Assembly (NCBI GenBank): GCA_023920165.1
Contig: CP089280.1
Coordinates: 1,054,001-1,118,000 of the forward strand
Length of the DNA stretch: 64,000 nt
Direction of reading: 5' to 3'
From: Curvularia clavata
Taxonomy: Eukaryota
The position numbers and the translations under genes were made by a program. The first letter of the stretch is position 1. Each line of letters starts with the position of its first letter. Below, piece after piece: positions 1-64,000 of this stretch. Under the pieces are notes generated by a model, which was not told the origin of the DNA, searched no databases, and saw only the letters and a list, made by a program, of their open reading frames with translations.

Positions 1-205
1 CCTTACGATGAACATAGTTACATTGCTACTAGTTATTATCTAGATACTTCAAAAATAGACGTCAGTAGAGAATAGTGCAGTGTCACGCGTGCGTTCAAGC
101 TCAAGCGAGTCATGCTTAGTTCTAGCTACACTCCTAGCGGTTCTGCCCAAGCTATATTAGCAGTGTGAAGAGCTGACGTCAGCACTAATAGAATACCACT
201 AACCC

Positions 206-643
206 TGTTACGGTATTTCCGTACGACGTGCAGGTAGCGGGCCTTAGCTGTCAATCCTGCTCTGCAGGTCAACATACCTGCACAACAGCACCACGACTAA
301 GGATGCTATAGCACTTCGCTCGGGATGTACTCTTTATATGTCTTTATATAGCATTATAGACTCTCAGCTATATACATACAACCTCTAACGTATCCGAGGC
401 TGACCGAGCTAGGGCTGCCATACATGCCCGCAGCGAATTGCGGTATTGCTGGCCACGCAAGAGTCGCCTTGCGAAGAGATGATATACAGGAAATAATTGA
501 GATTAAAGGTCTCTATTCCGAGATTCTGCACGCTTCTTAGATGTGGCTGCGTTTGTTGTGGTGAAGAGTATGGCTGGCATGCCGGCACGCAGGGTTTTCC
601 GCCACACGTGGAGGGATAGTAGTGCCGAATAGCTTCGCTTACA
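206..643. mobile_element. Probable degenerate solo-LTR remnant(s), possibly two abutting or nested
   Basis: Begins TGTTACG (206) and ends CGCTTACA (643), i.e. TG...CA termini. A second near-terminus TCTAACG lies at 384. Non-coding, TA-rich context. No matching 5-bp target-site duplication found. Confidence 0.3.
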
Positions 644-1089
644 GTGTCTTACTGTAGAAACCCGTTAACTCAAATACTATAGTTAGTTGTTGATCCTTAC
701 ACAACGTACTTTCACGTCCGTGAGACTTGTAATTACTAAAGCATAATTGCTTCAAAAGTATAAACGTTCATGCTCTCGCAACGCCATTGCATCATGCAAG
801 CAGAAAATTTTGAGTGTGAGGATGTTGCAAGGTCTGGTTGGAGATCTTCGCAAGGATCGTGCTTAAGTAACGTGGCCTCATCCCGGATACGCTGCAAGGT
901 GTTTAATTCGTGGTGTGTGCTCGGGCTACCAACAGATTGGCGCGATACAGTAGCGACTGAATCGCGAACCGAGGGGCCTGCGAGCCTGCCAGCGTACCTT
1001 GTTCAGCCTTACGCATCCAACTTTCGCAGACGCTCGCGAGCTGCACAAGGCAGACGCTGAATTTCTCAGCCGTGCTCTACCATACCACC

Positions 1090-4000
1090 ATGAGATGGAC
1101 CCCAACACCACCTCTTCGACTCGAGGCGCTGTGCTCCCGCACTAACTCGCCCTACCTCCGTTGTTTACTACCGAATCGCGATGGCTGGCAACGTAGGTTT
1201 CAACAGTCCTCAGCAGCCACCAGGCTCCGCACGACCCACGACTACCCCATTGGAGTAATATGCGCCCTCGCGGTGGAGAAGGCAGCCTTCGTGGCTATGC
1301 TGGACGAGGTCCATGAGTCACTGCCGACGCCCAAAGGCGACGACAACAGCTATACCTTTGGTAGAATCGGGGATCACAACATTGTCGCTGCATGTCTGCC
1401 TGCTGGCATGACTGGTAACAACTCGGCTGCGACAGTAGCGAAAGATATGTTGCGCAGTTTCCCGATCAAGATTGGGCTCATGGTTGGAATAGGCGGAGGG
1501 GCGTGGAGCAGGAAGGTGGACATTCGGCTCGGGGATGTGGTTGTTAGCCAGCCCGACGGTATGCATGGCGGCGTGGTGCAGTGGGACTTTGGCAAGATGG
1601 AGAGCGGGGGCTTCAAGCGAACGGGTTCACTGAATAAGCCTCCACGGCCGCTGCTAAATGCCGTGCAAGATATCAAGACAAAGCATATGACAGAAGGGGA
1701 CAGGCTAGCTGAGCACTTGTTGAAGATAGCACAAAGTAAGCCGAGGATGATGCAGGCATTCTCGCATCAAGGTACAGAACACGACTGCCTGTACGAGTCG
1801 ACCTATAATCACGCTGGAGGCGAGACATGCGATAGATTCGATAGTGGAAAGATAGTTAAGAGACAGCCTCGAACGACGACAGATCCGTGTATACACTATG
1901 GCAACATTGCATCGGGCAATGAGGTGATCAAAAACGGCCAGTTTTGAGACCATATAGCACAAGAACAAGGCGTAATATGCTTTGAGATGGAAGCAGCTGG
2001 CCTGATGGATAACTTTCCGTGCCTAGTGATCCGAGGTATATGCGACTATGCTGACTCGCACAAGAACAAGCGGTGGCAGCCATACGCGGCAGCTACGGCA
2101 GCAGCATATGCTAAGGAGCTTCTTGGGGTTATCAAGAAGCAAGGAGTGGATGAGTTGGAACCGGCCAGTAAGTAACCATCTGTTCTCAATGCAGCAGCAT
2201 GGTTAGAAGCGCAGATCTGCTTCTATACACAGTACATATAATGTATAACTTTTCTTAGGTCTAGTAAGATTTAGTTTTCGAGTAGTCCTCAGTCTTCTCT
2301 ATCTAGCTTTCTGTCCGTCTAGCTCGCTACAAGAGCGCTGTGCTAACCTCCCATTCAAGAAATTTCTCCCTATCTCACGCAATTTAGCCTTGATGACATC
2401 CCGAGGGTACGCAAGTTCGTCGATCGACCAGTAGAGATGGCAGAGCTCGAGCGAGTGCTCTTGCCGAAACACAAGCCGAATCAACGACAGCAGTTACAAG
2501 TACTACATGGCTTGGGGGGCATCGGCAAGACGCAGCTGGCGGTGGAGTTTGCTCGTCGACACCACCGCCGGTTCAGCGCGGTATTCTGGCTGGACGGCCG
2601 GAGCGAGGGCAGCATCAAGCGGAGCATCGCCAAGTGCGCCAGTAAGATTCCCCAAGGTCAGATACCTGAGAAGAGCAGAACGTATGCTGCAGGCGGCGGG
2701 GACGATATTGACGCCGTGGTGAGGGACGTCATGAGCTGGCTTTCACAGACAGACAATACTACCTGGCTGCTTATTATCGACAATGTGGACCGAGAATACA
2801 GTTCGCAAGGAGGCCAACCTGAAGCATATGATGTGAGAAACTACCTCTCTGGGGCTGACCATGGGTCTGTGTTGATCACGACCCGGCTGGCGAGGCTGGA
2901 ACAGCTGGGCGAGTCGCAGCAGCTAGGCCGGGTGGATAATGCACAAGCCCGAGCCATCTTCGAGAGCTGGTATAGAAAGAAATATGGTACGTCAGGATAG
3001 CAAAGCGTTTGGGCAAAATTACCTTAGCTGACACAGCATGTATAGACGCAGCTAAGGGCGAGTGCCTGCTCCAAGTACTTGACGGCCTGCCGCTCGCGAT
3101 TGCACAAGCGGGTGCGTATCTACAGGAGAGCGGAGTCAGTATTGAGACTTATCTGCGCTTCTACGAGCAGCAATGGAATGAGCTCATGGAGTCGAGAAAC
3201 GAGACCGATTCACCGCTGCAGGATTACCCTGACCGTAGCGTATGGACGACATGGGCCATCTCATACCAAGCAATCCGCAGCAAGCACGAAGCTACAGCCA
3301 ACCTGCTGCTGCTGTGGTCATTCCTCGATAACAGGGACCTGTGGCATGGCTTGTTTGACGCGGCCTGCCAGGCTTCGGAAGTAGCTACGAGGTTGCTGTC
3401 GGAGTGGATCGGAGAGATAGCAAGGAGCGAGCTAGCGTTTAGTCGGGCCATGCAGCTGCTGCGCAACTACTCGCTTGCAGAAGCAGTAGAAGGGTCAGCA
3501 GGGTACACGATGCATCCAGTAGTGCATCAGTGGGCGCATCACTATCAGGGTAAGCAGCTTGCAACAAGGCTAGGGCGGGTAGCGGTAGTTGCTGTTGGGT
3601 GGGCAGTACCAGATAGGTCGTCTCGTCACTATGCAGCTGTGCAGCGGCGTCTACTCCCTCATGTACAGGCTGGGTCACAATGGGTGGACCAGGTCGAGAG
3701 AGAAAGACATCATGGCGGCGATACTTTGCAAGGAGACAACAGGGAGGAAGAGGAGCTTCAGACGGTTCTCGGTGCAACGAATCTACTGGGCAACCTCTAC
3801 GCGGACCAAGGTAAGCTGGGCGAGGCAGAGCAGATGTACGAGCGGGCGTTGCGAGGGTACGAAGAAGTACTCGGGCCCAGCCACACGTCGACTTTGGACA
3901 CGGTCAACAACCTAGGCAACCTCTACGCGGACCAAGGCAAGCTGGGCGAGGCAGAGCAGATATACATGCGTGCGCTGCGAGGGTATGAGGAGGCACTCGG

Positions 4001-4343
4001 GCCTGACCATACGTCGACGCTTGACACGGTTAACAACCTAGGCTTGCTCTACGCCGACCAAGGCAAGCTGGGCGAGGCAGAGCAGATGTACATGCGTGCG
4101 CTGCGAGAGTACAAGCAGGCCCTAGGCGATACTTCTGCTCTGCACTACCTACCAGCACTTAGCACATTTGAGAATCTAGGCAACCTCTATGACCAGCAAG
4201 GGAAGCCTGTAGAAGCTCAAGCTATGTATGCCACTGCACTTTCTGGCCTCCAACATGTGCTTGGGTCTTCAAGTAAGAGATGCGTAGAGGTTGCATCTAA
4301 AATACATGCAGTCAATGCTCCTGAAGCGCAAAGCTATAGTTAG
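1090..4343 (+). pseudogene. Fungal NLR-like gene (PNP_UDP_1 effector - NB-ARC - TPR) with one in-frame premature stop
   Basis: PNP motifs [61 protein letters not shown]-loop GLGGIGKT; Walker B WLLIIDNVD; GLPLA; MHPVVH; TPR repeats. Introns 2168-2359 (GTAAGT..GCTAAC..AAG) and 2987-3045 (GTACGT..GCTGAC..TAG) join the frames. In-frame TGA at 1945-1947. Start codon uncertain. Confidence 0.85.
3789..4170 (+). repeat. 126-nt (42-aa) TPR tandem repeats, about 3 conserved units plus a degenerate fourth
   Basis: GGC(AAC/TTG)CTCTACGC-GACCAAGG recurs at 3789, 3915 and 4041 (period 126). Degenerate copy at 4179. Confidence 0.9.
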
Positions 4344-4479
4344 TTGTTTTTTATTGAGTAAGGACTTAGAACCTAGGGCCAGCCAAGGAGTGAATAAGCA
4401 GCAGAAGCCAACTGTAAAGCAGCAGCTAAAGAACATGTTTTGGCGCACGTGGATAAACACTCTAGCTACAATACAAAAT

Positions 4480-4720
4480 TGTATGGCCGTATAGAGCAGT
4501 TAAAACTCTAGTAATTCAAATTATAACAGGTTAATACTTAACTAGAGTAGCTAAGCCGAAATGGATAAGTCAGTCTAGAGGTTGGATCTGAGGAAGGGTG
4601 TATAAGTAGTACAAGGTGTATTGTAGTCAAGTGGGATTATAAAGTAGCAGGTGATATAAGTGCCCACTTGGTGGACAGAGATGGCGCGACTCCCAATCAC
4701 CATACACTCTACATTGATAG
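4480..4720. mobile_element. Possible RIP-decayed transposon fragment
   Basis: TA/CTAG-rich non-coding stretch between the NLR and the Fot1 element. No recognisable ORF. Confidence 0.2.
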
Positions 4721-5096
4721 AATTGCTCTTTTTCACTTCATTTCCCAAAAATCTCTTAATATCTTAGTTATTATGCTTTGAGATATCGAGAAGAGATTTG
4801 CCTATCTTTCTTTGGAAAATACTTTGTTGGGGTAAAGCTTCAGGCCTGCAAAGTAAGGATGTTCTGACTACTTTTGTGATTTTGGTGAGGGTTTGGCCCG
4901 AATTGAGTCGCGCCATTTTTGTCCACCGAGTGGTGCTAATAATATAATAGAAAGTTTTAGCAAGCGGAAGCGGTCGCAGGGGTGACCGCAAAAGCTAGGG
5001 CGTTATGGGCAATGCGTGTCAGGGGCACGCGTCGGATGAAAGCTGTACGGCGTGCGAAAAGCGGAAACTGCAACTGCATGCGACTGTAGAAGATTA

Positions 5097-6951
5097 ACGT
5101 GTTTTACAAGCGAGCGGCGCGTACAAGCGAGCGGCGCGCCCTACCAACTTTGCCCACCTCTATAGACGTGTATCTCAACAACGCAACACTATTATATATA
5201 GAAACTAACAGAGTAAATTAAGTAGTATCTAGAGTACCTTTCTTACATGTACGCGAATTATGGCCAGTCTCTCTACATCTACTACAGCGCGCTAAAGCCT
5301 GGCGGCTAACACCTGATCGCTCTCCTCTCTGACGCTCCTCATGGGCAATCTGCTCATCAGCCTCGCGTTGAGCGACTATATCCTCGCCAGCTCCCTTTGT
5401 AAGTACTCCTTGCTTCTGTATCCGCTTTCTTTTACGCTCTCTACGCTTTGACGCTGCCTCGTTAGCTCTTTCAAGACTAGTAATCCGCTCGCGCATTAGC
5501 TCAGCTGAGAGCATCATAATCTCAGCTCCCTTCTTAAGCTGGCTAATTGCCGCGATAATTGACGCTGGTGACGAGCTTTTATGCTGTCGGACGCGATTAC
5601 TTATTAGCGTTGATTGAGCTTCAAGCTCACGTAAGTTGCCTGGCGTACAGGCCTGCCAGAGAGCTTCTGTGAGAGTAGCTGGAGGACTAGGCGTACGCAG
5701 CTGTACGTCAAGCTTTGAGAGAACAGCGTCTGGCTGGAGAGGAACAAGGCCTGCGCCTCGGAAAGCTGAGCAGATATTGGCTGGCGTAAATGATTGGTCG
5801 AAAGCTGTCTTAAACGCTGGCAGAAACTCGAGCTTAGTGATATGGTTGATATGGTTGCGTATTAGACTCTCCACCTCACGGCTATACGCGCGCTTTAATG
5901 GCGAGAAGCAGCCAACGTCAAGAGGCTGGAGCAGGTGAGACGAGTGGGGCGGCATACAGAGCGTGTAGATATTATTCTCCTTGCAGAGCTCTTGAAACGC
6001 AAGAGAGTTATGGCTCTCATGGCCGTCAAGGATAAGTAGACGGCGCGCGCCCACAACGCGAGTCTTCGTATGGGCATCAAAGTGCTTCAGCCACTCAACT
6101 CCTAGCTCGTTGGTCGTCCAGCCGTTATCGCTAACTGCGATCGCCCAGTCGCGTGGGATCTCTGCCTCCTCGTACCAGGCAGATAGGTGATACTTGCCAG
6201 TAAAAATTAGAAACGGTGGGATAGACCAGCCAGCTGCATTGATCCCAGCGATAAATGTCACCCACTCGCGGCCACCTGGCTGGATAGCTTTTGGCTGGCC
6301 TTTTCTCTCTGATGCTGTAACGACAAGCTGAGTGGTAATTTTGCCCATTAAAAAGCCAGCTTCGTCAAAGTTATAGACGTCTTCGTCACAGATGCCATAC
6401 TTGGCCTTTGTCTGCTCCACAAGCTCAAACCAGCCTTTAATTAAAGCTGAATCTTCACATAGAGCTCTCTGTCTATCGTACGCTCGATTAAAACGCGTCG
6501 TAAGACTGTCTGTACGCTTGACAAAGTTGCGCGGCCAGTGGACGCCAACCTGGCCAGCGCCGCGCGCAGCCAGGAGTCTATCGGCCATATCGCGCACAGC
6601 TGTATAGGTAGGCGAAAATCCACGTAAATCGAGATCAAGTATATGGCTGACTATCACCTCCTCTTCTAGCTTGGTAAGCTTTTTTGAATTGGGCTGGCAA
6701 TCGCGTCGGGCGGGCTTGCCAGCGCGTCGGCGGCGGAGTGTCGTCTCAGCTACGTTGTAGAGTGCTGCAGCATATTTATTACTTTGTATTTGTTTACTAG
6801 CTATAGAGGAGATAGCAAGCTGTACATCTGCTTCGTTTGAAACTATTTGGGTAACGTTGCGTGGAGCCATGGCATAGTGAGATGAGAGAGGTGGACAAAG
6901 TTGGTAGGGCGCGCCGCTCGCTTGTACGCGCCGCTCGCTTGTAAAACACGT
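5097..6951 (-). mobile_element. Full-length Tc1/mariner (Fot1/pogo family) DNA transposon, 1,855 bp
   Basis: About 64-bp terminal inverted repeats (ACGTGTTTTACAAGCGAGCGGCGCGTACAAGCGAGCGGCGCGCCCTACCAACTTTG..., one mismatch) at 5097-5160 and 6888-6951. TA target-site duplication at 5095-5096 and 6952-6953. Confidence 0.97.
5218..6870 (-). CDS. Fot1/pogo-type DDD transposase (HTH, CENP-B HTH, DDE_1, C-terminal CCHC knuckle)
   Basis: Uninterrupted ORF from ATG 6870 (MAPRNV). Motifs NFDEAG, LILDGHESH, HLLQPLDVG and CSRCRETGHNSRTC. Confidence 0.95.
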   Translation of the reverse strand: MAPRNVTQIVSNEADVQLAISSIASKQIQSNKYAAALYNVAETTLRRRRAGKPARRDCQPNSKKLTKLEEEVIVSHILDLDLRGFSPTYTAVRDMADRLLAARGAGQVGVHWPRNFVKRTDSLTTRFNRAYDRQRALCEDSALIKGWFELVEQTKAKYGICDEDVYNFDEAGFLMGKITTQLVVTASERKGQPKAIQPGGREWVTFIAGINAAGWSIPPFLIFTGKYHLSAWYEEAEIPRDWAIAVSDNGWTTNELGVEWLKHFDAHTKTRVVGARRLLILDGHESHNSLAFQELCKENNIYTLCMPPHSSHLLQPLDVGCFSPLKRAYSREVESLIRNHINHITKLEFLPAFKTAFDQSFTPANICSAFRGAGLVPLQPDAVLSKLDVQLRTPSPPATLTEALWQACTPGNLRELEAQSTLISNRVRQHKSSSPASIIAAISQLKKGAEIMMLSAELMRERITSLERANEAASKRRERKRKRIQKQGVLTKGAGEDIVAQREADEQIAHEERQRGERSGVSRQALARCSRCRETGHNSRTCKKGTLDTT

Positions 6952-7572
6952 TACGTGGTTTTGATTGCACATAAGCAAGGCGGAGCTGTTCGAGGCCAGC
7001 CAATCTCGACTTCAAGCATAATCGCGCACGCTACAGTAGTACTAGGGTCAACATAAGACCGATTCTCTGTGATAAGATACATACGCTCATGCGAGATCGA
7101 TTAGTAAATAGTATAGGCAAGTAAGTTATTGCTATCAAATTATAGACGCTGGTCACATAGGTGCTGTATAAGACGACTATCTGTTTCTCAAGCTACAGCC
7201 ATGGGAAGATGTCTATATTTTTGTATTTATCGCGACTCAGGGTGCAAATAAATGCTAACAACATATGATTCCTCCATAGGATAATGAAAGACTAATTTGT
7301 GAATCTAGTTGTTTGTAATTGAAATACAAGTACTTTTTGTCGTTTTTCTATGCTGGTTTATTTCAGGTCACAGGGAAGGATAGTAGCTATCTTACGTATC
7401 GGTGTAGGAAAACGAGGTGTAAACTGACGTTACTCTAAGCAGCAGTGGCAACACACAACTCATAATAGTTCTCTATCTTTCGTCTATCCCAACCGCCAGC
7501 AATACTCTACCCAAAACGTCTAACAACAGGGCCTATCTCTACCGAGCCCTCTTCTACTCCCACCGAATAAAC

Positions 7573-8715
7573 CTACCCTGTCCTCTCCTCCCAAATCCTC
7601 AAGAACAACTTCCACAAAATCGAAAACAAAATGCCCTGCAATCCATTTGCAATAATCCTCGTCTTGAGACCGCGCCCAAAAAGCCCCAACTTGCCATCCT
7701 GTCTTACCACCTTCCTTGCCGCCTCCGTATACGAAATCCGCGTATCATTCACCTGCCGATACGTCTTGACAACTCTCAGAGAGTTGGAGATGGTATCTGA
7801 CGTGACAGAAGCACAGAAGCCGATGAACGCCGCGCGGAGCAACCACCAGCCGATCTGATCCTTTGGCGGCACGGTGAGGGTGGAGGAGAGGAAGTTGTAG
7901 ACTGCGAACCAAGGATAGTGTCCAACGAACGTGGCGGCTGCTGTGGCAAAAGCACCCCACCAGAGACTACCAATGCCATCGGTTTTAATGCGGTGGCGCA
8001 GGATGCCCCAGCCGCTGGAGCCCTGGGCTTGTAGGGTGGTTTTGAGCGTGTCGATGGGGGTCAGGAGCATGCGGAAGGCAGCGGCGCAGGCAGAGGCGAA
8101 GATAGTTTGGATAGGGGTGGGCAGCTGTTTCAAGAAACCATTGGATTGAAGCAGTGCGAGAATCCCTGCGTTCGCGGCTGTGTCGCCGAAGCGTGCAATG
8201 GGGCCTTGGAAGAGGGCTGCGCCCATGCCTTGGTAGTAGCGCCCGATGCCCCCGTCGCGATAGAGTGTTTTCGTGGCAGTAGTCGTCGAAGTACCATGGC
8301 GATACTGATAGTTCATTATGGTGCGGATGGGCATGAGTAGCAGGACTTGTAGGACCATGGCTGCGGCACCGCTAAGTCCGCCGCCCAAGGCGCGCTTCAG
8401 GGCCCCTTTGAGATCAAACTGTACATGCGGTGAGCTGGGTGGTCGTGATGATGGGGGTGGCTAAGAGGTACGTACTTTGACGTCGTCTGCGTCTATCCAT
8501 GCCTTCACAAATACAACGATTATCAGGATCGTCAATACAGCCCAGAACCCTCTCCATACATATCGCCATGTTCTTGATACCTCTTTCTGGGGGTCTTCGG
8601 GCACATCGTCACGTTCCGAAGGTACAGCGGAATACTCCCGCCCTTCATCATGTGCGAGCAGCGGCGCACGCTCGTCCGGTACACTCCTGCTATCTAGATC
8701 ACGCTGAGAAGACAT
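7573..8715 (-). CDS. Mitochondrial carrier family (SLC25-like) protein with an N-terminal transmembrane extension
   Basis: Intron 8419-8475 (GTACGT..CAG) joins DADDVK|FDLKGALKRALGGG. Carrier signature TPIDTLKTTLQ; DGGIGRYYQG and DGKLGLFGRG repeats. Confidence 0.85.
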
Positions 8716-9142
8716 TGTATTGGGGTGTAAAAATGAAGTGGATGTACAGTCGTGAGCATATCATCTACTATCTGTAGTTGTTGGGTCGGTCCGAGTGAGG
8801 CTAGATTACCAATCAGATATTCCAATGACGCGATCACGGCTATCGTGCATGCCGGTCCTTCCCCCCGCTGTTTTCCCGAGCGATCATCTCCGCGAACTGT
8901 CAAAGGGACTCTCACCGTCTCTGTTGCTGATTTTCTTGTTACCTGCATATCTGGGGTATTTGACAGTAATTCAGCACCTAAGCCTGCTTAACATTGTATG
9001 TACTTTGCCAAAAACGCCACGCTGTGATATCCCGCAAGGATTGAACCTTAAGAAAACAACCAGGTCCATTCAGAATTATGTGCCAGGTCCCTAGACCCTT
9101 GCTCCATCCCTAATCCATGGCTTCATCCATTCTTCGAGTTGA

Positions 9143-12100
9143 CTAAAAACCAAAGGCATCCAGCAAACTATTCGCGTCGGGCTCATTAAACTGTGTCGGT
9201 GGTGGTTTCTTCTTCGGCTTCTCCTCCTCTTTCTCTTCCTTTTCCTCCTCATCGTCCCTCTCCTCCTTAAGAGCCTCTTTGTCTTCCCCTTTCTTAAACT
9301 CTCTTATAGGCAAATCAGCTACAACCATGGAGCTACGCCTTCGCAGAAGCTTCCTAGGGTCAAAGTCGAAATCCTCGGCGCTGGAATTGCGTCCGTGCGT
9401 CTGTGAGCTTTCTTTTGGCATTGTTGCATTGAGTGATGCTACTCGTTCAGCAGGAGTTGACGTCTTGGTCGGTGGAGGCGGAAGCAAGAATTCCCATGTT
9501 TTGACCAGATCAAGTGCGAGAACATCGCAGCCCATGCGGTCATACAATCCAGCCGTATGCAGCACAAAGTCCCATTCCTCACGCATGCCAATCATTGTAG
9601 CACCACGAAGAGTTTGCAAGCTCTTTTCACGCAGCTGCTTGTACAATACCACTAGTGCAGGGTCATCAGTGAGATAGGATTTGGCAAGTGGATCGGGGCT
9701 CTCGGGCGTATCGATGAGGTCGGAGAGTGGTGTAACGAGCGCGCGCACGGCCATGTCCTTGCGGTTGAGTAGCCAGTAAGCCCAGATGGCGAGCCAGCGG
9801 TTTCCCTCCATGGCAGCTTGTGGTAAGATCTTGTTCTCAAGGAAATCCAGTAGTACAGGAGAGTCATCACCGCCGTAGACTCGTGCAACTGCAATAGCGA
9901 GCTGTGTGTCCCCTAGCTGGTTGTGCAGCACGTTGATTGCGTCATTGAGGTGGTCAGCGAGAAGGAAAAACGATGCAGCATACTCGAATCTTCTCCTGCC
10001 CATGAGCGCATACGCGTTCTTGAGTGCAGCAGTCTTCCAGCGTTCTTCGTTGAAGTTGTTTGACAGCAATCGGTGTGTCGCAGCTTGCTCCCTTGACCAG
10101 GTTGCCATACGCCATAGGCCCACCAGAACAGGCTTCTTCCGTAGAGCCATGTAGTACAGGGCACAGTCAACCGGATTCTTCTCTTCAGTCTTGGTATACT
10201 CGTTGCGAGCAATGACCTCGAATTGAGCGCGTAGTGCGTTGGTATCCGACATCCACATGAATACTCCGGATTCCTTAGCGTGTTGCCAGAGCATTTTACC
10301 GCTGAAGTGCCTGCTGACCAGATCCACAAGTATGTCCTGGCTTCCAGAGTGGAAAGCCCAAACAATCTCACGCCATGAAATGGGGTCTTTGTGCGCTTGA
10401 CTAAGAACGTGTTGTCGGAAAAATAGCAAGAAGCGGCCAGCATTGTCATCAATAGAACGACGATGTCTCTCTACCATGCCAATACATTCAATGATGTCTG
10501 CTAAGCGAAATTGTTCGCGACTCGACAGTAGGGGTATCTGCTTCTTTGTGAGAAGCTCCTTCAGGTGCGAGGCAACTTCTTCAGTAACAGCTTCGGGCTC
10601 ACTGTCATCTGAGTAATCCGCATAGGATGAATGCAAATCTTTCTTCGATGCAGTCATTTGATTCTATGCATGTTAGCTGTTACTCAAATAGCCTTAGGAA
10701 TATACGCACCTGATCATCAGAAAAGTCTTCCGGAGCGAAGCCCAGAGTACTGTCAAACTCTTCGTCCTCCAGCCAAAATTTGAGCTTTTTATATAAAGCA
10801 ATCAAGATTCGCTGCACTAACAGCAGCTTACCGGACAACACGCATTGTGATAGAAGTTGAGGATGGTAGGCTGGCAACGGGCCATTGAGACGACTGACAG
10901 CATCAAATATGTCAATGGATGCAGTCTTGCGGGACGTGCTTCGAAGACTGGGAAACAGACTCTCGGTTATCTCGACATGCTCATCCTGGATGAAGAGCTG
11001 GTTACCTGCGCCTATGACAAGGTTGCCGCTCCCAAGCCAGACCGAGTCGCCAATTGGATGGGGAGTGATGTCTCGAATACGCACATCGCCAATCCTTACC
11101 CAGGATGGCCCGGCGTTGAGGTAGTCATACCGCAACTGCGCATATATGACAACTCGATGGGGAAAGCCAACGGCGAGGATGGACTGGTTGTCTGGGGTAG
11201 AAGACCAATCGAGGTCAGAGATGATGCCATTGCCCTCGAAGGTCTCTTGATGCTCAAGTTGGGCGCTGCGGGTATTCCAGATAGTGAGAGTGGTTCGTTC
11301 GCTGTCCACTAAAGCAGCTTTTCTTATTGACGTTCCACTAGCAAGTGAAGGGCTGTGTACGCCAGTGTCTACCGTCGACGTCAGCAACCACTCGAGATCG
11401 CGCTTTTCGAGATTGATGCGGGCAGTCCACGATTTGATGACCCCAGACTTAGTGTAAGAAATAGCAATGTCTCGCGCAAACGCGTCGAGAAATCCCGAAA
11501 TAACAGGTGCCGATCCAGCAGGGTCGACTGGCAGTACGAAAGCCAGATCATCGCCAGATCCAAGGTCGAAAACCGAGAATTGCTCAAGTGAGGTCTTTGT
11601 ATCGCCACTCATGTGACCGTTGGTATGCGGAACGGCAGGATTCTTGGCTCCAGTTATCGGATCCCTTTCCAGCATTGGTAGCATAACCTCCCAGCAAATA
11701 CCCTTCATCTCAGAGCTAATTGTAGCAATGTGGACACGCTCGCCACCATGCTCGACCTCGGGGATGACCAAGAGGCACAAGGGCTTGCCTTGCAATTTGT
11801 AAGGACATCGCGTGACTTCCACCGCTTCGTGTCCTCGAGTATCCCACAACGATATTTCTTCATGATGCAGAAAGACTAGGAAATTGCCCTCATGCAGGAG
11901 TGCAGTGCGGTGTATATGCTCGGTGACCTTGACGCTGCTGTGGCGATGAAGTGTCATTCCGTCGTCACCTTGCCGTTGTAGCCAAACAATGCATTCGTCT
12001 GTAGTCGTGCGCGACACGAGGGCCTTTCCGCTCGCGGTACGATTAACCTTCTTGATAGCATGTGAGTGACCAGTCCACATAGCCTTGCGTTGCACGCGCT

Positions 12101-13405
12101 GTAGCTGTTGAGAAGGGTCAAAGAGATAGTCAATGCGTGCCTCCAACCACTCTATCCGTCCGTCGAAGTGATGCGATAATATAGTGAGTTCGGACTCGGT
12201 CTTATCACCGATGAATGCGTAGAACTGCACATTGTCCTCGATAGCTTTTGGCTCTTTTGCAAAGTGCAGACGGAGGCCATCGACGTGCGCAATGTTGAAT
12301 ACGTCAGTCACCTTCTTGCCTTTGGCACCCACGTTTTCAAACCCCCATGCAGACATGTTGCCGCGATCGTCGAGCACAACACAAATCTCCGGGCTACGGT
12401 TCGCAACTTCGATCAGGTGATGAAGAGCAATCCCATGGTCCTTTTCATCTGGGGAAGCATGATGCATGGCCCTTTCCGTGGCTTGGGTGAAATGCTTGCC
12501 ATCGATAAAGAACGCGAATCGTTTCTTTGACTGCTTTTCCAGCGGTATGTGACGCTCCATGATGGCTTCCACCAAGTCTATCTCAGCCCACATGTGCATA
12601 CCGTCCACTCCATGGTTCTCTCCAGGCACCCAAACGCGCACCTTGTTGTCAGCGCATATTGTGTAGAGCACATTGTCGGCCAATTGCTCGTTGTGTAGTG
12701 GATATCGCCAGTGGAGGCCTGTGATAGCTTTTGGATGAGGAAGATAGAAGTAGTCAAATCTCTGATCTGCTGATCCAAAGGCAGTGCGACGCCATATCTT
12801 CAGGAGTCGATCGTATCGGCCAGTCGAAGCGATCAATTCGGCGTCGGGTGAGAAAAGGGCAAACTTGACTGGGTTCGCCAGCTGCTTTGTCCATATCTGT
12901 TCGATATCGCCGTGGGTGTTAAACAGAGTCAAGGAGGCACTACCGGCGAGGAGCTCATCGGGCATCCCCCAGGAGAGTGTCGTAATGGAGTCGTTCGCGT
13001 TAGGCAACGCCATGCTGCCCTGTTGCGACCACTGCAAGCAACATCAGCCGCTATTCTACACTCGTCACATCCAATGCCCACCTTGACAGCCCCCTCATCC
13101 TGCCCATATGGTCGGTATACGTAAATTTGTCGCGTCGAGCATACTGCGAGCTTGCCGGTGCCCTCGTCGATTGCGATGGCCTCGAGCTCGAACTCCTCGT
13201 CGATGTATATCGTCTGCAGCACATGGTTGGGGCGGTCGAGGACAATCAGCGCGTTTCCGGAGATGTAGGCCTAGTCAAAGTTCCGTCAGCTCCGGCGCAT
13301 GCGACAAGGCTGTGGTGTGCGTACAATAATCTGGAGACCCTCCCACAGGCCATGAGCGACAGCCTGCAGTCTGGCCTGTGGGCGTCCAGGGAGAATACCG
13401 CGCAT
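9143..13405 (-). CDS. RAV1: RAVE complex subunit 1 (regulator of V-ATPase assembly), WD40 plus Rav1p_C
   Basis: N-terminus MRGILPGRPQARLQ; WD repeats; Rav1p_C motifs WAFHS, WKTAALKNAYALMGRRRFEYAASFFLL and YDRMGCDVLALDLV. Several introns, e.g. 10664-10709. Confidence 0.93.
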
Positions 13406-13894
13406 TGAAGTCTCGCGAGTGTTGCTACCGTTGCTTCCACATTCTCAGGTTGTTTAGTAGAGGGAATAAGTCTATGATGCTTTCAACAAGGTCCCAGGCC
13501 CCTGGTAAACGTTCGGTGTTTTGCGGTGCGATGTGCGCCATCTGGGATCCCTGGATGGATGTGCCTGAAGCTCACGCGCACGATCCACGTGTAATGTCGT
13601 CACTTTCGACATCTTAGAGCTTTATCGAAGCAGCAACAATTCATATATGTATCTCTGAGTTCGATGCGCTCCTCTCAAGATATTCACGGAACACGCATGC
13701 ACGCACGCACACTAACAGGGTACTGTCATCTGATCAAGAGAAGAAACGTTAACCTGTCAAACAGGGCCGCAAGCGTTCCGCAGACCCCCATTTCGGAATC
13801 GGAACGCTAGCGCGGAACCCCAGCCAATGGCTCTGGGCGGTAATCAGCATGGCATATTCAAGCCATCTACTTTCTCCCATGTATCCCTATTGGA

Positions 13895-15483
13895 CTAAGC
13901 CATTGTCCTCTCCACCTTGCCTTCTACTTCTCCTTGTTCTCCCTTGCCCTTCCATTCTACAGTCACTGTGATTCCACGGTCATCGCCCTTCTCCTTCGCA
14001 TACGTAAGAGTACCCTCCAAGACAGTACCCTTTTTGAACGCCTGCTTCTTCGCAACGTCTTGATCCAAGAGCAAGACCGCCTGGTGCCAATGAGTAGGCG
14101 TGTTGCTAGGGCCTGTAGAGAATCCCAAGCCAGGGATGCCATTCTTGCCCCAATCGACGTTATCGATGGTCTTGATGTCCTGAGTGCTGCCGGGATGGAT
14201 GAAGATAGTGTCGAACCAGATCGCAATCGCCTCGAGCGATGTGATGTCACGGTCTAGCGTCATGCGAAGCGGGACCTTGAAGCTCAGGTCTTGAATAGAA
14301 ACCGTCTTCATCTCTAGCAGATGGCTATTGGCACTTCCGCATAGCGACTTCTCGGGCACATCAAATACACCGATCTCGTGAGTGTTGAGCAGTCCGCCTG
14401 GTATCATGGGCGAAAAGTCGAACCCGTATATATCTTTCCAGAACTTTTCGCCCGTACTGTCAGCTATCCACTCAGCATCGCTGATGGGTGCAAGACGAAT
14501 GTTGCAGTGAGAAGGCACCATGATGCCATCAGGCTTGAGGTACATGTCACGAGCGCGCAAGACTGAGTCGAGCATGCCTTCAAAGAGCAGTCCGTAGCCC
14601 ATCCATTCCGAGATGATGATGTCGACTTTCTCCTTTCCAATCCGGCGCTGAGTGTTGAAATCCTCGGCTCTTCCCTGGATCAGCTCAATGCGGTCTTGGT
14701 ATCCGTTCTTCTCGATAATCTCTTTTGCACGAAGTGCAATACCGGAGTTGTCGACAGCAAACACTTTCTTTGCCCCCGCTCGCGCGCAAAAGAGTGAAAG
14801 AATACCAGTACCGCAGCCAACATCCAACACAGTCTTTCCCTCAAAGACGTGAGCGTTCTTCTCAATGAAGTCACGGTATCCCTCTGTTCGCACACGGTCT
14901 TCAATCATCTCGCGATGAATGCTGTTGCCCTTGTACGACTCAAAGTAGTCCTGATCGCGGTCATTGGTGAGCTTGATCTTTGAAAAGTCTTCAGGCATGT
15001 CCTTGTGCAACTTGGCCTCGTACTCATCATAGTCGATGGCGTTGGCGTCGTCGTTTGGCATAAGGTCGCCAAGTTCAAAGAGCAAGGCATCATCTTCCAA
15101 TACTGGTTGCAGGTACTTGTCGCTTGAGAGGTCGTCTAGTGTCACCTTGATGGATTTGGGATCTGTTCCCTTCTGGGCCTCAGAACGCAAGTAGTTAATC
15201 AGCTTGATGATCGTGATCTCATCGGCATCTAATGTCGCCATGAGTAGTTGTCCCAAATGGGTTAGGCGCAAGTGGCTCTCGTCGTCTACGCACCTGGCCC
15301 TAATCCTTTGATGGTCTCCATGAGATCAAAGCCGTGTTCAGTCTTGTCATGCGCTACCATGTCTGACACACGGCTCCATTGTCGATCGGAAAATAGATCT
15401 TTGAAGCTAGTCGTATCCGGCTCACTTGCGTCCTCGATAATGCTGCCAACAGAGCTGGCGGTGTCGGAATCTGTGTCTGACAT
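13895..15483 (-). CDS. RMT3: Type I protein arginine methyltransferase, PRMT3/Rmt3-like
   Basis: VLDVGCGTGILS, double-E loop IISEWMGYGLLFE, THW loop (PTHWHQ). N-terminal zinc-finger-like segment and DDALLF motif typical of PRMT3. One intron near 15235-15290. Confidence 0.88.
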
Positions 15484-16109
15484 GACTGTATGTGTGGTGG
15501 CGATGTGAAAAATTGCCGGGGTATCAAAGAAGTGGAAAAATTGCAAAGAAATGGAATGTCGCGTCGAGTCGTCTGTAGTGGGGGAAAGGCTCTGCGGTTA
15601 GTGTCTGCATTTGTGGGCGAGACTGCGGGGTAGGCTTGTCACGTCCGCCGTAATGTCTGCCACTTTCTGCACGGCATTCTTTCAAAAGGTTATGATCAAT
15701 TTCCCTCAGGAAACAGCACACAGATGTATTATAAGGCCAAAGTTTACTGTTTCAGTGCGATGTCTGCTCTCTGAATCTGGCCTAGTTACTCATAAATTCG
15801 CTAAGTACAACTCAACCTCCAGATCCCTTGCTCGAACAACCCAACGAGGGCCTATCTAGTCGTCATGGGTGTAAATTATCAAAGGCCGTCAGTTGGGAAA
15901 AGAAGATCGAAAATTAGATCAGACACTCTCTGGTATTTCTGCGGCTGTTGCCATCATTACTAGTGTAGACGATATAAGAGATGTACCGACCATCATGGAG
16001 CAGTCTGGTATCGGTAAATGAGTACTGAAACATGGTACTGAAAGAAAACAAAGTATGGAAGGGTGCCATGAAACATAGGTTGCCATATCTTCTAACAAGA
16101 GAGAGGAGC

Positions 16110-16800
16110 TCACACTGCATCACTGATCTCAACATCAACAGAGCAATCAGCTTCCATTTCGTCGTTAGCATCCATCTCGGTGTTAGCCGGTTCTGGTGGA
16201 GCCGCATGCTCCACCGACTCATTTAGCATCTTGCCTTTTGGTCTATCACTTCCTGGAGCCGTGGGAAACTCTTCTTCCGGAATGGAATTCTTAGGGAAGC
16301 GTTCCACATCGGACAGAATTCCGCCGTCCGCTATGTACTTTGCCAGGTCTGGCACGTGTTTATGGAGGTGGCCCATGCTGGGATTCTTCGGTGTGTGTGA
16401 AGAAATCATTTGAGCACGCAGTGCAATCATGGAGCGATTTTTGTTGCCAGCCTCGTTGATGGCGTCGAGTATACCTCGTAAGTTGGCGTCTGTGGCCCTC
16501 CCGTAAGCGCCGATACCATTGGTGTGAAGGAAGTCGTTAATGCCGAACACTTGGCTGCTGAGAAGTAGATCGTCTCTAGTCTTATTCGAGACTGGTCTTT
16601 AGCGATTCATTCCATGCTGGTAATCATGAGTGTGACGGCGTGCTGGGCATATCGACCGAAGCCATGCTTATGAGGAACGCGCGTACTTAACCGAGCTGTA
16701 CGAGGATCAGTTCCTAGCTTCCCAATCTTCTGGAAGTAGTAGCACTTTACTTGGATGAGAGGATATCGGTTCCTTAGATGTAAGACAGGTGTGCAATCTA
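16110..16800 (-). CDS. Hypothetical multi-exon protein, 5' end unresolved
   Basis: 146-aa 3' ORF with an acidic tail. An upstream open frame (..LRNRYPLIQVKCYYFQKIGK..) can be joined through a plausible GTACGC..CAG intron. Confidence 0.4.
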
Positions 16801-17293
16801 GATTGCATTACCAATCACACATTTTAGTAATTAGTCCGCAATTCGTTCCAGATACGCCTCACAGCATTAATTGGCTGAGGGATGGGCCCAACTCCGGTCT
16901 CAGCTCGTGGCTTGTAAGGATCGCGACTATCTATATTGGCACTGACTTCTCACATGACGAGTGCAGGACCCTTCATGTAGTTTATGTAGCGACGGGCATC
17001 GCCAGTGCAGATCTTCCACCGCTGAACATGCCTCTGAAACTCTATGCATGAGCCATTCTTAACTACGACCATACATTCCCCTCATTTGCATGTCTCATGG
17101 CTCCGCACCTTCCCGCATATCAAGCTTTCAGTTAGCGCGGAGCTAGTATAGTAAGGCGGGTAGCCTTACTCTAGGCAACGACGCTCGTTTTGTATAAATC
17201 GCTTATTTAGCTCAGTCGAGGAGTATCATAAATAGCTAGCTCAGTAGCATATGAAAACCAAGATCCAAAAGCAAAAACCTCGAGAAGCTGAAA

Positions 17294-18277
17294 ATGTGGA
17301 CATTGGCACATATACAGTGGGCTGGTATCAGAGCCATCGCTCACACCTCACTATACATCCGGACATCATCCTGGATGTCTCCTGCAACACAACCAGATCG
17401 TATCAAGAACTACCCTTGTCGACCCTATCTCTACGGCTGCCGTATCTTCATCCCAAAAGACTTCCAGGCGACTCAGGAGAAGAAGACTCTGCCCCTGGTA
17501 ATTCGAGCCCACGGTGGTGGCTTCATCATCAACTGTCCTGCTGCAGACGACATCCTAGCGCGACACCTTGCTGACAATGCGAACTGCATTGTCGTCAGCG
17601 TAGACTATAGCAAAGCCCCTCAAAACAAATTTCCTACTGCCTACGAAGACATTATCGCCCAATCGCTTGAAATCATAGACGACCCAGAATTACCTATCGA
17701 CCCGTCTAAGGTATTCCTTTGCGGTACCTCGGCGGGAGGTAACCTTTTACTCGGTGCGGCGCAGGATTCGCGGCTCCGTTCCAAGGTCTTCGGTGTTGCG
17801 GCAATATACCCTGTAGTCGATTTTGAGATCGATTCTCCTACGAAGATGGCGAGCCGTCCAGATCCCACAGTTCCTGATTTCATAGGGGAAAGATGGGACA
17901 GCCTCCTAAGCTTGTATCTCGATGAAACTCACAAGGCATCTCTGAGTGATGTGCGCCTGAGCCCAACGCGCTTCGCGACTAGGGAAAGCCTGCCACCGGA
18001 AATTCTGCTCATCGGGGCTGAGCATGACATGTTCTGTCAAGAGGTTGAAGTCATGGCCGACAAGCTAGCAGGCGAAAAGCCCAAGATCGAGATCAAGGAT
18101 GGTTGGAAAGTGCCCGGCGTGCAATATTACAAGGCCTACGGTCAGCCGCATGCATTTGATGCGTTTCCCGCTAAAGATCAAGAAAAGGAGAAGGCAAGAG
18201 TAGCTGCAAAAGACGCCATGTTCGACTGCATAACAACATGGTTGAAAGACACCTTCTCGAAAGCAATCACCAGATAG
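17294..18277 (+). CDS. Alpha/beta hydrolase, hormone-sensitive-lipase family
   Basis: HGGGF oxyanion motif, VSVDYSKAP, GTSAGG nucleophile, GAEHD and HAFD. Confidence 0.9.
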   Translation: MWTLAHIQWAGIRAIAHTSLYIRTSSWMSPATQPDRIKNYPCRPYLYGCRIFIPKDFQATQEKKTLPLVIRAHGGGFIINCPAADDILARHLADNANCIVVSVDYSKAPQNKFPTAYEDIIAQSLEIIDDPELPIDPSKVFLCGTSAGGNLLLGAAQDSRLRSKVFGVAAIYPVVDFEIDSPTKMASRPDPTVPDFIGERWDSLLSLYLDETHKASLSDVRLSPTRFATRESLPPEILLIGAEHDMFCQEVEVMADKLAGEKPKIEIKDGWKVPGVQYYKAYGQPHAFDAFPAKDQEKEKARVAAKDAMFDCITTWLKDTFSKAITR

Positions 18278-18699
18278 TGCTCATGGTGTATGCAGGCTGT
18301 TGACAACGAAAAGGATGGATTGTGGTACGGATTTAAAAGTTATTGTGTACGCCTGGAAGAATCAGGGGCATGTTTCGCAGGGTGTACCAAGGTTTCAAGT
18401 CGTCTTGCATACGCTATCTTGCTTATGTTGTCTGTAATAACAACACTCTATATCGTGGCGTACCTTGGTCGCTATACTATTGGACTTCGCCAATGTTATG
18501 ATGCGCATCACGACCTAACTATAAATAGCCTGCTGTACCGCTGCCTTGCAGCATACAGGAATGCGACAAATCACACAGGGACACGAGAACAATTTAAAAG
18601 CTGCACGGCAGCCTTTCAAGTCGAAACTAAAACCTATCCCTTTCTTGTGACATTTAAGAAGCGCCTTGATACGCATCCTCCACTTTAGTGACAACAACC

Positions 18700-19859
18700 A
18701 TGGTTAAGATCCACAAAATTGACCCTAATGCAGATACTATCATCAAGCTGAAATACCCACTTACCAATTTTGCCGTTTGGGACCCTCCTGATGAGGAAGC
18801 ACTTGATGCCAAAGATTCCGCTTCACCGATAGATCTGCCCACTGAGGAGCGCTCCACCGAAGCATCTTCTGTTGCATCGAGCAAAACAGGTGATTCCATT
18901 CACGAAACGATTGAATACCATGTCTCTTCGAGCGTTCTAAAACTCTCTTCATCGTACTTCAGCAGATGTATGAGAAACTTCAAAGAAGGCATACCCAATG
19001 AGAATGACGGCCGATATCACGTCTCCTGCAAAGATTGGAACGAGGAGGCATTTCTCATCCTTCTCAATGCGCTTCATTTTCGAACCCGTCGAGTACCACG
19101 ATCATTGCCTTTGGATATGCTCGCCAAGGTAGCTCAGCTGATCGAGTACTACCGTTGTTTGGAAGCCATTGAGATATGGACCAACATGTGGATCGAGAAT
19201 CTCAAGAAGTCGACGCCAATTCCTGAGGATTTTAGTCAAGACCTTATGCGGTGGATGTATGTAGCGTCGATTTTTGAGTTGCCTGAGGAGTTTACGCGCA
19301 CAACAGTCATTGCAATCAGACGGAGCCGAAATATCCAATCGTTGGTTTGGAATCCTCCTTTTGCAAGATATGTCGGTAGGTCTGCTATTCGAAGCAACGA
19401 TGGAGGTAGTAGAAGATGACTGATTCCACAACAGACCGCATAGAAAATGCCAGCAAGGAAGCGATTGATACCGTTGTCGCACAATTACACCAACTCCTCG
19501 ACAAATACCGTAACCCCAAATACGAATGCCCAAGAGAGGATTGTTCTTTTGAATGCGGCTCGATACACTACGGTGCCCTGACAAAGGGAATGGACTCTTT
19601 GAGCTTGCTCGACCCATACCCCCAGGCACCACTCCCGGGATTAAGCGTTGAAGATATCTGCACAAAGGTGCGCAATATCAAAGCTCCCAAGTGGATTCCC
19701 ATCAGGAACACAGGAGGTCACATAGGAATTCAAGCGACATTTCCATCAAAATCTTACCCAGAACACTCATGTCTTCTAAGCGATGAACTTGTATCAATTG
19801 TAGACGGAGTTCTGAACACGATCACAGGTCTTCAATTGACGGACTTCGCACGTATCTAG
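18700..19859 (+). CDS. Fungal BTB/POZ-domain protein
   Basis: YHVSSSVLKLSSSYF and AFLILLNALH..VPRSL..LAKVAQLIEYYRC; C-terminal CSFECGSIHYGAL. Intron 19376-19434. Confidence 0.8.
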
Positions 19860-20768
19860 TTGAGTCAAACATGCTGGTATAGGACGTCAGATTGCGACGA
19901 GATTGAATTGGTATTGGCTATCACCATGAGCTGGAAAAGCCGATCTATACCAGCTATGAGGGAATGGGGACAATCATGCAGCGCGCCAGGAGGTGGAGCC
20001 AATTTGCCGGGAACTTTATGATAATGGAGTTATATATTTTTTTCCAAATCACACGACAACATGATCTGGGCTGTCTTCAAATCACAGTCATTGGGCTTAG
20101 TAAAGCTGATTGAAGTGTGATGGTTTCAAAAGTTCTGATTCCTGCGATGTTCCCCAATGCCAGGAGCACAAGACCCAACTTACAAGCGTCTTCTCTGCCT
20201 TTGTGTCTGAGGTATGTGCTTCATTCCTATGTACTGATAGTAATTTACTCCTAAAATTTGAATCAAGTATAGTTAAACATGTTGAAGTGAAGATGGTATA
20301 AGGACTCATCCACCAATTACATCCTGAACGCCATAGCTATACTTTTCCAATGTCCGTTGAACACAAATTATGTTAAATCGTCTGGCTTGCTCATTTCTAA
20401 CAACTACTCTGATAAGTTTTTCTTAACAGGTGTTTTCTCGATGTGCTCCACCTGGATCATTACAAAGTCCTTTTTGCTCATGATACTTGCCATTCCTAGT
20501 TTTTTGAATTTCACTGCTTACCGAAATTTTGCTGAAGCATTGGATAGCAAGTTAGACTTTACGCTTCATAATTTCCAGTAGTACTTAAGTGAGTCAAGAT
20601 TTCTTATATTTTACAGTTTGCCGAACGAACATCTTTCATTCCCCTAATAGCTACATCGTTATACTACACCCGAAATCTACAAGCACCATGGAACAGCCCC
20701 AGAAAAACCACTCTCCCTTCTCCACCCGAGAACCTCAACCATCCCAAAACACCTATACCAGCTCCTAC

Positions 20769-21959
20769 CTAAATCCACATACACCTCTTCATCCTCCCAT
20801 CCCGACTCCCCTCAAACACCGGATCCTCCCCCAACAGCACCGCCCTCCTCTCCCTAAACCTCTGTCCTCCACTCCCATATTCCATTTCCCAATACCTCTC
20901 AATCTCCCTCATAACATCCAACGCCTTACGCCTCGTCCTCCTAGCAATCGCCCTCGCCTCCGCCGCCATCGGCGGACCCTTCGGATCCGCACTATTCCTC
21001 TCATCAAGCCAGTACAGATACGCATGTCTAGCAGACAGCAATTCACCTACGACCCAGGCATCAGGGTCTCGCGGGTCCTCGTGTCCAGGGACCAAGCGGA
21101 TGGTGTATGTTTCATCGATACGTTCGGTGGGCTGGAGCACGATGGTGTTGCTGGGTGGCGAGGAGGAGAGGCCGAGGAAGGCGATGGTTCGTGGGTTACG
21201 GATGAGGAGGTGGTCGATGGGGCCGTTTTCGATGTCGGCGGTTACGAGGATGGGTTGGTTGGCGGTGTCGAGGTGGAGCCACATGGAGAGTATGCCTAGG
21301 GATGGATAGTAGCCAGCTTGTGCTTCTTGGATGATAGAGACCGGGAAGGCTTCGGGGTTGGTGATTGGGATGAGGGTGTGCCCAGTAAGTGGCTGGTCGT
21401 CATGTGTTGGAGGTGTGGAAGAGCCTTTGCTGGCCATGATGGATGTAGTGGATTGGGGTGAAGTGGGTGCTTCTACCGTCTTGATGCTGGTGACGGGCAT
21501 GTTGATCTGCTTTTCCTGAGGATATTGATGCCGTTCTGCCTCACTGTCCTCGCTGCGACGGCTCTGCTCGCCACTTAGGCCTTTTGGAGCACCTTCAGGT
21601 ACTTCACCTCCCTTACTCTGTCCTTTGGCGTCTAGCAGCGGCAACTGATGCGTAAGCCGTGTTTCAAGACCATTCCATACGTTTACAAACTCCTCGTACA
21701 GCCTCGAAACCTCTGCATTTCCCAATGTCTGAACCAAGCCTGGGAGCTCTGTTCGGGCTTTGTCCACCCCTTGCGGTGTGTAGCTATGCTGTAGATAGAT
21801 GCGGCACATTCTGACGGTGATGGCTTTTGCAACATCAACGGATGATAGGAAAGCGATGCTGGCTTCAAAGTCCGCAAACGCTTGGATCTGATTATGATAA
21901 TAGTGCGGAGCATCCACGGCTGATAGGAGAAGGACATGTCTTGCAGGTGTTTCAGCCAT
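20769..21959 (-). CDS. Hypothetical protein, 396 aa
   Basis: Long ATG-initiated ORF with no recognised domain. Confidence 0.55.
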   Translation of the reverse strand: MAETPARHVLLLSAVDAPHYYHNQIQAFADFEASIAFLSSVDVAKAITVRMCRIYLQHSYTPQGVDKARTELPGLVQTLGNAEVSRLYEEFVNVWNGLETRLTHQLPLLDAKGQSKGGEVPEGAPKGLSGEQSRRSEDSEAERHQYPQEKQINMPVTSIKTVEAPTSPQSTTSIMASKGSSTPPTHDDQPLTGHTLIPITNPEAFPVSIIQEAQAGYYPSLGILSMWLHLDTANQPILVTADIENGPIDHLLIRNPRTIAFLGLSSSPPSNTIVLQPTERIDETYTIRLVPGHEDPRDPDAWVVGELLSARHAYLYWLDERNSADPKGPPMAAEARAIARRTRRKALDVMREIERYWEMEYGSGGQRFRERRAVLLGEDPVFEGSRDGRMKRCMWI

Positions 21960-22486
21960 TTGCGAGAGGGTTGTTGTCTTTTGTCGATTACATTGTTGTG
22001 GATACGACGTTGGCTCCTCACTAAAATAATATGCTCTTTATTGCTATTGGTTCGTTTTGCCCCAGGTGGGTGAATACAAACGGTGCTAGTGCAAACATAT
22101 TAGTGCATTCAAATCTGAATAACCCCACTCTCACTTCATTATCGAGCACCAAATCCCAATGGTTTCGAATGTATGTTACCAGTTTGTTATTGGTATCAAA
22201 TGCTCTCAATTATACTAGATTCATATCCGTCAACACTATGCTTGGATAGCAGTGACTAGTTGGCCCGTTTATGGTGTGGACTAAGCGTTTAGTACCAAGT
22301 AAACTAGCAGAACCTGCACTTCATAAAAGAGAAATATTACTCTTGATAGTTCACAGGCCGAAAGGGAAAACATGGCAAAACGATGGCGATCAGGCTCGCC
22401 CTCTTGTGCAGGCTACAAAACATGGAATAAAACATCATTTCGCCCTCAAGCATATGTAACATGTCCCTATCTATATGACCCGTCTC

Positions 22487-24535
22487 TTAGCGAGGTCCAA
22501 ATGGCCTGGGTCCGATAATCTGCCGTTTTCCAGCTCCAATACCACCAAGCTTATTTTGGTTGTCACCACCCATGTATCCGTACTGGTTAACGTCCCAGCT
22601 CTGACCCGAGCCACTCCCTGCATTTGGGTCCTTTGCCGCTTCTTGAATTGCACGCTGTGCTTCTTCCCACTCCTTTTGGCGTTCCCGCTCACGCTCCATT
22701 TCGCGCTCGAGGAGAGACTTGGAGGCCCAGCCCTGGGCTTTGGTCTTCGTTTGAGCAGCGGCTCGGCGGGCGTCCTCGGCTCGTTGCTCAGAAGTGGAAG
22801 TGAGCTCAGGAGGGATGTGTGTCTGAGGCTTAGGAGCTGTTGGTGGTGGATTCGAGGCCAGATAGCGATCAGATCGGTTCTGTTTACTATACGCTGAAGG
22901 GTCAGGAAGGGGCCGGGCAGACGGTTCTGGTAACGGTCGAGTTGGGAGAGTGGGGGCAGCGGTAGGTTCTGGTAGAGGTCTTGGTGGTTGTCTTTGTGTC
23001 TGGTCCCACTGTTTGCGAAGGTAGTCCCGGTCGTCTGCATGTGCCCAGGAAGCGTTGCTTTCTATGGGTGAGGGCGCGCGTGGCGGGGGTTGTGGCCTGG
23101 GGCGACTTCGAGACCGTTCGCGTGCACGACTCTTTGAACGAGCGCGCGCCTTCTTCTCCTGCAGACGACCCTCACGCTCAGCTTGGTACTGCCGCTCTCT
23201 TTCCTTGGCCTCCTCCAGTTGGCGCTCAAGCTCCCGTATGCGCTCGCGTTCGGCGTTGGGCTCCTCACTACTTCCTCGGCGGCTGCGTGGCTTGCTGGCC
23301 TGCTCCGCCTGATACTGGCTTAGATACTGTCCTCTGAGCCTAGCGTCACTGCCTGCGCGCTTTCGTCGTGTCTCAGCCTCCAGCTGTTCCATGGCTTCGC
23401 GCTCCTCGCGCTGACGCTGCTCCTCTTCCAGCTTCCATTGTCGCTCCTGCTCTTCCCACTCGCGCTTTTGTTGTTCAAGGCGGGCCTGCTTGGCCTCTTG
23501 CTGTTTGCGTGACTCTTCTTCCCACTTTTGTTCCTCTTCAATACGGATCCGTTCTTCTTCTGCTTCACGTTCAACGCGGCGTTTGTGCTCAGCCTCCTCG
23601 GCCTGCAGTCGCAGCCTCTCTTCCTCGGCGGCCTTTTCCCGTCGCAGCCGTTCCTTCTCCGCCGTGTTGGGAACGTGTGGGCCCGCACTGGTGATCTGCC
23701 GCCGAGCGCCGAACGCAATGCCCTGATTGCCTTGACTAGCCCCACCCATGTAGCCGTACTGGTGAATGTTCCATGCGGGTGCTGTGTTGCCCTCGTCGCC
23801 CTTCTTGCTCCAGCTACTAACTCCGCCAGGCGGCGATTTGGGGTGACCATTAGATGCGTCTGAGCCTCCGGTGCGCGCAGCACTGAGCGCTCTCTCCGCA
23901 GGCGGCCGGGCTAGCGGGTTGAACGTACTAGAGCCGCTCGTGTTGCTGGCAGTACTTGGCCCTCTGCTTCGTCCGTACCCAGGCGAGGTCAGTGTCGGGC
24001 TTTTGGGGCCAGGACCTCCGGTCGATGAAGGGCTCAGCGGCCCCGGCGCTGACCGCTTGGGGCCTATGGTTGTGGGGAACTTGGAGGGATTGTGCGCATT
24101 GGCTACTCGGCTGAAAGCGCTGAGACACTGGAGGACTTGGGCTGGGTCCTTGGATTCGTACAGATCGACGGTCAGGAAGCGGTCGTGGGCTGGCATACTT
24201 AGTGGCGGTTGTTCGCATGCTCGGAGGAAGTGGGAGATGTTCTCCATCTGGATGAAGGGCATCTGCGACTTCTTGAATTTAACAGAGTTGGGTACTGCCA
24301 GGTTGACGAGCCTGTTCATGTCAGTCATACAGATCCATGTTCAGAGATTGCCTCCAAGACGTGCTCACCTGCACAAGACGGTGCCGTCCTTGAGCGCATC
24401 GAGCAGATCACCAGCGGGTAGGCGCTCGCCGAGTGTGTCTTCAATCCAAATGCGTACTTCGTTTGCTGCTTTGGGAGTATATCTGTCCATACGCAACTTG
24501 CGCATGTCCTGGTCGAGCGACGTTACAGACGCCAT
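22487..24535 (-). CDS. Calponin-homology (transgelin/Scp1-like) actin-binding protein with coiled coil and Pro-rich region
   Basis: MASVTSLDQD..LKDGTVLCRL..QMENISHFL..FLTVDLYESKD CH domain. Two calponin-like repeats (QYGYMGG..RQI). One intron near 24315-24368. Confidence 0.88.
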
Positions 24536-24884
24536 GGTGGGCGAGTCGGGCGCAAATCAAGGCTGCGATGGTTGGGCACGTAAGGCTGCCAGCGGTGGGA
24601 GGCAAGAGGCGAGAGGTTCGGAAAGCAGAATGAGATACACTATGGAGCTATCTAGACGGCCATGCGGGTGTCGTGTGCGGTTGCGCTGGGAGGTTTTATG
24701 GCAGCAGCGGCGGTGGATGTCAGAAACACAACGCTGGCATGCGTTGAGTGTGGAGAAGAGTGTGTTGTTGCCGGTGGTAGTGGGGGCATGCCTGCATTAC
24801 GCTGACGCACCAGCCACCCGCCTCCCGCCCCAACGTCACCGATCTGCGCCTCCTACTCGCCCTCGAAATTATCCGCAGCGACCA

Positions 24885-24922
24885 CACAAGACAAGACACG
24901 ACTCGACCCGACACGACACAAC
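24885..24922. repeat. Degenerate pentanucleotide (GACAC/GACAA) run in a divergent promoter
   Basis: acaag acaag acacg actcg acccg acacg acaca. Confidence 0.5.
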
Positions 24923-24934
24923 GAGGCGCCCACA

Positions 24935-25677
24935 ATGGCGGGAGCACCGGGTCCCATCAGGAGAGCATGGTATCAATGGAAGATGCAGCGCTTTCCATGG
25001 CGCAAGAAGTGGCTTGTGGGTGAGTGCCTCTCTGCAATTCTACCCATCTCCAGCCTATCCTTGCTTCTGTGTCTTAACGTACCATTACAGGTTTTGATCT
25101 CCATGGCAACACCTTTTGGGAGTTCAAGGACGCTCTGCACGCCCTGCGCAATCGGAGAATAGCCAAATATAGCCGCAGCACGCACTACGGCGATGTGCAA
25201 ATATCTCGTTCGTGGCCTGCATCCGCCTTGTGCATATTGCAACTAACAGGAACAGCATCGTGGGTACAGTGGCTGCGACACACGCGTTTCGATCCGCCGT
25301 CCATCGCCGAACAACAACAGGACCTTGTGCGCCAAGAGCGCATCAAAATGCTGGCAGCACAGGCTGACGCAAAATGGGCTGAAAAACCGTCAGCCCTGGA
25401 TGCGCCGGATAAACAACAGCCCATGCTGCCATTGCAATCCAAGGATCCGGACAGTGGCCTGGCGCAGATGAACGTCAACCAGGTCACCGTCGAAAGACCT
25501 GGAGTTGGCAGTGGACATGGAGAAGCACCTGCTCCAACAGCCACCGACAACGCACCCGCTCCAACACCAAGAAAGAGAATGACCAAAGAGCCAAAAGACT
25601 CGCCCTGGAAACAAGCTGCCCAAACCCAAGACTGGCAACCCCAAGGCTGGAGCCCAGCACCAGCCAAGAGACCATGA
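24935..25677 (+). CDS. NDUFAF2: NDUFA12-family complex I assembly factor (NDUFAF2/B17.2L-like)
   Basis: PWRKKWLVG|FDLHGNTFWEF..RRI..W.QWLRHTR.DPPS. Introns 25020-25090 and 25208-25255. C-terminal WQPQGWSP. Confidence 0.85.
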
Positions 25678-26273
25678 TGACGGCTCCCAATGAGCCACTG
25701 TATAAATACTTGTGACACTACATGAAGATCTGTTACCATATATGCGAACCTATGTACTCCAGCACTTGGAAATTTAGCGGAATTATCTTTGTACCGCACA
25801 TATTATAGAGTGAGTGCAATATCACTAACGCCATTGGTGTTAGCGATGGGTAGGTTGGAGTCAGTAGTCGTGCCATGTGATGGCGTTGGTTCAAGTGACG
25901 GTAATGTGGGCCATTGCAGAGTCATAGTGATACCAAACTTCGGTCTGCTTCGATCCGCCACGGTATTCATTGAGCTTTATCAGTCATACTGCAAAAATAT
26001 AATCCAGCACGGAATACCACCAACACTTTCTCACTAGCTCGCAACCATAGAATTACTCTCCTGGTTGGCATTTTTGGGTGGTTCGGTTACACGCAACCAA
26101 AGTAACAACCGTTGAAATTTCTCATAAATCCATCTTTCAGCTGTCAAAGAACCCTCCATCCTCCAACCTTTGTGCCAACTTGTCTTCCATCGGGCACCAA
26201 TATTCGAGACTCTGAACAACAAGCTATTCACTCTCATATCATCGTCCTCGACCAACGCCACCCGATTCCAGCT

Positions 26274-26648
26274 ATGGCATCAGATCCTGTCAACCAAAAT
26301 CCCTTCCGGTTTCTAGATCTACCCGCAGAGCTTCGTTGCCTTGTATACGAAAACATCGAACTTCCCACTACTCGGGAGATTCTATTCAGCACAGTCTTCG
26401 ATAGCGGTGAAGAGGCCTCACCTCATCCCGCTGATATTGCTCTTTTCAGACCGCGCTTTCCAATCGAGATCCTCATGACCTGTCGCCTTGTCAACACGGA
26501 AGCTCTTCCTATTTTCAAGCGCAAATTGGGAGTCCGAGCTCCTTCAGTAGTGAGCTTGTCTTTCTGTGACCGGTGCAAAACTCATTACGTACTTCATCAT
26601 TTCTGTCAAGAGATCGAAACCGTACAAATTAAACACAAGTTTTCTTGA
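26274..26648 (+). pseudogene. F-box-like protein N-terminus, apparently truncated
   Basis: PFRFLDLPAELRCLVYENI and ILMTCRLVNTEA motifs. The frame loses protein-like character after about 26530 and ends just before the PKS stop codon. Confidence 0.55.
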
Positions 26649-26664
26649 GAAACACTACAAATAC

Positions 26665-29600
26665 CTACTCAACAACCTTATCATCTTGCTTGACATCCAC
26701 CGCACGACTCAACATCGCAATCTTCCTACACAAGACCTTGATCGTCGAAGTCCCCATTACATCCAACATGGGCACATCAGCTTTGACTTCTCTGGCAAGG
26801 AACGTCCGGAATTCTATCGCCACCAGCGAATCAATACCGTTCGCGCTAATCGACTTATCCTCATCAATATCCGCCACTGCTACCGAGAGCAAACTCGCCA
26901 GCTTCCCTTTTACCGCCGTAGTAATAATGTCGGCTGCTTCGTCCAGTGTCTTGGATGCAGCGAGCAGAGCTTCAACCGGGACCTCGGTGCTTTCAGATAC
27001 AGCAGAGCCTATCAGGCTCTCACTGTTCACGTGCGCGAAGAGTGGGAACTTCATGAATGAGGGTGTGGGCATGCCCTTGGTACGATACTTGTCTCTATTC
27101 GCAAGACCAGTGACAATCTGCGTGGGCGGCTGCTGTCGCGCATCGATAGCGTATTCGAGAATTGCGTGCAACTCTTCTTCACGGATTTGCTCGAGTTCAA
27201 CGCTGACGCCTTTGTTGATAGCTACCCGAGAGGAGTTCTCGGCTACGTAGCCTACAGAGAGAATGGCGCCGACGTCGATGCTGGTTGCGGTGAGGCCTTG
27301 AGCGTGACGGTGCGCTGCGAGTGCATCTTGGTAGGTGTTGCCGGCTGCGTAGTTTGCCTGACCACGGTTGCCGAGGATACCAGTGGCGGAGGAAAGAAGA
27401 ACGAAGTGATCGAGGTCTGTTGGAAGATGGGCGTGGAGGTTCCAGGAGCCGAGGACTTTGGGTTTTACGGCAGCCATGTAGCTGTCGTAGGTCATGTTTT
27501 CGAAGATGGAGTCCTAGAGAGAACAGTTAGTTGGGTTCTTTTAGCGTAAACAGTTCACTTTGGGATCGACTTACTGAGAGTTGCATAGCTCCTTGGATAA
27601 CACCCTTGATGGGTGGCAGGGAAGACTTGCACTCCTCCAAGACCTTTTGGAGCTCAGTGGCGTCTGCGACATCGCATTTTGCGATGCGAATTTTGCAGCC
27701 CTGCTCAGCCAGGTGTTTTTCCATCTCGGCAACGGCAGGAGTTATGTTTCCGCTGCGAGATAAGAACAACAGGTTGCGAGTACCCCTGCCTACCATCCAC
27801 CTGGCGATACTTCGACCTAATCCTCCGAGCCCACCGCTCAGGACGTAAGTCGCATCCGGTCTGAAGGTGAATGGAGCTTGCTGCTCGGGAACAATAGGGA
27901 CAACATCGTCAGAATTTGGCACAAACACCATCTTGCCAGTTCCACGACCGGACTGCAGTGTTTGGAATCCCTCGACCAGCTTGGATAGTGGTGAGACTGT
28001 TGTTGGCTTCGCGGGCTTAACAATGCCCTCGCTCCAGAGGCGTATTGTATCGTCTAGACCTTGTTTAATCAGATGCGGTCGGTGATTCATCATTGTTACA
28101 AGATCAACACAAGTCATTGAGGTACCCATAAGTAGGGGTCGCAACTCGATCTTGGAGTTGGCCTGAATGTCTTTCTTTCCGATCTCGATGAAGCGTCCGA
28201 AGGGGGCAAGAAGTTCCCAAGAGCATCGCAAAGCCTAGTCTACTGTGTCAGCCACATGTCTAATGTGATGGGTCGAAGAGGGCTGTGGTCATACATCGCC
28301 GGCGAGTGAGTTGAGAACAACATCCACTCCGTAGCCGCCAGTCATGCGTCGAATGCCTTTCGCAAAAGTTAGGTCTCGGCTAGAAAAGATGTGGTCTTCT
28401 GGAATGCCACATTCTTGAACGAGTAACTAGCACCAAGTCAGTACGTGATTTTGCTCACGCGGGTGAATTAACAACTCACGTCCCGTTTCTCTGCTGTAGA
28501 GCAAGTGGCAAAAATCTCCGCCCCAACACTCTTCGCGTAATTGATAGCTGCTTGTCCCACACCTCCGGCTGCGGCATGAATCAATACCTTTTCCCCCTTT
28601 GCCAATCTCGCCACATCTCTTAGACCATACAACACAGTGACGTACACAGCCGGCAGTCCAGCCGCATCCTCGTAGCTCAAGCCTTCCGGGATCTTAGTCA
28701 CCACTGACTGGTCTACTCGGCCGAAAGTATGGAAGCAACCGACATGATCCAGGCCAGTGATATAGGTGACCCGGTCTCCAACAACTACATCCGTGACCTG
28801 AGAACCGACGCGAGAGATGACGCCAGACGCTTCGCATCCGATACTGTACGCCATATGCTCCCCCATCGCAATCATCAAGTCTCGGAAGTTGAGACCCATG
28901 GCTTTGATCTCGATTTCTACATGTGTGGGGTCCAGCGGGGTGTTGTAGACAGGGTCAGTGACCCATTGTAAGCGATCTAGCTGACCTGGCGATGCAGAAA
29001 CCAGTTTGACTGGGCGACCTGCGTCCTTCCAAGCGGTAGGAACGGGCTGTGGAGTACTGAATTGCGAGGCGAGGAAATGGTTTCCACCAAAACTCGGCTT
29101 GAGTCGACTGGTGAGGAAAGTTCCTGCTTTCAGGATGTACTCGCCCTGCATCTCGTCTTTGCTAACGGTGTTGGAGAATTGAAGCGCGCTAAGCTTGCAT
29201 ACCAACTGGATGAGATCTTCGGTGTCGGGCCGTGGACTTGCTACGGACAACGTGACGAGGTTCGCATCGTCCAAGTCTCGTTCCCATCGTACTGTGCGTA
29301 TGAGGCCGAGCGCCATGCCGTACTGCGGGTTCTCCATCATATCTCCTGTGATCCAAAGGAGGGCTTGACACTCCGTCAGCATCTTCCGGACGCCCTCGTA
29401 GTCTTCTGGTGTCAGGATTGACAAGACGGGATTCTCTAACTCCAGGAGTGAAACGCATAGAGTCTGGTTTAGGTCTTCGTCTTTCAGCTGCTGGACCGTC
29501 ATGATAGAGACATTCCTACTCCGAAGCGAATCTTTCAGTTTTTGTTGGAGTCCTATGACCAGATCACTGCCCGATACTTCAGAGGCGACGATGATCAATT

Positions 29601-32600
29601 TCTCCCTGGACACATCCAATACCGCATTCTGTTCCACGGCACGCGACACAAGAATGCTCTGCGTATGTGTTACAGAATCCTGCGCATCTTTCAACTCCAA
29701 CTCGACACCATCAAACCCTGCTTCTTTCAGCAGCGTTGCCCACTGATCTTTCGATGCAAATGGACACCACCGCCTCATCTCCTCTTTTGACAGCCACCAT
29801 CCACTTAGCTGTCCGAAAGCCAGTGCCGACCAGAAATAATCTTGCCTCATTCCTTCCTGGATCAGAATTCGGCCACCGGGCTTGAGTAGCTTTCTCAAGT
29901 TCGATAATGTAGCATGCAAATCCTCAGTAGCGTGAATCACATTCTGTGCGACAACGATGTCATACATTTCAGCTTCGAAGCCCTGACTCTCGACATCTTT
30001 CTCAGCGTGCAGAACCTTGTATTCGAACAGCGACTGCCAGAGCTTGAACTTCTCTCTGGCTTTTTCAAAGAAAGCAGAAGAGATGTCGGTGTATGTGTAC
30101 TGCAAGACACTAGACTGGAGGAGTTTTCCGTCGTCGGAGACGGGAGCCAGATGACGGATGATGGCTTCGGTAGATGACCCAGTTCCAGCGCCAACTTCTA
30201 GGACGCGAAGGTTCGTGCGGTTTTCACCGAGGATCTGGAGATATTTGGCTAGCAGCTCGGGCAAGTTTCCAAGACGCACAAGGTCTGCGTAGACTTCGTC
30301 GAGGATGTTGTCCTGGCCAAACATCAGGTGGAGCGGGTCAGTTTCGCCACGCAGTACAGAGAAAATGTTTGAGCCCATGCGATAAGCCAGGCGTCCTTCA
30401 GCCTTATACTCCTGGATCTGTTTGTACAGCTCGACTTTGGCTGCATCGTTGTAGCGAATAGCTTCAAAGTCGGAGCGCGAGACTGAAGAGATTTTGTCTT
30501 CACTAGTCCATAGTTCGAGTTGCTCCAGCCATTTGAGGTAGTTCTGTAGATGGCCTTGAGGGGTTCCAGGAAGTTTTCGATATGTGTCTAGGGCATCATG
30601 GACGAGGCAGAGAGTGGCCAGTTGTAGCCGTTGCACCCATTCGGCTGTGAGGCTATCTGACCGGACCGGACCATCCTCCACGACCAAGTCTGCTTGAGAG
30701 ATAGTCTCCAGATATACGGGCCACTTCACTTCGTGACACAACTCTCTACTAGTTGACGTGCGCTGATCTGCCGAGTCTAGTGGTGTAGCGCGAATACCCG
30801 TGACAGAAATTCTCGCATCACCAGTAGCCTCGTCCCACACGAGAACGTCATTGTCGTATTTTTCGAAAGCAACTCGCTCCGTTCGGCCGTGGACCTTGTA
30901 TTTGTGACCAGGTTGAGGACTCAGCTCGGCTGAAACCCAAACATCTTTGATGAATGTAGGCACTGCTGGGTTCTCCAGACTCGTGGCACCGAATAGATCC
31001 ATGATAGCAGCGAGAGCAAAATGTATCATACTGTCAAACGTGGCAGGGTGAATGAGATGTGGTGAAGCATGTTGCTTAGGCATTGACGCCGCAATGTCTG
31101 GCACAGTCACTCGTCCCAATACCGCTCCGCCTTTGTTGCCAGTGCCACTCACATCCGATCCGTTTCGGAATAGCGGGCCAAATTGAAGTCCTACGGTGGC
31201 CATGTTTTCGTATGCACGGAACATGTCAAATGTTGCCTGGCACCTACGCTCGGCCTCTTGCAGTTCTCGATGTTTCATGGCTGACTCCTCCCGAGCTTCC
31301 CGCCCACCATCAACTGGACCATCAGCCATAGCATACTCTACGGCAATGTATCCTGTACAGTGCTCAATCCAATCATCCCCTGCAGGGTTGTAGGATGATA
31401 TCTGGAATCGGCGCCATGCCTTTGAGACTGACAAACTCGATTCATCTACTCGATGCATCGAAATCACGACTTCCAGTCCCTCTTTGTTATCTGGGACGAT
31501 CATCGCACGTTTAATCGAGATATCTCTGAGGCGGAAAGAGTTGATGGTCATGCCTTCATCGGCAATCTGCTGGATCGCCTCTATAGCCATGATGAGGTAG
31601 CCAACACCCGGATAGACATACGAATTTGTAACAACGTGATCGCGCAACCAGGGCTGCTCACTGATTCGGAAGATGTTTCTCCATTGAGGGCTCTCTTTGT
31701 TCCAATCTGGAACGGGCGCGCCGAAAAGGTCATGACGAGGCGCTTTACGAAGACGATAATTGCGACTGAGCCGGCTTTCGTACCAGAGGAGCTGAGAGTG
31801 GTTGAAGGCGTAGCTGGGGACGTCGGTCAATAGGGCATGTGGCCGACTCAATGATTCCAGCTGAGAACTTTCGTTGATTTTCTGGATACTGATTGGGTAG
31901 CCTCGACACCAGATGTGGCCCAGCGCAGTCAATAAAGTATCCGGTCCAGGTTTGGAACGATTTAAAACGGGGAACGAGGTTATACCAGTTCCGCTAGGTT
32001 GAGTTGCGAGAATGTCTTTAATAGCGCTTTGGAGAGCACCATGAGAGCCAAGTTCCAGGACAACATCTGCGAAATGGTTACCTCCTTGGGTATCAACTCG
32101 AAGAGAAATCTGTCCCGACTGTGCGGGCCGGAAGCAAGTCGCTGTCATTCCATCAGAGAATCGAACTTGAGACACCAAGTTCTTGACCCAATATTCAGCA
32201 TTGAGAACTTCATCAGTTACGAAAGTCCCTGTCACCGTTGAGACCATCAACACGGTGTTGGGTTGGATAGATGGATCTGGTGAGAGGCCGTCTAGAAGCG
32301 CGCCATACTCAGCTGCAATATGATTCATGTGCGGTGAGTGATACGCCTTGCCAATCGGCAACTTCCTGACAAAGATTTGCTTGGCATGCAATATGTCATG
32401 GAGTTCCGAGATTAGATTCTCATCTCCGGAGATGGTGCAGTTCCTGGGACTGTTACTGCAAGCTACTACTAGAGTCCCTTTAGCAGCCAAGTCGTCCACG
32501 TAAGGTTGAGCTTCATCTTGGGATAGCCCAACAGCCAACATTGCTCCACTGCGTTCGCTTTGCTTTGCAGAGACTATTCCGCGGTAGTATGCCACACGCC

Positions 32601-34952
32601 AGGCTGACTCACGAGACAGTTTTCCTGCAGCATAGGCCGCAGCTATCTCTCCCGAACTGTGACCTACAACTCTAGATGGCTTCACGCCCCATGACCTCAG
32701 TAGATCAACAAGTGCGACCTGCACCGCCGTACAAGCGGGTTGCGATAACCAAGGTTCGTTGACATTGCTTTGCTGAGGAGTACGAGAAAGTTCATCGAGA
32801 AGAGACCATGTTGAGCCCAAGGATGTAAAGAATTGAGATGCTTCTTCCATGCTCCTACGGAAGACAGGGTAAAAGAAGAGTTCCCGGCTCATCGTAGCAT
32901 ACTGAGCTCCTTGACCCGTGAAGACGTAGGCGATAGATATGGGCCCGCGGGCTCGGAGAACTTTGGAATGGGCGTTGGGAAGGGCAGCAAGCAACTCCGA
33001 AGTGTTCCCAGCAAGCAGAAAACTGCGCCAGCTAAACTGCGAACGTCGATTCATAGTGTAGGAATAATCTTGTAGAAACGTCGAAGGATGTGTAGAACGA
33101 GATTCGAGAAAAGCGACCTGCGCTTCTGCATTCCGTGATATACCTGCTTCATCAAATGCAGAGAGACCGATGAGTTGGGGAGGGGCTGGGATTTGCTCGA
33201 CCAACTCCCAACTTCTTTGACTGTGACATCCATTGAGTCCGTTTTCAACTTCTGAATGACCATTTTGTGTAGGGGATGTTGATGTTCCGTTCTCTTCTAC
33301 TGCAGACCCGTTTCCATTTAACAGTGGAGGCTCGGACAGCAGATTGGAAGAGGCAGGGGCTTGCGCAGCATGAGTCAGAGCATCTAGCTCCTCCCTCGAA
33401 GGCGCTCTAATCGTGGTACGGTGATTGCCAGTCAACCCTTGTTCTTGTAAATAGTTGTATGCATCGTCAAGGATAGCATGTGCATTTGTCCCTCCTACTC
33501 CAAATGAGTTGATTGACACTCTGCGAAGGCCTTCCGTCGGCCATGGCACAGCTTCATTGGCGATAGAAAGATTCCATTTCTGGAACGGAATCTTGGGGTT
33601 TGCTCTCTCAAAATTTGCCTGTGGCGGTATGATTCCATTTTCTAATGCAAGAACGCTCTTGATGATCCTGCATACAGAAACGGTTAGTTTTGAACAATTC
33701 TTTGTAGATGCGGGAGAGTATCGCTTACCCAGCAACACCAGCAGCACCTTCCAGATGGCCGACGCTAGCTTTGACGGAACCCAGATACAATGGCTTATCT
33801 TTCCGCCTCGATTTGAATGCCTGTGCGACACCACGGGCTTCGATGGCATCGCCCTGGCGAGTTCCCGTTCCATGCGCTTCGACTAAGGTGGTGTCGTCGA
33901 AATTCAGCCCCGCAGAGGCGTATGTAGTTTTGATCAATCTTTCTTGTGCATCACTACTGGGAAGCGTGAGGCCTGGAGTACGGCCATCCTGGTTAACTCC
34001 TGTGCCACGTGCGACAGCACGGATGGTATCGCCATCACGAAGAGCGTCACTTAGGCGCTTAACGATCACGGTTCCAACTCCTTCTCCACGGGCAAAGCCA
34101 TTGGCGCGGTGATCAAAACTGAAACAACGGCCATCAGGACTGAGGAAGCCTTGATGAGACATCCCATTGATATCACCTTCACAGAAACATCACGGTTAGC
34201 TTTCATGGCAAAGTTTTTTCGTTTTTCGTCTTACCAGGGTAATTGAGTATGGTTACACCCGTAATAATTGCCATATCGCTTTCTTTTGTTCGTAAGCTCT
34301 GACTGCCGAGATGCAAAGCTGCCATAGAACTGGAGCATGCGGTGTCGACAGTTACACTTGGTCCTTTAAGATCGAAAAACCATGAGACACGGTTACTGTG
34401 CATGGAGTTGGTAAGACCAGTGACGCGATGCCTTAGCGTCGTCTCTGGATCACTGTTTAGTATAGCAAGATGATCATGGTTGAAGCCGGAAACGTAGACT
34501 GAAGTGTTGGATCCTGCAACTTGTTCCAAAGTAAGGCCACTATTTTCGAGAGCATGGTACACATTTTCCAAGACAACGCGTTGCTGCGGATCTAGTGACA
34601 TGGCTTCACCCTTGGTGATTCCGAAAAAGGAAGAATCGAAATACGCTGGATCTTCAGCGAGGAAGTGGCCACCTGAAAGATGTTAGATATCTATATGGTA
34701 TCCTAATTTCTTTGAATCTAGCCTGCGAAATAACATACCTTGAGCAGCATGTGTGCCGCCATGTTCAGGATCCGGATGATAGTGCCCTGGGCCTATCCGA
34801 TCCTCAGGGATTGGTGTATGTGCACACTTTTTCGCGAGCAAGAACTGCCACAATCGCTCTGTGGTGGATGCATCTTGTGGAAAGCGGGTTGCAAGGCCAA
34901 CAATAGCTAGTGGCTCTGCTTTCGGGACAGCTCCAGCTAAGCAAACTGTCAT
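26665..34952 (-). CDS. Highly reducing iterative type I PKS (KS-AT-DH-CMeT-ER-KR-ACP), 7 exons
   Basis: [46 protein letters not shown] and HPATFD; CMeT LEVGAGTG and [25 protein letters not shown] and NYAAGN; ACP GIDSL. Six GT-AG introns (e.g. 34673-34738, 34177-34234, 33668-33728) all restore the frame. Confidence 0.97.
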
Positions 34953-35892
34953 TTTTGAATTTGAATGCTATGAAAGTGATTGAAGATGGGTCTTGTCTCA
35001 AGATAACACCCGTAGTGCATAAAGTTTGCGGGCAGCGATGTTAAAGTAGTCCGTTTCGACACACCATATTATCCTCATGCTTTCCAGATCGGATATCTCC
35101 ATAAACTCCTACCTCGCTGGGTACTATTTAGTCCAATCGGATATCGCACCTACAAACTACTGACCTAGAACCATGAAACTGCACCGAAAGATTTCAAATC
35201 GACTATTACTGGTGGATTGAGCGACACAATGAATCACGTCCACGAGGGTCAAGTGTACTCCACTTTCTTGTCAGTGAGTTGCAGCCTGCCCACGCGCTCG
35301 GGCCGTTTTTATGCATCAAAAGGGCCGTTTACAAGGCCTGGACAGCTTCCGAGTAGCAAAAATCTTACCTCTCCTACATCAAAGCTACTGACATCAATTG
35401 TGTTCTGGAGGTCAATTTTTGTAGTTTTTACGAGTCTCACTATAAGCTCAGGTCCAGGTGTTGCGTTATCCACCCAGACGGTAACACTGAAATTCCAACC
35501 CTGGTCATGTTACTTTACCTACATACTTTGGATACAGATGTTCTTGGGTTTTCAGTGGGGTCAATCTAAATCTTGTTCTGTTCCGTAACAATCCCTGCTC
35601 TAGGTAATGCTTCCGTTCCAAGCTACGGATGCCACATGATCATTCCGCCTTTACCCCCGGCTTTTCTGGGACATGCGAATAGTCACGTATTGGGCAAGCT
35701 CCGTATCTGTACGATGGTGGGGTTTTCGCCTGGTTGAGGGAATACGGGCCGACTTTCGTATCCCAAACCTTCTCGCGTGCCTCGCGTCTTATAAGTAGAA
35801 ATTTCGTTGGAACGTCAGGTGACAAGCACCAACTGGAAGGAATGTTTTCCCACGCAACAGAAACAATCTGACAAACTTATTTGACACTGATA

Positions 35893-37530
35893 ATGTCTTT
35901 TGGACAACAGTGGCAATATCCAATGGACTCGGCATGGCTGATATCCTTTGTTTTCGGGGCACTCATAGCGACCATTCTCTTCACACACTCTCTCTCCTAT
36001 ATACGAAGCATTCGCCAAACTCAAAATGGAAAATTCGAGCCGCCTCTACTACCCTACTGGATTCCCTATTTTCAACACCTGCCTGCATTCCTTTTAAACC
36101 CGGCATCTTTGTATGAGGCTGGGAGAAGTCGCTTCTCTGGGCAACCCTTCACCCTCGTCCTGGCAGGCACAAAATTTCATGTATTCTCCTCGGTCGAATC
36201 TGTCAACCATGTATTTAGTCGGTCGAGACTCTTTTCTTTTGATCCCGTCATGGCAAGCATGATGGAGAACGGGGTTGACCTCCCCCCTCCGGATCGACCA
36301 AAGTTCCTGTCGTCAACGGTGGACAAAGCAGAGGGAAGGTTTCTGACTGAAAATCACAACATATGGACGAGATATCTTTCGGGAAAGCGTCTCAGTGGCG
36401 TCATGGACATTTACATGTCTGCGCTGCCTCCTATCTTGAAATCAAGTCTCGATCTGTCGAGTGATCAGTGGCAAAAGAAGAGTTTGTACCCATTCTTGAG
36501 AAGAATCATCTTTGAGACGAGCGTACAAACTTTTTTTGGTCCTCGATTGGCTCAGTTCTGGCCAACTATGTGGGATGACTGGAGAAGATTCGATGATGCT
36601 ACTTATATCGGTGTGCGATCCAATTGGGCGTTCAAATTACAGCCGAAGATTTATAAAGCCCGCGAAAGAATGTTCCAAGCATTCGAGCGGTGGTTGGATG
36701 CGGCAGAGGACTACGAGTGGGATAATGCCGAAGAAATCTGGTGTGAGAACTGGGGGCTACGTCTGAACTACGAGAGAGACGTATTGGGCAGACAATGTAG
36801 TTTCACGAAACGGGGAAGAGCATGTCTGCAAGCTAGTTTTCTTTTTGTGTACGTATTGAGAGACTGCCACAATAACAAAACAGTCCTAATCAATAGTAAC
36901 AGAATCGTAACGAACGCTGCTCCGATGGCGACTTGGTTTGGGTATTGCGTTGCGTCAAATCCCTCTCGCCTGACCGAGTATCGTACCGCTACTAAACCTT
37001 TCATCCTCACCTCCCCTACGTCTTCAGATTTAGGTTCAACACCTCATTTTGATCTGCCCTCCCTTATCAAAGAGCCTTTCGTTCACTCCCTCTGGCTGGA
37101 AGCACTGCGACTGGGAACCATGTCTGCAGCTGCACGAGTTGTGACTCAAGATACCGTCCTCGAGGACTATGTGCTTCGGAAAGGCTCTGTCGTCCTGATG
37201 CCGGTACATCTCATGCACTTTAGCAAGGAATTTGAGCCAGGTGTGAAGAAGTTTCAACCAGAACGGTGGTTGGTCGAAGATGCGGATAAATTGAAACGTC
37301 AGAACATGGCGATGCGCCCATTCGGTGGTGGGACGAGTCTGTGCTCAGGAAGATATGTAGCAGAGATGGAGATCTTAGGTGTTGTCAGCGTGCTGGTGGA
37401 AATGTTGGATTTTAGATTCGAGGATCAATCGGAGGATCACTGGGAGTTCAATCCTAGAAGCATTGGCGTCATGGCGCCGAAGAAGGACGTCATTGTTTGG
37501 GTAAAGAGCAGAGATAAGGTAAGCACATGA
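35893..37530 (+). CDS. Cytochrome P450 with a CYP7/8-like I-helix
   Basis: N-terminal TM anchor, PPLLPYWIP, EALR, PERW, heme motif PFGGGTSLCSG. 54-nt intron 36849-36902. Confidence 0.93.
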   Translation: MSFGQQWQYPMDSAWLISFVFGALIATILFTHSLSYIRSIRQTQNGKFEPPLLPYWIPYFQHLPAFLLNPASLYEAGRSRFSGQPFTLVLAGTKFHVFSSVESVNHVFSRSRLFSFDPVMASMMENGVDLPPPDRPKFLSSTVDKAEGRFLTENHNIWTRYLSGKRLSGVMDIYMSALPPILKSSLDLSSDQWQKKSLYPFLRRIIFETSVQTFFGPRLAQFWPTMWDDWRRFDDATYIGVRSNWAFKLQPKIYKARERMFQAFERWLDAAEDYEWDNAEEIWCENWGLRLNYERDVLGRQCSFTKRGRACLQASFLFVYVLRDCHNNKTVLINSNRIVTNAAPMATWFGYCVASNPSRLTEYRTATKPFILTSPTSSDLGSTPHFDLPSLIKEPFVHSLWLEALRLGTMSAAARVVTQDTVLEDYVLRKGSVVLMPVHLMHFSKEFEPGVKKFQPERWLVEDADKLKRQNMAMRPFGGGTSLCSGRYVAEMEILGVVSVLVEMLDFRFEDQSEDHWEFNPRSIGVMAPKKDVIVWVKSRDKVST

Positions 37531-37769
37531 ACCAGCCAAGTTTTTCTATTTATTCGTTGCTGGCCTCTGCATTCTTCCTTTCTATCCCCTCATAGCCGTT
37601 CGAACTTAGTGAAGTACAATTTCTAACATCTTCCAAACCCAATATACGGTATGAGCATTCTGTTTCTTTGGTACAGCAGGAACTAGATTCTTCTTGTCGT
37701 CCTCAGCTTCTCCTTGTACATGCTGGTAATTATGGAATAATTCTTTAGCATGTGCGTGGCGTTCCGTTT

Positions 37770-38746
37770 TCATGATAACTCCGCTAATTCTCTGATCGTA
37801 TCTGCGATGTGCTTCATCAACTGCCTCCCTCTAGGAAAATCATGTCCGAATTCATGGTGAATCTCGTCCACCTGATGCTCTTCGCACAGCTCGACTAGAT
37901 GCTTGCCGTGATGCGGATCTACCATATCTTCGGCCATGCTTCTGATATGTAGGGTCGGGATATCAATCAACGGTGGTTGCAAATTCTTTCGCTCCCATCT
38001 GCATAGCCCATACTCGCCATCGCTGAGAAATGGGGTGCCATCTGCCATTTTTCTTCCCTCGAATCTGTTCAATAGCCCGAGTAGTTTTGCATGATCCACT
38101 TGATCCTCTTCGCTGACTCCAGGCTTGTGGCGGAGCGCGCTAGGACGAAGGAACATTTCCTGTGCTTCTTGAAAAGTTTGAGAAATGTCGAAGTGGCCGT
38201 CGCTTAACTCGACATCATCGACATGGAAAATACGCAAGGGGGAGGCGCCATTGACGAAGACCGCGAAGCGAAATAAGGGCTCAATGTATGATTCGGATTG
38301 AGCAGCGTCAATGATCAGCTCAGCGGCTAGCGCTGCTCCACCAGAGTAAGCGAAAACCCCATCAAAGGGGCCATCGCTTTTGAGAATATGGAGAAGTTCT
38401 TCGTGCGTTTGTAGGATAGATTTAGGGCTCAATGGGTTGTAATATGTGTACAAAGGGAGCTTAGAAAAGTCGGATGTGTGTAATGACCAGTTTCCTATTG
38501 TAGTGATCGAAGAATCGTCAATAACGTGCTTTCCGTCGTAACTATTAGACTTGTCTTACCTTCAGTGTGTCGGACGGTACCCTGAACAAAGACCCATTCA
38601 AAATCTTCTAGAGCTGCGCGGATAGGTGCTGTCTGCATACGAAAGATCTGAACTTATCATCAGCAGGTTGGACAGTAATAACATGGACGCTTGGTATTAC
38701 ACACCTCATTGTTTGAGCCTCTTCCGTGGAGGCAAAGTATCTTCAT
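37770..38746 (-). CDS. FSH1/DUF341 serine hydrolase (LovG-type polyketide-releasing esterase)
   Basis: MKILCLHGRGSNNEIF, GPFDGVFAYSGGAALA, IPTLHI..D, GHDFP. Two 5' introns. Confidence 0.88.
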
Positions 38747-40448
38747 AGTTACTAGCTCGCCGATGTGGAAAGGGTACTGAACTACAAGATCTCTGTTCGG
38801 TGGTAGTAAGAGGCCTTAGGTGGCGTGGGGATATTTTAGGGCTTCATCAAAATGGCTCGGACTTGATTTCTAAACGAATCTAAACAAATTATACGTGGAG
38901 AGTAATGGTTAGGCCAGTTCAGCAAGGTTGGCAGCAGAAGTGGGGTTGCAAACAAAGGGATTCATTGGTTAGTGATCTATTTTGTAACTCATCTACATAT
39001 GTTCAGACATGTAATTGAGCCACCCGTGCTCATTCTCCTTCACAAATATATCAAAGAAGGTCTATCATATATGCCGCTGCAATTCACTCTTGTATTGCTC
39101 TTATGTCAGTTCAAGATACAAAATATGACAAGACAGTCCAAAGAGAAACCATCTCTCGTGTATTCACCAAGCACTTGACCAAGATCAAGGATTTGAAATA
39201 AGCATGAGTCTATGAGAGCATACTCGGGGCAAAGATACCCAGATTCCGGCTCATTTCAAGGCGAGACGTCAGGAGATCACTTCAAGTGCGAAAGTCAAGT
39301 GCCACTCGTGTTGTTGGCCCAATCAGCCGGCAAGTTTGGGCTCCGTTTGGCAAAAATCAAGGAATGAACGCTCTACGCTAATCCTGCAACTCGGTTCGGA
39401 AAGGCCTATGAAAACATGATATTTCATTAATTTCTCCGGAGCTGTGCCCCACAAAGCTAGAGTCCAATACGTGAAGGATCTAGACCCTATTCTCCTCAGC
39501 ACTACAACGATTCATTGTAGGCATTGAGGCATAGATTTTCGTGCGAGCTAGGCGCGGTGTGTCAAGACTGGGAGTACTTCGGGTCGGCCTACCTACTTCT
39601 ACGAGAAACTGTGGGGGGTGGAGTAGTTGTCGATTTGAAACGTCGTGGCTGTAAATACATGCTATGTAGTATACAGCAGCATCTTCGTACTTGCATTAGT
39701 GCCCGGACGTTGCTCCATGCTTACAAGACTGGAAGTGGAGACCCCACTTGGGCAGTACCTAGTTTTGCTGGCCTCGCACTAGTTTCGATTCACGGGGGGA
39801 ACGGTGCAGTACCCGATGCAGCTTCCTGAATCCCGGCTTCAGGTAAGTTTGAGTGACACTAGACCACGTGAAATTTATTGACTATGCAGGACGTAGTGAG
39901 GGCCACTCTTTGAGTATTGGGTATTAACATGTGCCTCCAATCATTCGACAGTGTCGAATGATTGGTTGTTGCAAAGATATCTCAGCTTCCAGATCTCAGG
40001 CTCTACTTGCTTGTGGGAAAAAGCTTGCCAACCAGCAAGTTAAACAAGCAAACGCAGCCAAGCAATTTAAAAGCATATACCCTGGAGGCCAAGACTGTCT
40101 ACAGGTCTATGTGGTAACGCTAAATTAGCTGCCGAAGTTGAACCGTTTACACAACAACCCTTACTTGCGGAAGAACTTGACAACTGCTGATGGCGGCGAG
40201 CTCGAAGATGCTGATGCTAGTTTTTATGGAAGATGATTCACAAGCTAGACTAAAATGACGCAATGCTCCGATGTTAAACTACATGGTGTAGCTCTAAAGG
40301 TGTCTTCTCGGCGGTTTACCATGCAACGGTCCGACTATCATGCGGTCTTTCACAGGGATCACGCGAGCTCTCACCTTAAGCTCGTATGCACACTGCTGTG
40401 TATCATAGTCTCTGCCCTCTGGGTTGTGCGGGCGTGCTTTACAACGCA

Positions 40449-42233
40449 ATGACTATGTCTACTTCCAAAACTATATCCGCAATGCCACAAAACTCGAAAC
40501 TCTGGTGGCAATCTGCCATCGGCTACCAAATTTGGCCAGCATCTTTCAAAGACTCGAATAGCGACGGTGTAGGCGATATCAATGGAGTCCTCAGCAAGCT
40601 CGACTATCTCCAACTACTTGGTGTCGATCTCATCTGGTTCTCTCCAGTTTATGACTCTCCTCTCAGAGATATGGGCTATGATGTCTCGAACTATGAATCA
40701 ATTCATGCGCAATTTGGCACCCTCGCTGATATGGATAATCTTATCCGAGAGGCTAAGAAACGGGATATCAAGATCATCATGGACTTGGTCGCGAATCACA
40801 CATCTGACAAACATCACTGGTTCCTTGAGAGCTGCAAGTCACGATCAGGGCGGTATAGTGATTGGTATATCTGGCGAGATCCAAAGTACGATAGCGAGGG
40901 AAACCGGCAGCCACCAAACAACTGGCGCACTGGGTCGCGATACGGAAAGAGCACATGGAAGTATGTGGCCGAAAGAGATCAGTACTACTTCTGCTTTGGA
41001 ACTTCGTATCAGCCAAACTTGAACTGGTTCTGCGAGGAACTTAGACGTGCAGTATATGAAAGCGCGGTGAAGTTTTGGTTGGACAGGGGCGTGGATGGAT
41101 TTCGAATGGATCTGGTTGGGTTATATTGGAAGGATCCGTCCTTTCCAGATGCAAAAGAAGAGTACCCTGGAGAAAAATTACAGCCTCTTGACGGAACACG
41201 CTGCTTGAATGGCGAAGAAGTTCATTTCTGGCTAAGAGAAATGAAAGAGAGAATTGTGCACGACTTTGGGAATGAGGTGGTCTTGATTGGGGAATTGCCT
41301 ATGACAGACCGAAAGACATTTCTACGATATATTAGTCCCGACTCAAAAGAGCTAGAAATGGCTCTTGACACGGACATATTTATCACTGGTAATGATTGGA
41401 AGGATGGCCTGTACGAACTCAAGCGTCCAGAGTTACCACTACTTAAAGATGCTGTTCAGAAGACGCAAAGCCTTCTCGACGATGGAGGTTGGCCTACTGT
41501 ATTCCTCGAAAACCACGATTTCGCTCGTAGTGTCTGCCGCTTTGGACCAGGCGAAGGGGTCTATCGTGAAGCTGCCGCGAGGATGATGGCTCTCTTGGCG
41601 GCGACACTTTCTGGAACCCTATTCATCTATCAAGGCGAGGAAATAGGAATGACTAACGTCCCATCGTACTGGGCCCGAGATGATTTCCAAGATAACGCCG
41701 ATCTTGAGCATATCGAAGACATTGATGCAACCAAAGACCCTGCTGCGGTGGAAAAGTCCGTCACTGCGCTGGCGACCTGGGGTCGAGACAACGGAAGGAC
41801 GCCGGTTCAATGGTCGAACGAAATGTATGCTGGTTTCAGCGATGTAAAGCCCTGGATCAGAGTTATTGATAACTACACTGATATAAATGTTGCCGAACAA
41901 CTGGGAAAGCCTGATAGCGTGCTTTCATTCTGGATAAGGATGATGAAAGTGAGGAGAGAAATGTCGCAAGTGTTGATGCGCGGGTCTTTTCGTCTCCTTG
42001 ATAGAGACAACCTCAGTGTGTTTTCATACTTGAAGACAAGCACCGACGGAGAGACGGTGATGCTGCTGATGTTCAATTTCTCAAGCGAGGAGGTCCAGGT
42101 TCCAAACGGGATTGGGACTGATCCGATGGAACTCGTCTGCACAACGGCAGGTGCTTCGACAAACAGTAGCCTAGGAGAAGGACATTTACAGCCTTGGGAA
42201 GGTCGCATGTACCAGCTGACTGCGAAATCGTAG
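40449..42233 (+). CDS. GH13 alpha-glucosidase/oligo-1,6-glucosidase-like enzyme, intronless
   Basis: WW..YQIWPASFKDSN.DG.GD, DMGYD, DLVANH, QPNLNW; catalytic motifs GFRMD, IGE, NHD; YQGEEIGM and RDNGRTP. Confidence 0.93.
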   Translation: MTMSTSKTISAMPQNSKLWWQSAIGYQIWPASFKDSNSDGVGDINGVLSKLDYLQLLGVDLIWFSPVYDSPLRDMGYDVSNYESIHAQFGTLADMDNLIREAKKRDIKIIMDLVANHTSDKHHWFLESCKSRSGRYSDWYIWRDPKYDSEGNRQPPNNWRTGSRYGKSTWKYVAERDQYYFCFGTSYQPNLNWFCEELRRAVYESAVKFWLDRGVDGFRMDLVGLYWKDPSFPDAKEEYPGEKLQPLDGTRCLNGEEVHFWLREMKERIVHDFGNEVVLIGELPMTDRKTFLRYISPDSKELEMALDTDIFITGNDWKDGLYELKRPELPLLKDAVQKTQSLLDDGGWPTVFLENHDFARSVCRFGPGEGVYREAAARMMALLAATLSGTLFIYQGEEIGMTNVPSYWARDDFQDNADLEHIEDIDATKDPAAVEKSVTALATWGRDNGRTPVQWSNEMYAGFSDVKPWIRVIDNYTDINVAEQLGKPDSVLSFWIRMMKVRREMSQVLMRGSFRLLDRDNLSVFSYLKTSTDGETVMLLMFNFSSEEVQVPNGIGTDPMELVCTTAGASTNSSLGEGHLQPWEGRMYQLTAKS

Positions 42234-43012
42234 CCTTTAAGGGATCTCTACACACTAATTGATCTCATGGAACACAACAGCATGGCATTGAATGCGTTAT
42301 CTAGGAGTAACAAAATCGACTTGTTCCAAACTTTATTCTGATACATCTGGCACTTTTAGACAATTCTTTAGGACCATAAAGAAATCAACAACGTATCATG
42401 ATAACCACATGGACTTCCAGAGAAGCATTGAGGTGATGAACAGGGGCACGTACGGGGTATTGATATTCGACTCTTCCTGCCACCTCGGGGCCCTTTACAA
42501 TTTGAGATGCGACATGACAGTCTAAGAAAGTTATGAGCAAGCTAAGTCTAGGGCTTCAAGAAATATAATTGATATCGAGACGGTCTAAATTATGACCCAA
42601 TCCAGAGACGATTCAAACAGCTAGCACAGCCTTCACGACCGGGGCTCTTGCACATTACGTAGACAATTCCAATTAGCTAAACGATACACAGGTTAGCTTA
42701 CTTATGTAGGGTTGCGGAGTTTTCGGTCAATTACCCCAGTGATCGATGGTAGCCGTAAGTCGGCCCGAGGAGTACGGCGGAGCTCGTAACAGTGTTATCC
42801 GACAAGGAGCAGAACCCATGCACGACATTTAGCGCATGCGTGTCAGCTGCTTGAACCAGGCTTGCGACATTTATGCATGAAATATTTCTTTGCTTTCTAG
42901 GGTCTCTAGTACATCCGGTTCGGCGGTGATGAAAGAAGGATTAGTCCTTGAAATAGACGTCGTACAAATCACATTCCAATAACAGATTTGCAAGCCCCAT
43001 TGTATCAATGCA

Positions 43013-43905
43013 ATGGAGCAAAGCTCACTTGCAGGAAAAGTGAGTATGCAACTGCCTACTGCGTACTCAGTCGCGGGATGATGTAGCTAACAATCTCGCT
43101 CCTCAAGGTTGCCATAGTTACTGGAGCTTGTTCAGGTATTGGGCTGGGAACTTTGAAGCTACTTTTATCACACAGAGTGAAAGTCGCCTCATTCGATATC
43201 ACGAAGGTATCACCATGCGAGCATATCGATGCTATCCACGTGGAATGTGATGTTTCTCAACGAGAGCAAGTGGAAAAATCTGTGGCCGCTGTTTATGACA
43301 AATGGAAAAGAATTGACATTCTCATCAATTGTGCTGGAGTGCTTGATCATTTTGGTGAGTCCCCATCCTCACTCTTAGGCTCCTAAAGCCCATGAGATCT
43401 TCTGTTCCTTACAAATGACATTTGCAATATTCTAGCGCCAGTAGCTACCACTAGCGACGACGACTGGCAACGCTGTTTCGCTGTCAACGTGGATGGGCCA
43501 ATGTATCTCATGCGCGCTTGCATACCTCATTTTCTATCACAAGATACCGGTGGGCGCATCGTCAATATCTGCTCAACCGCTTCGATTAGAGGAGCTGCTT
43601 GTGGCGCGGCCTATACAGCTTCTAAGCACGCTCTTCTCGGTTTGTCGCGGTCCACTGCGTGGATGTATGCTAAAAAGGGTGTACAATGCAATGCTATTCT
43701 ACTTGGGCCGACGGGTGACACCAATATCACCAAGATTGAGGGTGAATGGGACAATGTCGGGTTTGAGCGATGTCAACCATATGGAAATTGTTTGCCCGAA
43801 GTTTTAAAGACTGAGCAAGTTTTACCCACCTTGCTCTATCTATGTACCGCTCCCGGGTTGAATGGAGCTGAACTAGCTTTAGACTATGGATTATCTACAG
43901 CATGA
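43013..43905 (+). CDS. Classical short-chain dehydrogenase/reductase
   Basis: TGACSGIG, INCAG, YTASK. Introns 43040-43107 and 43355-43435. Confidence 0.9.
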
Positions 43906-43987
43906 ATGCCAAAACTGTTTCCGTTATGTGCCATAGAAACATGAGTAGATGTCCATGAGAAACACCGAGTCCATTCCAAACTCAGGC

Positions 43988-45180
43988 CTACCGGAACACC
44001 AGCATCTCTCTTTCCCACAAAGCTCCTGTGGCAACACCTATTGGTCCACCAAGTATCAAATACCACAGCAGCTTCAAGCAAAATGACCCTAGTACTTCTG
44101 GTGATTCAACGCCGCTGCGAGCTTGAAAGTACAGAGCAATTGCCCAAATTGCAGTGCTGAGACCTCCGATTATGCCGTCCCACTGCAACAGCCATTTTCC
44201 TCCTTCAAACGCATCTCTGCATTTTATTCCACTCCATGGAGAAGGTGGAACAAATAGGCTTACTAATCGAAGTTTGTGATAGTGAGGCGCAGGAGTCTTG
44301 CGGATCTTCTGTAATGCGCGAACGCCAAAGGAGAGAAAGATAGGGATCCAAACCGAGGCTACAGCCGTGATAAAGGCAAAAGCATAGACTGGTCTGAGGT
44401 TGGACAAAAAGGGCTCGGAATATGCATCCTCTGGTGTAGACACTGTTCCACTGTGACCCCACCAAGTGACCAGTAGGAAATGAAGTAAACTTATGTAAAG
44501 GTTCCACTGCTGATACAACGACGCAACAATGTGTTTTGTGTTGAATCTAGACACACATATTCCGGGCATCGCCATGATGAATAAAGGCAAGACGTTGCCC
44601 AGTAAGAAGCTCCAAGGAATTGCCCGGAGGTGGCTTGTTTCAACCATAAGACTTTCTCGTGTGGTTGCGGGAGCTGCAACCGCCAATCTAATTGCCAGAT
44701 AAAGCGAGGTGAAGACAGCGTGTGACTGGTTGTAGATGAAGATCCCTGGGATGGTAATCCTATAAGCATAAGCCCAGATGATCAGCAGTGCCCAGTAACA
44801 ATATCGATGAAGAACTTGTTATTTGCTTACCAAGACATCAATCGGCTTCGACTATATTCTCTCAAGCTTTCCAGCACGATCAAGATCCATGATGAACACC
44901 ACGACACTGCAAACCAGAAGCCCACAATATTTACATCTGGCTGTGCGAGATTTTCACAAAAGATCAGTTGAAAAGAAGCGACCGCATTGATTTGAAGATC
45001 AGCAACTGGGATACGCCCCTCAGAGATTAGAGTGCGAAGGGGTTTTCCTGCCGGCGTAGATCTGGTGCTAATTTGACTTTCGAGGCGCCCTACAAGCCCG
45101 TTCGAAGCCGCGAAGAGGTGTAAAGATTTGAAGCCGAATAGAGAGAGTAGAGCGCATAATATGGCAGCAACGATTTGCAT
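43988..45180 (-). CDS. Multi-TM membrane protein resembling the CtvD/AurD/AscI epoxide hydrolase/cyclase family
   Basis: Intron 44760-44830 joins RLMSW|ITIPG. Many hydrophobic helices. WILIVLES, IPWSFLLGNVLP, LLQWD and C-terminal GP....LWERE resemble the family as I recall it. Confidence 0.6.
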
Positions 45181-46876
45181 GACTAATATGGGCAATGAAC
45201 TGCTGATTATAAGGAAATGTGAAAATTCATGTGGTTTATATTTTTGGGGTCAAGAAGGCTTTTTGCTCGGGACATACACCCCCGACTGCACAGTAAACAT
45301 GCGTATCACATGTGCAGACTATCGGCTCCACTACAGGCAGATGATGCAGGGATATGGCCAAGTAAAGTAGTGCGGACAAGAGGTGGAGAATAAGTACCGG
45401 ATCACAATGTAAAAACGCCCGATTGGTGGCATTAGCTCGGCTAAGAACCTCTCGGTCAAACTCTTCTCAGCTTCATGTTTTTTGAATACCCTTTTACCAG
45501 ATCTTATCACGTCTAGACTTTTGCTAAATCAAGAAGCTTACTGTCTCCAAAAAAGCTCCAAGTCGTAATGCCGCTGAGGAAAGATCATATCCTTGTACAC
45601 AAAATGCGTCAAACATGCTAAGTGTGAATGCATAGGAAGATTCCTGTTACGAAGAATGCATTTGCTGCATAAAGAAAATCAAAGAAGGATTACTTATGAG
45701 TAAGAGGTCAATTGAACTCACCGGGATAGGTACCCACTCCCTACATAGCGTACTCAATGCACAAACCTGTACGAAAACCTATGATTTCTAATTTTTGAGC
45801 CAAAAAAGCTAGCTGTTGTTATAGAAATTAAGTGGTGGGGAAATTTTTACGGCTATATCTTCCACCATGAATAGTTCGACCAAGGTTGCAAGCCTGATAA
45901 TCCAAGATAGCGGCTCATTCATGAATTAGAGAGTTTTCCCTGGGCTTTTTCCAACACTTCCAAGCATCACGTTTCTCGTTTGTTGCATCCTTTCCTGTAA
46001 ATCATGTCGACGTCGTCTTTCTCTCGGCTCCTGTTTCTGTTCAATCCCATGAGGGGATTTTCGAACAGCAATCCTTCTCCTTTCTCACAAGCTCACTTAC
46101 AACAATTCGTGGAACTGATTAGCAGCATCTGGATGGTTGGTATACTATCCTTGCACGGTAGCCGTATTCCGTACCTGGATCTTCCTAGTCCAACAGATGT
46201 CTGTTCATCTTACCATGCGTTGTTGTGATCAGCATAGGTGGGAACAGGTTTGTGTAGCAAAAGGGGCCTGATACATATAAATTAATTGATGAAAAGTATC
46301 TAACACATTGTATTGTTGGAATAAGACGCACAATAGGTCCTCGAAAGTCCCATTCACCATCAAATGTGAAGTATTGGACTGCACGCATGTTTCATGTCAG
46401 ATTATTAGTTTCTAAATCAGCGATGTAAAGTACTGGATTTGTGACAATATAGCTGATATATCATATTCATAAGAGTGTTAACTTCAATAGAGACGATTGA
46501 ATCATGGAGAGAATGTCCAAATGGGCTGAAAGATCCATTGCCGTTCGAGATCACGTGATGCCATATGCAGATAATGGCGGCAAATCAATGAACAGAAGGA
46601 CACGCAGTTGCTTTACAAGATGAGGATTCAGCTCACTATCAGCCTCCAGTTCCGCCGTGTTCGATCTCGTCGTCGCCTGTTTCACCTTTTTGTTCAAGGA
46701 AATACAAGAATAGTGAAGGCGACAGAGTAGCGCCAAGGCGGTCGGGGAAAGTGGCGCCGCTAAGCCCGAGATTCTTCTAGCTCTTGCGACGCGCTCACCA
46801 CCCGCGCGCAACTCCCAACTTTATACCTAGATCTAGGTATCCACCAGACCACTTTCAAGACAACCGACGCGCCACG

Positions 46877-47596
46877 ATGCCCAAGTTCTTCTGCGACTAC
46901 TGCGATGTCTATCTCACACACGATAGTATGAGCGTGCGGAAGGCGCACAACAACGGCCGCAACCACCTCCGCAATGTTCAAGCCTACTACGAGCAGATCT
47001 CGAGCGATCAGACACAGCAAGTCATCAACAGTATCACTGATGCATACAATACAGAAGGACAGGCAAATCCGCTGTTCCAACAGAACCTGAATGGAGGATT
47101 CCCTGGAGGTCCAATGAGTGGAATGCCTGGCATGCCGCCAATGGGTATGCCTGGTTTCCCACCACCAGGTAAGTTCCAGGCGACTTCGCGCATTAGGAAT
47201 GGATGTTAACACAAGCTAGGTTTGCCGCCTATGGGCGGGATTCCCCCACCGTTCATGGGTCGCGGAGGTCGTAAGTCAACATAAAATGAACAAGTAGAGC
47301 CTTGTACTAACTTTCCAACAGCGCCCATGCCACCAAACGGAATGCCGCCTTTCCCTCCGCCAAATGGTATGCCCCCAGGTCCTGGTGGTGTTCCACCGAA
47401 CATGCCACCATTCCCACCGCCACACATGGCTGGCGGCCCACCACCTCAAGGGATGCCGCCATTCCCCTTTCCGCCACCGGGTAACGCTGGCTCTCCTCCT
47501 GGAGGTATGCCATTCCCACCCCCAGGTGGCATGCCACCTGGAGGGCCACCCGGAGGTCCGCCTGGTAGATATCCTCCTGGACCGCCCGGACGTTAG
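46877..47596 (+). CDS. YHC1: U1 snRNP protein C
   Basis: [30 protein letters not shown] zinc finger and Pro/Gly/Met-rich tail. Introns 47169-47219 and 47271-47321. Confidence 0.95.
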
Positions 47597-47965
47597 GTGC
47601 GACCCGATGCGCAAACGGAACTTGGATTTCGCCTTTATCATAGCCAACATGGACATGCATTCGGTAGTGTAGGAGTGAAGAGGAAAAGAGCAGAAGATAT
47701 ACCCAATATGGCTAAAGGGGGTTGGGAAGTGAGAGTGCCTCACTTCGCTGCTACAGGCGCAAACGCCGTGCTCCCTGTAAGGACAAATATGAATCCGCAC
47801 TGAACACGCCATGCTTGAAGCAGATACAGACAGCCGTGGAGTCTGAGGCACGTATGTGCCATTCATAGCCTGCCACGCTGCCTCAAGCTCACAGTCGATA
47901 TAGTCGTACTTATTCCACACTAATGTAGATGTAAAAAAGGCACCAAAGTCGTCTTACAAGCGACA

Positions 47966-48925
47966 TTACTGAGCAGTGTTTTCATGTCCAAATAGCTTGC
48001 TCGTGTAAGTTTCAACATCCATCATGGACATACCCAGCTGGTGATTTACTGTCTTCTCTTTGCTCCACCTCACGCCATCTCTTGCAAACACCAGTCTATA
48101 CTTCTTGATATCGTTCGTCGGGTCGGCCTTGAGCTCGCTCCCTAGATACTCAATGGACCATGTCTCTTTCTCAACCCTTTTCCCAGTGACTCTTCTGACA
48201 CTCTCAGCCAGCTGACCATAGCTTACTGTGTCCCCAGCAGTGTACAACACACGACGTTTCGCCTCCACGTCTCCATTGACGATTCTCGCCAACACTCGCC
48301 CGATGTCATCCACATCTGTCACAGTAACACCATGATCCCAATCTCGCAAACATCTTACCACAACTTCACCGTCCGACTCTTTCCTTCTGTCTACAATGCC
48401 CCAGAATGACTCAAAGAGAAAAGACATGAATATGCCGGTGGAAACAATTGTCCATACGACATTGCTCTTCTCACCATACTCCCGCAAAAGGTTGCGAACA
48501 TCCTTCTGTGCACCGAACAATGGCATCAAACCATGGCCGTCGCCAATGACATCGTAATCAACCCCCCACTGCCAAGGGAAATACCACAATTCCCTCCCTT
48601 CCTTCACCTTCTTGATACGCCCAGCTTCAAGAACTTCGTGTGCTAGCTTCAGAACGGTGGTGGGTGCAGCACCGAAACCGGTCGCGCTGACGACGATGTC
48701 AAATGTTGAAAAGGTTTCAGAGAGGCTTGCAGAAGGAGAGGACAAATCGACGGAGAGGATGGAGAGCGAGGGGTAAGATGTAGTCAGGTGGGTATATTTG
48801 GATGGGGATCGGATGCCGAGAGTGATGTGTATGGACTCGAGGAGAGATAGGTGCTTGAGAAATGCTGTCCCTAGTTCTCCAGCCCCTAGAAGTAGGAGCT
48901 TTGTTTTTGGTGCGTTCGACGACAT
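47966..48925 (-). CDS. NmrA/isoflavone-reductase-like NAD(P)-binding protein
   Basis: LLLGAGELG, YFPWQWGVDYD, WTIVSTGIFMSF, TVTDVDDIG. Confidence 0.88.
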   Translation of the reverse strand: MSSNAPKTKLLLLGAGELGTAFLKHLSLLESIHITLGIRSPSKYTHLTTSYPSLSILSVDLSSPSASLSETFSTFDIVVSATGFGAAPTTVLKLAHEVLEAGRIKKVKEGRELWYFPWQWGVDYDVIGDGHGLMPLFGAQKDVRNLLREYGEKSNVVWTIVSTGIFMSFLFESFWGIVDRRKESDGEVVVRCLRDWDHGVTVTDVDDIGRVLARIVNGDVEAKRRVLYTAGDTVSYGQLAESVRRVTGKRVEKETWSIEYLGSELKADPTNDIKKYRLVFARDGVRWSKEKTVNHQLGMSMMDVETYTSKLFGHENTAQ

Positions 48926-49651
48926 GATGGTAGAAAGGACTTTCTGCTGATGGAATTTACCACGGGTATAGCATAATGAAGGATTTGTCTTATCGATCTT
49001 ATATACACTGAGATACAGGCACCAAACATACTCAGCATGTATTAGTAAAGACTATGCTCTGCTTCTGCACGTCACTGGTTTAGTGCTTCGAGCTGCGGAG
49101 GGGGAATGCGGAGATAAGAACGGATAACTCGGAGTTAGTGCACTTGGCTTGCACAAGGTCGTGATATGTTGGCTAAGGAAAAGGAGAAGACCACAGAAGT
49201 CTTAGACACGGTGGAGGAAGAAGCAACTCATAGCAAGGGAATGAGCTGCCGAGATTAGTCTGATGGCGACGGCTTGTCGCAACAACTCTTAGCCAAGTAT
49301 ATCGATTGGACTCAAAATTGATTTAAGTAACTGTGGGTATGGCTATCTACCATTCAGCGAGGCATTAGATTCAGCGGCTGTCGCAAATTTACACATAAAC
49401 TGCATCCAACATCCCTCGCAATGCTGAATGCACCCCCAGGTAAAAATCACATGGCGTTTCGCTGGCCCGTCATGGTTGATCCCAGGGCAAGGCTGAGCAT
49501 TTTGCGCTAGTCTGAATCCGGCCTTAGCGCCTTCGTCTATTTCGCAATTTCGACGTCCCGTTGTGCGCTCCTCGCTGAACAACTTCAGGACTGTCCATCA
49601 ACACCCGAGTGCGCCCACGTCCATCCTCAGCAGAAGCCACTCATCACAATC

Positions 49652-50911
49652 ATGGCCGAGCAACTCGTACTCCGTGGTACCCTCGAGGGCCACTCTGGCT
49701 GGGTTACCTCCCTTGCTACCTCTCTGGAGAAGTGCGTATCCCCGAAAAAGTACAACGCTGTGCAAGACGCGCAAAATACTGACATGCGACCAGCCCCAAC
49801 ATGCTCCTGTCCGGTTCGCGCGACAAGACTCTGATCGTCTGGAACCTGACCCGCGACGAGACCTCGTACGGTTACCCCAAGAGGAGTCTGCACGGCCACT
49901 CCCACATCGTGTCCGACTGCGTATGTTTACCCACACACGAAGCAATTGGCTAGCTAGGAAGCGAAAATAGCTGAGCTGACAATTGCTGCACAGGTCATCT
50001 CTTCTGACGGCGCCTACGCCCTCTCCTCCTCCTGGGACAAGACCCTCCGCCTCTGGGAGCTCTCCACTGGTGTCACCACCCGCCGCTTCGTCGGCCACAC
50101 CAACGACGTTCTCTCCGTCTCTTTCTCCGCCGACAACCGCCAGATCGTCTCCGGATCGCGCGACCGAACCATCAAGCTCTGGAACACCCTCGGTGACTGC
50201 AAGTACACCATCACTGACAAGGGCCACACCGAGTGGGTCTCTTGCGTCCGCTTCTCCCCCAACCCCCAGAACCCCGTCATTGTCTCTGCTGGTTGGGACA
50301 AGCTCGTCAAGGTATGTCAATGCAGCTCTGCCAACCAACCTACACCCCTGTTTTATGATGATTTTCTATGTATTTGCTACTTCAGAGCCTCGGCTATGAG
50401 ACAATTATCACCTAGTACTGATTTGACACTTCTCTCTTCGATTTCCTGCAAGCTATTTTGATTGCAAGAGGCTAACTTCGAATAGGTCTGGGAACTCGCT
50501 TCCTGCCGCATCCAGACCGACCACATCGGTCACACCGGTTACATCAACACCGTCACCATCTCGCCCGATGGCTCCCTGTGCGCCTCTGGTGGTAAGGACG
50601 GAACAACCATGCTCTGGGACCTGAACGAGTCCAAGCACCTCTACTCTCTGTCCGCCGGTGACGAGATCCACGCCCTTGTCTTCTCGCCCAACCGCTACTG
50701 GCTGTGCGCTGCCACCGCCTCCAGCATCATTATCTTCGACCTCGAGAAGAAGAGCAAGGTTGACGAGCTGAAGCCTGAGTTCGTGGAGGTTGGCAAGAAG
50801 AGCCGTGAGCCTGAGTGTGTCTCCTTGGCCTGGAGCGCCGACGGCCAGACCCTGTTTGCCGGTTACACTGACAACCTCATCCGCTGCTGGGGTGTCATGT
50901 CTCGGGGTTAA
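49652..50911 (+). CDS. cpc-2: RACK1/Cpc2/Asc1 G-beta-like 40S ribosomal protein
   Basis: [42 protein letters not shown]. Three introns, the last at 50312-50485. Strong codon bias. Confidence 0.97.
50350..50425 (+). ncRNA. U24: Intronic box C/D snoRNA U24 (snR24)
   Basis: Box C ATGATGA 50355-50361; guide TATTTGCTACT then D' CAGA 50383-50386, matching yeast snR24 as I recall it; C' ATGAGAC; box D CTGA 50418-50421. Host is the RACK1 intron, as for ASC1/snR24. Confidence 0.9.
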
Positions 50912-51456
50912 GGTAGTGCATATTGGGTAGTGCAATGGGGCGTAACGGGAAAATCACGATTCCACATCTTCTGTAGCATGCCATGGGTTATGATTGATGC
51001 TCATGCGGGATGGGTTTGGCACTCTTCCGGCATTATCACGTCCAGGCGCTTAGAGTCAATGAAAATTCTCAAAGTCCAACAATGGAACATCATCACCGTG
51101 TGATGGTTGTCGCGTCGTGGTAGCTCTGGCTCAGAGCGATGCTTGATGGTTGCTCTTCTGAGATTGGCACTCGTCGCAGCTCTCCCCAGAGCCATGCTTT
51201 AGACGGCTGTTCTTTGTTGAGGCCACAATGTTTAGGAATGGTATTGACAGCAAAAGTATTCTGAAATCTTTTCGTGTTTGCTATGCATTTTTTCCCTAAG
51301 TCAGATGAGTTGCCATTGCGTGTACATCAACACCAAACCTTCTTGCTGCATGTTTCATTTTATGTGAACTACATTGAGGTTCTGATGAGGCTAACCTTTC
51401 GTCTTTGATTCTTGTCCAAAGAAATCTTACAGACGACTCTTTCTATAACTTCTCGC

Positions 51457-52600
51457 CTACAACTTGCTAAACTTGGGTGTCCTCTTCTGCATACCGCTCA
51501 ACAGCGCATCCTTGACGTCGTCCGTCTGCAACATGGCCGCATTCCACACAGTCGTGTAGTTCAGTCCATCAGCAATAGGCCTGTCCCTCGAGTAATTGAT
51601 AATCTGCTTAGTTCCCAAAACAGCAACAGGACTCTTGCTGGCAATCGTAGTCGCCAACTTGAAAGCTTCGGCCACGGCTTCCGCCTTGTCTTTGTACACG
51701 GCGGACACGAGACCGTGCTGCAGTGCTTCACTAGACGGGAAGACGCGTGCGGATAGGCAGATGTCTTTGACCCAGGACAGGTTGCCGACGGAGTGGGGCA
51801 AGCGGGATAGCGTGCCAATGTCGGCGGCGATACCGATGTCGACTTCTTTGACGGAGAACTTGGTGGTGCTGGTGGAGAAGCGGATGTCGCAGGCGAGAGA
51901 GAGGTCGAGAGCCAGGCCGAAGGAGATACCATGAAGGACGGCGATGACGGCTGTGTTGGGAGTCAGTTATCGAAATCTTTCCACTTTTGGGGGAGTTTCT
52001 TGTGAAATGGGAGAACACTGGTTCTAACATACGTTTCTCACACCTCTCAACGTCAGTGATGCAGTCTTGGAATTCGACAATGTGGCGGCGTATGCCATTT
52101 GCTTTGCGGGCAGAGTCGATGCGTTCGGCATCTTCTTTTCCAGAAAGGGCGCCTCCGGTAGATGCGGCCTGGACGTCTAGACCGGCTGTGAAAGCGCGAT
52201 CGCCAGCTCCTGTGAGGACGACAGCGCGAACGTTGGGGTCGTGTGAAAGTTGGCGGAAGATGGCAGAGAGGTTGAGCCACATGCTACGGGTTGTGTTAGT
52301 ATAGGTTTTGTAGAAATTCCGAGTTTAAATTATCTAAGCCATCTTTAAGAAACTAAATCTCCTCGTTTGATGAGAGTACCAGTTTCTCTTGATCTTTCAT
52401 ATCATTTCTAAAAGAGGCGGCCTTGTACGCGATGCAGGCCGTATGCACGTGATACACCTAAGTTGAGCTAAGGGAATAAGGTAATATACTTACACCTCTT
52501 TGAACGCATTCATCTTCTCCGGCCGGTTGATCTCAACATGCGCCACATACTCTGCCGGGAACGACACGTTGAAGAACTCCTTCTGGTAAGCTTCCGCCAT
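51457..52600 (-). CDS. ECH1: Peroxisomal delta(3,5)-delta(2,4)-dienoyl-CoA isomerase (crotonase family)
   Basis: VEINRPEKMNAF, AFTAGLD, FSVKEVDIGIAADIGTLSRLP, C-terminal PTS1 SKL. Two introns. Confidence 0.9.
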
Positions 52601-55600
52601 GTTGTCGTGTGTCGTGTATGCTTGTTGCTGTGTGTTGTAGTTCCTTGCTCTTTCTATATAGAATGCTCAGTAGTGCCAATTACCAGGTTCGCTAAATGAT
52701 TTTCGGCTATTGTAGAGAACTGCTTGATGATTGTTTGAGTGTTGGAGGTATGTAATGCTGTCGGTTCGTATGGCTTGGTTGTTCGGCTGGGGAAGCTTGT
52801 GATGTGTGGAGATGCCGAGGTTGAACCCGATGCGGTTAGTCGATTGTTGTGTTGTGTTCAGGAGGGTTTTGGCTTTTTGGTGACCAACAACAAGAAATTC
52901 ATGGGAATTAAACATAGCAATCATGGCCGCAGCTGTTCGATCATGGATCATCTGCGAATCATTGAAACACGATTGCGAGTGTGGCAAATAATATGGGTAC
53001 TGTTTTCAGCCTACCCATTATGCTTTCCCTCACGACAGCACATCGTCTCTTCCAGGCTCATCTTCTTGCTCCTTTCGCTGCATACTTACTAATATGAAAG
53101 TACCAGGCTCTATGATAATAAGCCACTGTAATGATGAGATGTTGTAGCTGGCTGTACAATCCTAGGTTTTTCCTCTCATGCCTGGAAACATTTTCTAGCT
53201 ATTTAGATTTTCAAGAATTATCAATCTTCTGAAGGTCCTCTAAAATTGCATGAATAGCCATTCTCACCCCTTGTTCACTATCCACGCCTTCAATTCAATC
53301 TACCATCAGACCTGCTATTTCCATGCTACGTAATAATAGAAAATGAGGATAAATTTATACAGGTACTAGTTAGTTAAGTTTGGGCATTCCTAATTTCACC
53401 AAACTATCATTTCCTAATCAACATACTTATTAGTTATTCTAAATTGATAATATTGTAGTTTCAAGCGCACAAAGAGTTACACTATTGAGACATATCTATA
53501 TCATTTCAATCTTCCAAAATCACACTCAGTGTACAGCATTGCCTGGATAGTAAACTATATCTTGAAGTCGTGTTTTATGGCAGGCTATGCATATCACAGA
53601 CCATACCGAACAGCACATGGGAAATGTCTGGCCTTTGAAGTAAGCCGCGATATTTGCCTTTTCCAATAAGATTTGATTTTTTTTTCTGATTTGGACTCCC
53701 TGAACCGGACACTGAGCAGTAGTAAAGTATACAACAGATACGAACATCGAGATCCAGCACTACCCCGTATGAAAAAGGAGCATAGATGATTATTGCATAC
53801 GGCAGTACATCGATTCTTGTTTGCCCACCTCCTCACTACACTTTCTACGTCCTGTACGTCCGCTATAGAAAATATTGCCATTCTAAATTTCTCTAGCCTT
53901 TTGAAAGGAACATAGATAGAGGATACGTAAGTCTAGGAGAATTTCTTTTTCACTATTTGGTGAATGAGGAATGGGTTTCTTTTTCACAGGCATCATGGTG
54001 GCTACATGACTTCTGTTAACAGCACAATGTTCATACACAGAGGGTTTCTGCGAAGACGTGTACAAAGAACTAGGGCGTGTTGATGTGCGCTTTAGCTGCA
54101 GACAAAAAAAAGAGAGATAAGGGGACCGCGTCGGTGTCGATTTGAACTTGAGGGACTAGGAAAAGTCTATCAGACTTTTGGGGGGAAAACAATGGAGAGA
54201 AGAATGCTACAATTTCCATAGTACGCTTCTCGCTCTTTTCACGACGCTTACTTCGAGTGTTTGATCCACTGGTCATTCTACTTCCAGTGTTCCAAATACT
54301 TCGCAATTCACGTCCCTCGCTCGGACTTGCTCTATTCAAGTCCCTTGCTTGCTCTTGCCCGGTACAGATGGCACTTCCTACCAAGCGGCTAACAAAAGTA
54401 CGCGCTCCTCATTCCATCATCATCATCGTAACAAAATCACCCCATGATCACCTTGCTGACTTCCAAGAACCCCATTCATCTACAAACGCTACCCACAGGC
54501 CAAGGGCAATTGCTGACCCGATACCGTCAGCGTTCGTATCCGGCTATTGTGCCGAGATATACGAGTTCCACAGGCTTATTTTACATTAGGGTGGCTGTGT
54601 ATGCGTACTATGTAAACCGGAACATCACCCGTCAAGAGGTCATATTGGCATAAAAGTAGTTCGCTTTTTGTGGCGTTCGTATCGGAGAAAATGGCTTTTC
54701 TATTTCTAGCGTTCATTGTTCGGTTGAAGAGAAAAAGAAAGCAAGTTTATTCTTCTTTGCTAAAGGAATCTAGAAGGAGCTTCTTTTCCTAGCTGTTTTG
54801 AAGAGGTGTCTGCAAGGACATGACTACTCTGTGTCAGTCAGTATGTTCCAAACCTTGACTGCCAAGGCGAATAAATGACGGCGGACAAGGTTGATGTTCT
54901 GTCGCAGTTGAGGAATCTTGCAAAACAGGACCAAGCAGTTGAGATTCTTTTGTACGCCTCAGTTCATCAAACTTTGTTTTTTGGTTGCCAATCTTATTGC
55001 TGGCTTCTAGCTATTTTCAGCAATACCTGTGACGACAATACAGTCAGCATGCAGGATGTTCTCATACAGAAGAGACGCAATGGGATAGCAAGAAGCACCA
55101 AGACCGCGACAATGTATTGCCGAGAGCAGTCTTGAATATATCTGGAATGGCGCAGGCTTCGAATGTAGTTTTTGTGGTAGCTGAGATATACTAGCAAGCT
55201 AGTCACCCTGTTGGACGCACAAGACGGCCTTTTTCCTAGTTACATGCTCGGGCAGAAGACTGTTGTCATCACTGCCATTAGCTCGGCATGCATGGCGTCT
55301 GACAACTGCATGGGCGCCGAGATGAAAAGGTACACAGTGGAACCGACGTTTCGTCATGGTCAATAATGTTTGGAAGCTTGGTAGGAAGATAGCTGTCAAT
55401 GTCGCACCAGATGACTGTGGAGTTTCTGTTGAACATTGACTTCTGCAAGCCCAAGGAAGCGGCAGGAAGCGGCGGTGTAGGAGTTTCAAGTATTCGATGT
55501 TATTACATTAAGAGATGATTGGCACAGGGAATTCCGTTGAAACAGCCGACAGTTGCCTGCTACTTTGCGTTTGTGGATTTTCTTCTTTTCTGCCTGTACC

Positions 55601-57906
55601 TGCGCATTTCCGTGTGTGTGGGGGGAATGTAGGGCTGAGGACGCCAAACCCCTTTTGACCCACATTTCTGGTCGTTTTGGGACAGGCTGCAGGGACGATG
55701 GAAGGCGCCACAATATGCATCTTACAAACATCCAACAGATGGGAAATTGCATGGGAACCATTGAAACGGGCAGAAGAGGCACAGTCAATCTCTGTGGCAC
55801 AGCACCCCACGCCTCTGTGACGGCCACACTGAAAGCCTCGGCTGTTACCTTCCGGATTGAGATTGCAGTGCAAAGGGAAGCCGCTAAGCGAGAAGACGCC
55901 GCCGCCAAACATGTTTTCAGAAGAGGGTTTTGACACACACAGGTGGAACGATGTCTAACTGCCGAAATGTGCATGCAATGGGGCAGTACCGTGAAAAAAG
56001 CGCAGAGGCGGCAGGGGCAGTGGACCCTGTTTGCAGAATTTCTATTCCTGGTTCTGGCGCCATGACGGTACCAGATTTACGTGCACGGCGGGATACGTCA
56101 ATGGCACTGCTAGACGTTGGTCATTGCAGCTTTAGCAACTATGGTCACCCCCAAAGACAGAGCCAGTGAATGCTAGTTGGTGTGGCGTGGACATGGCCGA
56201 GGCCTCTATGACGAAGGTGCGAGTGGTTTGTCCAAGTATGGTTTGTATTGAAGCGTCTAGTCTGGTCGCGACTTGGGTCATGTACGACAGAGGCATGCCC
56301 AGGAGCCAGAGGCGCTGTACACACACGGGCGAGAACGAGTTTGCAAATGTACTATGATGTGTTCGTCGCCTGATTGCCTGGCCGTGGTGGCTAAGAGAAG
56401 TCTGCCGTCAACCGACAATGGTGCTCGTGTCGGGTAGAGGTTAGGCCCATGCTGTGGGCAGCCTTGAGCAAGGAAACGGGTATAGTGTTATTGCTTTCTC
56501 GTGTCAATCGCGCACTAGCGGTACGTTGGCCTCGATGGCAGGCGGGGTAAGCAGGCCCGTGATGCTTGTGGTTTGGATGAATATGCCCAACACCAGCTCG
56601 GGCGTAACTTTTGGAAGTTGGACTCGCTGCGTTGGCAAAAGCAGGCTTTGGGCGCGTGATTGCTGGTTTTGAGCGTGGTCGTGGTGGCGGGATGCATTTT
56701 GCGCTGGAACCTTGTCAGCCCGGAATAGCAACCGGCGGATCGCCCGAGCGGAAATTGCGCCCACGTATGTACACGATAAGATTGTCACACGGGGAGATTC
56801 GGTTCCATGTAGGTACGCAGTCGTCGTAGACGCCAGGCGCGTACGGGTAAAGAGAGAGCAGAGGATGCGCGTATAGCACTGCGACGCCGTGTGCAAGGAG
56901 GCGGTGCAGTGCCGTCTGTTCCTGTGGTGCGAGGCTATTACTAGCTGGCTGCATGGCCGCTTTTGGCAGCCACGCTGCGCCCCTGAAAAGCCACGAGATG
57001 CAGCTGCCGCTCTAGGACGTGCCAGGCATCCCATCCATCACAACACAACACAACAGCACCAACACCACGACGCCTGTCGTCCATCTTCACCGACCGTTGC
57101 TGATGGCTGCGACTGGGCGCCAAGTCTCTGCTAAGTCTTGCACATTGGCACAAAAGGCGTTCTTGGGGCTGACGTTCTAAGTATACCTGTCTGCATCGGG
57201 CAACGCCCACTCAAGGAACACGGCGTGCCGGCCAATCAGCACCACGCCGCCGCTCTCTACCCTCGCATCTGCCATGTCGCCGGCTGACCAGGCGGGCAAC
57301 CCATCTGTCACGACCATTCGGGCGGCGGCAAGCTCCCTACTGGATTCGGCGCTGCCCTCGTAACAGTCAGCAAGCACACGGCCCTAAGACCGTTGCCATG
57401 CACGCTGTTGGTCGCTCTAAATGAGCCCGGCCAGGAAGCTCGGCATCCTTGAACGAGCCGCCGTCTCGAAGCGTCCTAGCTGGCCTCCTTATGATTAGCC
57501 CCCAGTGTGGATAGCTCGCGCGAGCTGACTTATTTGCCAATACAACGTTGCAGACCTAGGGCCGTCCACGCGAAATGGCCTGGTTCGTATTTGCAGAGAG
57601 CCCATGATGAATCAGGCGTCGACAGTGGGACCAGCTAAGGCGAGCGGGTCGTAATGATCGGCAGGACAAAGCGCCCACACTACACAGCAGACGCCGCGGC
57701 AGGGCGGTTCATGCAGGTCCAGGTATAAGGATGCCCGCCCTCCCTGCTAGACTCGCTTTCTTCTTGGCCAGCTTGCTCATCTTCGTTGCAAGCAGCTCAC
57801 ATTCGCTTTGCGGCTACAGTCACTCGTTTTATACCCTACCAACACGGCCCATTGCGTTTTTATACCAAACTATACTTAATATTCCAACCCCCAATTCGCC
57901 AACACC

Positions 57907-59082
57907 ATGCGTACCGGACTCATCTCTCTGGCCGTCGTTGCCAGCGCGGCCGCCCTCCCATCTCCCCCGACAGTGAACGGCCTAGTCAATGGCGTGAGCA
58001 GCGCCCTCACCACCGTCTTCGACGAAGTCTGTCAAGCCCTGCCCCTTGAGGCCTTCAACACCAAGTACCACCACACCCCAATTCCCCTCGAGGATGCCAA
58101 GGTCAAGTTGTCCAACTACAGAATGGCAACACCTCCTCAGGCCGACCCTGCCCCCTCCTACCAACCTTACAAGGCCGCTGCCTATCAGAGCGGTGCCAAG
58201 TGCGCAAACGTTCGCACACGTGTCGAGTGGGACCGCATGGCCGACAGTGACAAGCAAAAATACGTCGATGGCATCAAGTGCTTGCTCAACAGGGCCCCTA
58301 GCGGTCAATTCCCCAACGCAAAGAACCGCTATGAGGACCTCGTTGCTCTGCACCAGAAGCTCACCCCCAACGTCCATGGCAATGACAAATTTCTTCTCTG
58401 GCACAGAGTCTTTGTCGCTCTGTTTGAGAGGCTTATGCGCAATGAATGTGGCTTCGATGGCCCTCTGGCTTGGTTCGATGAAACCCGCTATGCTGGACAC
58501 TTTTCCCAGTCCTCCATCTTCTCGAGCCGATGGCTCGGAGGCATCGCTCTCGGTGGACAATGTGTTAGGGATGGTGTAAGTTGAAATAAATGATCCATGT
58601 CCAAGCAAGTAACTAACCAACATTCGCAGCAACTCGCCAACTTGGTCCTCAACGTCGGTCCTGGTGATGGCAACACCGTCCACTGCCTGGCACGTAACGG
58701 TGACGGCAGTCTCACCGCCAACTGCAACCAAGAATACGTGGATCTCTGCGGTCGCTACTCTGACTACTCCGGTCTGAGAGGCTGCATTGAGCTTGGTTAC
58801 CACGCCTATGGCCACAACGGTGTTGGAGCTGTCATGTCCGACGTCCAAACCTCCGTTGGTGACGCCTTCTTCTGGCTCCACCACGCTTTCGTTGACCGCA
58901 CCTACCGCCTCTGGACCAACAAGAACACCCAATGGCTTAACCAGATCAACGGTGTCGACGTCAGTGGCAATGCCCTCACCCTTGATACCACTCTCAACAC
59001 CTACGGAATGATGCCCGATGTCCGTGTCAGGGATATCCTTGACACCACCGGCACCACACTGTGCTACAAGTACGACTACTAG
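57907..59082 (+). CDS. Secreted short tyrosinase/catechol oxidase (type-3 di-copper)
   Basis: Signal peptide. CuA ALH..NVHG..FLLWHR; CuB YHAYGH..DAFFWLHH. Intron 58576-58629. Ends LCYKYDY. Confidence 0.92.
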
Positions 59083-60433
59083 AGCCCGTTTGTTTTTTCT
59101 CGTCTAGGGACGTTTGGGAACTCAGACCCAACCTCACAAGAATCCGTTTCTTTTCTCAGATACATAGTGTAATGCGCATTTGCATTTCCATATCAGATAT
59201 AAACCTCATTTGTGAACCATGTCAATTCCTCTGTTTACTATGATACATTAAAGTGAACCGTGCCGACCTTTATAGAGAAGTAATCAAGCCGCTGAGTCTG
59301 CAAGATCATTGCGAGAAAGATGCTACTCGTGTCCTGACGCAGCAGTATGCATGCCCAGTCGAAGAACTTAAGTTTGTCGCCAGAGTTGTTAACCTGTGTA
59401 TTATAGTAGTCACAGCTATCTTCCGTGCAAAATAGATCATATCTACACAGATTTTATAACGGCATGCTATCTATCATCCTTGTCATTACCACAAGGGTCC
59501 CTCTTCCTCCATTAGCTTTGGCGCCATATCGAAAGCAACCTCGAACTAGATTTCTGTGAGGGCCAAACGCAACCGCAGCCTGAATTTCTGCTTCGACGAA
59601 GTTATCTAGTAGGGAAAACTCATTTCTCTGCTTGGCTCCTTTTCTCCCCCCGTTGATCACTTCCAAAGCACCAGTAGCGGTTTGCTGATCTTGCTAAAGT
59701 ACACCACCAACTGCAGATCTAACTTTCTCGAAGATCACGAGCACGATACACGTTCATGCATGCTAGCCACCCTTCCTCCCCCCAAACTCAATGCGCCAGT
59801 ATCATCTGCGTGTGCGAAAACGCAACATTTACGTATGTTGTATGGCAAGCGCTGGTGCAAGTAGTGGTCGTCATAAATGCGGGTGCGTTTACGGCCAAGG
59901 CTAGACTATATAAAGACACCGTAAGAACTCAAAAAAGGGGGGCGGGGGAAGTATAACAGGGCAATGTACAGATACATAAAGTGATAGGTTGAGGCGAAAA
60001 AAAGTTCGAGCTGGCGGCTTCTCGTTCCGTGGTAGGGACGAGGAAGGGGCGGCGGCCGAGAGTTTGGCCGTGTGGTCTGCTTACAGCCGAAAGGATAGCG
60101 CAAGCTGCCGAAATGAGGGCCTGGGGTCAGAGCATTGATCCTTGGCTTTTCGTTTTCGGTATGCTGGGTGATGGTGGTGTGTGCTGGGCGGGGGCGGGGC
60201 GGGGTGGAGTGAAGGTGAATGGGCATTTGGGAGGTCACGCACGTGACGGTGCGTTTGGTAGCGGGCACGTGGGGAGAGATACTAGCGTGATGATTACCTG
60301 ACGCCATGTCGATAGAACCTACAAACGATACACTGCTAGTTAAGAGTAAGATCGTTTACTCTTCTAGCAACGGCGCTTGTAAATTCGCTTAGTTGTTTAG
60401 TATATCCCCTCTCTCAATCTCGACGTGCGCACC

Positions 60434-61786
60434 ATGGTCAGTATGAGCACTCGAATTCCGCATCTTCCGGATGAGATCCATCTACTCGTCGGTCAGCATG
60501 TCCGTCGCGACGACTCGGCCAACTACAGACTCGCGAGCAAGCGGTTCCTTTCCGTTGGCACTGCGAACCTATTTCGCACTCTCACCTTTCACTGCAGCAC
60601 AGCCAGTTTGGCAAGACTGGCCAACATCAGCAACAGTGAGCAGCTGCGGAAGCACGTCGAGATCGTCTTCTTGGATGTCAATTTGTGGAGGATACCCAAT
60701 GTGCGTGACTTGAACGAGTGGCAGACTTACTTCTGCAGAAAGGCGGCATTTCTGCGGGCGTGGGATGGTGCTCCTGAAGCGGAAGAACAGGCATGCAGGC
60801 TAGATGTTCTTGCTCAGGATCGAAAGGAGTGGCTGGCGTATCTCGACAAAATGGATGACGAAAAGCAAGCCAGAAGGGATCCGTCATTCCTGAACCCATT
60901 GGAACGCTTTCACAATTTACACAAAATTTACATGGTCCATGGGCAGCTCGTTTCCACTCATCAAGGATTCAAGAAGGTAAGCGATGAAGTGGACTCTGCG
61001 TCAGCGGAGCCAATTTCGTTACGCAGAGGAGAAGGGATGAACGATATTGGCAATAAAACTGGCAACGAAGCGTTCGAATCGCTTCTTAAGATTACAATTC
61101 CGCCGTTGAGAAAACTCAAACTAGACCGGATACACTACACCAACTTCGCTTCGCGCCCAGTCAGCCAATTTGCCAACCTAAGCAACCTAACAAGTCTGAC
61201 CATCAAGATTACTGTTCGTGCGGACCGCTGGAACCGCTTTGCTCGCGTGGATCATTGGGGTCGCCCAATCTGGGGACCGGATACAGAGTGGGAACGTGGC
61301 ACTGGATTGAGTGTTTTGCAATTGTTCCTGCAAGAACTGAGACATCTCGAATGCCTCAAAATTGACTTGGAATCTGGCAATGCGAAAATGGAGTACTCAG
61401 TGCGGAAGCCCCTGGCAACAATTGAAAACGTCTTTGGCACAGACTGGACATGGCCTCGACTACGCAAGCTGTCGTTATGCCATTTCTACGCTACTCCCGA
61501 AACGCTACTATCGCTTCTTGCAACTCACCGCAAGACACTGAGAGACCTCCGACTTCGCAACATCGAGTTGACGACGGAATTTGGGAGTGTAGCAGTTCTA
61601 GACGAATACAGTTGGCCTCAAATCTTACAGTATATAGCTGGTTGTCTGGACCTCCAACGTACCACGGTCTCGGGACAACTCGCTACCGAAAAGCGTAATC
61701 AAGTGTCTTGGGACCTAGACGCGAACCCTGAGTTCGCCGGTGCTATTTCGGACTACCTGATCCACGGAGGAGACTGCCCATGGTGA
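60434..61786 (+). CDS. F-box-like / LRR-like hypothetical protein
   Basis: HLPDEIHLLV..NYRLASKRF..LFRTL N-terminus. WPRLRKLSL and HRKTLRDLRL repeats. Confidence 0.7.
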   Translation: MVSMSTRIPHLPDEIHLLVGQHVRRDDSANYRLASKRFLSVGTANLFRTLTFHCSTASLARLANISNSEQLRKHVEIVFLDVNLWRIPNVRDLNEWQTYFCRKAAFLRAWDGAPEAEEQACRLDVLAQDRKEWLAYLDKMDDEKQARRDPSFLNPLERFHNLHKIYMVHGQLVSTHQGFKKVSDEVDSASAEPISLRRGEGMNDIGNKTGNEAFESLLKITIPPLRKLKLDRIHYTNFASRPVSQFANLSNLTSLTIKITVRADRWNRFARVDHWGRPIWGPDTEWERGTGLSVLQLFLQELRHLECLKIDLESGNAKMEYSVRKPLATIENVFGTDWTWPRLRKLSLCHFYATPETLLSLLATHRKTLRDLRLRNIELTTEFGSVAVLDEYSWPQILQYIAGCLDLQRTTVSGQLATEKRNQVSWDLDANPEFAGAISDYLIHGGDCPW

Positions 61787-61997
61787 AATGTTGGCAACCT
61801 CGGATACCGAGTTTGGGAAGTGGTAAGGCTTGAGATACGCTGCTTGGTTGTTTGATATGTGGGCGCGGGGAGAGAATCATATTCCGATACAAAGTACATG
61901 CATTAATGTAAAGAAATTGTCTTTCAAGCTAGAACAAAGTTCCCAAAATGTGCCATACTAAATCAAGCGTTAACTTTTCTTACCAAGACCACAGACC

Positions 61998-64000
61998 CTA
62001 GAAGATCTTCTCTTCCGCCCTGCCCTCCATCAAGCACGCTAGCGCCTGCCCCACCTCCTCCAACACCTCCTCCGCAACCCCAATCCACTCCTGGAAGGTT
62101 ACAATCTCAATTCCCAACTTCTTTCCTCCTTCCTTAACAAACGCCTGACACTTCCACTCCCGCAGTGGCTCACCGTGCGGATACAGCGTCTCAAACTTCG
62201 CCTCGACCCCATTTCCAAACGGCAACTCCTCAACCCACGCCGGCGCCTGATGTACCACCGTATCGAACCAGCGCGTCTTCTCCGGGTCCCAATCCGTGCA
62301 ATTCCGCATAATCTCGTCGAAGCCCATGGACTCGTACGCCGCAGATGTGATGTGCTGATCCTGCACGTAGCGCAGGAGATCGAGATACGTCCATGAGGGT
62401 GCCAGCGTCGCGCGGAAGGGAATGTACTGCCATGTGGGACCGAAGATGCGATCAGCATTGGGGGCACCCACGTTACGCCCGGATACAACTTCGCCGAAGA
62501 CGAGATCGGTGAGGTTCAGGCGCCGCGCGAGAACGAGGGCCCATGCGGCTGTGGGCAGAGAGCCGATGGTGATGTTGGCTGGGCGTGAGGAAATGTCGAA
62601 TTCTTTGTATACGTCTGCGGGGTCGCGGTGCGTGAGGGGGATGTTTGGTTTGAGGACGGTCATGGAAGAGCCAGAGAGCAGGTTCTTCCAGTAAGGAATG
62701 GCCTTGGGGATGTTGTCGAGGACTACGTGGTTGACGTGCTTGCTGAAAGGAACAGTCTCGGGGACGGGGGTGCCGGCGTAGAGGGCGGAGAGCTGTGAGA
62801 AGAGAAGGGGCAGGCAGATCTCGTCGTATTGGGCGTGAGAGATGCGGAATGCGAGAGTAGAGGCGCCAGTGGCGTCAGTGAAGAGGGTGAAGGAGACAAA
62901 CGAAGATCCATAGGGCTTAGGTTCTTCAATGTCCTTTTGGACACTTGCTCGTGCGAAAGCATTGATTTCTTCACCTTCTGGGACTGCAACCTCAGAGTAC
63001 GGTACTTGCAGTGACGATATTACCACACCCAGAGTCAGATCGTCGTCTTTGACGAATACAGTGCGCAAAACCTCATTCCGGGCCACGAGTTCCTGGCATG
63101 CTTGTGCGAGCTTCTGTCGATCGATGGGCGTGACGAACTTGATCAGCTCGTAACGCAGCGAGTATCGTGGAAGGTCGACAGTGCCATCAACTGCGAGTTC
63201 CTGCAGTGGCCTCGTCGGGTAGATGTCTGTGATAAACCACTCCTGGTTCTGGAGATAGGCGCCAATGCGGTCGGGAGTATACAGTGAAGCGTCCTTGCCG
63301 AACGCAACGAATGGCGCATCGGTGTCTGCCTTGGGCTGTGACATAGCTGTCTGCTCAGATGTAGAAGCAAGTTCAGCAAGCGACTGGCTCTGGAAAACCT
63401 GTGCCACAGTAATCTTCAGTCCCTGCGCGCGAGCATCAGAGACTAGCCTCATCGCGCCGATGGAGTCGCCTCCCAACTCGAAGAAGCTGTCACTGCTCTT
63501 GATATCAGTCTTAGGCATACCGAGAATGCGACCGAGGATCTCTTTCAACTTGTCTTCCTGCTCATTGCTTGCAGAAGCTGCCAAATCGGATAATGTGCGA
63601 CTGGAAAAGACTTGGGCGACTGTGAAGTTGAGGCCCTGAGCACGAGCGTCAGAAACGAGACGCATGGCACCTATAGAATCTCCGCCTAGCTCGAAGAAGC
63701 TATCACTCGGCTTGATGTCAGTCTCCTTCAGGCCGAGAATGCGACTTAGTATGCTTCGCAGTTTCTCCTCATTTGGCGAGAGTGATTTCAGGCCGGCATC
63801 TCCAGATTCAGGACCGTCAACTGGCGACATGCCTAGCGCGCTATCGGTCATAACATCCTTTGGTCTCATAGCCTCAGCATCTTGGGCCTCTTCTGGATCC
63901 AGGACTGCGACATCGCCTAGTTTGCTTTCGGGGTTACCCAAGAATGCATGAACGATACGATCGAGCACAGCAAGCACCCTCTCCGTGGCTTCCTTGCTGA
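61998..64000 (-). CDS. NPS6: 3' part (T-T-C) of an NRPS, NPS6-type extracellular siderophore synthetase; continues beyond the window
   Basis: Two tandem thiolation domains (FFELGGDSIGAM twice) then a terminal condensation domain (ISHAQYD, VFGEVVSGR). A T-T-C ending is characteristic of Dothideomycete NPS6. Confidence 0.8.
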   Translation of the reverse strand, partial: SKEATERVLAVLDRIVHAFLGNPESKLGDVAVLDPEEAQDAEAMRPKDVMTDSALGMSPVDGPESGDAGLKSLSPNEEKLRSILSRILGLKETDIKPSDSFFELGGDSIGAMRLVSDARAQGLNFTVAQVFSSRTLSDLAASASNEQEDKLKEILGRILGMPKTDIKSSDSFFELGGDSIGAMRLVSDARAQGLKITVAQVFQSQSLAELASTSEQTAMSQPKADTDAPFVAFGKDASLYTPDRIGAYLQNQEWFITDIYPTRPLQELAVDGTVDLPRYSLRYELIKFVTPIDRQKLAQACQELVARNEVLRTVFVKDDDLTLGVVISSLQVPYSEVAVPEGEEINAFARASVQKDIEEPKPYGSSFVSFTLFTDATGASTLAFRISHAQYDEICLPLLFSQLSALYAGTPVPETVPFSKHVNHVVLDNIPKAIPYWKNLLSGSSMTVLKPNIPLTHRDPADVYKEFDISSRPANITIGSLPTAAWALVLARRLNLTDLVFGEVVSGRNVGAPNADRIFGPTWQYIPFRATLAPSWTYLDLLRYVQDQHITSAAYESMGFDEIMRNCTDWDPEKTRWFDTVVHQAPAWVEELPFGNGVEAKFETLYPHGEPLREWKCQAFVKEGGKKLGIEIVTFQEWIGVAEEVLEEVGQALACLMEGRAEEKIF

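Follow-up and report, generated by a model that had tools for sequence, protein, structure and literature searches.

A probable treconorin-type treA–E cassette with an additional short-chain dehydrogenase gene in Curvularia clavata

The closest described system is the treconorin cluster, treA–G, of Trichoderma afroharzianum T22 (Yan et al., JACS 2023, PMC10682982). In that work, treA–E sufficed for production of compound 2 in A. nidulans, and TreF and TreG were required for treconorin. Trehalose serves as the nucleophile of TreC, other mono- and disaccharides yielding no product. The conversion carried out by TreB plus TreD was demonstrated, with a mechanism proposed from DFT, and a TreB–TreD complex was put forward as an idea; TreE was shown in vitro to cut compound 7 (PMC10682982). 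Uncharacterised homologous clusters were reported from Bipolaris sorokiniana, Cercospora zeae-maydis, Fulvia fulva and Zymoseptoria tritici (PMC10682982, Fig. 2A, Table S10), and that compound 2 is common to the Dothideomycete copies was offered as a suggestion only. In the open-access literature searched, we find no follow-up study of the tre cluster beyond PMC10682982 (mentions appear in the reviews PMC12142736 and PMC12790562, and the other titles listed concern citrinovirin), no title on Curvularia clavata that treats this cluster, and, among the matches listed, no Bipolaris or Curvularia product of it by title.

Here, we analyse a locus within a 64-kb window, by which we mean the whole stretch of C. 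clavata DNA under study. It is very likely, in our judgement, that this locus is a treconorin-family treA–E cassette joined by a lineage-specific short-chain dehydrogenase/reductase (SDR), an assessment that takes in steps 1–4 of the chemistry set out below. The gene set is that of the five conserved enzymes named in PMC10682982, plus the SDR. An earlier, sequence-only reading had proposed a candidate undescribed pathway. That proposal does not hold, since the same five genes have already been reconstituted as treA–E; in substance, a described cluster with this gene set exists, in a publication (PMC10682982).

The six genes (HR-PKS, P450, FSH1 hydrolase, GH13, SDR and membrane protein) span 18.5 kb at 26665..45180, with order and orientation as that reading gave them, and all are present as intact ORFs once 12 GT-AG introns are removed from the six gene models. 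Of these introns, 11 are skipped, at the places the models give, in transcript-like contigs from public runs (PKS 5 of 6, hydrolase 2 of 2, SDR 2 of 2, membrane protein 1 of 1), the one not among the contig joints listed being a 53-nt PKS intron. Spliced forms of all six genes occur in contigs from the same public runs; these runs carry no RNA label. One X3 contig traverses the PKS 3′ end unspliced. The intergenic and upstream gaps (n = 4) contain short ORFs only, none of which matches any of 10 related loci in tblastx, and no second P450, unbroken Zn2Cys6 motif or TreF-like methyltransferase was found in the 64-kb window. The left neighbour, previously taken for a housekeeping gene, is instead a weak 2EXR-like ORF (E 0.0023, below the cut-off); an NDUFA12-like gene lies one position beyond it.

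For comparison we used the Trichoderma-type locus L009, a close stand-in for the characterised cluster because 9 of the 10 published tre primer ends tested match there, with 0–3 mismatches, at the corresponding genes; the treG primer finds no match in L009 (7 mismatches). Window-to-L009 identities for A/B/C/D/E are 53/46/63/34/54%, and the published values for B. sorokiniana versus T22 are 52.85/46.00/63.16/33.87/50.67 (Table S10, PMC10682982). With proteins identified here, three entries of that table were reproduced to two decimals (61.565, 58.140 and 46.004); those not matched, in comparisons with other strains, concern Z. tritici (52.41 versus 52.87) and three Trichoderma GH13s (52.1–53.3 versus 50.67).

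The five genes are physically clustered and co-conserved. P450 and GH13 accessions lie 2–3 apart in 12 of the 13 named genomes having both, and this adjacency reaches beyond the published hosts to Acrodontium, Exophiala and four more Bipolaris species. The FSH1 gene shares a locus with the P450 in all ten metagenome loci, five of which hold all five genes. The expectation of a single cluster is upheld by this co-occurrence and by the spliced contigs, which indicate that it is transcribed.

The HR-PKS gene (26665..34952, minus strand, 7 exons, 2642 aa; Pfam, gene model) encodes the Pfam domain series KS-AT-DH-cMT-pseudoKR-ER-KR-ACP, with the catalytic motif of each domain present. The protein is 53% identical over ~2620 aa to the PKS of L004, L005 and L009; domain by domain, identity to L009 is 44–66%, with active-site motifs in common. 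With cMT, ER and KR all present, it is classed by sequence as TreA-type. HR-PKS programmes may shift at identities as low as 53%. In step 1 of the pathway we propose, this enzyme would build a trimethyl-octaketide, its C16 chain carrying three C-methyl groups and four to five double bonds. The hydrolase, an FSH1-family alpha/beta hydrolase (37770..38746, minus strand, 3 exons, 284 aa; Pfam), retains Ser94 and His261 and is the best-conserved gene against L009, being 63% identical over 286 aa (full length) to the gene there that bears the treC primer site with 0 mismatches. It is predicted to be TreC-type and, by orthology, to transfer the chain to trehalose. In step 2 it would act as a transferase, moving the ACP-bound chain to the 4′-OH of free trehalose to give compound 1. 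Both steps are read across to this locus from the Trichoderma orthologues. Orthology to TreC agrees with the earlier idea that the hydrolase off-loads the chain; the free polyketide acid then envisaged does not survive, as the characterised orthologues give a trehalose ester.

Divergent from the PKS gene lies that of the P450 (35893..37530, plus strand, 527 aa; Pfam, gene model), which contains a 54-nt in-frame intron at 36849-36902 and whose product has an N-terminal membrane anchor. Identity is 73.0% to the B. sorokiniana protein, 56.5% to that of C. zeae-maydis and 45–46% to those of Trichoderma, and a match in the Curvularia clavata P0154 record reaches 99.75% over 406 aa. We assign it as a putative TreB-type enzyme. 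The membrane protein (43988..45180, minus strand, 2 exons, 373 aa; no Pfam match) has five hydrophobic segments and is 34% identical over 370 aa (E 2e-69) to the L009 gene bearing the treD primer site. Its family (221 proteins) shows conserved Asp61, Glu104, Arg107, Asp311, Trp322 and Arg367, and the AlphaFold model of the L009 TreD (pLDDT 91.7) is without a clear PDB fold match. By its identity to the L009 gene it is a predicted TreD-type cyclase/epoxide hydrolase homologue. Its "AurD/CtvD-like" label rests on the published likeness of TreD to AurD (~21%, PMC10682982); the matches returned include no named AurD or CtvD sequence, and those from the atlas are ascomycete clusters only. In step 3, the P450 would hydroxylate C-7 and epoxidise C-8/C-9, and the membrane protein would guide a cationic (4+3) cyclisation to a trans-fused 5/7 carbocycle, with a water quench at C-15 giving compound 7. 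Orthology to TreB and TreD fits the roles first suggested for these two proteins, oxidation or epoxidation of the chain and guidance of its cyclisation. The tetrahydrofuran or pyran ring suggested at the same time is replaced by the 5/7 carbocycle of the characterised orthologues.

It is also conceivable that the window genes are diverged orthologues: the chain would leave as an acid or another kind of ester, and epoxidation would then be followed by AurD/CtvD-like closure to a tetrahydrofuran or pyran. The distant AurD kinship of TreD-type proteins, the 34% identity of the window TreD to the Trichoderma type and the altered GH13 pocket described below lean this way. However, the gene that determines how the chain is released, the hydrolase, is also the most conserved one; an intact GH13 triad would serve no purpose unless the substrate carried a sugar, and the locus contains no glycosyltransferase; and Pfam identifies no flavin monooxygenase, and hence no AurC/CtvC-type epoxidase, among the six genes. 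We regard cyclic-ether formation as unlikely, and continue with the trehalose-ester route.

The GH13 alpha-glucosidase gene (40482..42233, plus strand, intronless, 583 aa; Pfam) retains the triad Asp221/Glu282/Asp357 (numbering from 40449) and has Gly where Bacillus oligo-1,6-glucosidase has Phe163. Identity is 79.0% to B. sorokiniana, 61.5% to F. fulva and 54% to L009. In the GH13 tree it groups with the cluster copies of Bipolaris, Fulvia, Zymoseptoria and Trichoderma in one clade (100/99), separate from ordinary fungal GH13s. Relative to the Trichoderma type, its pocket has a two-residue insertion with Tyr where Phe144 would lie; His161 is replaced by Cys, the Cys at 163 by Gly and Asp169 by Asn. 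Its sequence points to a TreE-type enzyme, which in step 4 would cleave the trehalose 1,1-bond to leave the 4′-D-glucose ester, compound 2 (C25H40O10). The glucosidase would thus have the real role foreseen for it, and the absence of a glycosyltransferase is explained, because the glucosidase trims trehalose to the glucose ester. One could instead suppose that the true cluster is made up of PKS, P450 and hydrolase only, with the GH13 and the genes downstream serving sugar use and lying here by chance, given that the nearest solved structures to the GH13 are ordinary alpha-glucosidases and sucrose isomerases and that, within the available sequence, the GH13 is not beside the P450 in L010 or in L. 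acicola (where the two are on different contigs). The 12 of 13 adjacent pairs, the separate clade with its changed pocket, and the in vitro activity of TreE on compound 7 (PMC10682982) largely refute this supposition, and we consider it very improbable. In cluster-linked GH13s, Phe163 is replaced by a small residue, an aid to further mining, as is the reach of the cassette beyond the published hosts.

As a TreE-type enzyme, the GH13 completes the five-gene set, and by orthology the window locus would make the trehalose ester, the 5/7 carbocycle and the glucose ester. Several points count against this chemistry: no Dothideomycete copy has been assayed, identity to the characterised type is only 53% for the PKS and 34% for TreD, and the pocket of the GH13 differs from that of Trichoderma. 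The C-17 methyl ester of treconorin would not be made here, because TreG and TreF are absent: the L009 treF-like ORF has no tblastn match in the 64-kb window, and a TreB profile together with a heme-motif scan finds one P450 there, the other motif match being antisense to the PKS.

The sixth gene encodes a classical SDR (43013..43905, plus strand, 3 exons, 247 aa) that lies outside the published treA–G set. The protein retains Asn109-Ser138-Tyr151-Lys155, and its cofactor would be NAD(H), because Asp39 points there. Homologues adjoin the cluster P450 in C. zeae-maydis (3 accessions off, 61% identity) and L. acicola (2 accessions off). The words SDR, dehydrogenase and Curvularia appear nowhere in the main and supplementary text of PMC10682982, of which Fig. 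2A and Fig. S1 may draw the SDR. This enzyme probably oxidises compound 2 or its precursor, and its step is the sole part of the pathway without a characterised counterpart. Given steps 1–4, we think the chances slightly favour a step 5 in which the NAD-type SDR would oxidise one hydroxyl; conversion of the allylic C-15 alcohol to an enone is the most plausible outcome, and C-7/C-8 and the freed anomeric carbon are less likely targets. A competing account, which concerns step 5 only and lies within our main reading, keeps the treA–E chemistry, takes compound 2 as end product and makes the SDR a passenger, housekeeping or detoxifying enzyme. The five-gene cassette is indeed enough for compound 2 in A. 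nidulans (PMC10682982); the SDR was not seen in 9 of the 10 metagenome loci (several of them partial) nor among Bipolaris proteins in the best 120 of 497 matches; related SDRs occur in fungi with no shown linkage, those of Teratosphaeria nubilosa being on a different contig from its P450; and the closest solved structures are generic SDRs that name no substrate. Against this, the gene is kept beside the P450 in two Dothideomycetes orders at 61–62% identity, has treE and treD as its neighbours, keeps that place in L001 (83%) despite an inversion there, and shows splicing in the same runs as the other cluster genes. A passenger SDR is a serious possibility, but on balance we doubt it, and we retain the oxidative role.

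Four CGGNCCG sites are found in the locus, two in the divergent PKS/P450 upstream stretch (34953..35892; sites at 35299 and 35745), one upstream of the GH13 gene (40327) and one upstream of the SDR gene (42761). This compares with 0.42 expected (1 of 1000 resamples), for a motif picked after looking. Copies occur at corresponding places in L001; neither the region preceding treD in the window nor the upstream stretches of L009 contain the motif. It may mark the site of a shared regulator, which we offer as a lead only.

The core chemistry is already published: transfer of the chain to trehalose, the proposed (4+3) cyclisation of the polyketide and formation of a glucose ester with no glycosyltransferase. 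New here is a Pleosporales copy, intact and spliced, and with it a sixth conserved gene on which the text of PMC10682982 is silent. We tentatively suggest, at somewhat less than an even chance, that leaf-spot Dothideomycetes (Curvularia, Cercospora, Lecanosticta) swapped the TreG/TreF ending for an NAD-dependent SDR and a reshaped TreE pocket, yielding an undescribed glucose ester of an oxidised hydroazulene, such as the C-15 enone. If so, the enone, as an electrophile, could be the active form and the trehalose ester its stored precursor. This could explain the inactivity of treconorin, which showed no antimicrobial or herbicidal activity (PMC10682982), as well as the retention and transcription of the cluster in plant-associated fungi. 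The locus is a compact handle on what the plant-pathogen versions make and what the compound is for, both left open by PMC10682982.

Like the T22 cluster, the window locus combines an HR-PKS, a P450, an alpha/beta hydrolase, a TreD membrane protein and a GH13, with PKS and P450 divergent and followed by a convergent hydrolase. It differs in having no TreF O-methyltransferase or TreG P450, in its additional SDR, in gene order (A-B-C-E-SDR-D versus A-B-C-D-E), in having more introns, and in the additional GH13 pocket changes. With the Bipolaris, Cercospora, Fulvia and Zymoseptoria clusters the comparison covers P450, GH13 and SDR: P450 and GH13 are kept and the SDR is shared with the C. zeae-maydis copy, but the window belongs to another genus, and no SDR was seen for Bipolaris among the matches listed. 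The hydrolase resembles LovG/FSH1-type release hydrolases in its Pfam FSH1 match and retained Ser and His, whereas its orthologue TreC takes trehalose as nucleophile. In the aurovertin and citreoviridin clusters, ethers arise after epoxidation of a polyene pyrone by a flavin monooxygenase. The window locus shares with these an HR-PKS with a cMT and a membrane protein of the same broad family; in contrast, it encodes a P450 together with a glucosidase and a hydrolase that accepts a sugar, and its orthologues form C–C bonds.

Gene models built from the window stretch 25600-47000 confirm the six genes described in the sequence-only reading: all six are open once a total of 12 GT-AG introns is removed. 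The PKS gene (34952-26665, minus strand) encodes 2642 aa with KS, AT, DH, cMT, pseudo-KR, ER, KR and ACP domains, catalytic motifs present. Divergent from it lies the P450 gene (35893-37530, plus strand; 527 aa), followed by genes for an FSH1 hydrolase (284 aa), an intronless GH13 enzyme, an SDR (247 aa) and a membrane protein without a Pfam family (373 aa). The P450 is 99.75% identical over 406 aa to the record P0154, named Curvularia clavata; that public model, at 422 aa, is missing 119 residues at the start, membrane anchor included, which the window and its homologues have. We compared contigs of four public runs, presumed to be RNA, with window 26500-46400; the two fullest runs belong to one study, and the contigs include both near-identical sequence and sequence at roughly 86% identity. 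Of the 12 predicted introns, these contigs skip 11, among them the two in the SDR gene and the one in the membrane-protein gene; none of the four runs covers four bins of intergenic gaps. This shows that all six genes are spliced in close relatives, and does not imply co-regulation. At the cluster edge, a short ORF (26106-26648, plus strand) with a weak 2EXR match ends 17 bases from the PKS stop codon and may be a truncated gene. Elsewhere in the window, an NTPase and TPR-repeat (NLR-like) gene (2347-4340, plus strand) is split over two overlapping frames and adjoined by a DDE transposase (5221-7011, minus strand). A gene with a tyrosinase domain (57880-59079, plus strand) lies near a C-terminal NRPS part (62001-63998, minus strand) that carries two carrier domains plus one condensation domain and presumably resembles the terminal part of an extracellular siderophore synthetase.

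Previous work on the treconorin cluster of Trichoderma afroharzianum T22 (treA-G) has shown that a set comprising an HR-PKS, an alpha/beta hydrolase, a P450, an alpha-glucosidase and an AurD-like protein is conserved in B. sorokiniana, Z. tritici, C. zeae-maydis, F. fulva and Trichoderma (PMC10682982). In L009, a Trichoderma-type metagenome locus standing in for the characterised cluster, 9 of 10 published primer ends match the corresponding genes, treF included, with 0-3 mismatches; the treG primer has no match there. The window's TreA, B, C, D and E are 53, 46, 63, 34 and 54% identical to those of L009, and Table S10 gives 52.85, 46.00, 63.16, 33.87 and 50.67 for B. sorokiniana versus strain T22 (PMC10682982). 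Using proteins identified in this analysis, we reproduced three Table S10 values to two decimals; values for Z. tritici (52.41 versus 52.87), the Trichoderma GH13s (52.1-53.3 versus 50.67) and the T. guizhouense P450 (46.20 versus 46.00) were close, not exact. Primer sites, identity profile and reproduced values are three tests that, at the sequence level, tie the window to the tre cluster. With the B. sorokiniana proteins, the window shares 73% identity in the P450 and 79% in the GH13.

For the GH13 and the P450, the closest homologues are found in the same organisms, often on contigs of identical size. The two proteins were seen together in 13 named genomes, and in 12 of these (five Bipolaris species, Acrodontium, four Trichoderma, Extremus and Exophiala aquamarina) their accessions are 2-3 apart; Lecanosticta is the sole exception. 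When the P450 alignment was used to scan metagenome contigs, 55 candidate stretches and 10 loci emerged. All 10 contain an FSH1 gene (the L010 copy at only 32%), and PKS, P450, hydrolase, membrane protein and GH13 are seen together in 5 of 10, most others ending at contig edges. Because of this accession closeness and joint presence, the glucosidase belongs to the cluster. Gene order varies. In locus L001 (10561-18108), the hydrolase-GH13-SDR-TreD block is flipped compared with the window, but PKS and P450 have not moved. In the variant cluster L010 (1-732, 8096-21203), P450 and PKS share a strand with the PKS placed downstream, and another P450 and a TLC-domain gene lie upstream; a contig of equal size is the source of a TreE-like GH13 (P0053). 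TreE and TreB of the black yeast Extremus antarcticus (P0144 and P0285), on a short contig, join Trichoderma proteins in 90% clusters and branch among them in the tree, suggesting gene transfer or contamination.

In a tree of 47 rows chosen from 133 aligned GH13s, the window enzyme groups with Bipolaris, Fulvia, Zymoseptoria and Trichoderma copies (support 100/99), in a TreE-like clade apart from ordinary fungal GH13s, including a second F. fulva enzyme on a long branch. Its catalytic triad is kept, as is the Asp60/Arg415 pair (positions via alignment to 1UOK, a Bacillus oligo-1,6-glucosidase), which closes the pocket of exo-acting GH13s. Position 163 is Phe in 62 of the 133 homologues and Cys, Gly, Ala or Ser in 71; it is Phe in all 16 tree rows outside the TreE-like clade and non-Phe in 29 of 31 inside. 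We infer that the free glucosyl unit would sit in the closed subsite, with the smaller residue leaving space for the acylated half. Additional pocket changes mark the window's subclade. TreE-like GH13s with a small residue at position 163 are present in Xylariales and in a lichen fungus as well (P0028, P0034, P0040, P0042, P0045, P0031).

The SDR is classical, with its full catalytic tetrad and an Asp that usually marks NAD(H) use. In C. zeae-maydis and L. acicola, homologues (61-62%) are 3 and 2 accessions, respectively, away from the cluster P450, and the L001 SDR (83%) is still between treE and treD although the surrounding block is inverted. Against a tailoring role, the SDR was not found in the remaining 9 of 10 metagenome loci, no Bipolaris SDR is among the 120 matches listed, and Teratosphaeria nubilosa relatives lie on a different contig from the P450. 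Related solved structures are generic and name no substrate. On balance we lean slightly towards a tailoring role, in which the SDR would most plausibly oxidise the allylic C-15 alcohol. The main and supplement text of the treconorin study, figures aside, names no SDR (PMC10682982).

The TreD family (221 representatives) is covered by no Pfam family; the L009 member (13365-14426) has a confident predicted structure (pLDDT 91.7) with no clear match among solved structures. CGGNCCG, a motif chosen after looking, occurs in cluster upstream stretches at 35299, 35745, 40327 and 42761 (4 versus 0.42 expected); 7 of the window's 9 copies fall inside the cluster, and similar sites lie upstream of L001 genes. 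The motif may serve as a binding site for a Zn2Cys6 factor whose gene lies elsewhere.

In Trichoderma, TreA and TreC esterify a C16 trimethyl polyene at the trehalose 4'-OH, other sugars failing; TreB and TreD jointly, neither singly, form a trans-fused 5/7 carbocycle, for which the authors propose a DFT-backed (4+3) cationic cycloaddition; TreE cleaves the 1,1-bond hydrolytically, giving the glucose ester known as compound 2; and TreG and TreF oxidise and methylate C-17 to treconorin (PMC10682982). The window enzymes would follow these steps by orthology. Sugar would thus enter as trehalose and be trimmed to glucose by the TreE-type GH13, accounting for a cluster without a glycosyltransferase. 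A free acid and cyclic ether product, as previously suggested, is unlikely, since the orthologues give a trehalose ester and a 5/7 carbocycle. Because the 64-kb window has no TreF match and a single P450, the locus would go no further than compound 2 or a derivative of it, unless TreF and TreG genes lie elsewhere in the genome. The idea of a candidate undescribed pathway is refuted for five of the six genes, orthologues of treA-E (PMC10682982), the SDR excepted. Judged by orthology, the locus adds a member to the treA-E family and falls short of a complete treconorin cluster; its remaining interest lies in the plant-pathogen branch of that family and its SDR.

What the first reader, a model, noticed from the sequence alone, without database searches (positions are those of the whole stretch)
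40449..42233. Cluster-embedded GH13 glucosidase with intact catalytic triad but remodelled substrate pocket: self-resistance copy or repurposed transglycosylase?
Seen: catalytic Asp (GFRMD), Glu (IGE) and Asp (NHD), plus DMGYD and RDNGR, are retained. But the usual NNWxSxFGGSAW reads NNWRTGSRYGKSTW, YYLHLF..QPDLNW reads YYFCFGTSYQPNLNW, and the residue after the nucleophile is Leu (typically Val in alpha-1,6 enzymes, Thr/Ala in alpha-1,4 enzymes). No signal peptide and no introns; it lies between the FSH1 and SDR genes. Inference: (a) an inhibitor-insensitive target copy, implying the product is an alpha-glucosidase inhibitor; (b) an enzyme that glucosylates the polyketide from sucrose/maltose without a nucleotide-sugar transferase; or (c) an enzyme that deglycosylates a stored pro-toxin.
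Basis: partly seen in the sequence, partly recalled or inferred. Interest (0 to 1): 0.78.

Follow-up and report, generated by a model that had tools for sequence, protein, structure and literature searches.

The report
TreE-type trehalose-ester glucosidase in polyketide cluster
This gene is the Curvularia copy of TreE, an already described alpha-glucosidase that trims a trehalose-esterified polyketide to its glucose ester, so it is an ordinary member of a known fungal gene cluster.

Summary
An intact, intronless GH13 gene lies between an FSH1 hydrolase gene and an SDR gene beside a highly reducing PKS. All the quoted motifs are present. The likelier start is ATG 40482, not 40449.

The gene is not a self-resistance copy and not a transglucosylase. 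The window (Curvularia clavata) carries the conserved treA-E cassette of the treconorin-type cluster (Yan et al., JACS 2023, PMC10682982). In that paper, TreE purified from a Trichoderma strain hydrolyses the 1,1-glucosidic bond of a polyketide trehalose ester and leaves a D-glucose ester.

The window protein is 79% identical to the Bipolaris sorokiniana homologue used in the paper. I identified that homologue by reproducing the paper's Table S10 identities.

GH13 and PKS genes are adjacent or 2-6 genes apart in 21 genomes of 5 fungal classes. All 17 rows flagged as linked fall in one 46-row clade, separate from ordinary maltases.

Glucose-binding (-1) residues are invariant. The aglycone (+1) side is rebuilt, and most strongly in a Pleosporales/Mycosphaerellales subclade. 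dN/dS is 0.07. Spliced cluster transcripts and a full GH13 transcript occur in the same RNA runs.

Only the extra subclade remodelling remains uncharacterised.

The parts
40482..42233 (+). TreE-type GH13 alpha-glucosidase CDS (583 aa from ATG 40482).
   Evidence: PF00128, E 1.7e-127. 79% identical to the B. sorokiniana TreE homologue and 55% to the Trichoderma one. Unspliced RNA contig 40475-42235. dN/dS 0.070 against L001. AlphaFold2 model pLDDT 93.1.
26665..34977 (-). TreA-type highly reducing PKS (KS-AT-DH-CMeT-ER-KR-ACP), several exons. The ends given are approximate.
   Evidence: Pfam domains on exon frames. The database protein has 2642 aa and is named PKS2 [Curvularia clavata]. 84% identical to the B. 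sorokiniana PKS. Spliced joints at 27512/27574, 28233/28294, 28426/28480, 33666/33728 and 34174/34233.
35907..37530 (+). TreB-type cytochrome P450
   Evidence: PF00067. Conserved in L001 at 76% nucleotide identity. RNA contig 36964-37450.
37770..38751 (-). TreC-type alpha/beta hydrolase (Pfam FSH1). In the Trichoderma cluster this enzyme releases the polyketide onto trehalose.
   Evidence: PF03959. Conserved in L001. Spliced joints at 38493/38559 and 38647/38705 in X1 and X2. The role comes from PMC10682982.
43001..43905 (+). Short-chain dehydrogenase/reductase. It is conserved next to the GH13 gene in the window and in L001 but is not one of the five tre core genes.
   Evidence: PF00106 and PF13561. 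Conserved in L001. Joints at 43039/43108 and 43353/43435. dN/dS 0.078.
43988..45180 (-). TreD-type integral membrane protein. Elsewhere it is annotated 'terpene cyclase', and the paper calls it epoxide-hydrolase-like.
   Evidence: No Pfam family. The Fulvia fulva homologue is named 'Terpene cyclase' and sits on the same 4,369,283-base contig as that species' GH13. Joint at 44758/44830. The paper describes TreD as a predicted terpene cyclase about 21% similar to AurD.

Best explanation
The gene is the Curvularia clavata orthologue of TreE, the GH13 alpha-glucosidase of the treconorin-type polyketide cluster.

The pathway was shown for the Trichoderma afroharzianum cluster in PMC10682982:
- The HR-PKS (TreA) builds a methyl-branched polyene chain.
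- The alpha/beta hydrolase (TreC, here the FSH1 gene) releases the chain by esterifying it to the 4'-OH of free trehalose.
- TreE then hydrolyses the alpha,alpha-1,1 glucosidic bond of the trehalose ester, leaving a D-glucose ester.

I infer the following for the window:
- The retained -1 subsite binds the unsubstituted glucose of the trehalose head.
- D221, E282 and D357 carry out the usual retaining double-displacement hydrolysis.
- The rebuilt +1 side accommodates a glucose bearing a bulky acyl group, linked 1,1 rather than 1,4 or 1,6.
- The window has the five core genes plus an SDR and lacks the Trichoderma extras (a second P450 and an O-methyltransferase). Its end product is therefore probably the glucose ester (compound 2 of the paper) or an SDR-modified derivative.
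For: Shown in print. TreE converts trehalose ester 7 to glucose ester 2, both in A. nidulans co-expression and with purified enzyme. The paper states that the treA-E cassette is conserved in B. sorokiniana, Z. tritici, C. zeae-maydis and F. fulva (PMC10682982).

The paper's B. sorokiniana genes are the ones I hold. My BLASTP identities reproduce Table S10:
- TreE, B. sorokiniana vs F. fulva: 61.565% against 61.57%.
- TreA, B. sorokiniana vs Z. tritici: 58.733% against 58.73%.

The window GH13 is 79% and the window PKS 84% identical to those B. sorokiniana proteins.

All five core gene types are in the window. The six-gene block is kept in the metagenome relative L001 although the PKS-P450 pair has moved to the other side and is inverted.

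GH13 and PKS accession numbers or locus tags lie 1-6 apart in 21 genomes.

In the tree of 126 rows, all 17 rows flagged as PKS-linked lie in one 46-row clade (support 99). None of the other 80 rows is flagged.

The -1 residues D74, Y77, H117, R219, D221, E282, H356, D357, E398, R446 and R450 are kept in all three groups. Their few exceptions are two gaps at D74 and one Leu at R450. They map onto the -1 residues listed for BaAG2.

dN/dS is 0.070, similar to the neighbouring genes at 0.078-0.161.

In runs X1 and X2, spliced contigs of the PKS, FSH1 and SDR genes lie beside GH13 contigs. In X1 the GH13 contig spans the whole CDS, and the P450 and (spliced) membrane genes are covered too.
Against: The assayed enzyme is the Trichoderma one, only about 55% identical. 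I did not hold the T-22 sequence itself.

The window's subclade differs from the Trichoderma-type sequences at the +1 side:
- a two-residue insertion (T161, G162);
- Arg/Lys at 164 and Lys at 167;
- F165Y, F184G, D190N (QPDLN becomes QPNLN), N224G, F306L, F308T and Q358F.
The same substrate is therefore assumed, not shown.

The product of the Bipolaris or Curvularia cluster has not been isolated. The paper says compound 2 'may be' shared.

The RNA evidence comes from one study, from contigs that cannot give expression levels, and has no condition in which the cluster is off.

The paper's Figures 2A and S1 are not held, so I could not see its gene maps.
Confidence: 0.85

Rival explanations
1. 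Subclade neofunctionalisation. The Pleosporales/Mycosphaerellales TreE orthologues are still cluster enzymes but have shifted substrate or reaction. Examples would be a differently acylated or earlier (acyclic) trehalose ester, another disaccharide ester, or transfer instead of hydrolysis.
For: Thirteen positions, including a 2-residue insertion, are fixed or nearly fixed in 11 of 11 subclade sequences. They differ both from 37 other clade members (Trichoderma included) and from 50 housekeeping sequences. Among them are the equivalents of the +1 hydrophobic platform Phe300 of BaAG2 / Phe303 of ScIMA1, which is T308 here. The tailoring genes also differ: an SDR here against a P450 plus an O-methyltransferase in Trichoderma.
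Against: The paper treats the B. sorokiniana and F. fulva cassettes as equivalent. The -1 site and the catalytic residues are unchanged. The other four core genes are orthologous, so the trehalose-ester logic should hold.
Confidence: 0.1
2. Transglucosylase that adds glucose to the polyketide from sucrose or maltose.
For: Relatives such as BaAG2 transglycosylate efficiently. No nucleotide-sugar transferase was seen among the cluster's Pfam hits.
Against: In the characterised pathway the sugar arrives as trehalose through TreC, and the product is an ester at the 4'-OH, not an anomeric glucoside. TreE only removes a glucose.
Confidence: 0.03
3. Inhibitor-insensitive self-resistance copy of a maltase.
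For: It is a GH13 paralogue inside a BGC with an altered pocket.
Against: The clade is old and distinct, about 45% identical to the housekeeping clade. Its differences lie at +1, while the -1 site that known glucosidase inhibitors such as acarbose occupy is unchanged. A catalytic role in the pathway is demonstrated, and no antimicrobial or herbicidal activity of treconorin was found.
Confidence: 0.01
4. Bystander sugar-utilisation gene that merely sits next to the cluster.
For: Intergenic gaps of about 1.7 kb and 0.8 kb flank it.
Against: The linkage is kept through a rearrangement and across 5 fungal classes. No maltose permease or MAL regulator appeared among the Pfam hits of the window's frames.
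Confidence: 0.01

Closest known systems
TreE, alpha-glucosidase of the treconorin (tre) cluster of Trichoderma afroharzianum T-22 (Yan et al., J Am Chem Soc 2023, PMC10682982)
   Same: It has the same GH13 clade and the same five-gene cassette of HR-PKS, P450, alpha/beta hydrolase, membrane 'terpene cyclase'/EH-like protein and GH13. The catalytic and -1 residues are the same. The paper names the homologous cluster of the sister genus Bipolaris.
   Different: It is about 55% identical to Trichoderma-type sequences. The +1 side carries a 2-residue insertion, two basic residues and the loss of three Phe residues. The window's cluster has an SDR and lacks the second P450 (TreG) and the O-methyltransferase (TreF).
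Fungal GH13_40 maltases and isomaltases: BaAG2 (7p01/7p07) and S. cerevisiae IMA1 (3a47)
   Same: The fold and domain order match: Foldseek rank 1 is 7p07_B (TMq 0.91, rmsd 2.1 A, 38% identity), and 3a47 is rank 14 (TMq 0.90). The -1 subsite is identical.
   Different: The residue after the nucleophile is Leu/Val, against Thr in 40 of 50 housekeeping sequences. The equivalents of the +1 Phe residues are changed: position 184 to Gly and position 308 to Thr. QPDLN reads QPNLN, and Gln358 is replaced by Phe. The substrate in this family is a trehalose ester, not maltose or isomaltose.
Bacterial trehalose-6-phosphate hydrolase (GH13; B. licheniformis TreA, 5brp/5brq)
   Same: By its name and by recalled knowledge, it cleaves the alpha,alpha-1,1 bond of a trehalose substituted on one glucose. 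It is a close structural match (rank 11, TMq 0.87; sequence E 4.4e-117).
   Different: Its substituent is a 6-phosphate, not a 4'-acyl polyketide. It serves catabolism, not a biosynthetic cluster. It is no closer in sequence than other bacterial GH13 enzymes.

Membership tests
GH13 alpha-amylase superfamily, oligo-1,6-glucosidase/maltase group (Pfam PF00128) | Catalytic (beta/alpha)8 domain matched over its full length | tested here: met
   PF00128 profile positions 1-444 of 446, E 1.7e-127. AF2 model pLDDT 93.1, best fold match BaAG2 with TMq 0.91.
GH13 alpha-amylase superfamily, oligo-1,6-glucosidase/maltase group (Pfam PF00128) | Catalytic nucleophile Asp, acid/base Glu and transition-state Asp, plus the -1 subsite residues (Asp, Tyr, His, Arg, His, Arg) | tested here: met
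   D221, E282, D357, D74, Y77, H117, R219, H356 and R446 align with BaAG2 D216, E274, D348, D71, Y74, H114, R214, H347 and R440. They are invariant in the subclade.
GH13 alpha-amylase superfamily, oligo-1,6-glucosidase/maltase group (Pfam PF00128) | QPDLN signature in conserved region V (that this is the subfamily fingerprint is recalled, not taken from a call) | tested here: not met
   It reads QPNLN. Asn is in 11 of 11 subclade sequences, against Asp in 36 of 37 other clade members and 48 of 50 housekeeping sequences.
TreE of treconorin-type clusters | Encoded in a cassette with homologues of TreA (HR-PKS), TreB (P450), TreC (alpha/beta hydrolase) and TreD (membrane TC/EH-like protein) | tested here: met
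   All four lie within 26.6-45.2 kb of the window. The same block is present in L001.
TreE of treconorin-type clusters | Orthology to the homologues named in the paper | tested here: met
   79% identity to the B. sorokiniana protein. That protein's identities to the F. fulva and Z. tritici proteins reproduce Table S10 to two decimals. It falls in one clade with Trichoderma, Zymoseptoria and Fulvia sequences. The T-22 sequence itself was not in hand.
TreE of treconorin-type clusters | Hydrolysis of the 1,1-glucosidic bond of a polyketide trehalose ester to the glucose ester | not testable with these tools
   This was shown only for the Trichoderma enzyme. It needs an enzyme assay.
Self-resistance target duplicate in a BGC | Recent, close paralogue of an essential housekeeping target, with changes at the inhibitor-binding site | tested here: not met
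   The clade is old, at about 45% identity to the housekeeping clade. The -1 site is unchanged. The window's own genome is not held, so its housekeeping copies could not be listed.

The most novel reading that the evidence does not exclude
The Pleosporales/Mycosphaerellales TreE subclade (Curvularia, Bipolaris, Fulvia, Lecanosticta) may be a functionally shifted enzyme rather than a plain orthologue. It carries a conserved two-residue insertion, new Arg/Lys residues, and has lost three Phe residues and the QPDLN aspartate. It might recognise a different sugar ester (another acylation position, an acyclic or carboxylate-bearing intermediate) or favour transfer over hydrolysis. These pathogens would then make a glyco-ester different from the Trichoderma intermediate.
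Probability: 0.15. Interest if true: 0.45.

Novelty: new member of a known kind. Interest (0 to 1): 0.2.

Why it matters
It gives a puzzling 'maltase in a polyketide cluster' a documented role: sugar esterification through trehalose followed by glycosidic trimming. This also predicts the class of metabolite this Curvularia cluster makes, a glucose-esterified 5,7-bicyclic polyketide.

Two modest additions come from this work:
- The GH13-PKS pairing reaches beyond the taxa named in the paper, into Eurotiomycetes (Exophiala aquamarina), Lecanoromycetes (Circinaria calcarea) and Xylariales.
- The TreE lineage shows stepwise rebuilding of the +1 subsite that no structure or assay has yet explained.

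Tried and rejected
- Own-genome search for housekeeping paralogues: no genome is held for this window.
- Earlier findings of this scan, searched by sequence: nothing returned.
- Literature searches with GH13/alpha-glucosidase/PKS terms, Zymoseptoria/alpha-amylase terms and HR-PKS/glycoside hydrolase/glucoside terms (0 papers) did not find the system.
- A search by locus tags found only a remark that the T. virens PKS Trividraft_53518 has an unknown product. That protein is a lower-ranked hit, and its orthology to TreA was not checked. The decisive paper came up.
- A search for 'treconorin' gave that paper and two reviews, with no follow-up on TreE.
- ESM Atlas searches on the membrane protein gave only unnamed Ascomycota clusters.
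- RNA runs: no listed holder is on record as RNA. X1 and X2 were treated as RNA only because their contigs carry GT..AG joints. Depths were not used to rank genes, and parts without cover were not interpreted.
- X3 showed an unspliced PKS contig but a spliced SDR contig. I left it uninterpreted.
- The absence of a Fulvia fulva PKS among the 120 listed PKS hits first looked like a GH13 without a PKS. I rejected this because Table S10 gives a Fulvia TreA at 60.5%.
- No tandem repeats in 20-26.5 kb.

Full report
**Observation**

The window has an open frame at 40386..42233 on the + strand. From the ATG at 40449 it encodes 594 residues (P0001). Pfam's alpha-amylase catalytic domain PF00128 matches over profile positions 1-444 of 446 with E 1.7e-127.

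The neighbours are also as stated:
- an FSH1 serine hydrolase gene at 37770-38751 (-);
- an SDR gene at about 43001-43905 (+);
- a P450 gene at 35907-37530 (+);
- a multi-exon highly reducing PKS at about 26665-34977 (-).

The start is more likely ATG 40482. The database model has 583 aa. Nucleotide conservation with a relative begins at 40471. RNA contigs of two runs begin at 40475 and 40477.

**Organism and close relatives**

The PKS frame hits its own database record, named 'polyketide synthase PKS2 [Curvularia clavata]'. The nearest named GH13 relatives are five Bipolaris species at 79% identity. Fulvia fulva follows at 62% and Lecanosticta acicola at 60%.

**Is the gene a cluster member?**

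A metagenome contig (L001, 83% amino-acid identity) keeps FSH1, GH13, SDR and the membrane-protein gene in the window's order. Its P450-PKS pair lies on the other side, inverted. Its left flank (a histidine phosphatase, a Zn2Cys6 factor and a second SDR) has no counterpart in the window. The six genes therefore stay together through a rearrangement.

Across databases, GH13 and PKS accession numbers or locus tags lie close together in 21 genomes:

| Genome(s) | Genes apart |
|---|---|
| B. sorokiniana, B. maydis, B. zeicola, B. oryzae, B. victoriae | 3 |
| Lecanosticta acicola | 3 |
| Four Z. tritici strains | 3 |
| Z. tritici IPO323 | 1 |
| Z. brevis | 6 |
| Acrodontium crateriforme | 3 |
| Circinaria calcarea | 3 |
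| Biscogniauxia marginata | 2 |
| Xylariomycetidae sp. FL2044 | 1 |
| Exophiala aquamarina | 1 |
| Three Trichoderma species | 4 |
| Extremus antarcticus (a record at least 90% identical to Trichoderma) | 4 |

Further unnamed contigs carry both genes, as shown by equal contig lengths.

**Phylogeny**

I built a FastTree of 126 rows. It used 104 of the 120 listed hits and 22 of the first 25 representatives. Rows outside 540-720 aa were dropped.
- All 17 rows I could flag as PKS-linked lie in one 46-row clade (support 99).
- None of the other 80 rows is flagged, including a 51-row sister clade of ordinary maltase-like sequences.
- Unflagged means unknown, not unlinked.
- The window sits in a 9-row subclade (support 99). 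Its sister pair includes the Zymoseptoria sequence.

**Pocket**

I aligned 11 subclade, 37 other-clade and 50 housekeeping sequences.

D74, Y77, H117, R219, D221, E282, H356, D357, E398, R446 and R450 are kept in all three groups, apart from two gaps at D74 and one Leu at R450. Through the alignment, nine of them correspond to the -1 subsite and catalytic residues listed for the BaAG2 maltase (PMC8539097, passages read).

The subclade differs at these positions:
- an inserted T161-G162;
- 164 Ile/Phe to Arg/Lys;
- F165Y, G167K, F184G;
- E187 to Tyr/His;
- D190N (QPDLN becomes QPNLN);
- 222 Thr to Leu/Val;
- N224G, S227W, F306L, F308T, Q358F.

T308 aligns with BaAG2 Phe300 / ScIMA1 Phe303, which that paper describes as the hydrophobic surface of the +1 subsite.

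Some changes are shared by the whole PKS-linked clade:
- loss of Phe184 in 32 of the 37 other-clade sequences;
- Gln358 replaced;
- ATD to GPG at 366-368;
- Y33F.

The rebuilding therefore began at the base of the clade and went further in the subclade.

**Is the gene functional?**
- dN/dS against L001 is 0.070 over 579 codons, against 0.078-0.161 for the five neighbours. dS is above 1 for all but the SDR, so only the order of magnitude counts.
- The AlphaFold2 model has mean pLDDT 93.1 and pTM 0.92, with block 161-170 at 85.
- The best fold match is BaAG2 (7p07_B, TMq 0.91). Yeast isomaltase is rank 14, and a bacterial trehalose-6-phosphate hydrolase is rank 11.

**Expression**

No run is on record as RNA. 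Even so, the contigs of X1 and X2 (one study) carry canonical intron joints in the PKS, FSH1 and SDR genes, and in X1 also in the membrane gene. They leave the intergenic bins empty, so they derive from RNA.
- X1 holds a 1761-nt contig colinear with 40475-42235, with 7 differences.
- X2 holds two GH13 contigs.

The GH13 gene is therefore transcribed, without introns, in the same samples as the other core genes. Expression levels and co-regulation cannot be read from contigs.

**Identification**

A literature search found Yan et al., J Am Chem Soc 2023 (PMC10682982). I read parts 1 and 2 of 3 of the main text; part 3, the rest of the reference list, I did not read. I read supplement passages. 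The figures are not held.

The authors found one HR-PKS cluster conserved in B. sorokiniana, Z. tritici, C. zeae-maydis, F. fulva and Trichoderma. It has five shared enzymes: an HR-PKS, an alpha/beta hydrolase, a P450, an alpha-glucosidase, and a predicted 'terpene cyclase' resembling epoxide hydrolases.

For the Trichoderma afroharzianum T-22 cluster they showed:
- TreC releases the polyketide onto the 4'-OH of trehalose.
- TreB and TreD cyclise it to a 5,7-bicyclic core.
- TreE, both in vivo and as purified enzyme, hydrolyses the 1,1-glucosidic bond of trehalose ester 7 to give glucose ester 2.

They suggest that compound 2 may be a shared intermediate or product of the conserved cassettes.

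The paper gives no accession numbers in the text held. My BLASTP identities nevertheless reproduce its Table S10:
- TreE, B. sorokiniana vs F. fulva: 61.565 against 61.57.
- TreA, B. sorokiniana vs Z. tritici: 58.733 against 58.73.
- The other pairs agree within about 1-2 points.

The proteins I hold are therefore the ones compared there. The window's GH13 is 79% and its PKS 84% identical to them.

The membrane protein of the window has no Pfam family. Its Fulvia homologue is named 'Terpene cyclase' and lies on the same contig as the Fulvia GH13. This fits TreD.

**Verdict**

The gene is the Curvularia orthologue of TreE. The rebuilt +1 side is what one expects for an enzyme whose leaving group is a 4'-acylated glucose joined 1,1, instead of a free glucose joined 1,4 or 1,6.

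The three functional guesses miss the documented logic, and option (c) comes nearest.

**What stays open**

It is not known whether the additional, strictly conserved changes of the Pleosporales/Mycosphaerellales subclade alter substrate or reaction relative to the assayed Trichoderma enzyme. It is also not known what the SDR adds. The window lacks equivalents of TreF and TreG among its Pfam hits. A search for 'treconorin' found only the original paper and two reviews.

Noticed in passing
L001:1-21752 compared with window 26000-45200: In the 83%-identical metagenome relative, the P450-PKS pair lies downstream of the membrane-protein gene and is inverted relative to the window. The L001 left flank (histidine phosphatase, Zn2Cys6 transcription factor, second SDR) has no counterpart anywhere in the window.
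   Followed up: partly
database records P0289 and P0306 (Extremus antarcticus, 35,368-base contig): Both the PKS and the GH13 of this Dothideomycete record fall into 90%-identity clusters made up of Trichoderma proteins. This suggests a contaminating contig or a very recent transfer of the whole cluster.
   Followed up: no
database records for Exophiala aquamarina (A1O9_08434/08435), Circinaria calcarea (Q9187_000878/000881), Biscogniauxia marginata and Xylariomycetidae sp. FL2044: GH13-PKS pairs of the same GH13 clade occur in Eurotiomycetes, Lecanoromycetes and Xylariales. These taxa are not named in the treconorin paper's main text.
   Followed up: partly
window 43001-43905 (+): An SDR gene directly downstream of the GH13 is conserved in L001 (dN/dS 0.078) and spliced in RNA contigs. 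It is not one of the five tre core genes. No O-methyltransferase or second P450 appeared among the window's Pfam hits.
   Followed up: partly
window 5218-7011 (-): A 597-aa open frame carries a DDE_1 endonuclease domain (pogo/Tc5-like transposase). It sits between a mitochondrial-carrier gene and a TPR gene.
   Followed up: no
window 61998-63998 (-): A fragment of an NRPS (two PP-binding domains and a condensation domain) runs off the end of the window. It could be a second biosynthetic gene about 17 kb from the tre-like block.
   Followed up: no
window 26343-28853 and 42933-43353, run X3: In run X3 (another organism label, about 96% identity) the PKS contig is unspliced while the SDR contig is spliced. 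It may be mixed DNA and RNA, or intron retention.
   Followed up: no
window 22487-24340 (-): A 617-aa frame encodes a Glu/Arg/Lys-rich, probably coiled-coil protein with no Pfam hit. The stretch is GC-rich with strong AT skew, and no tandem repeats were found.
   Followed up: partly
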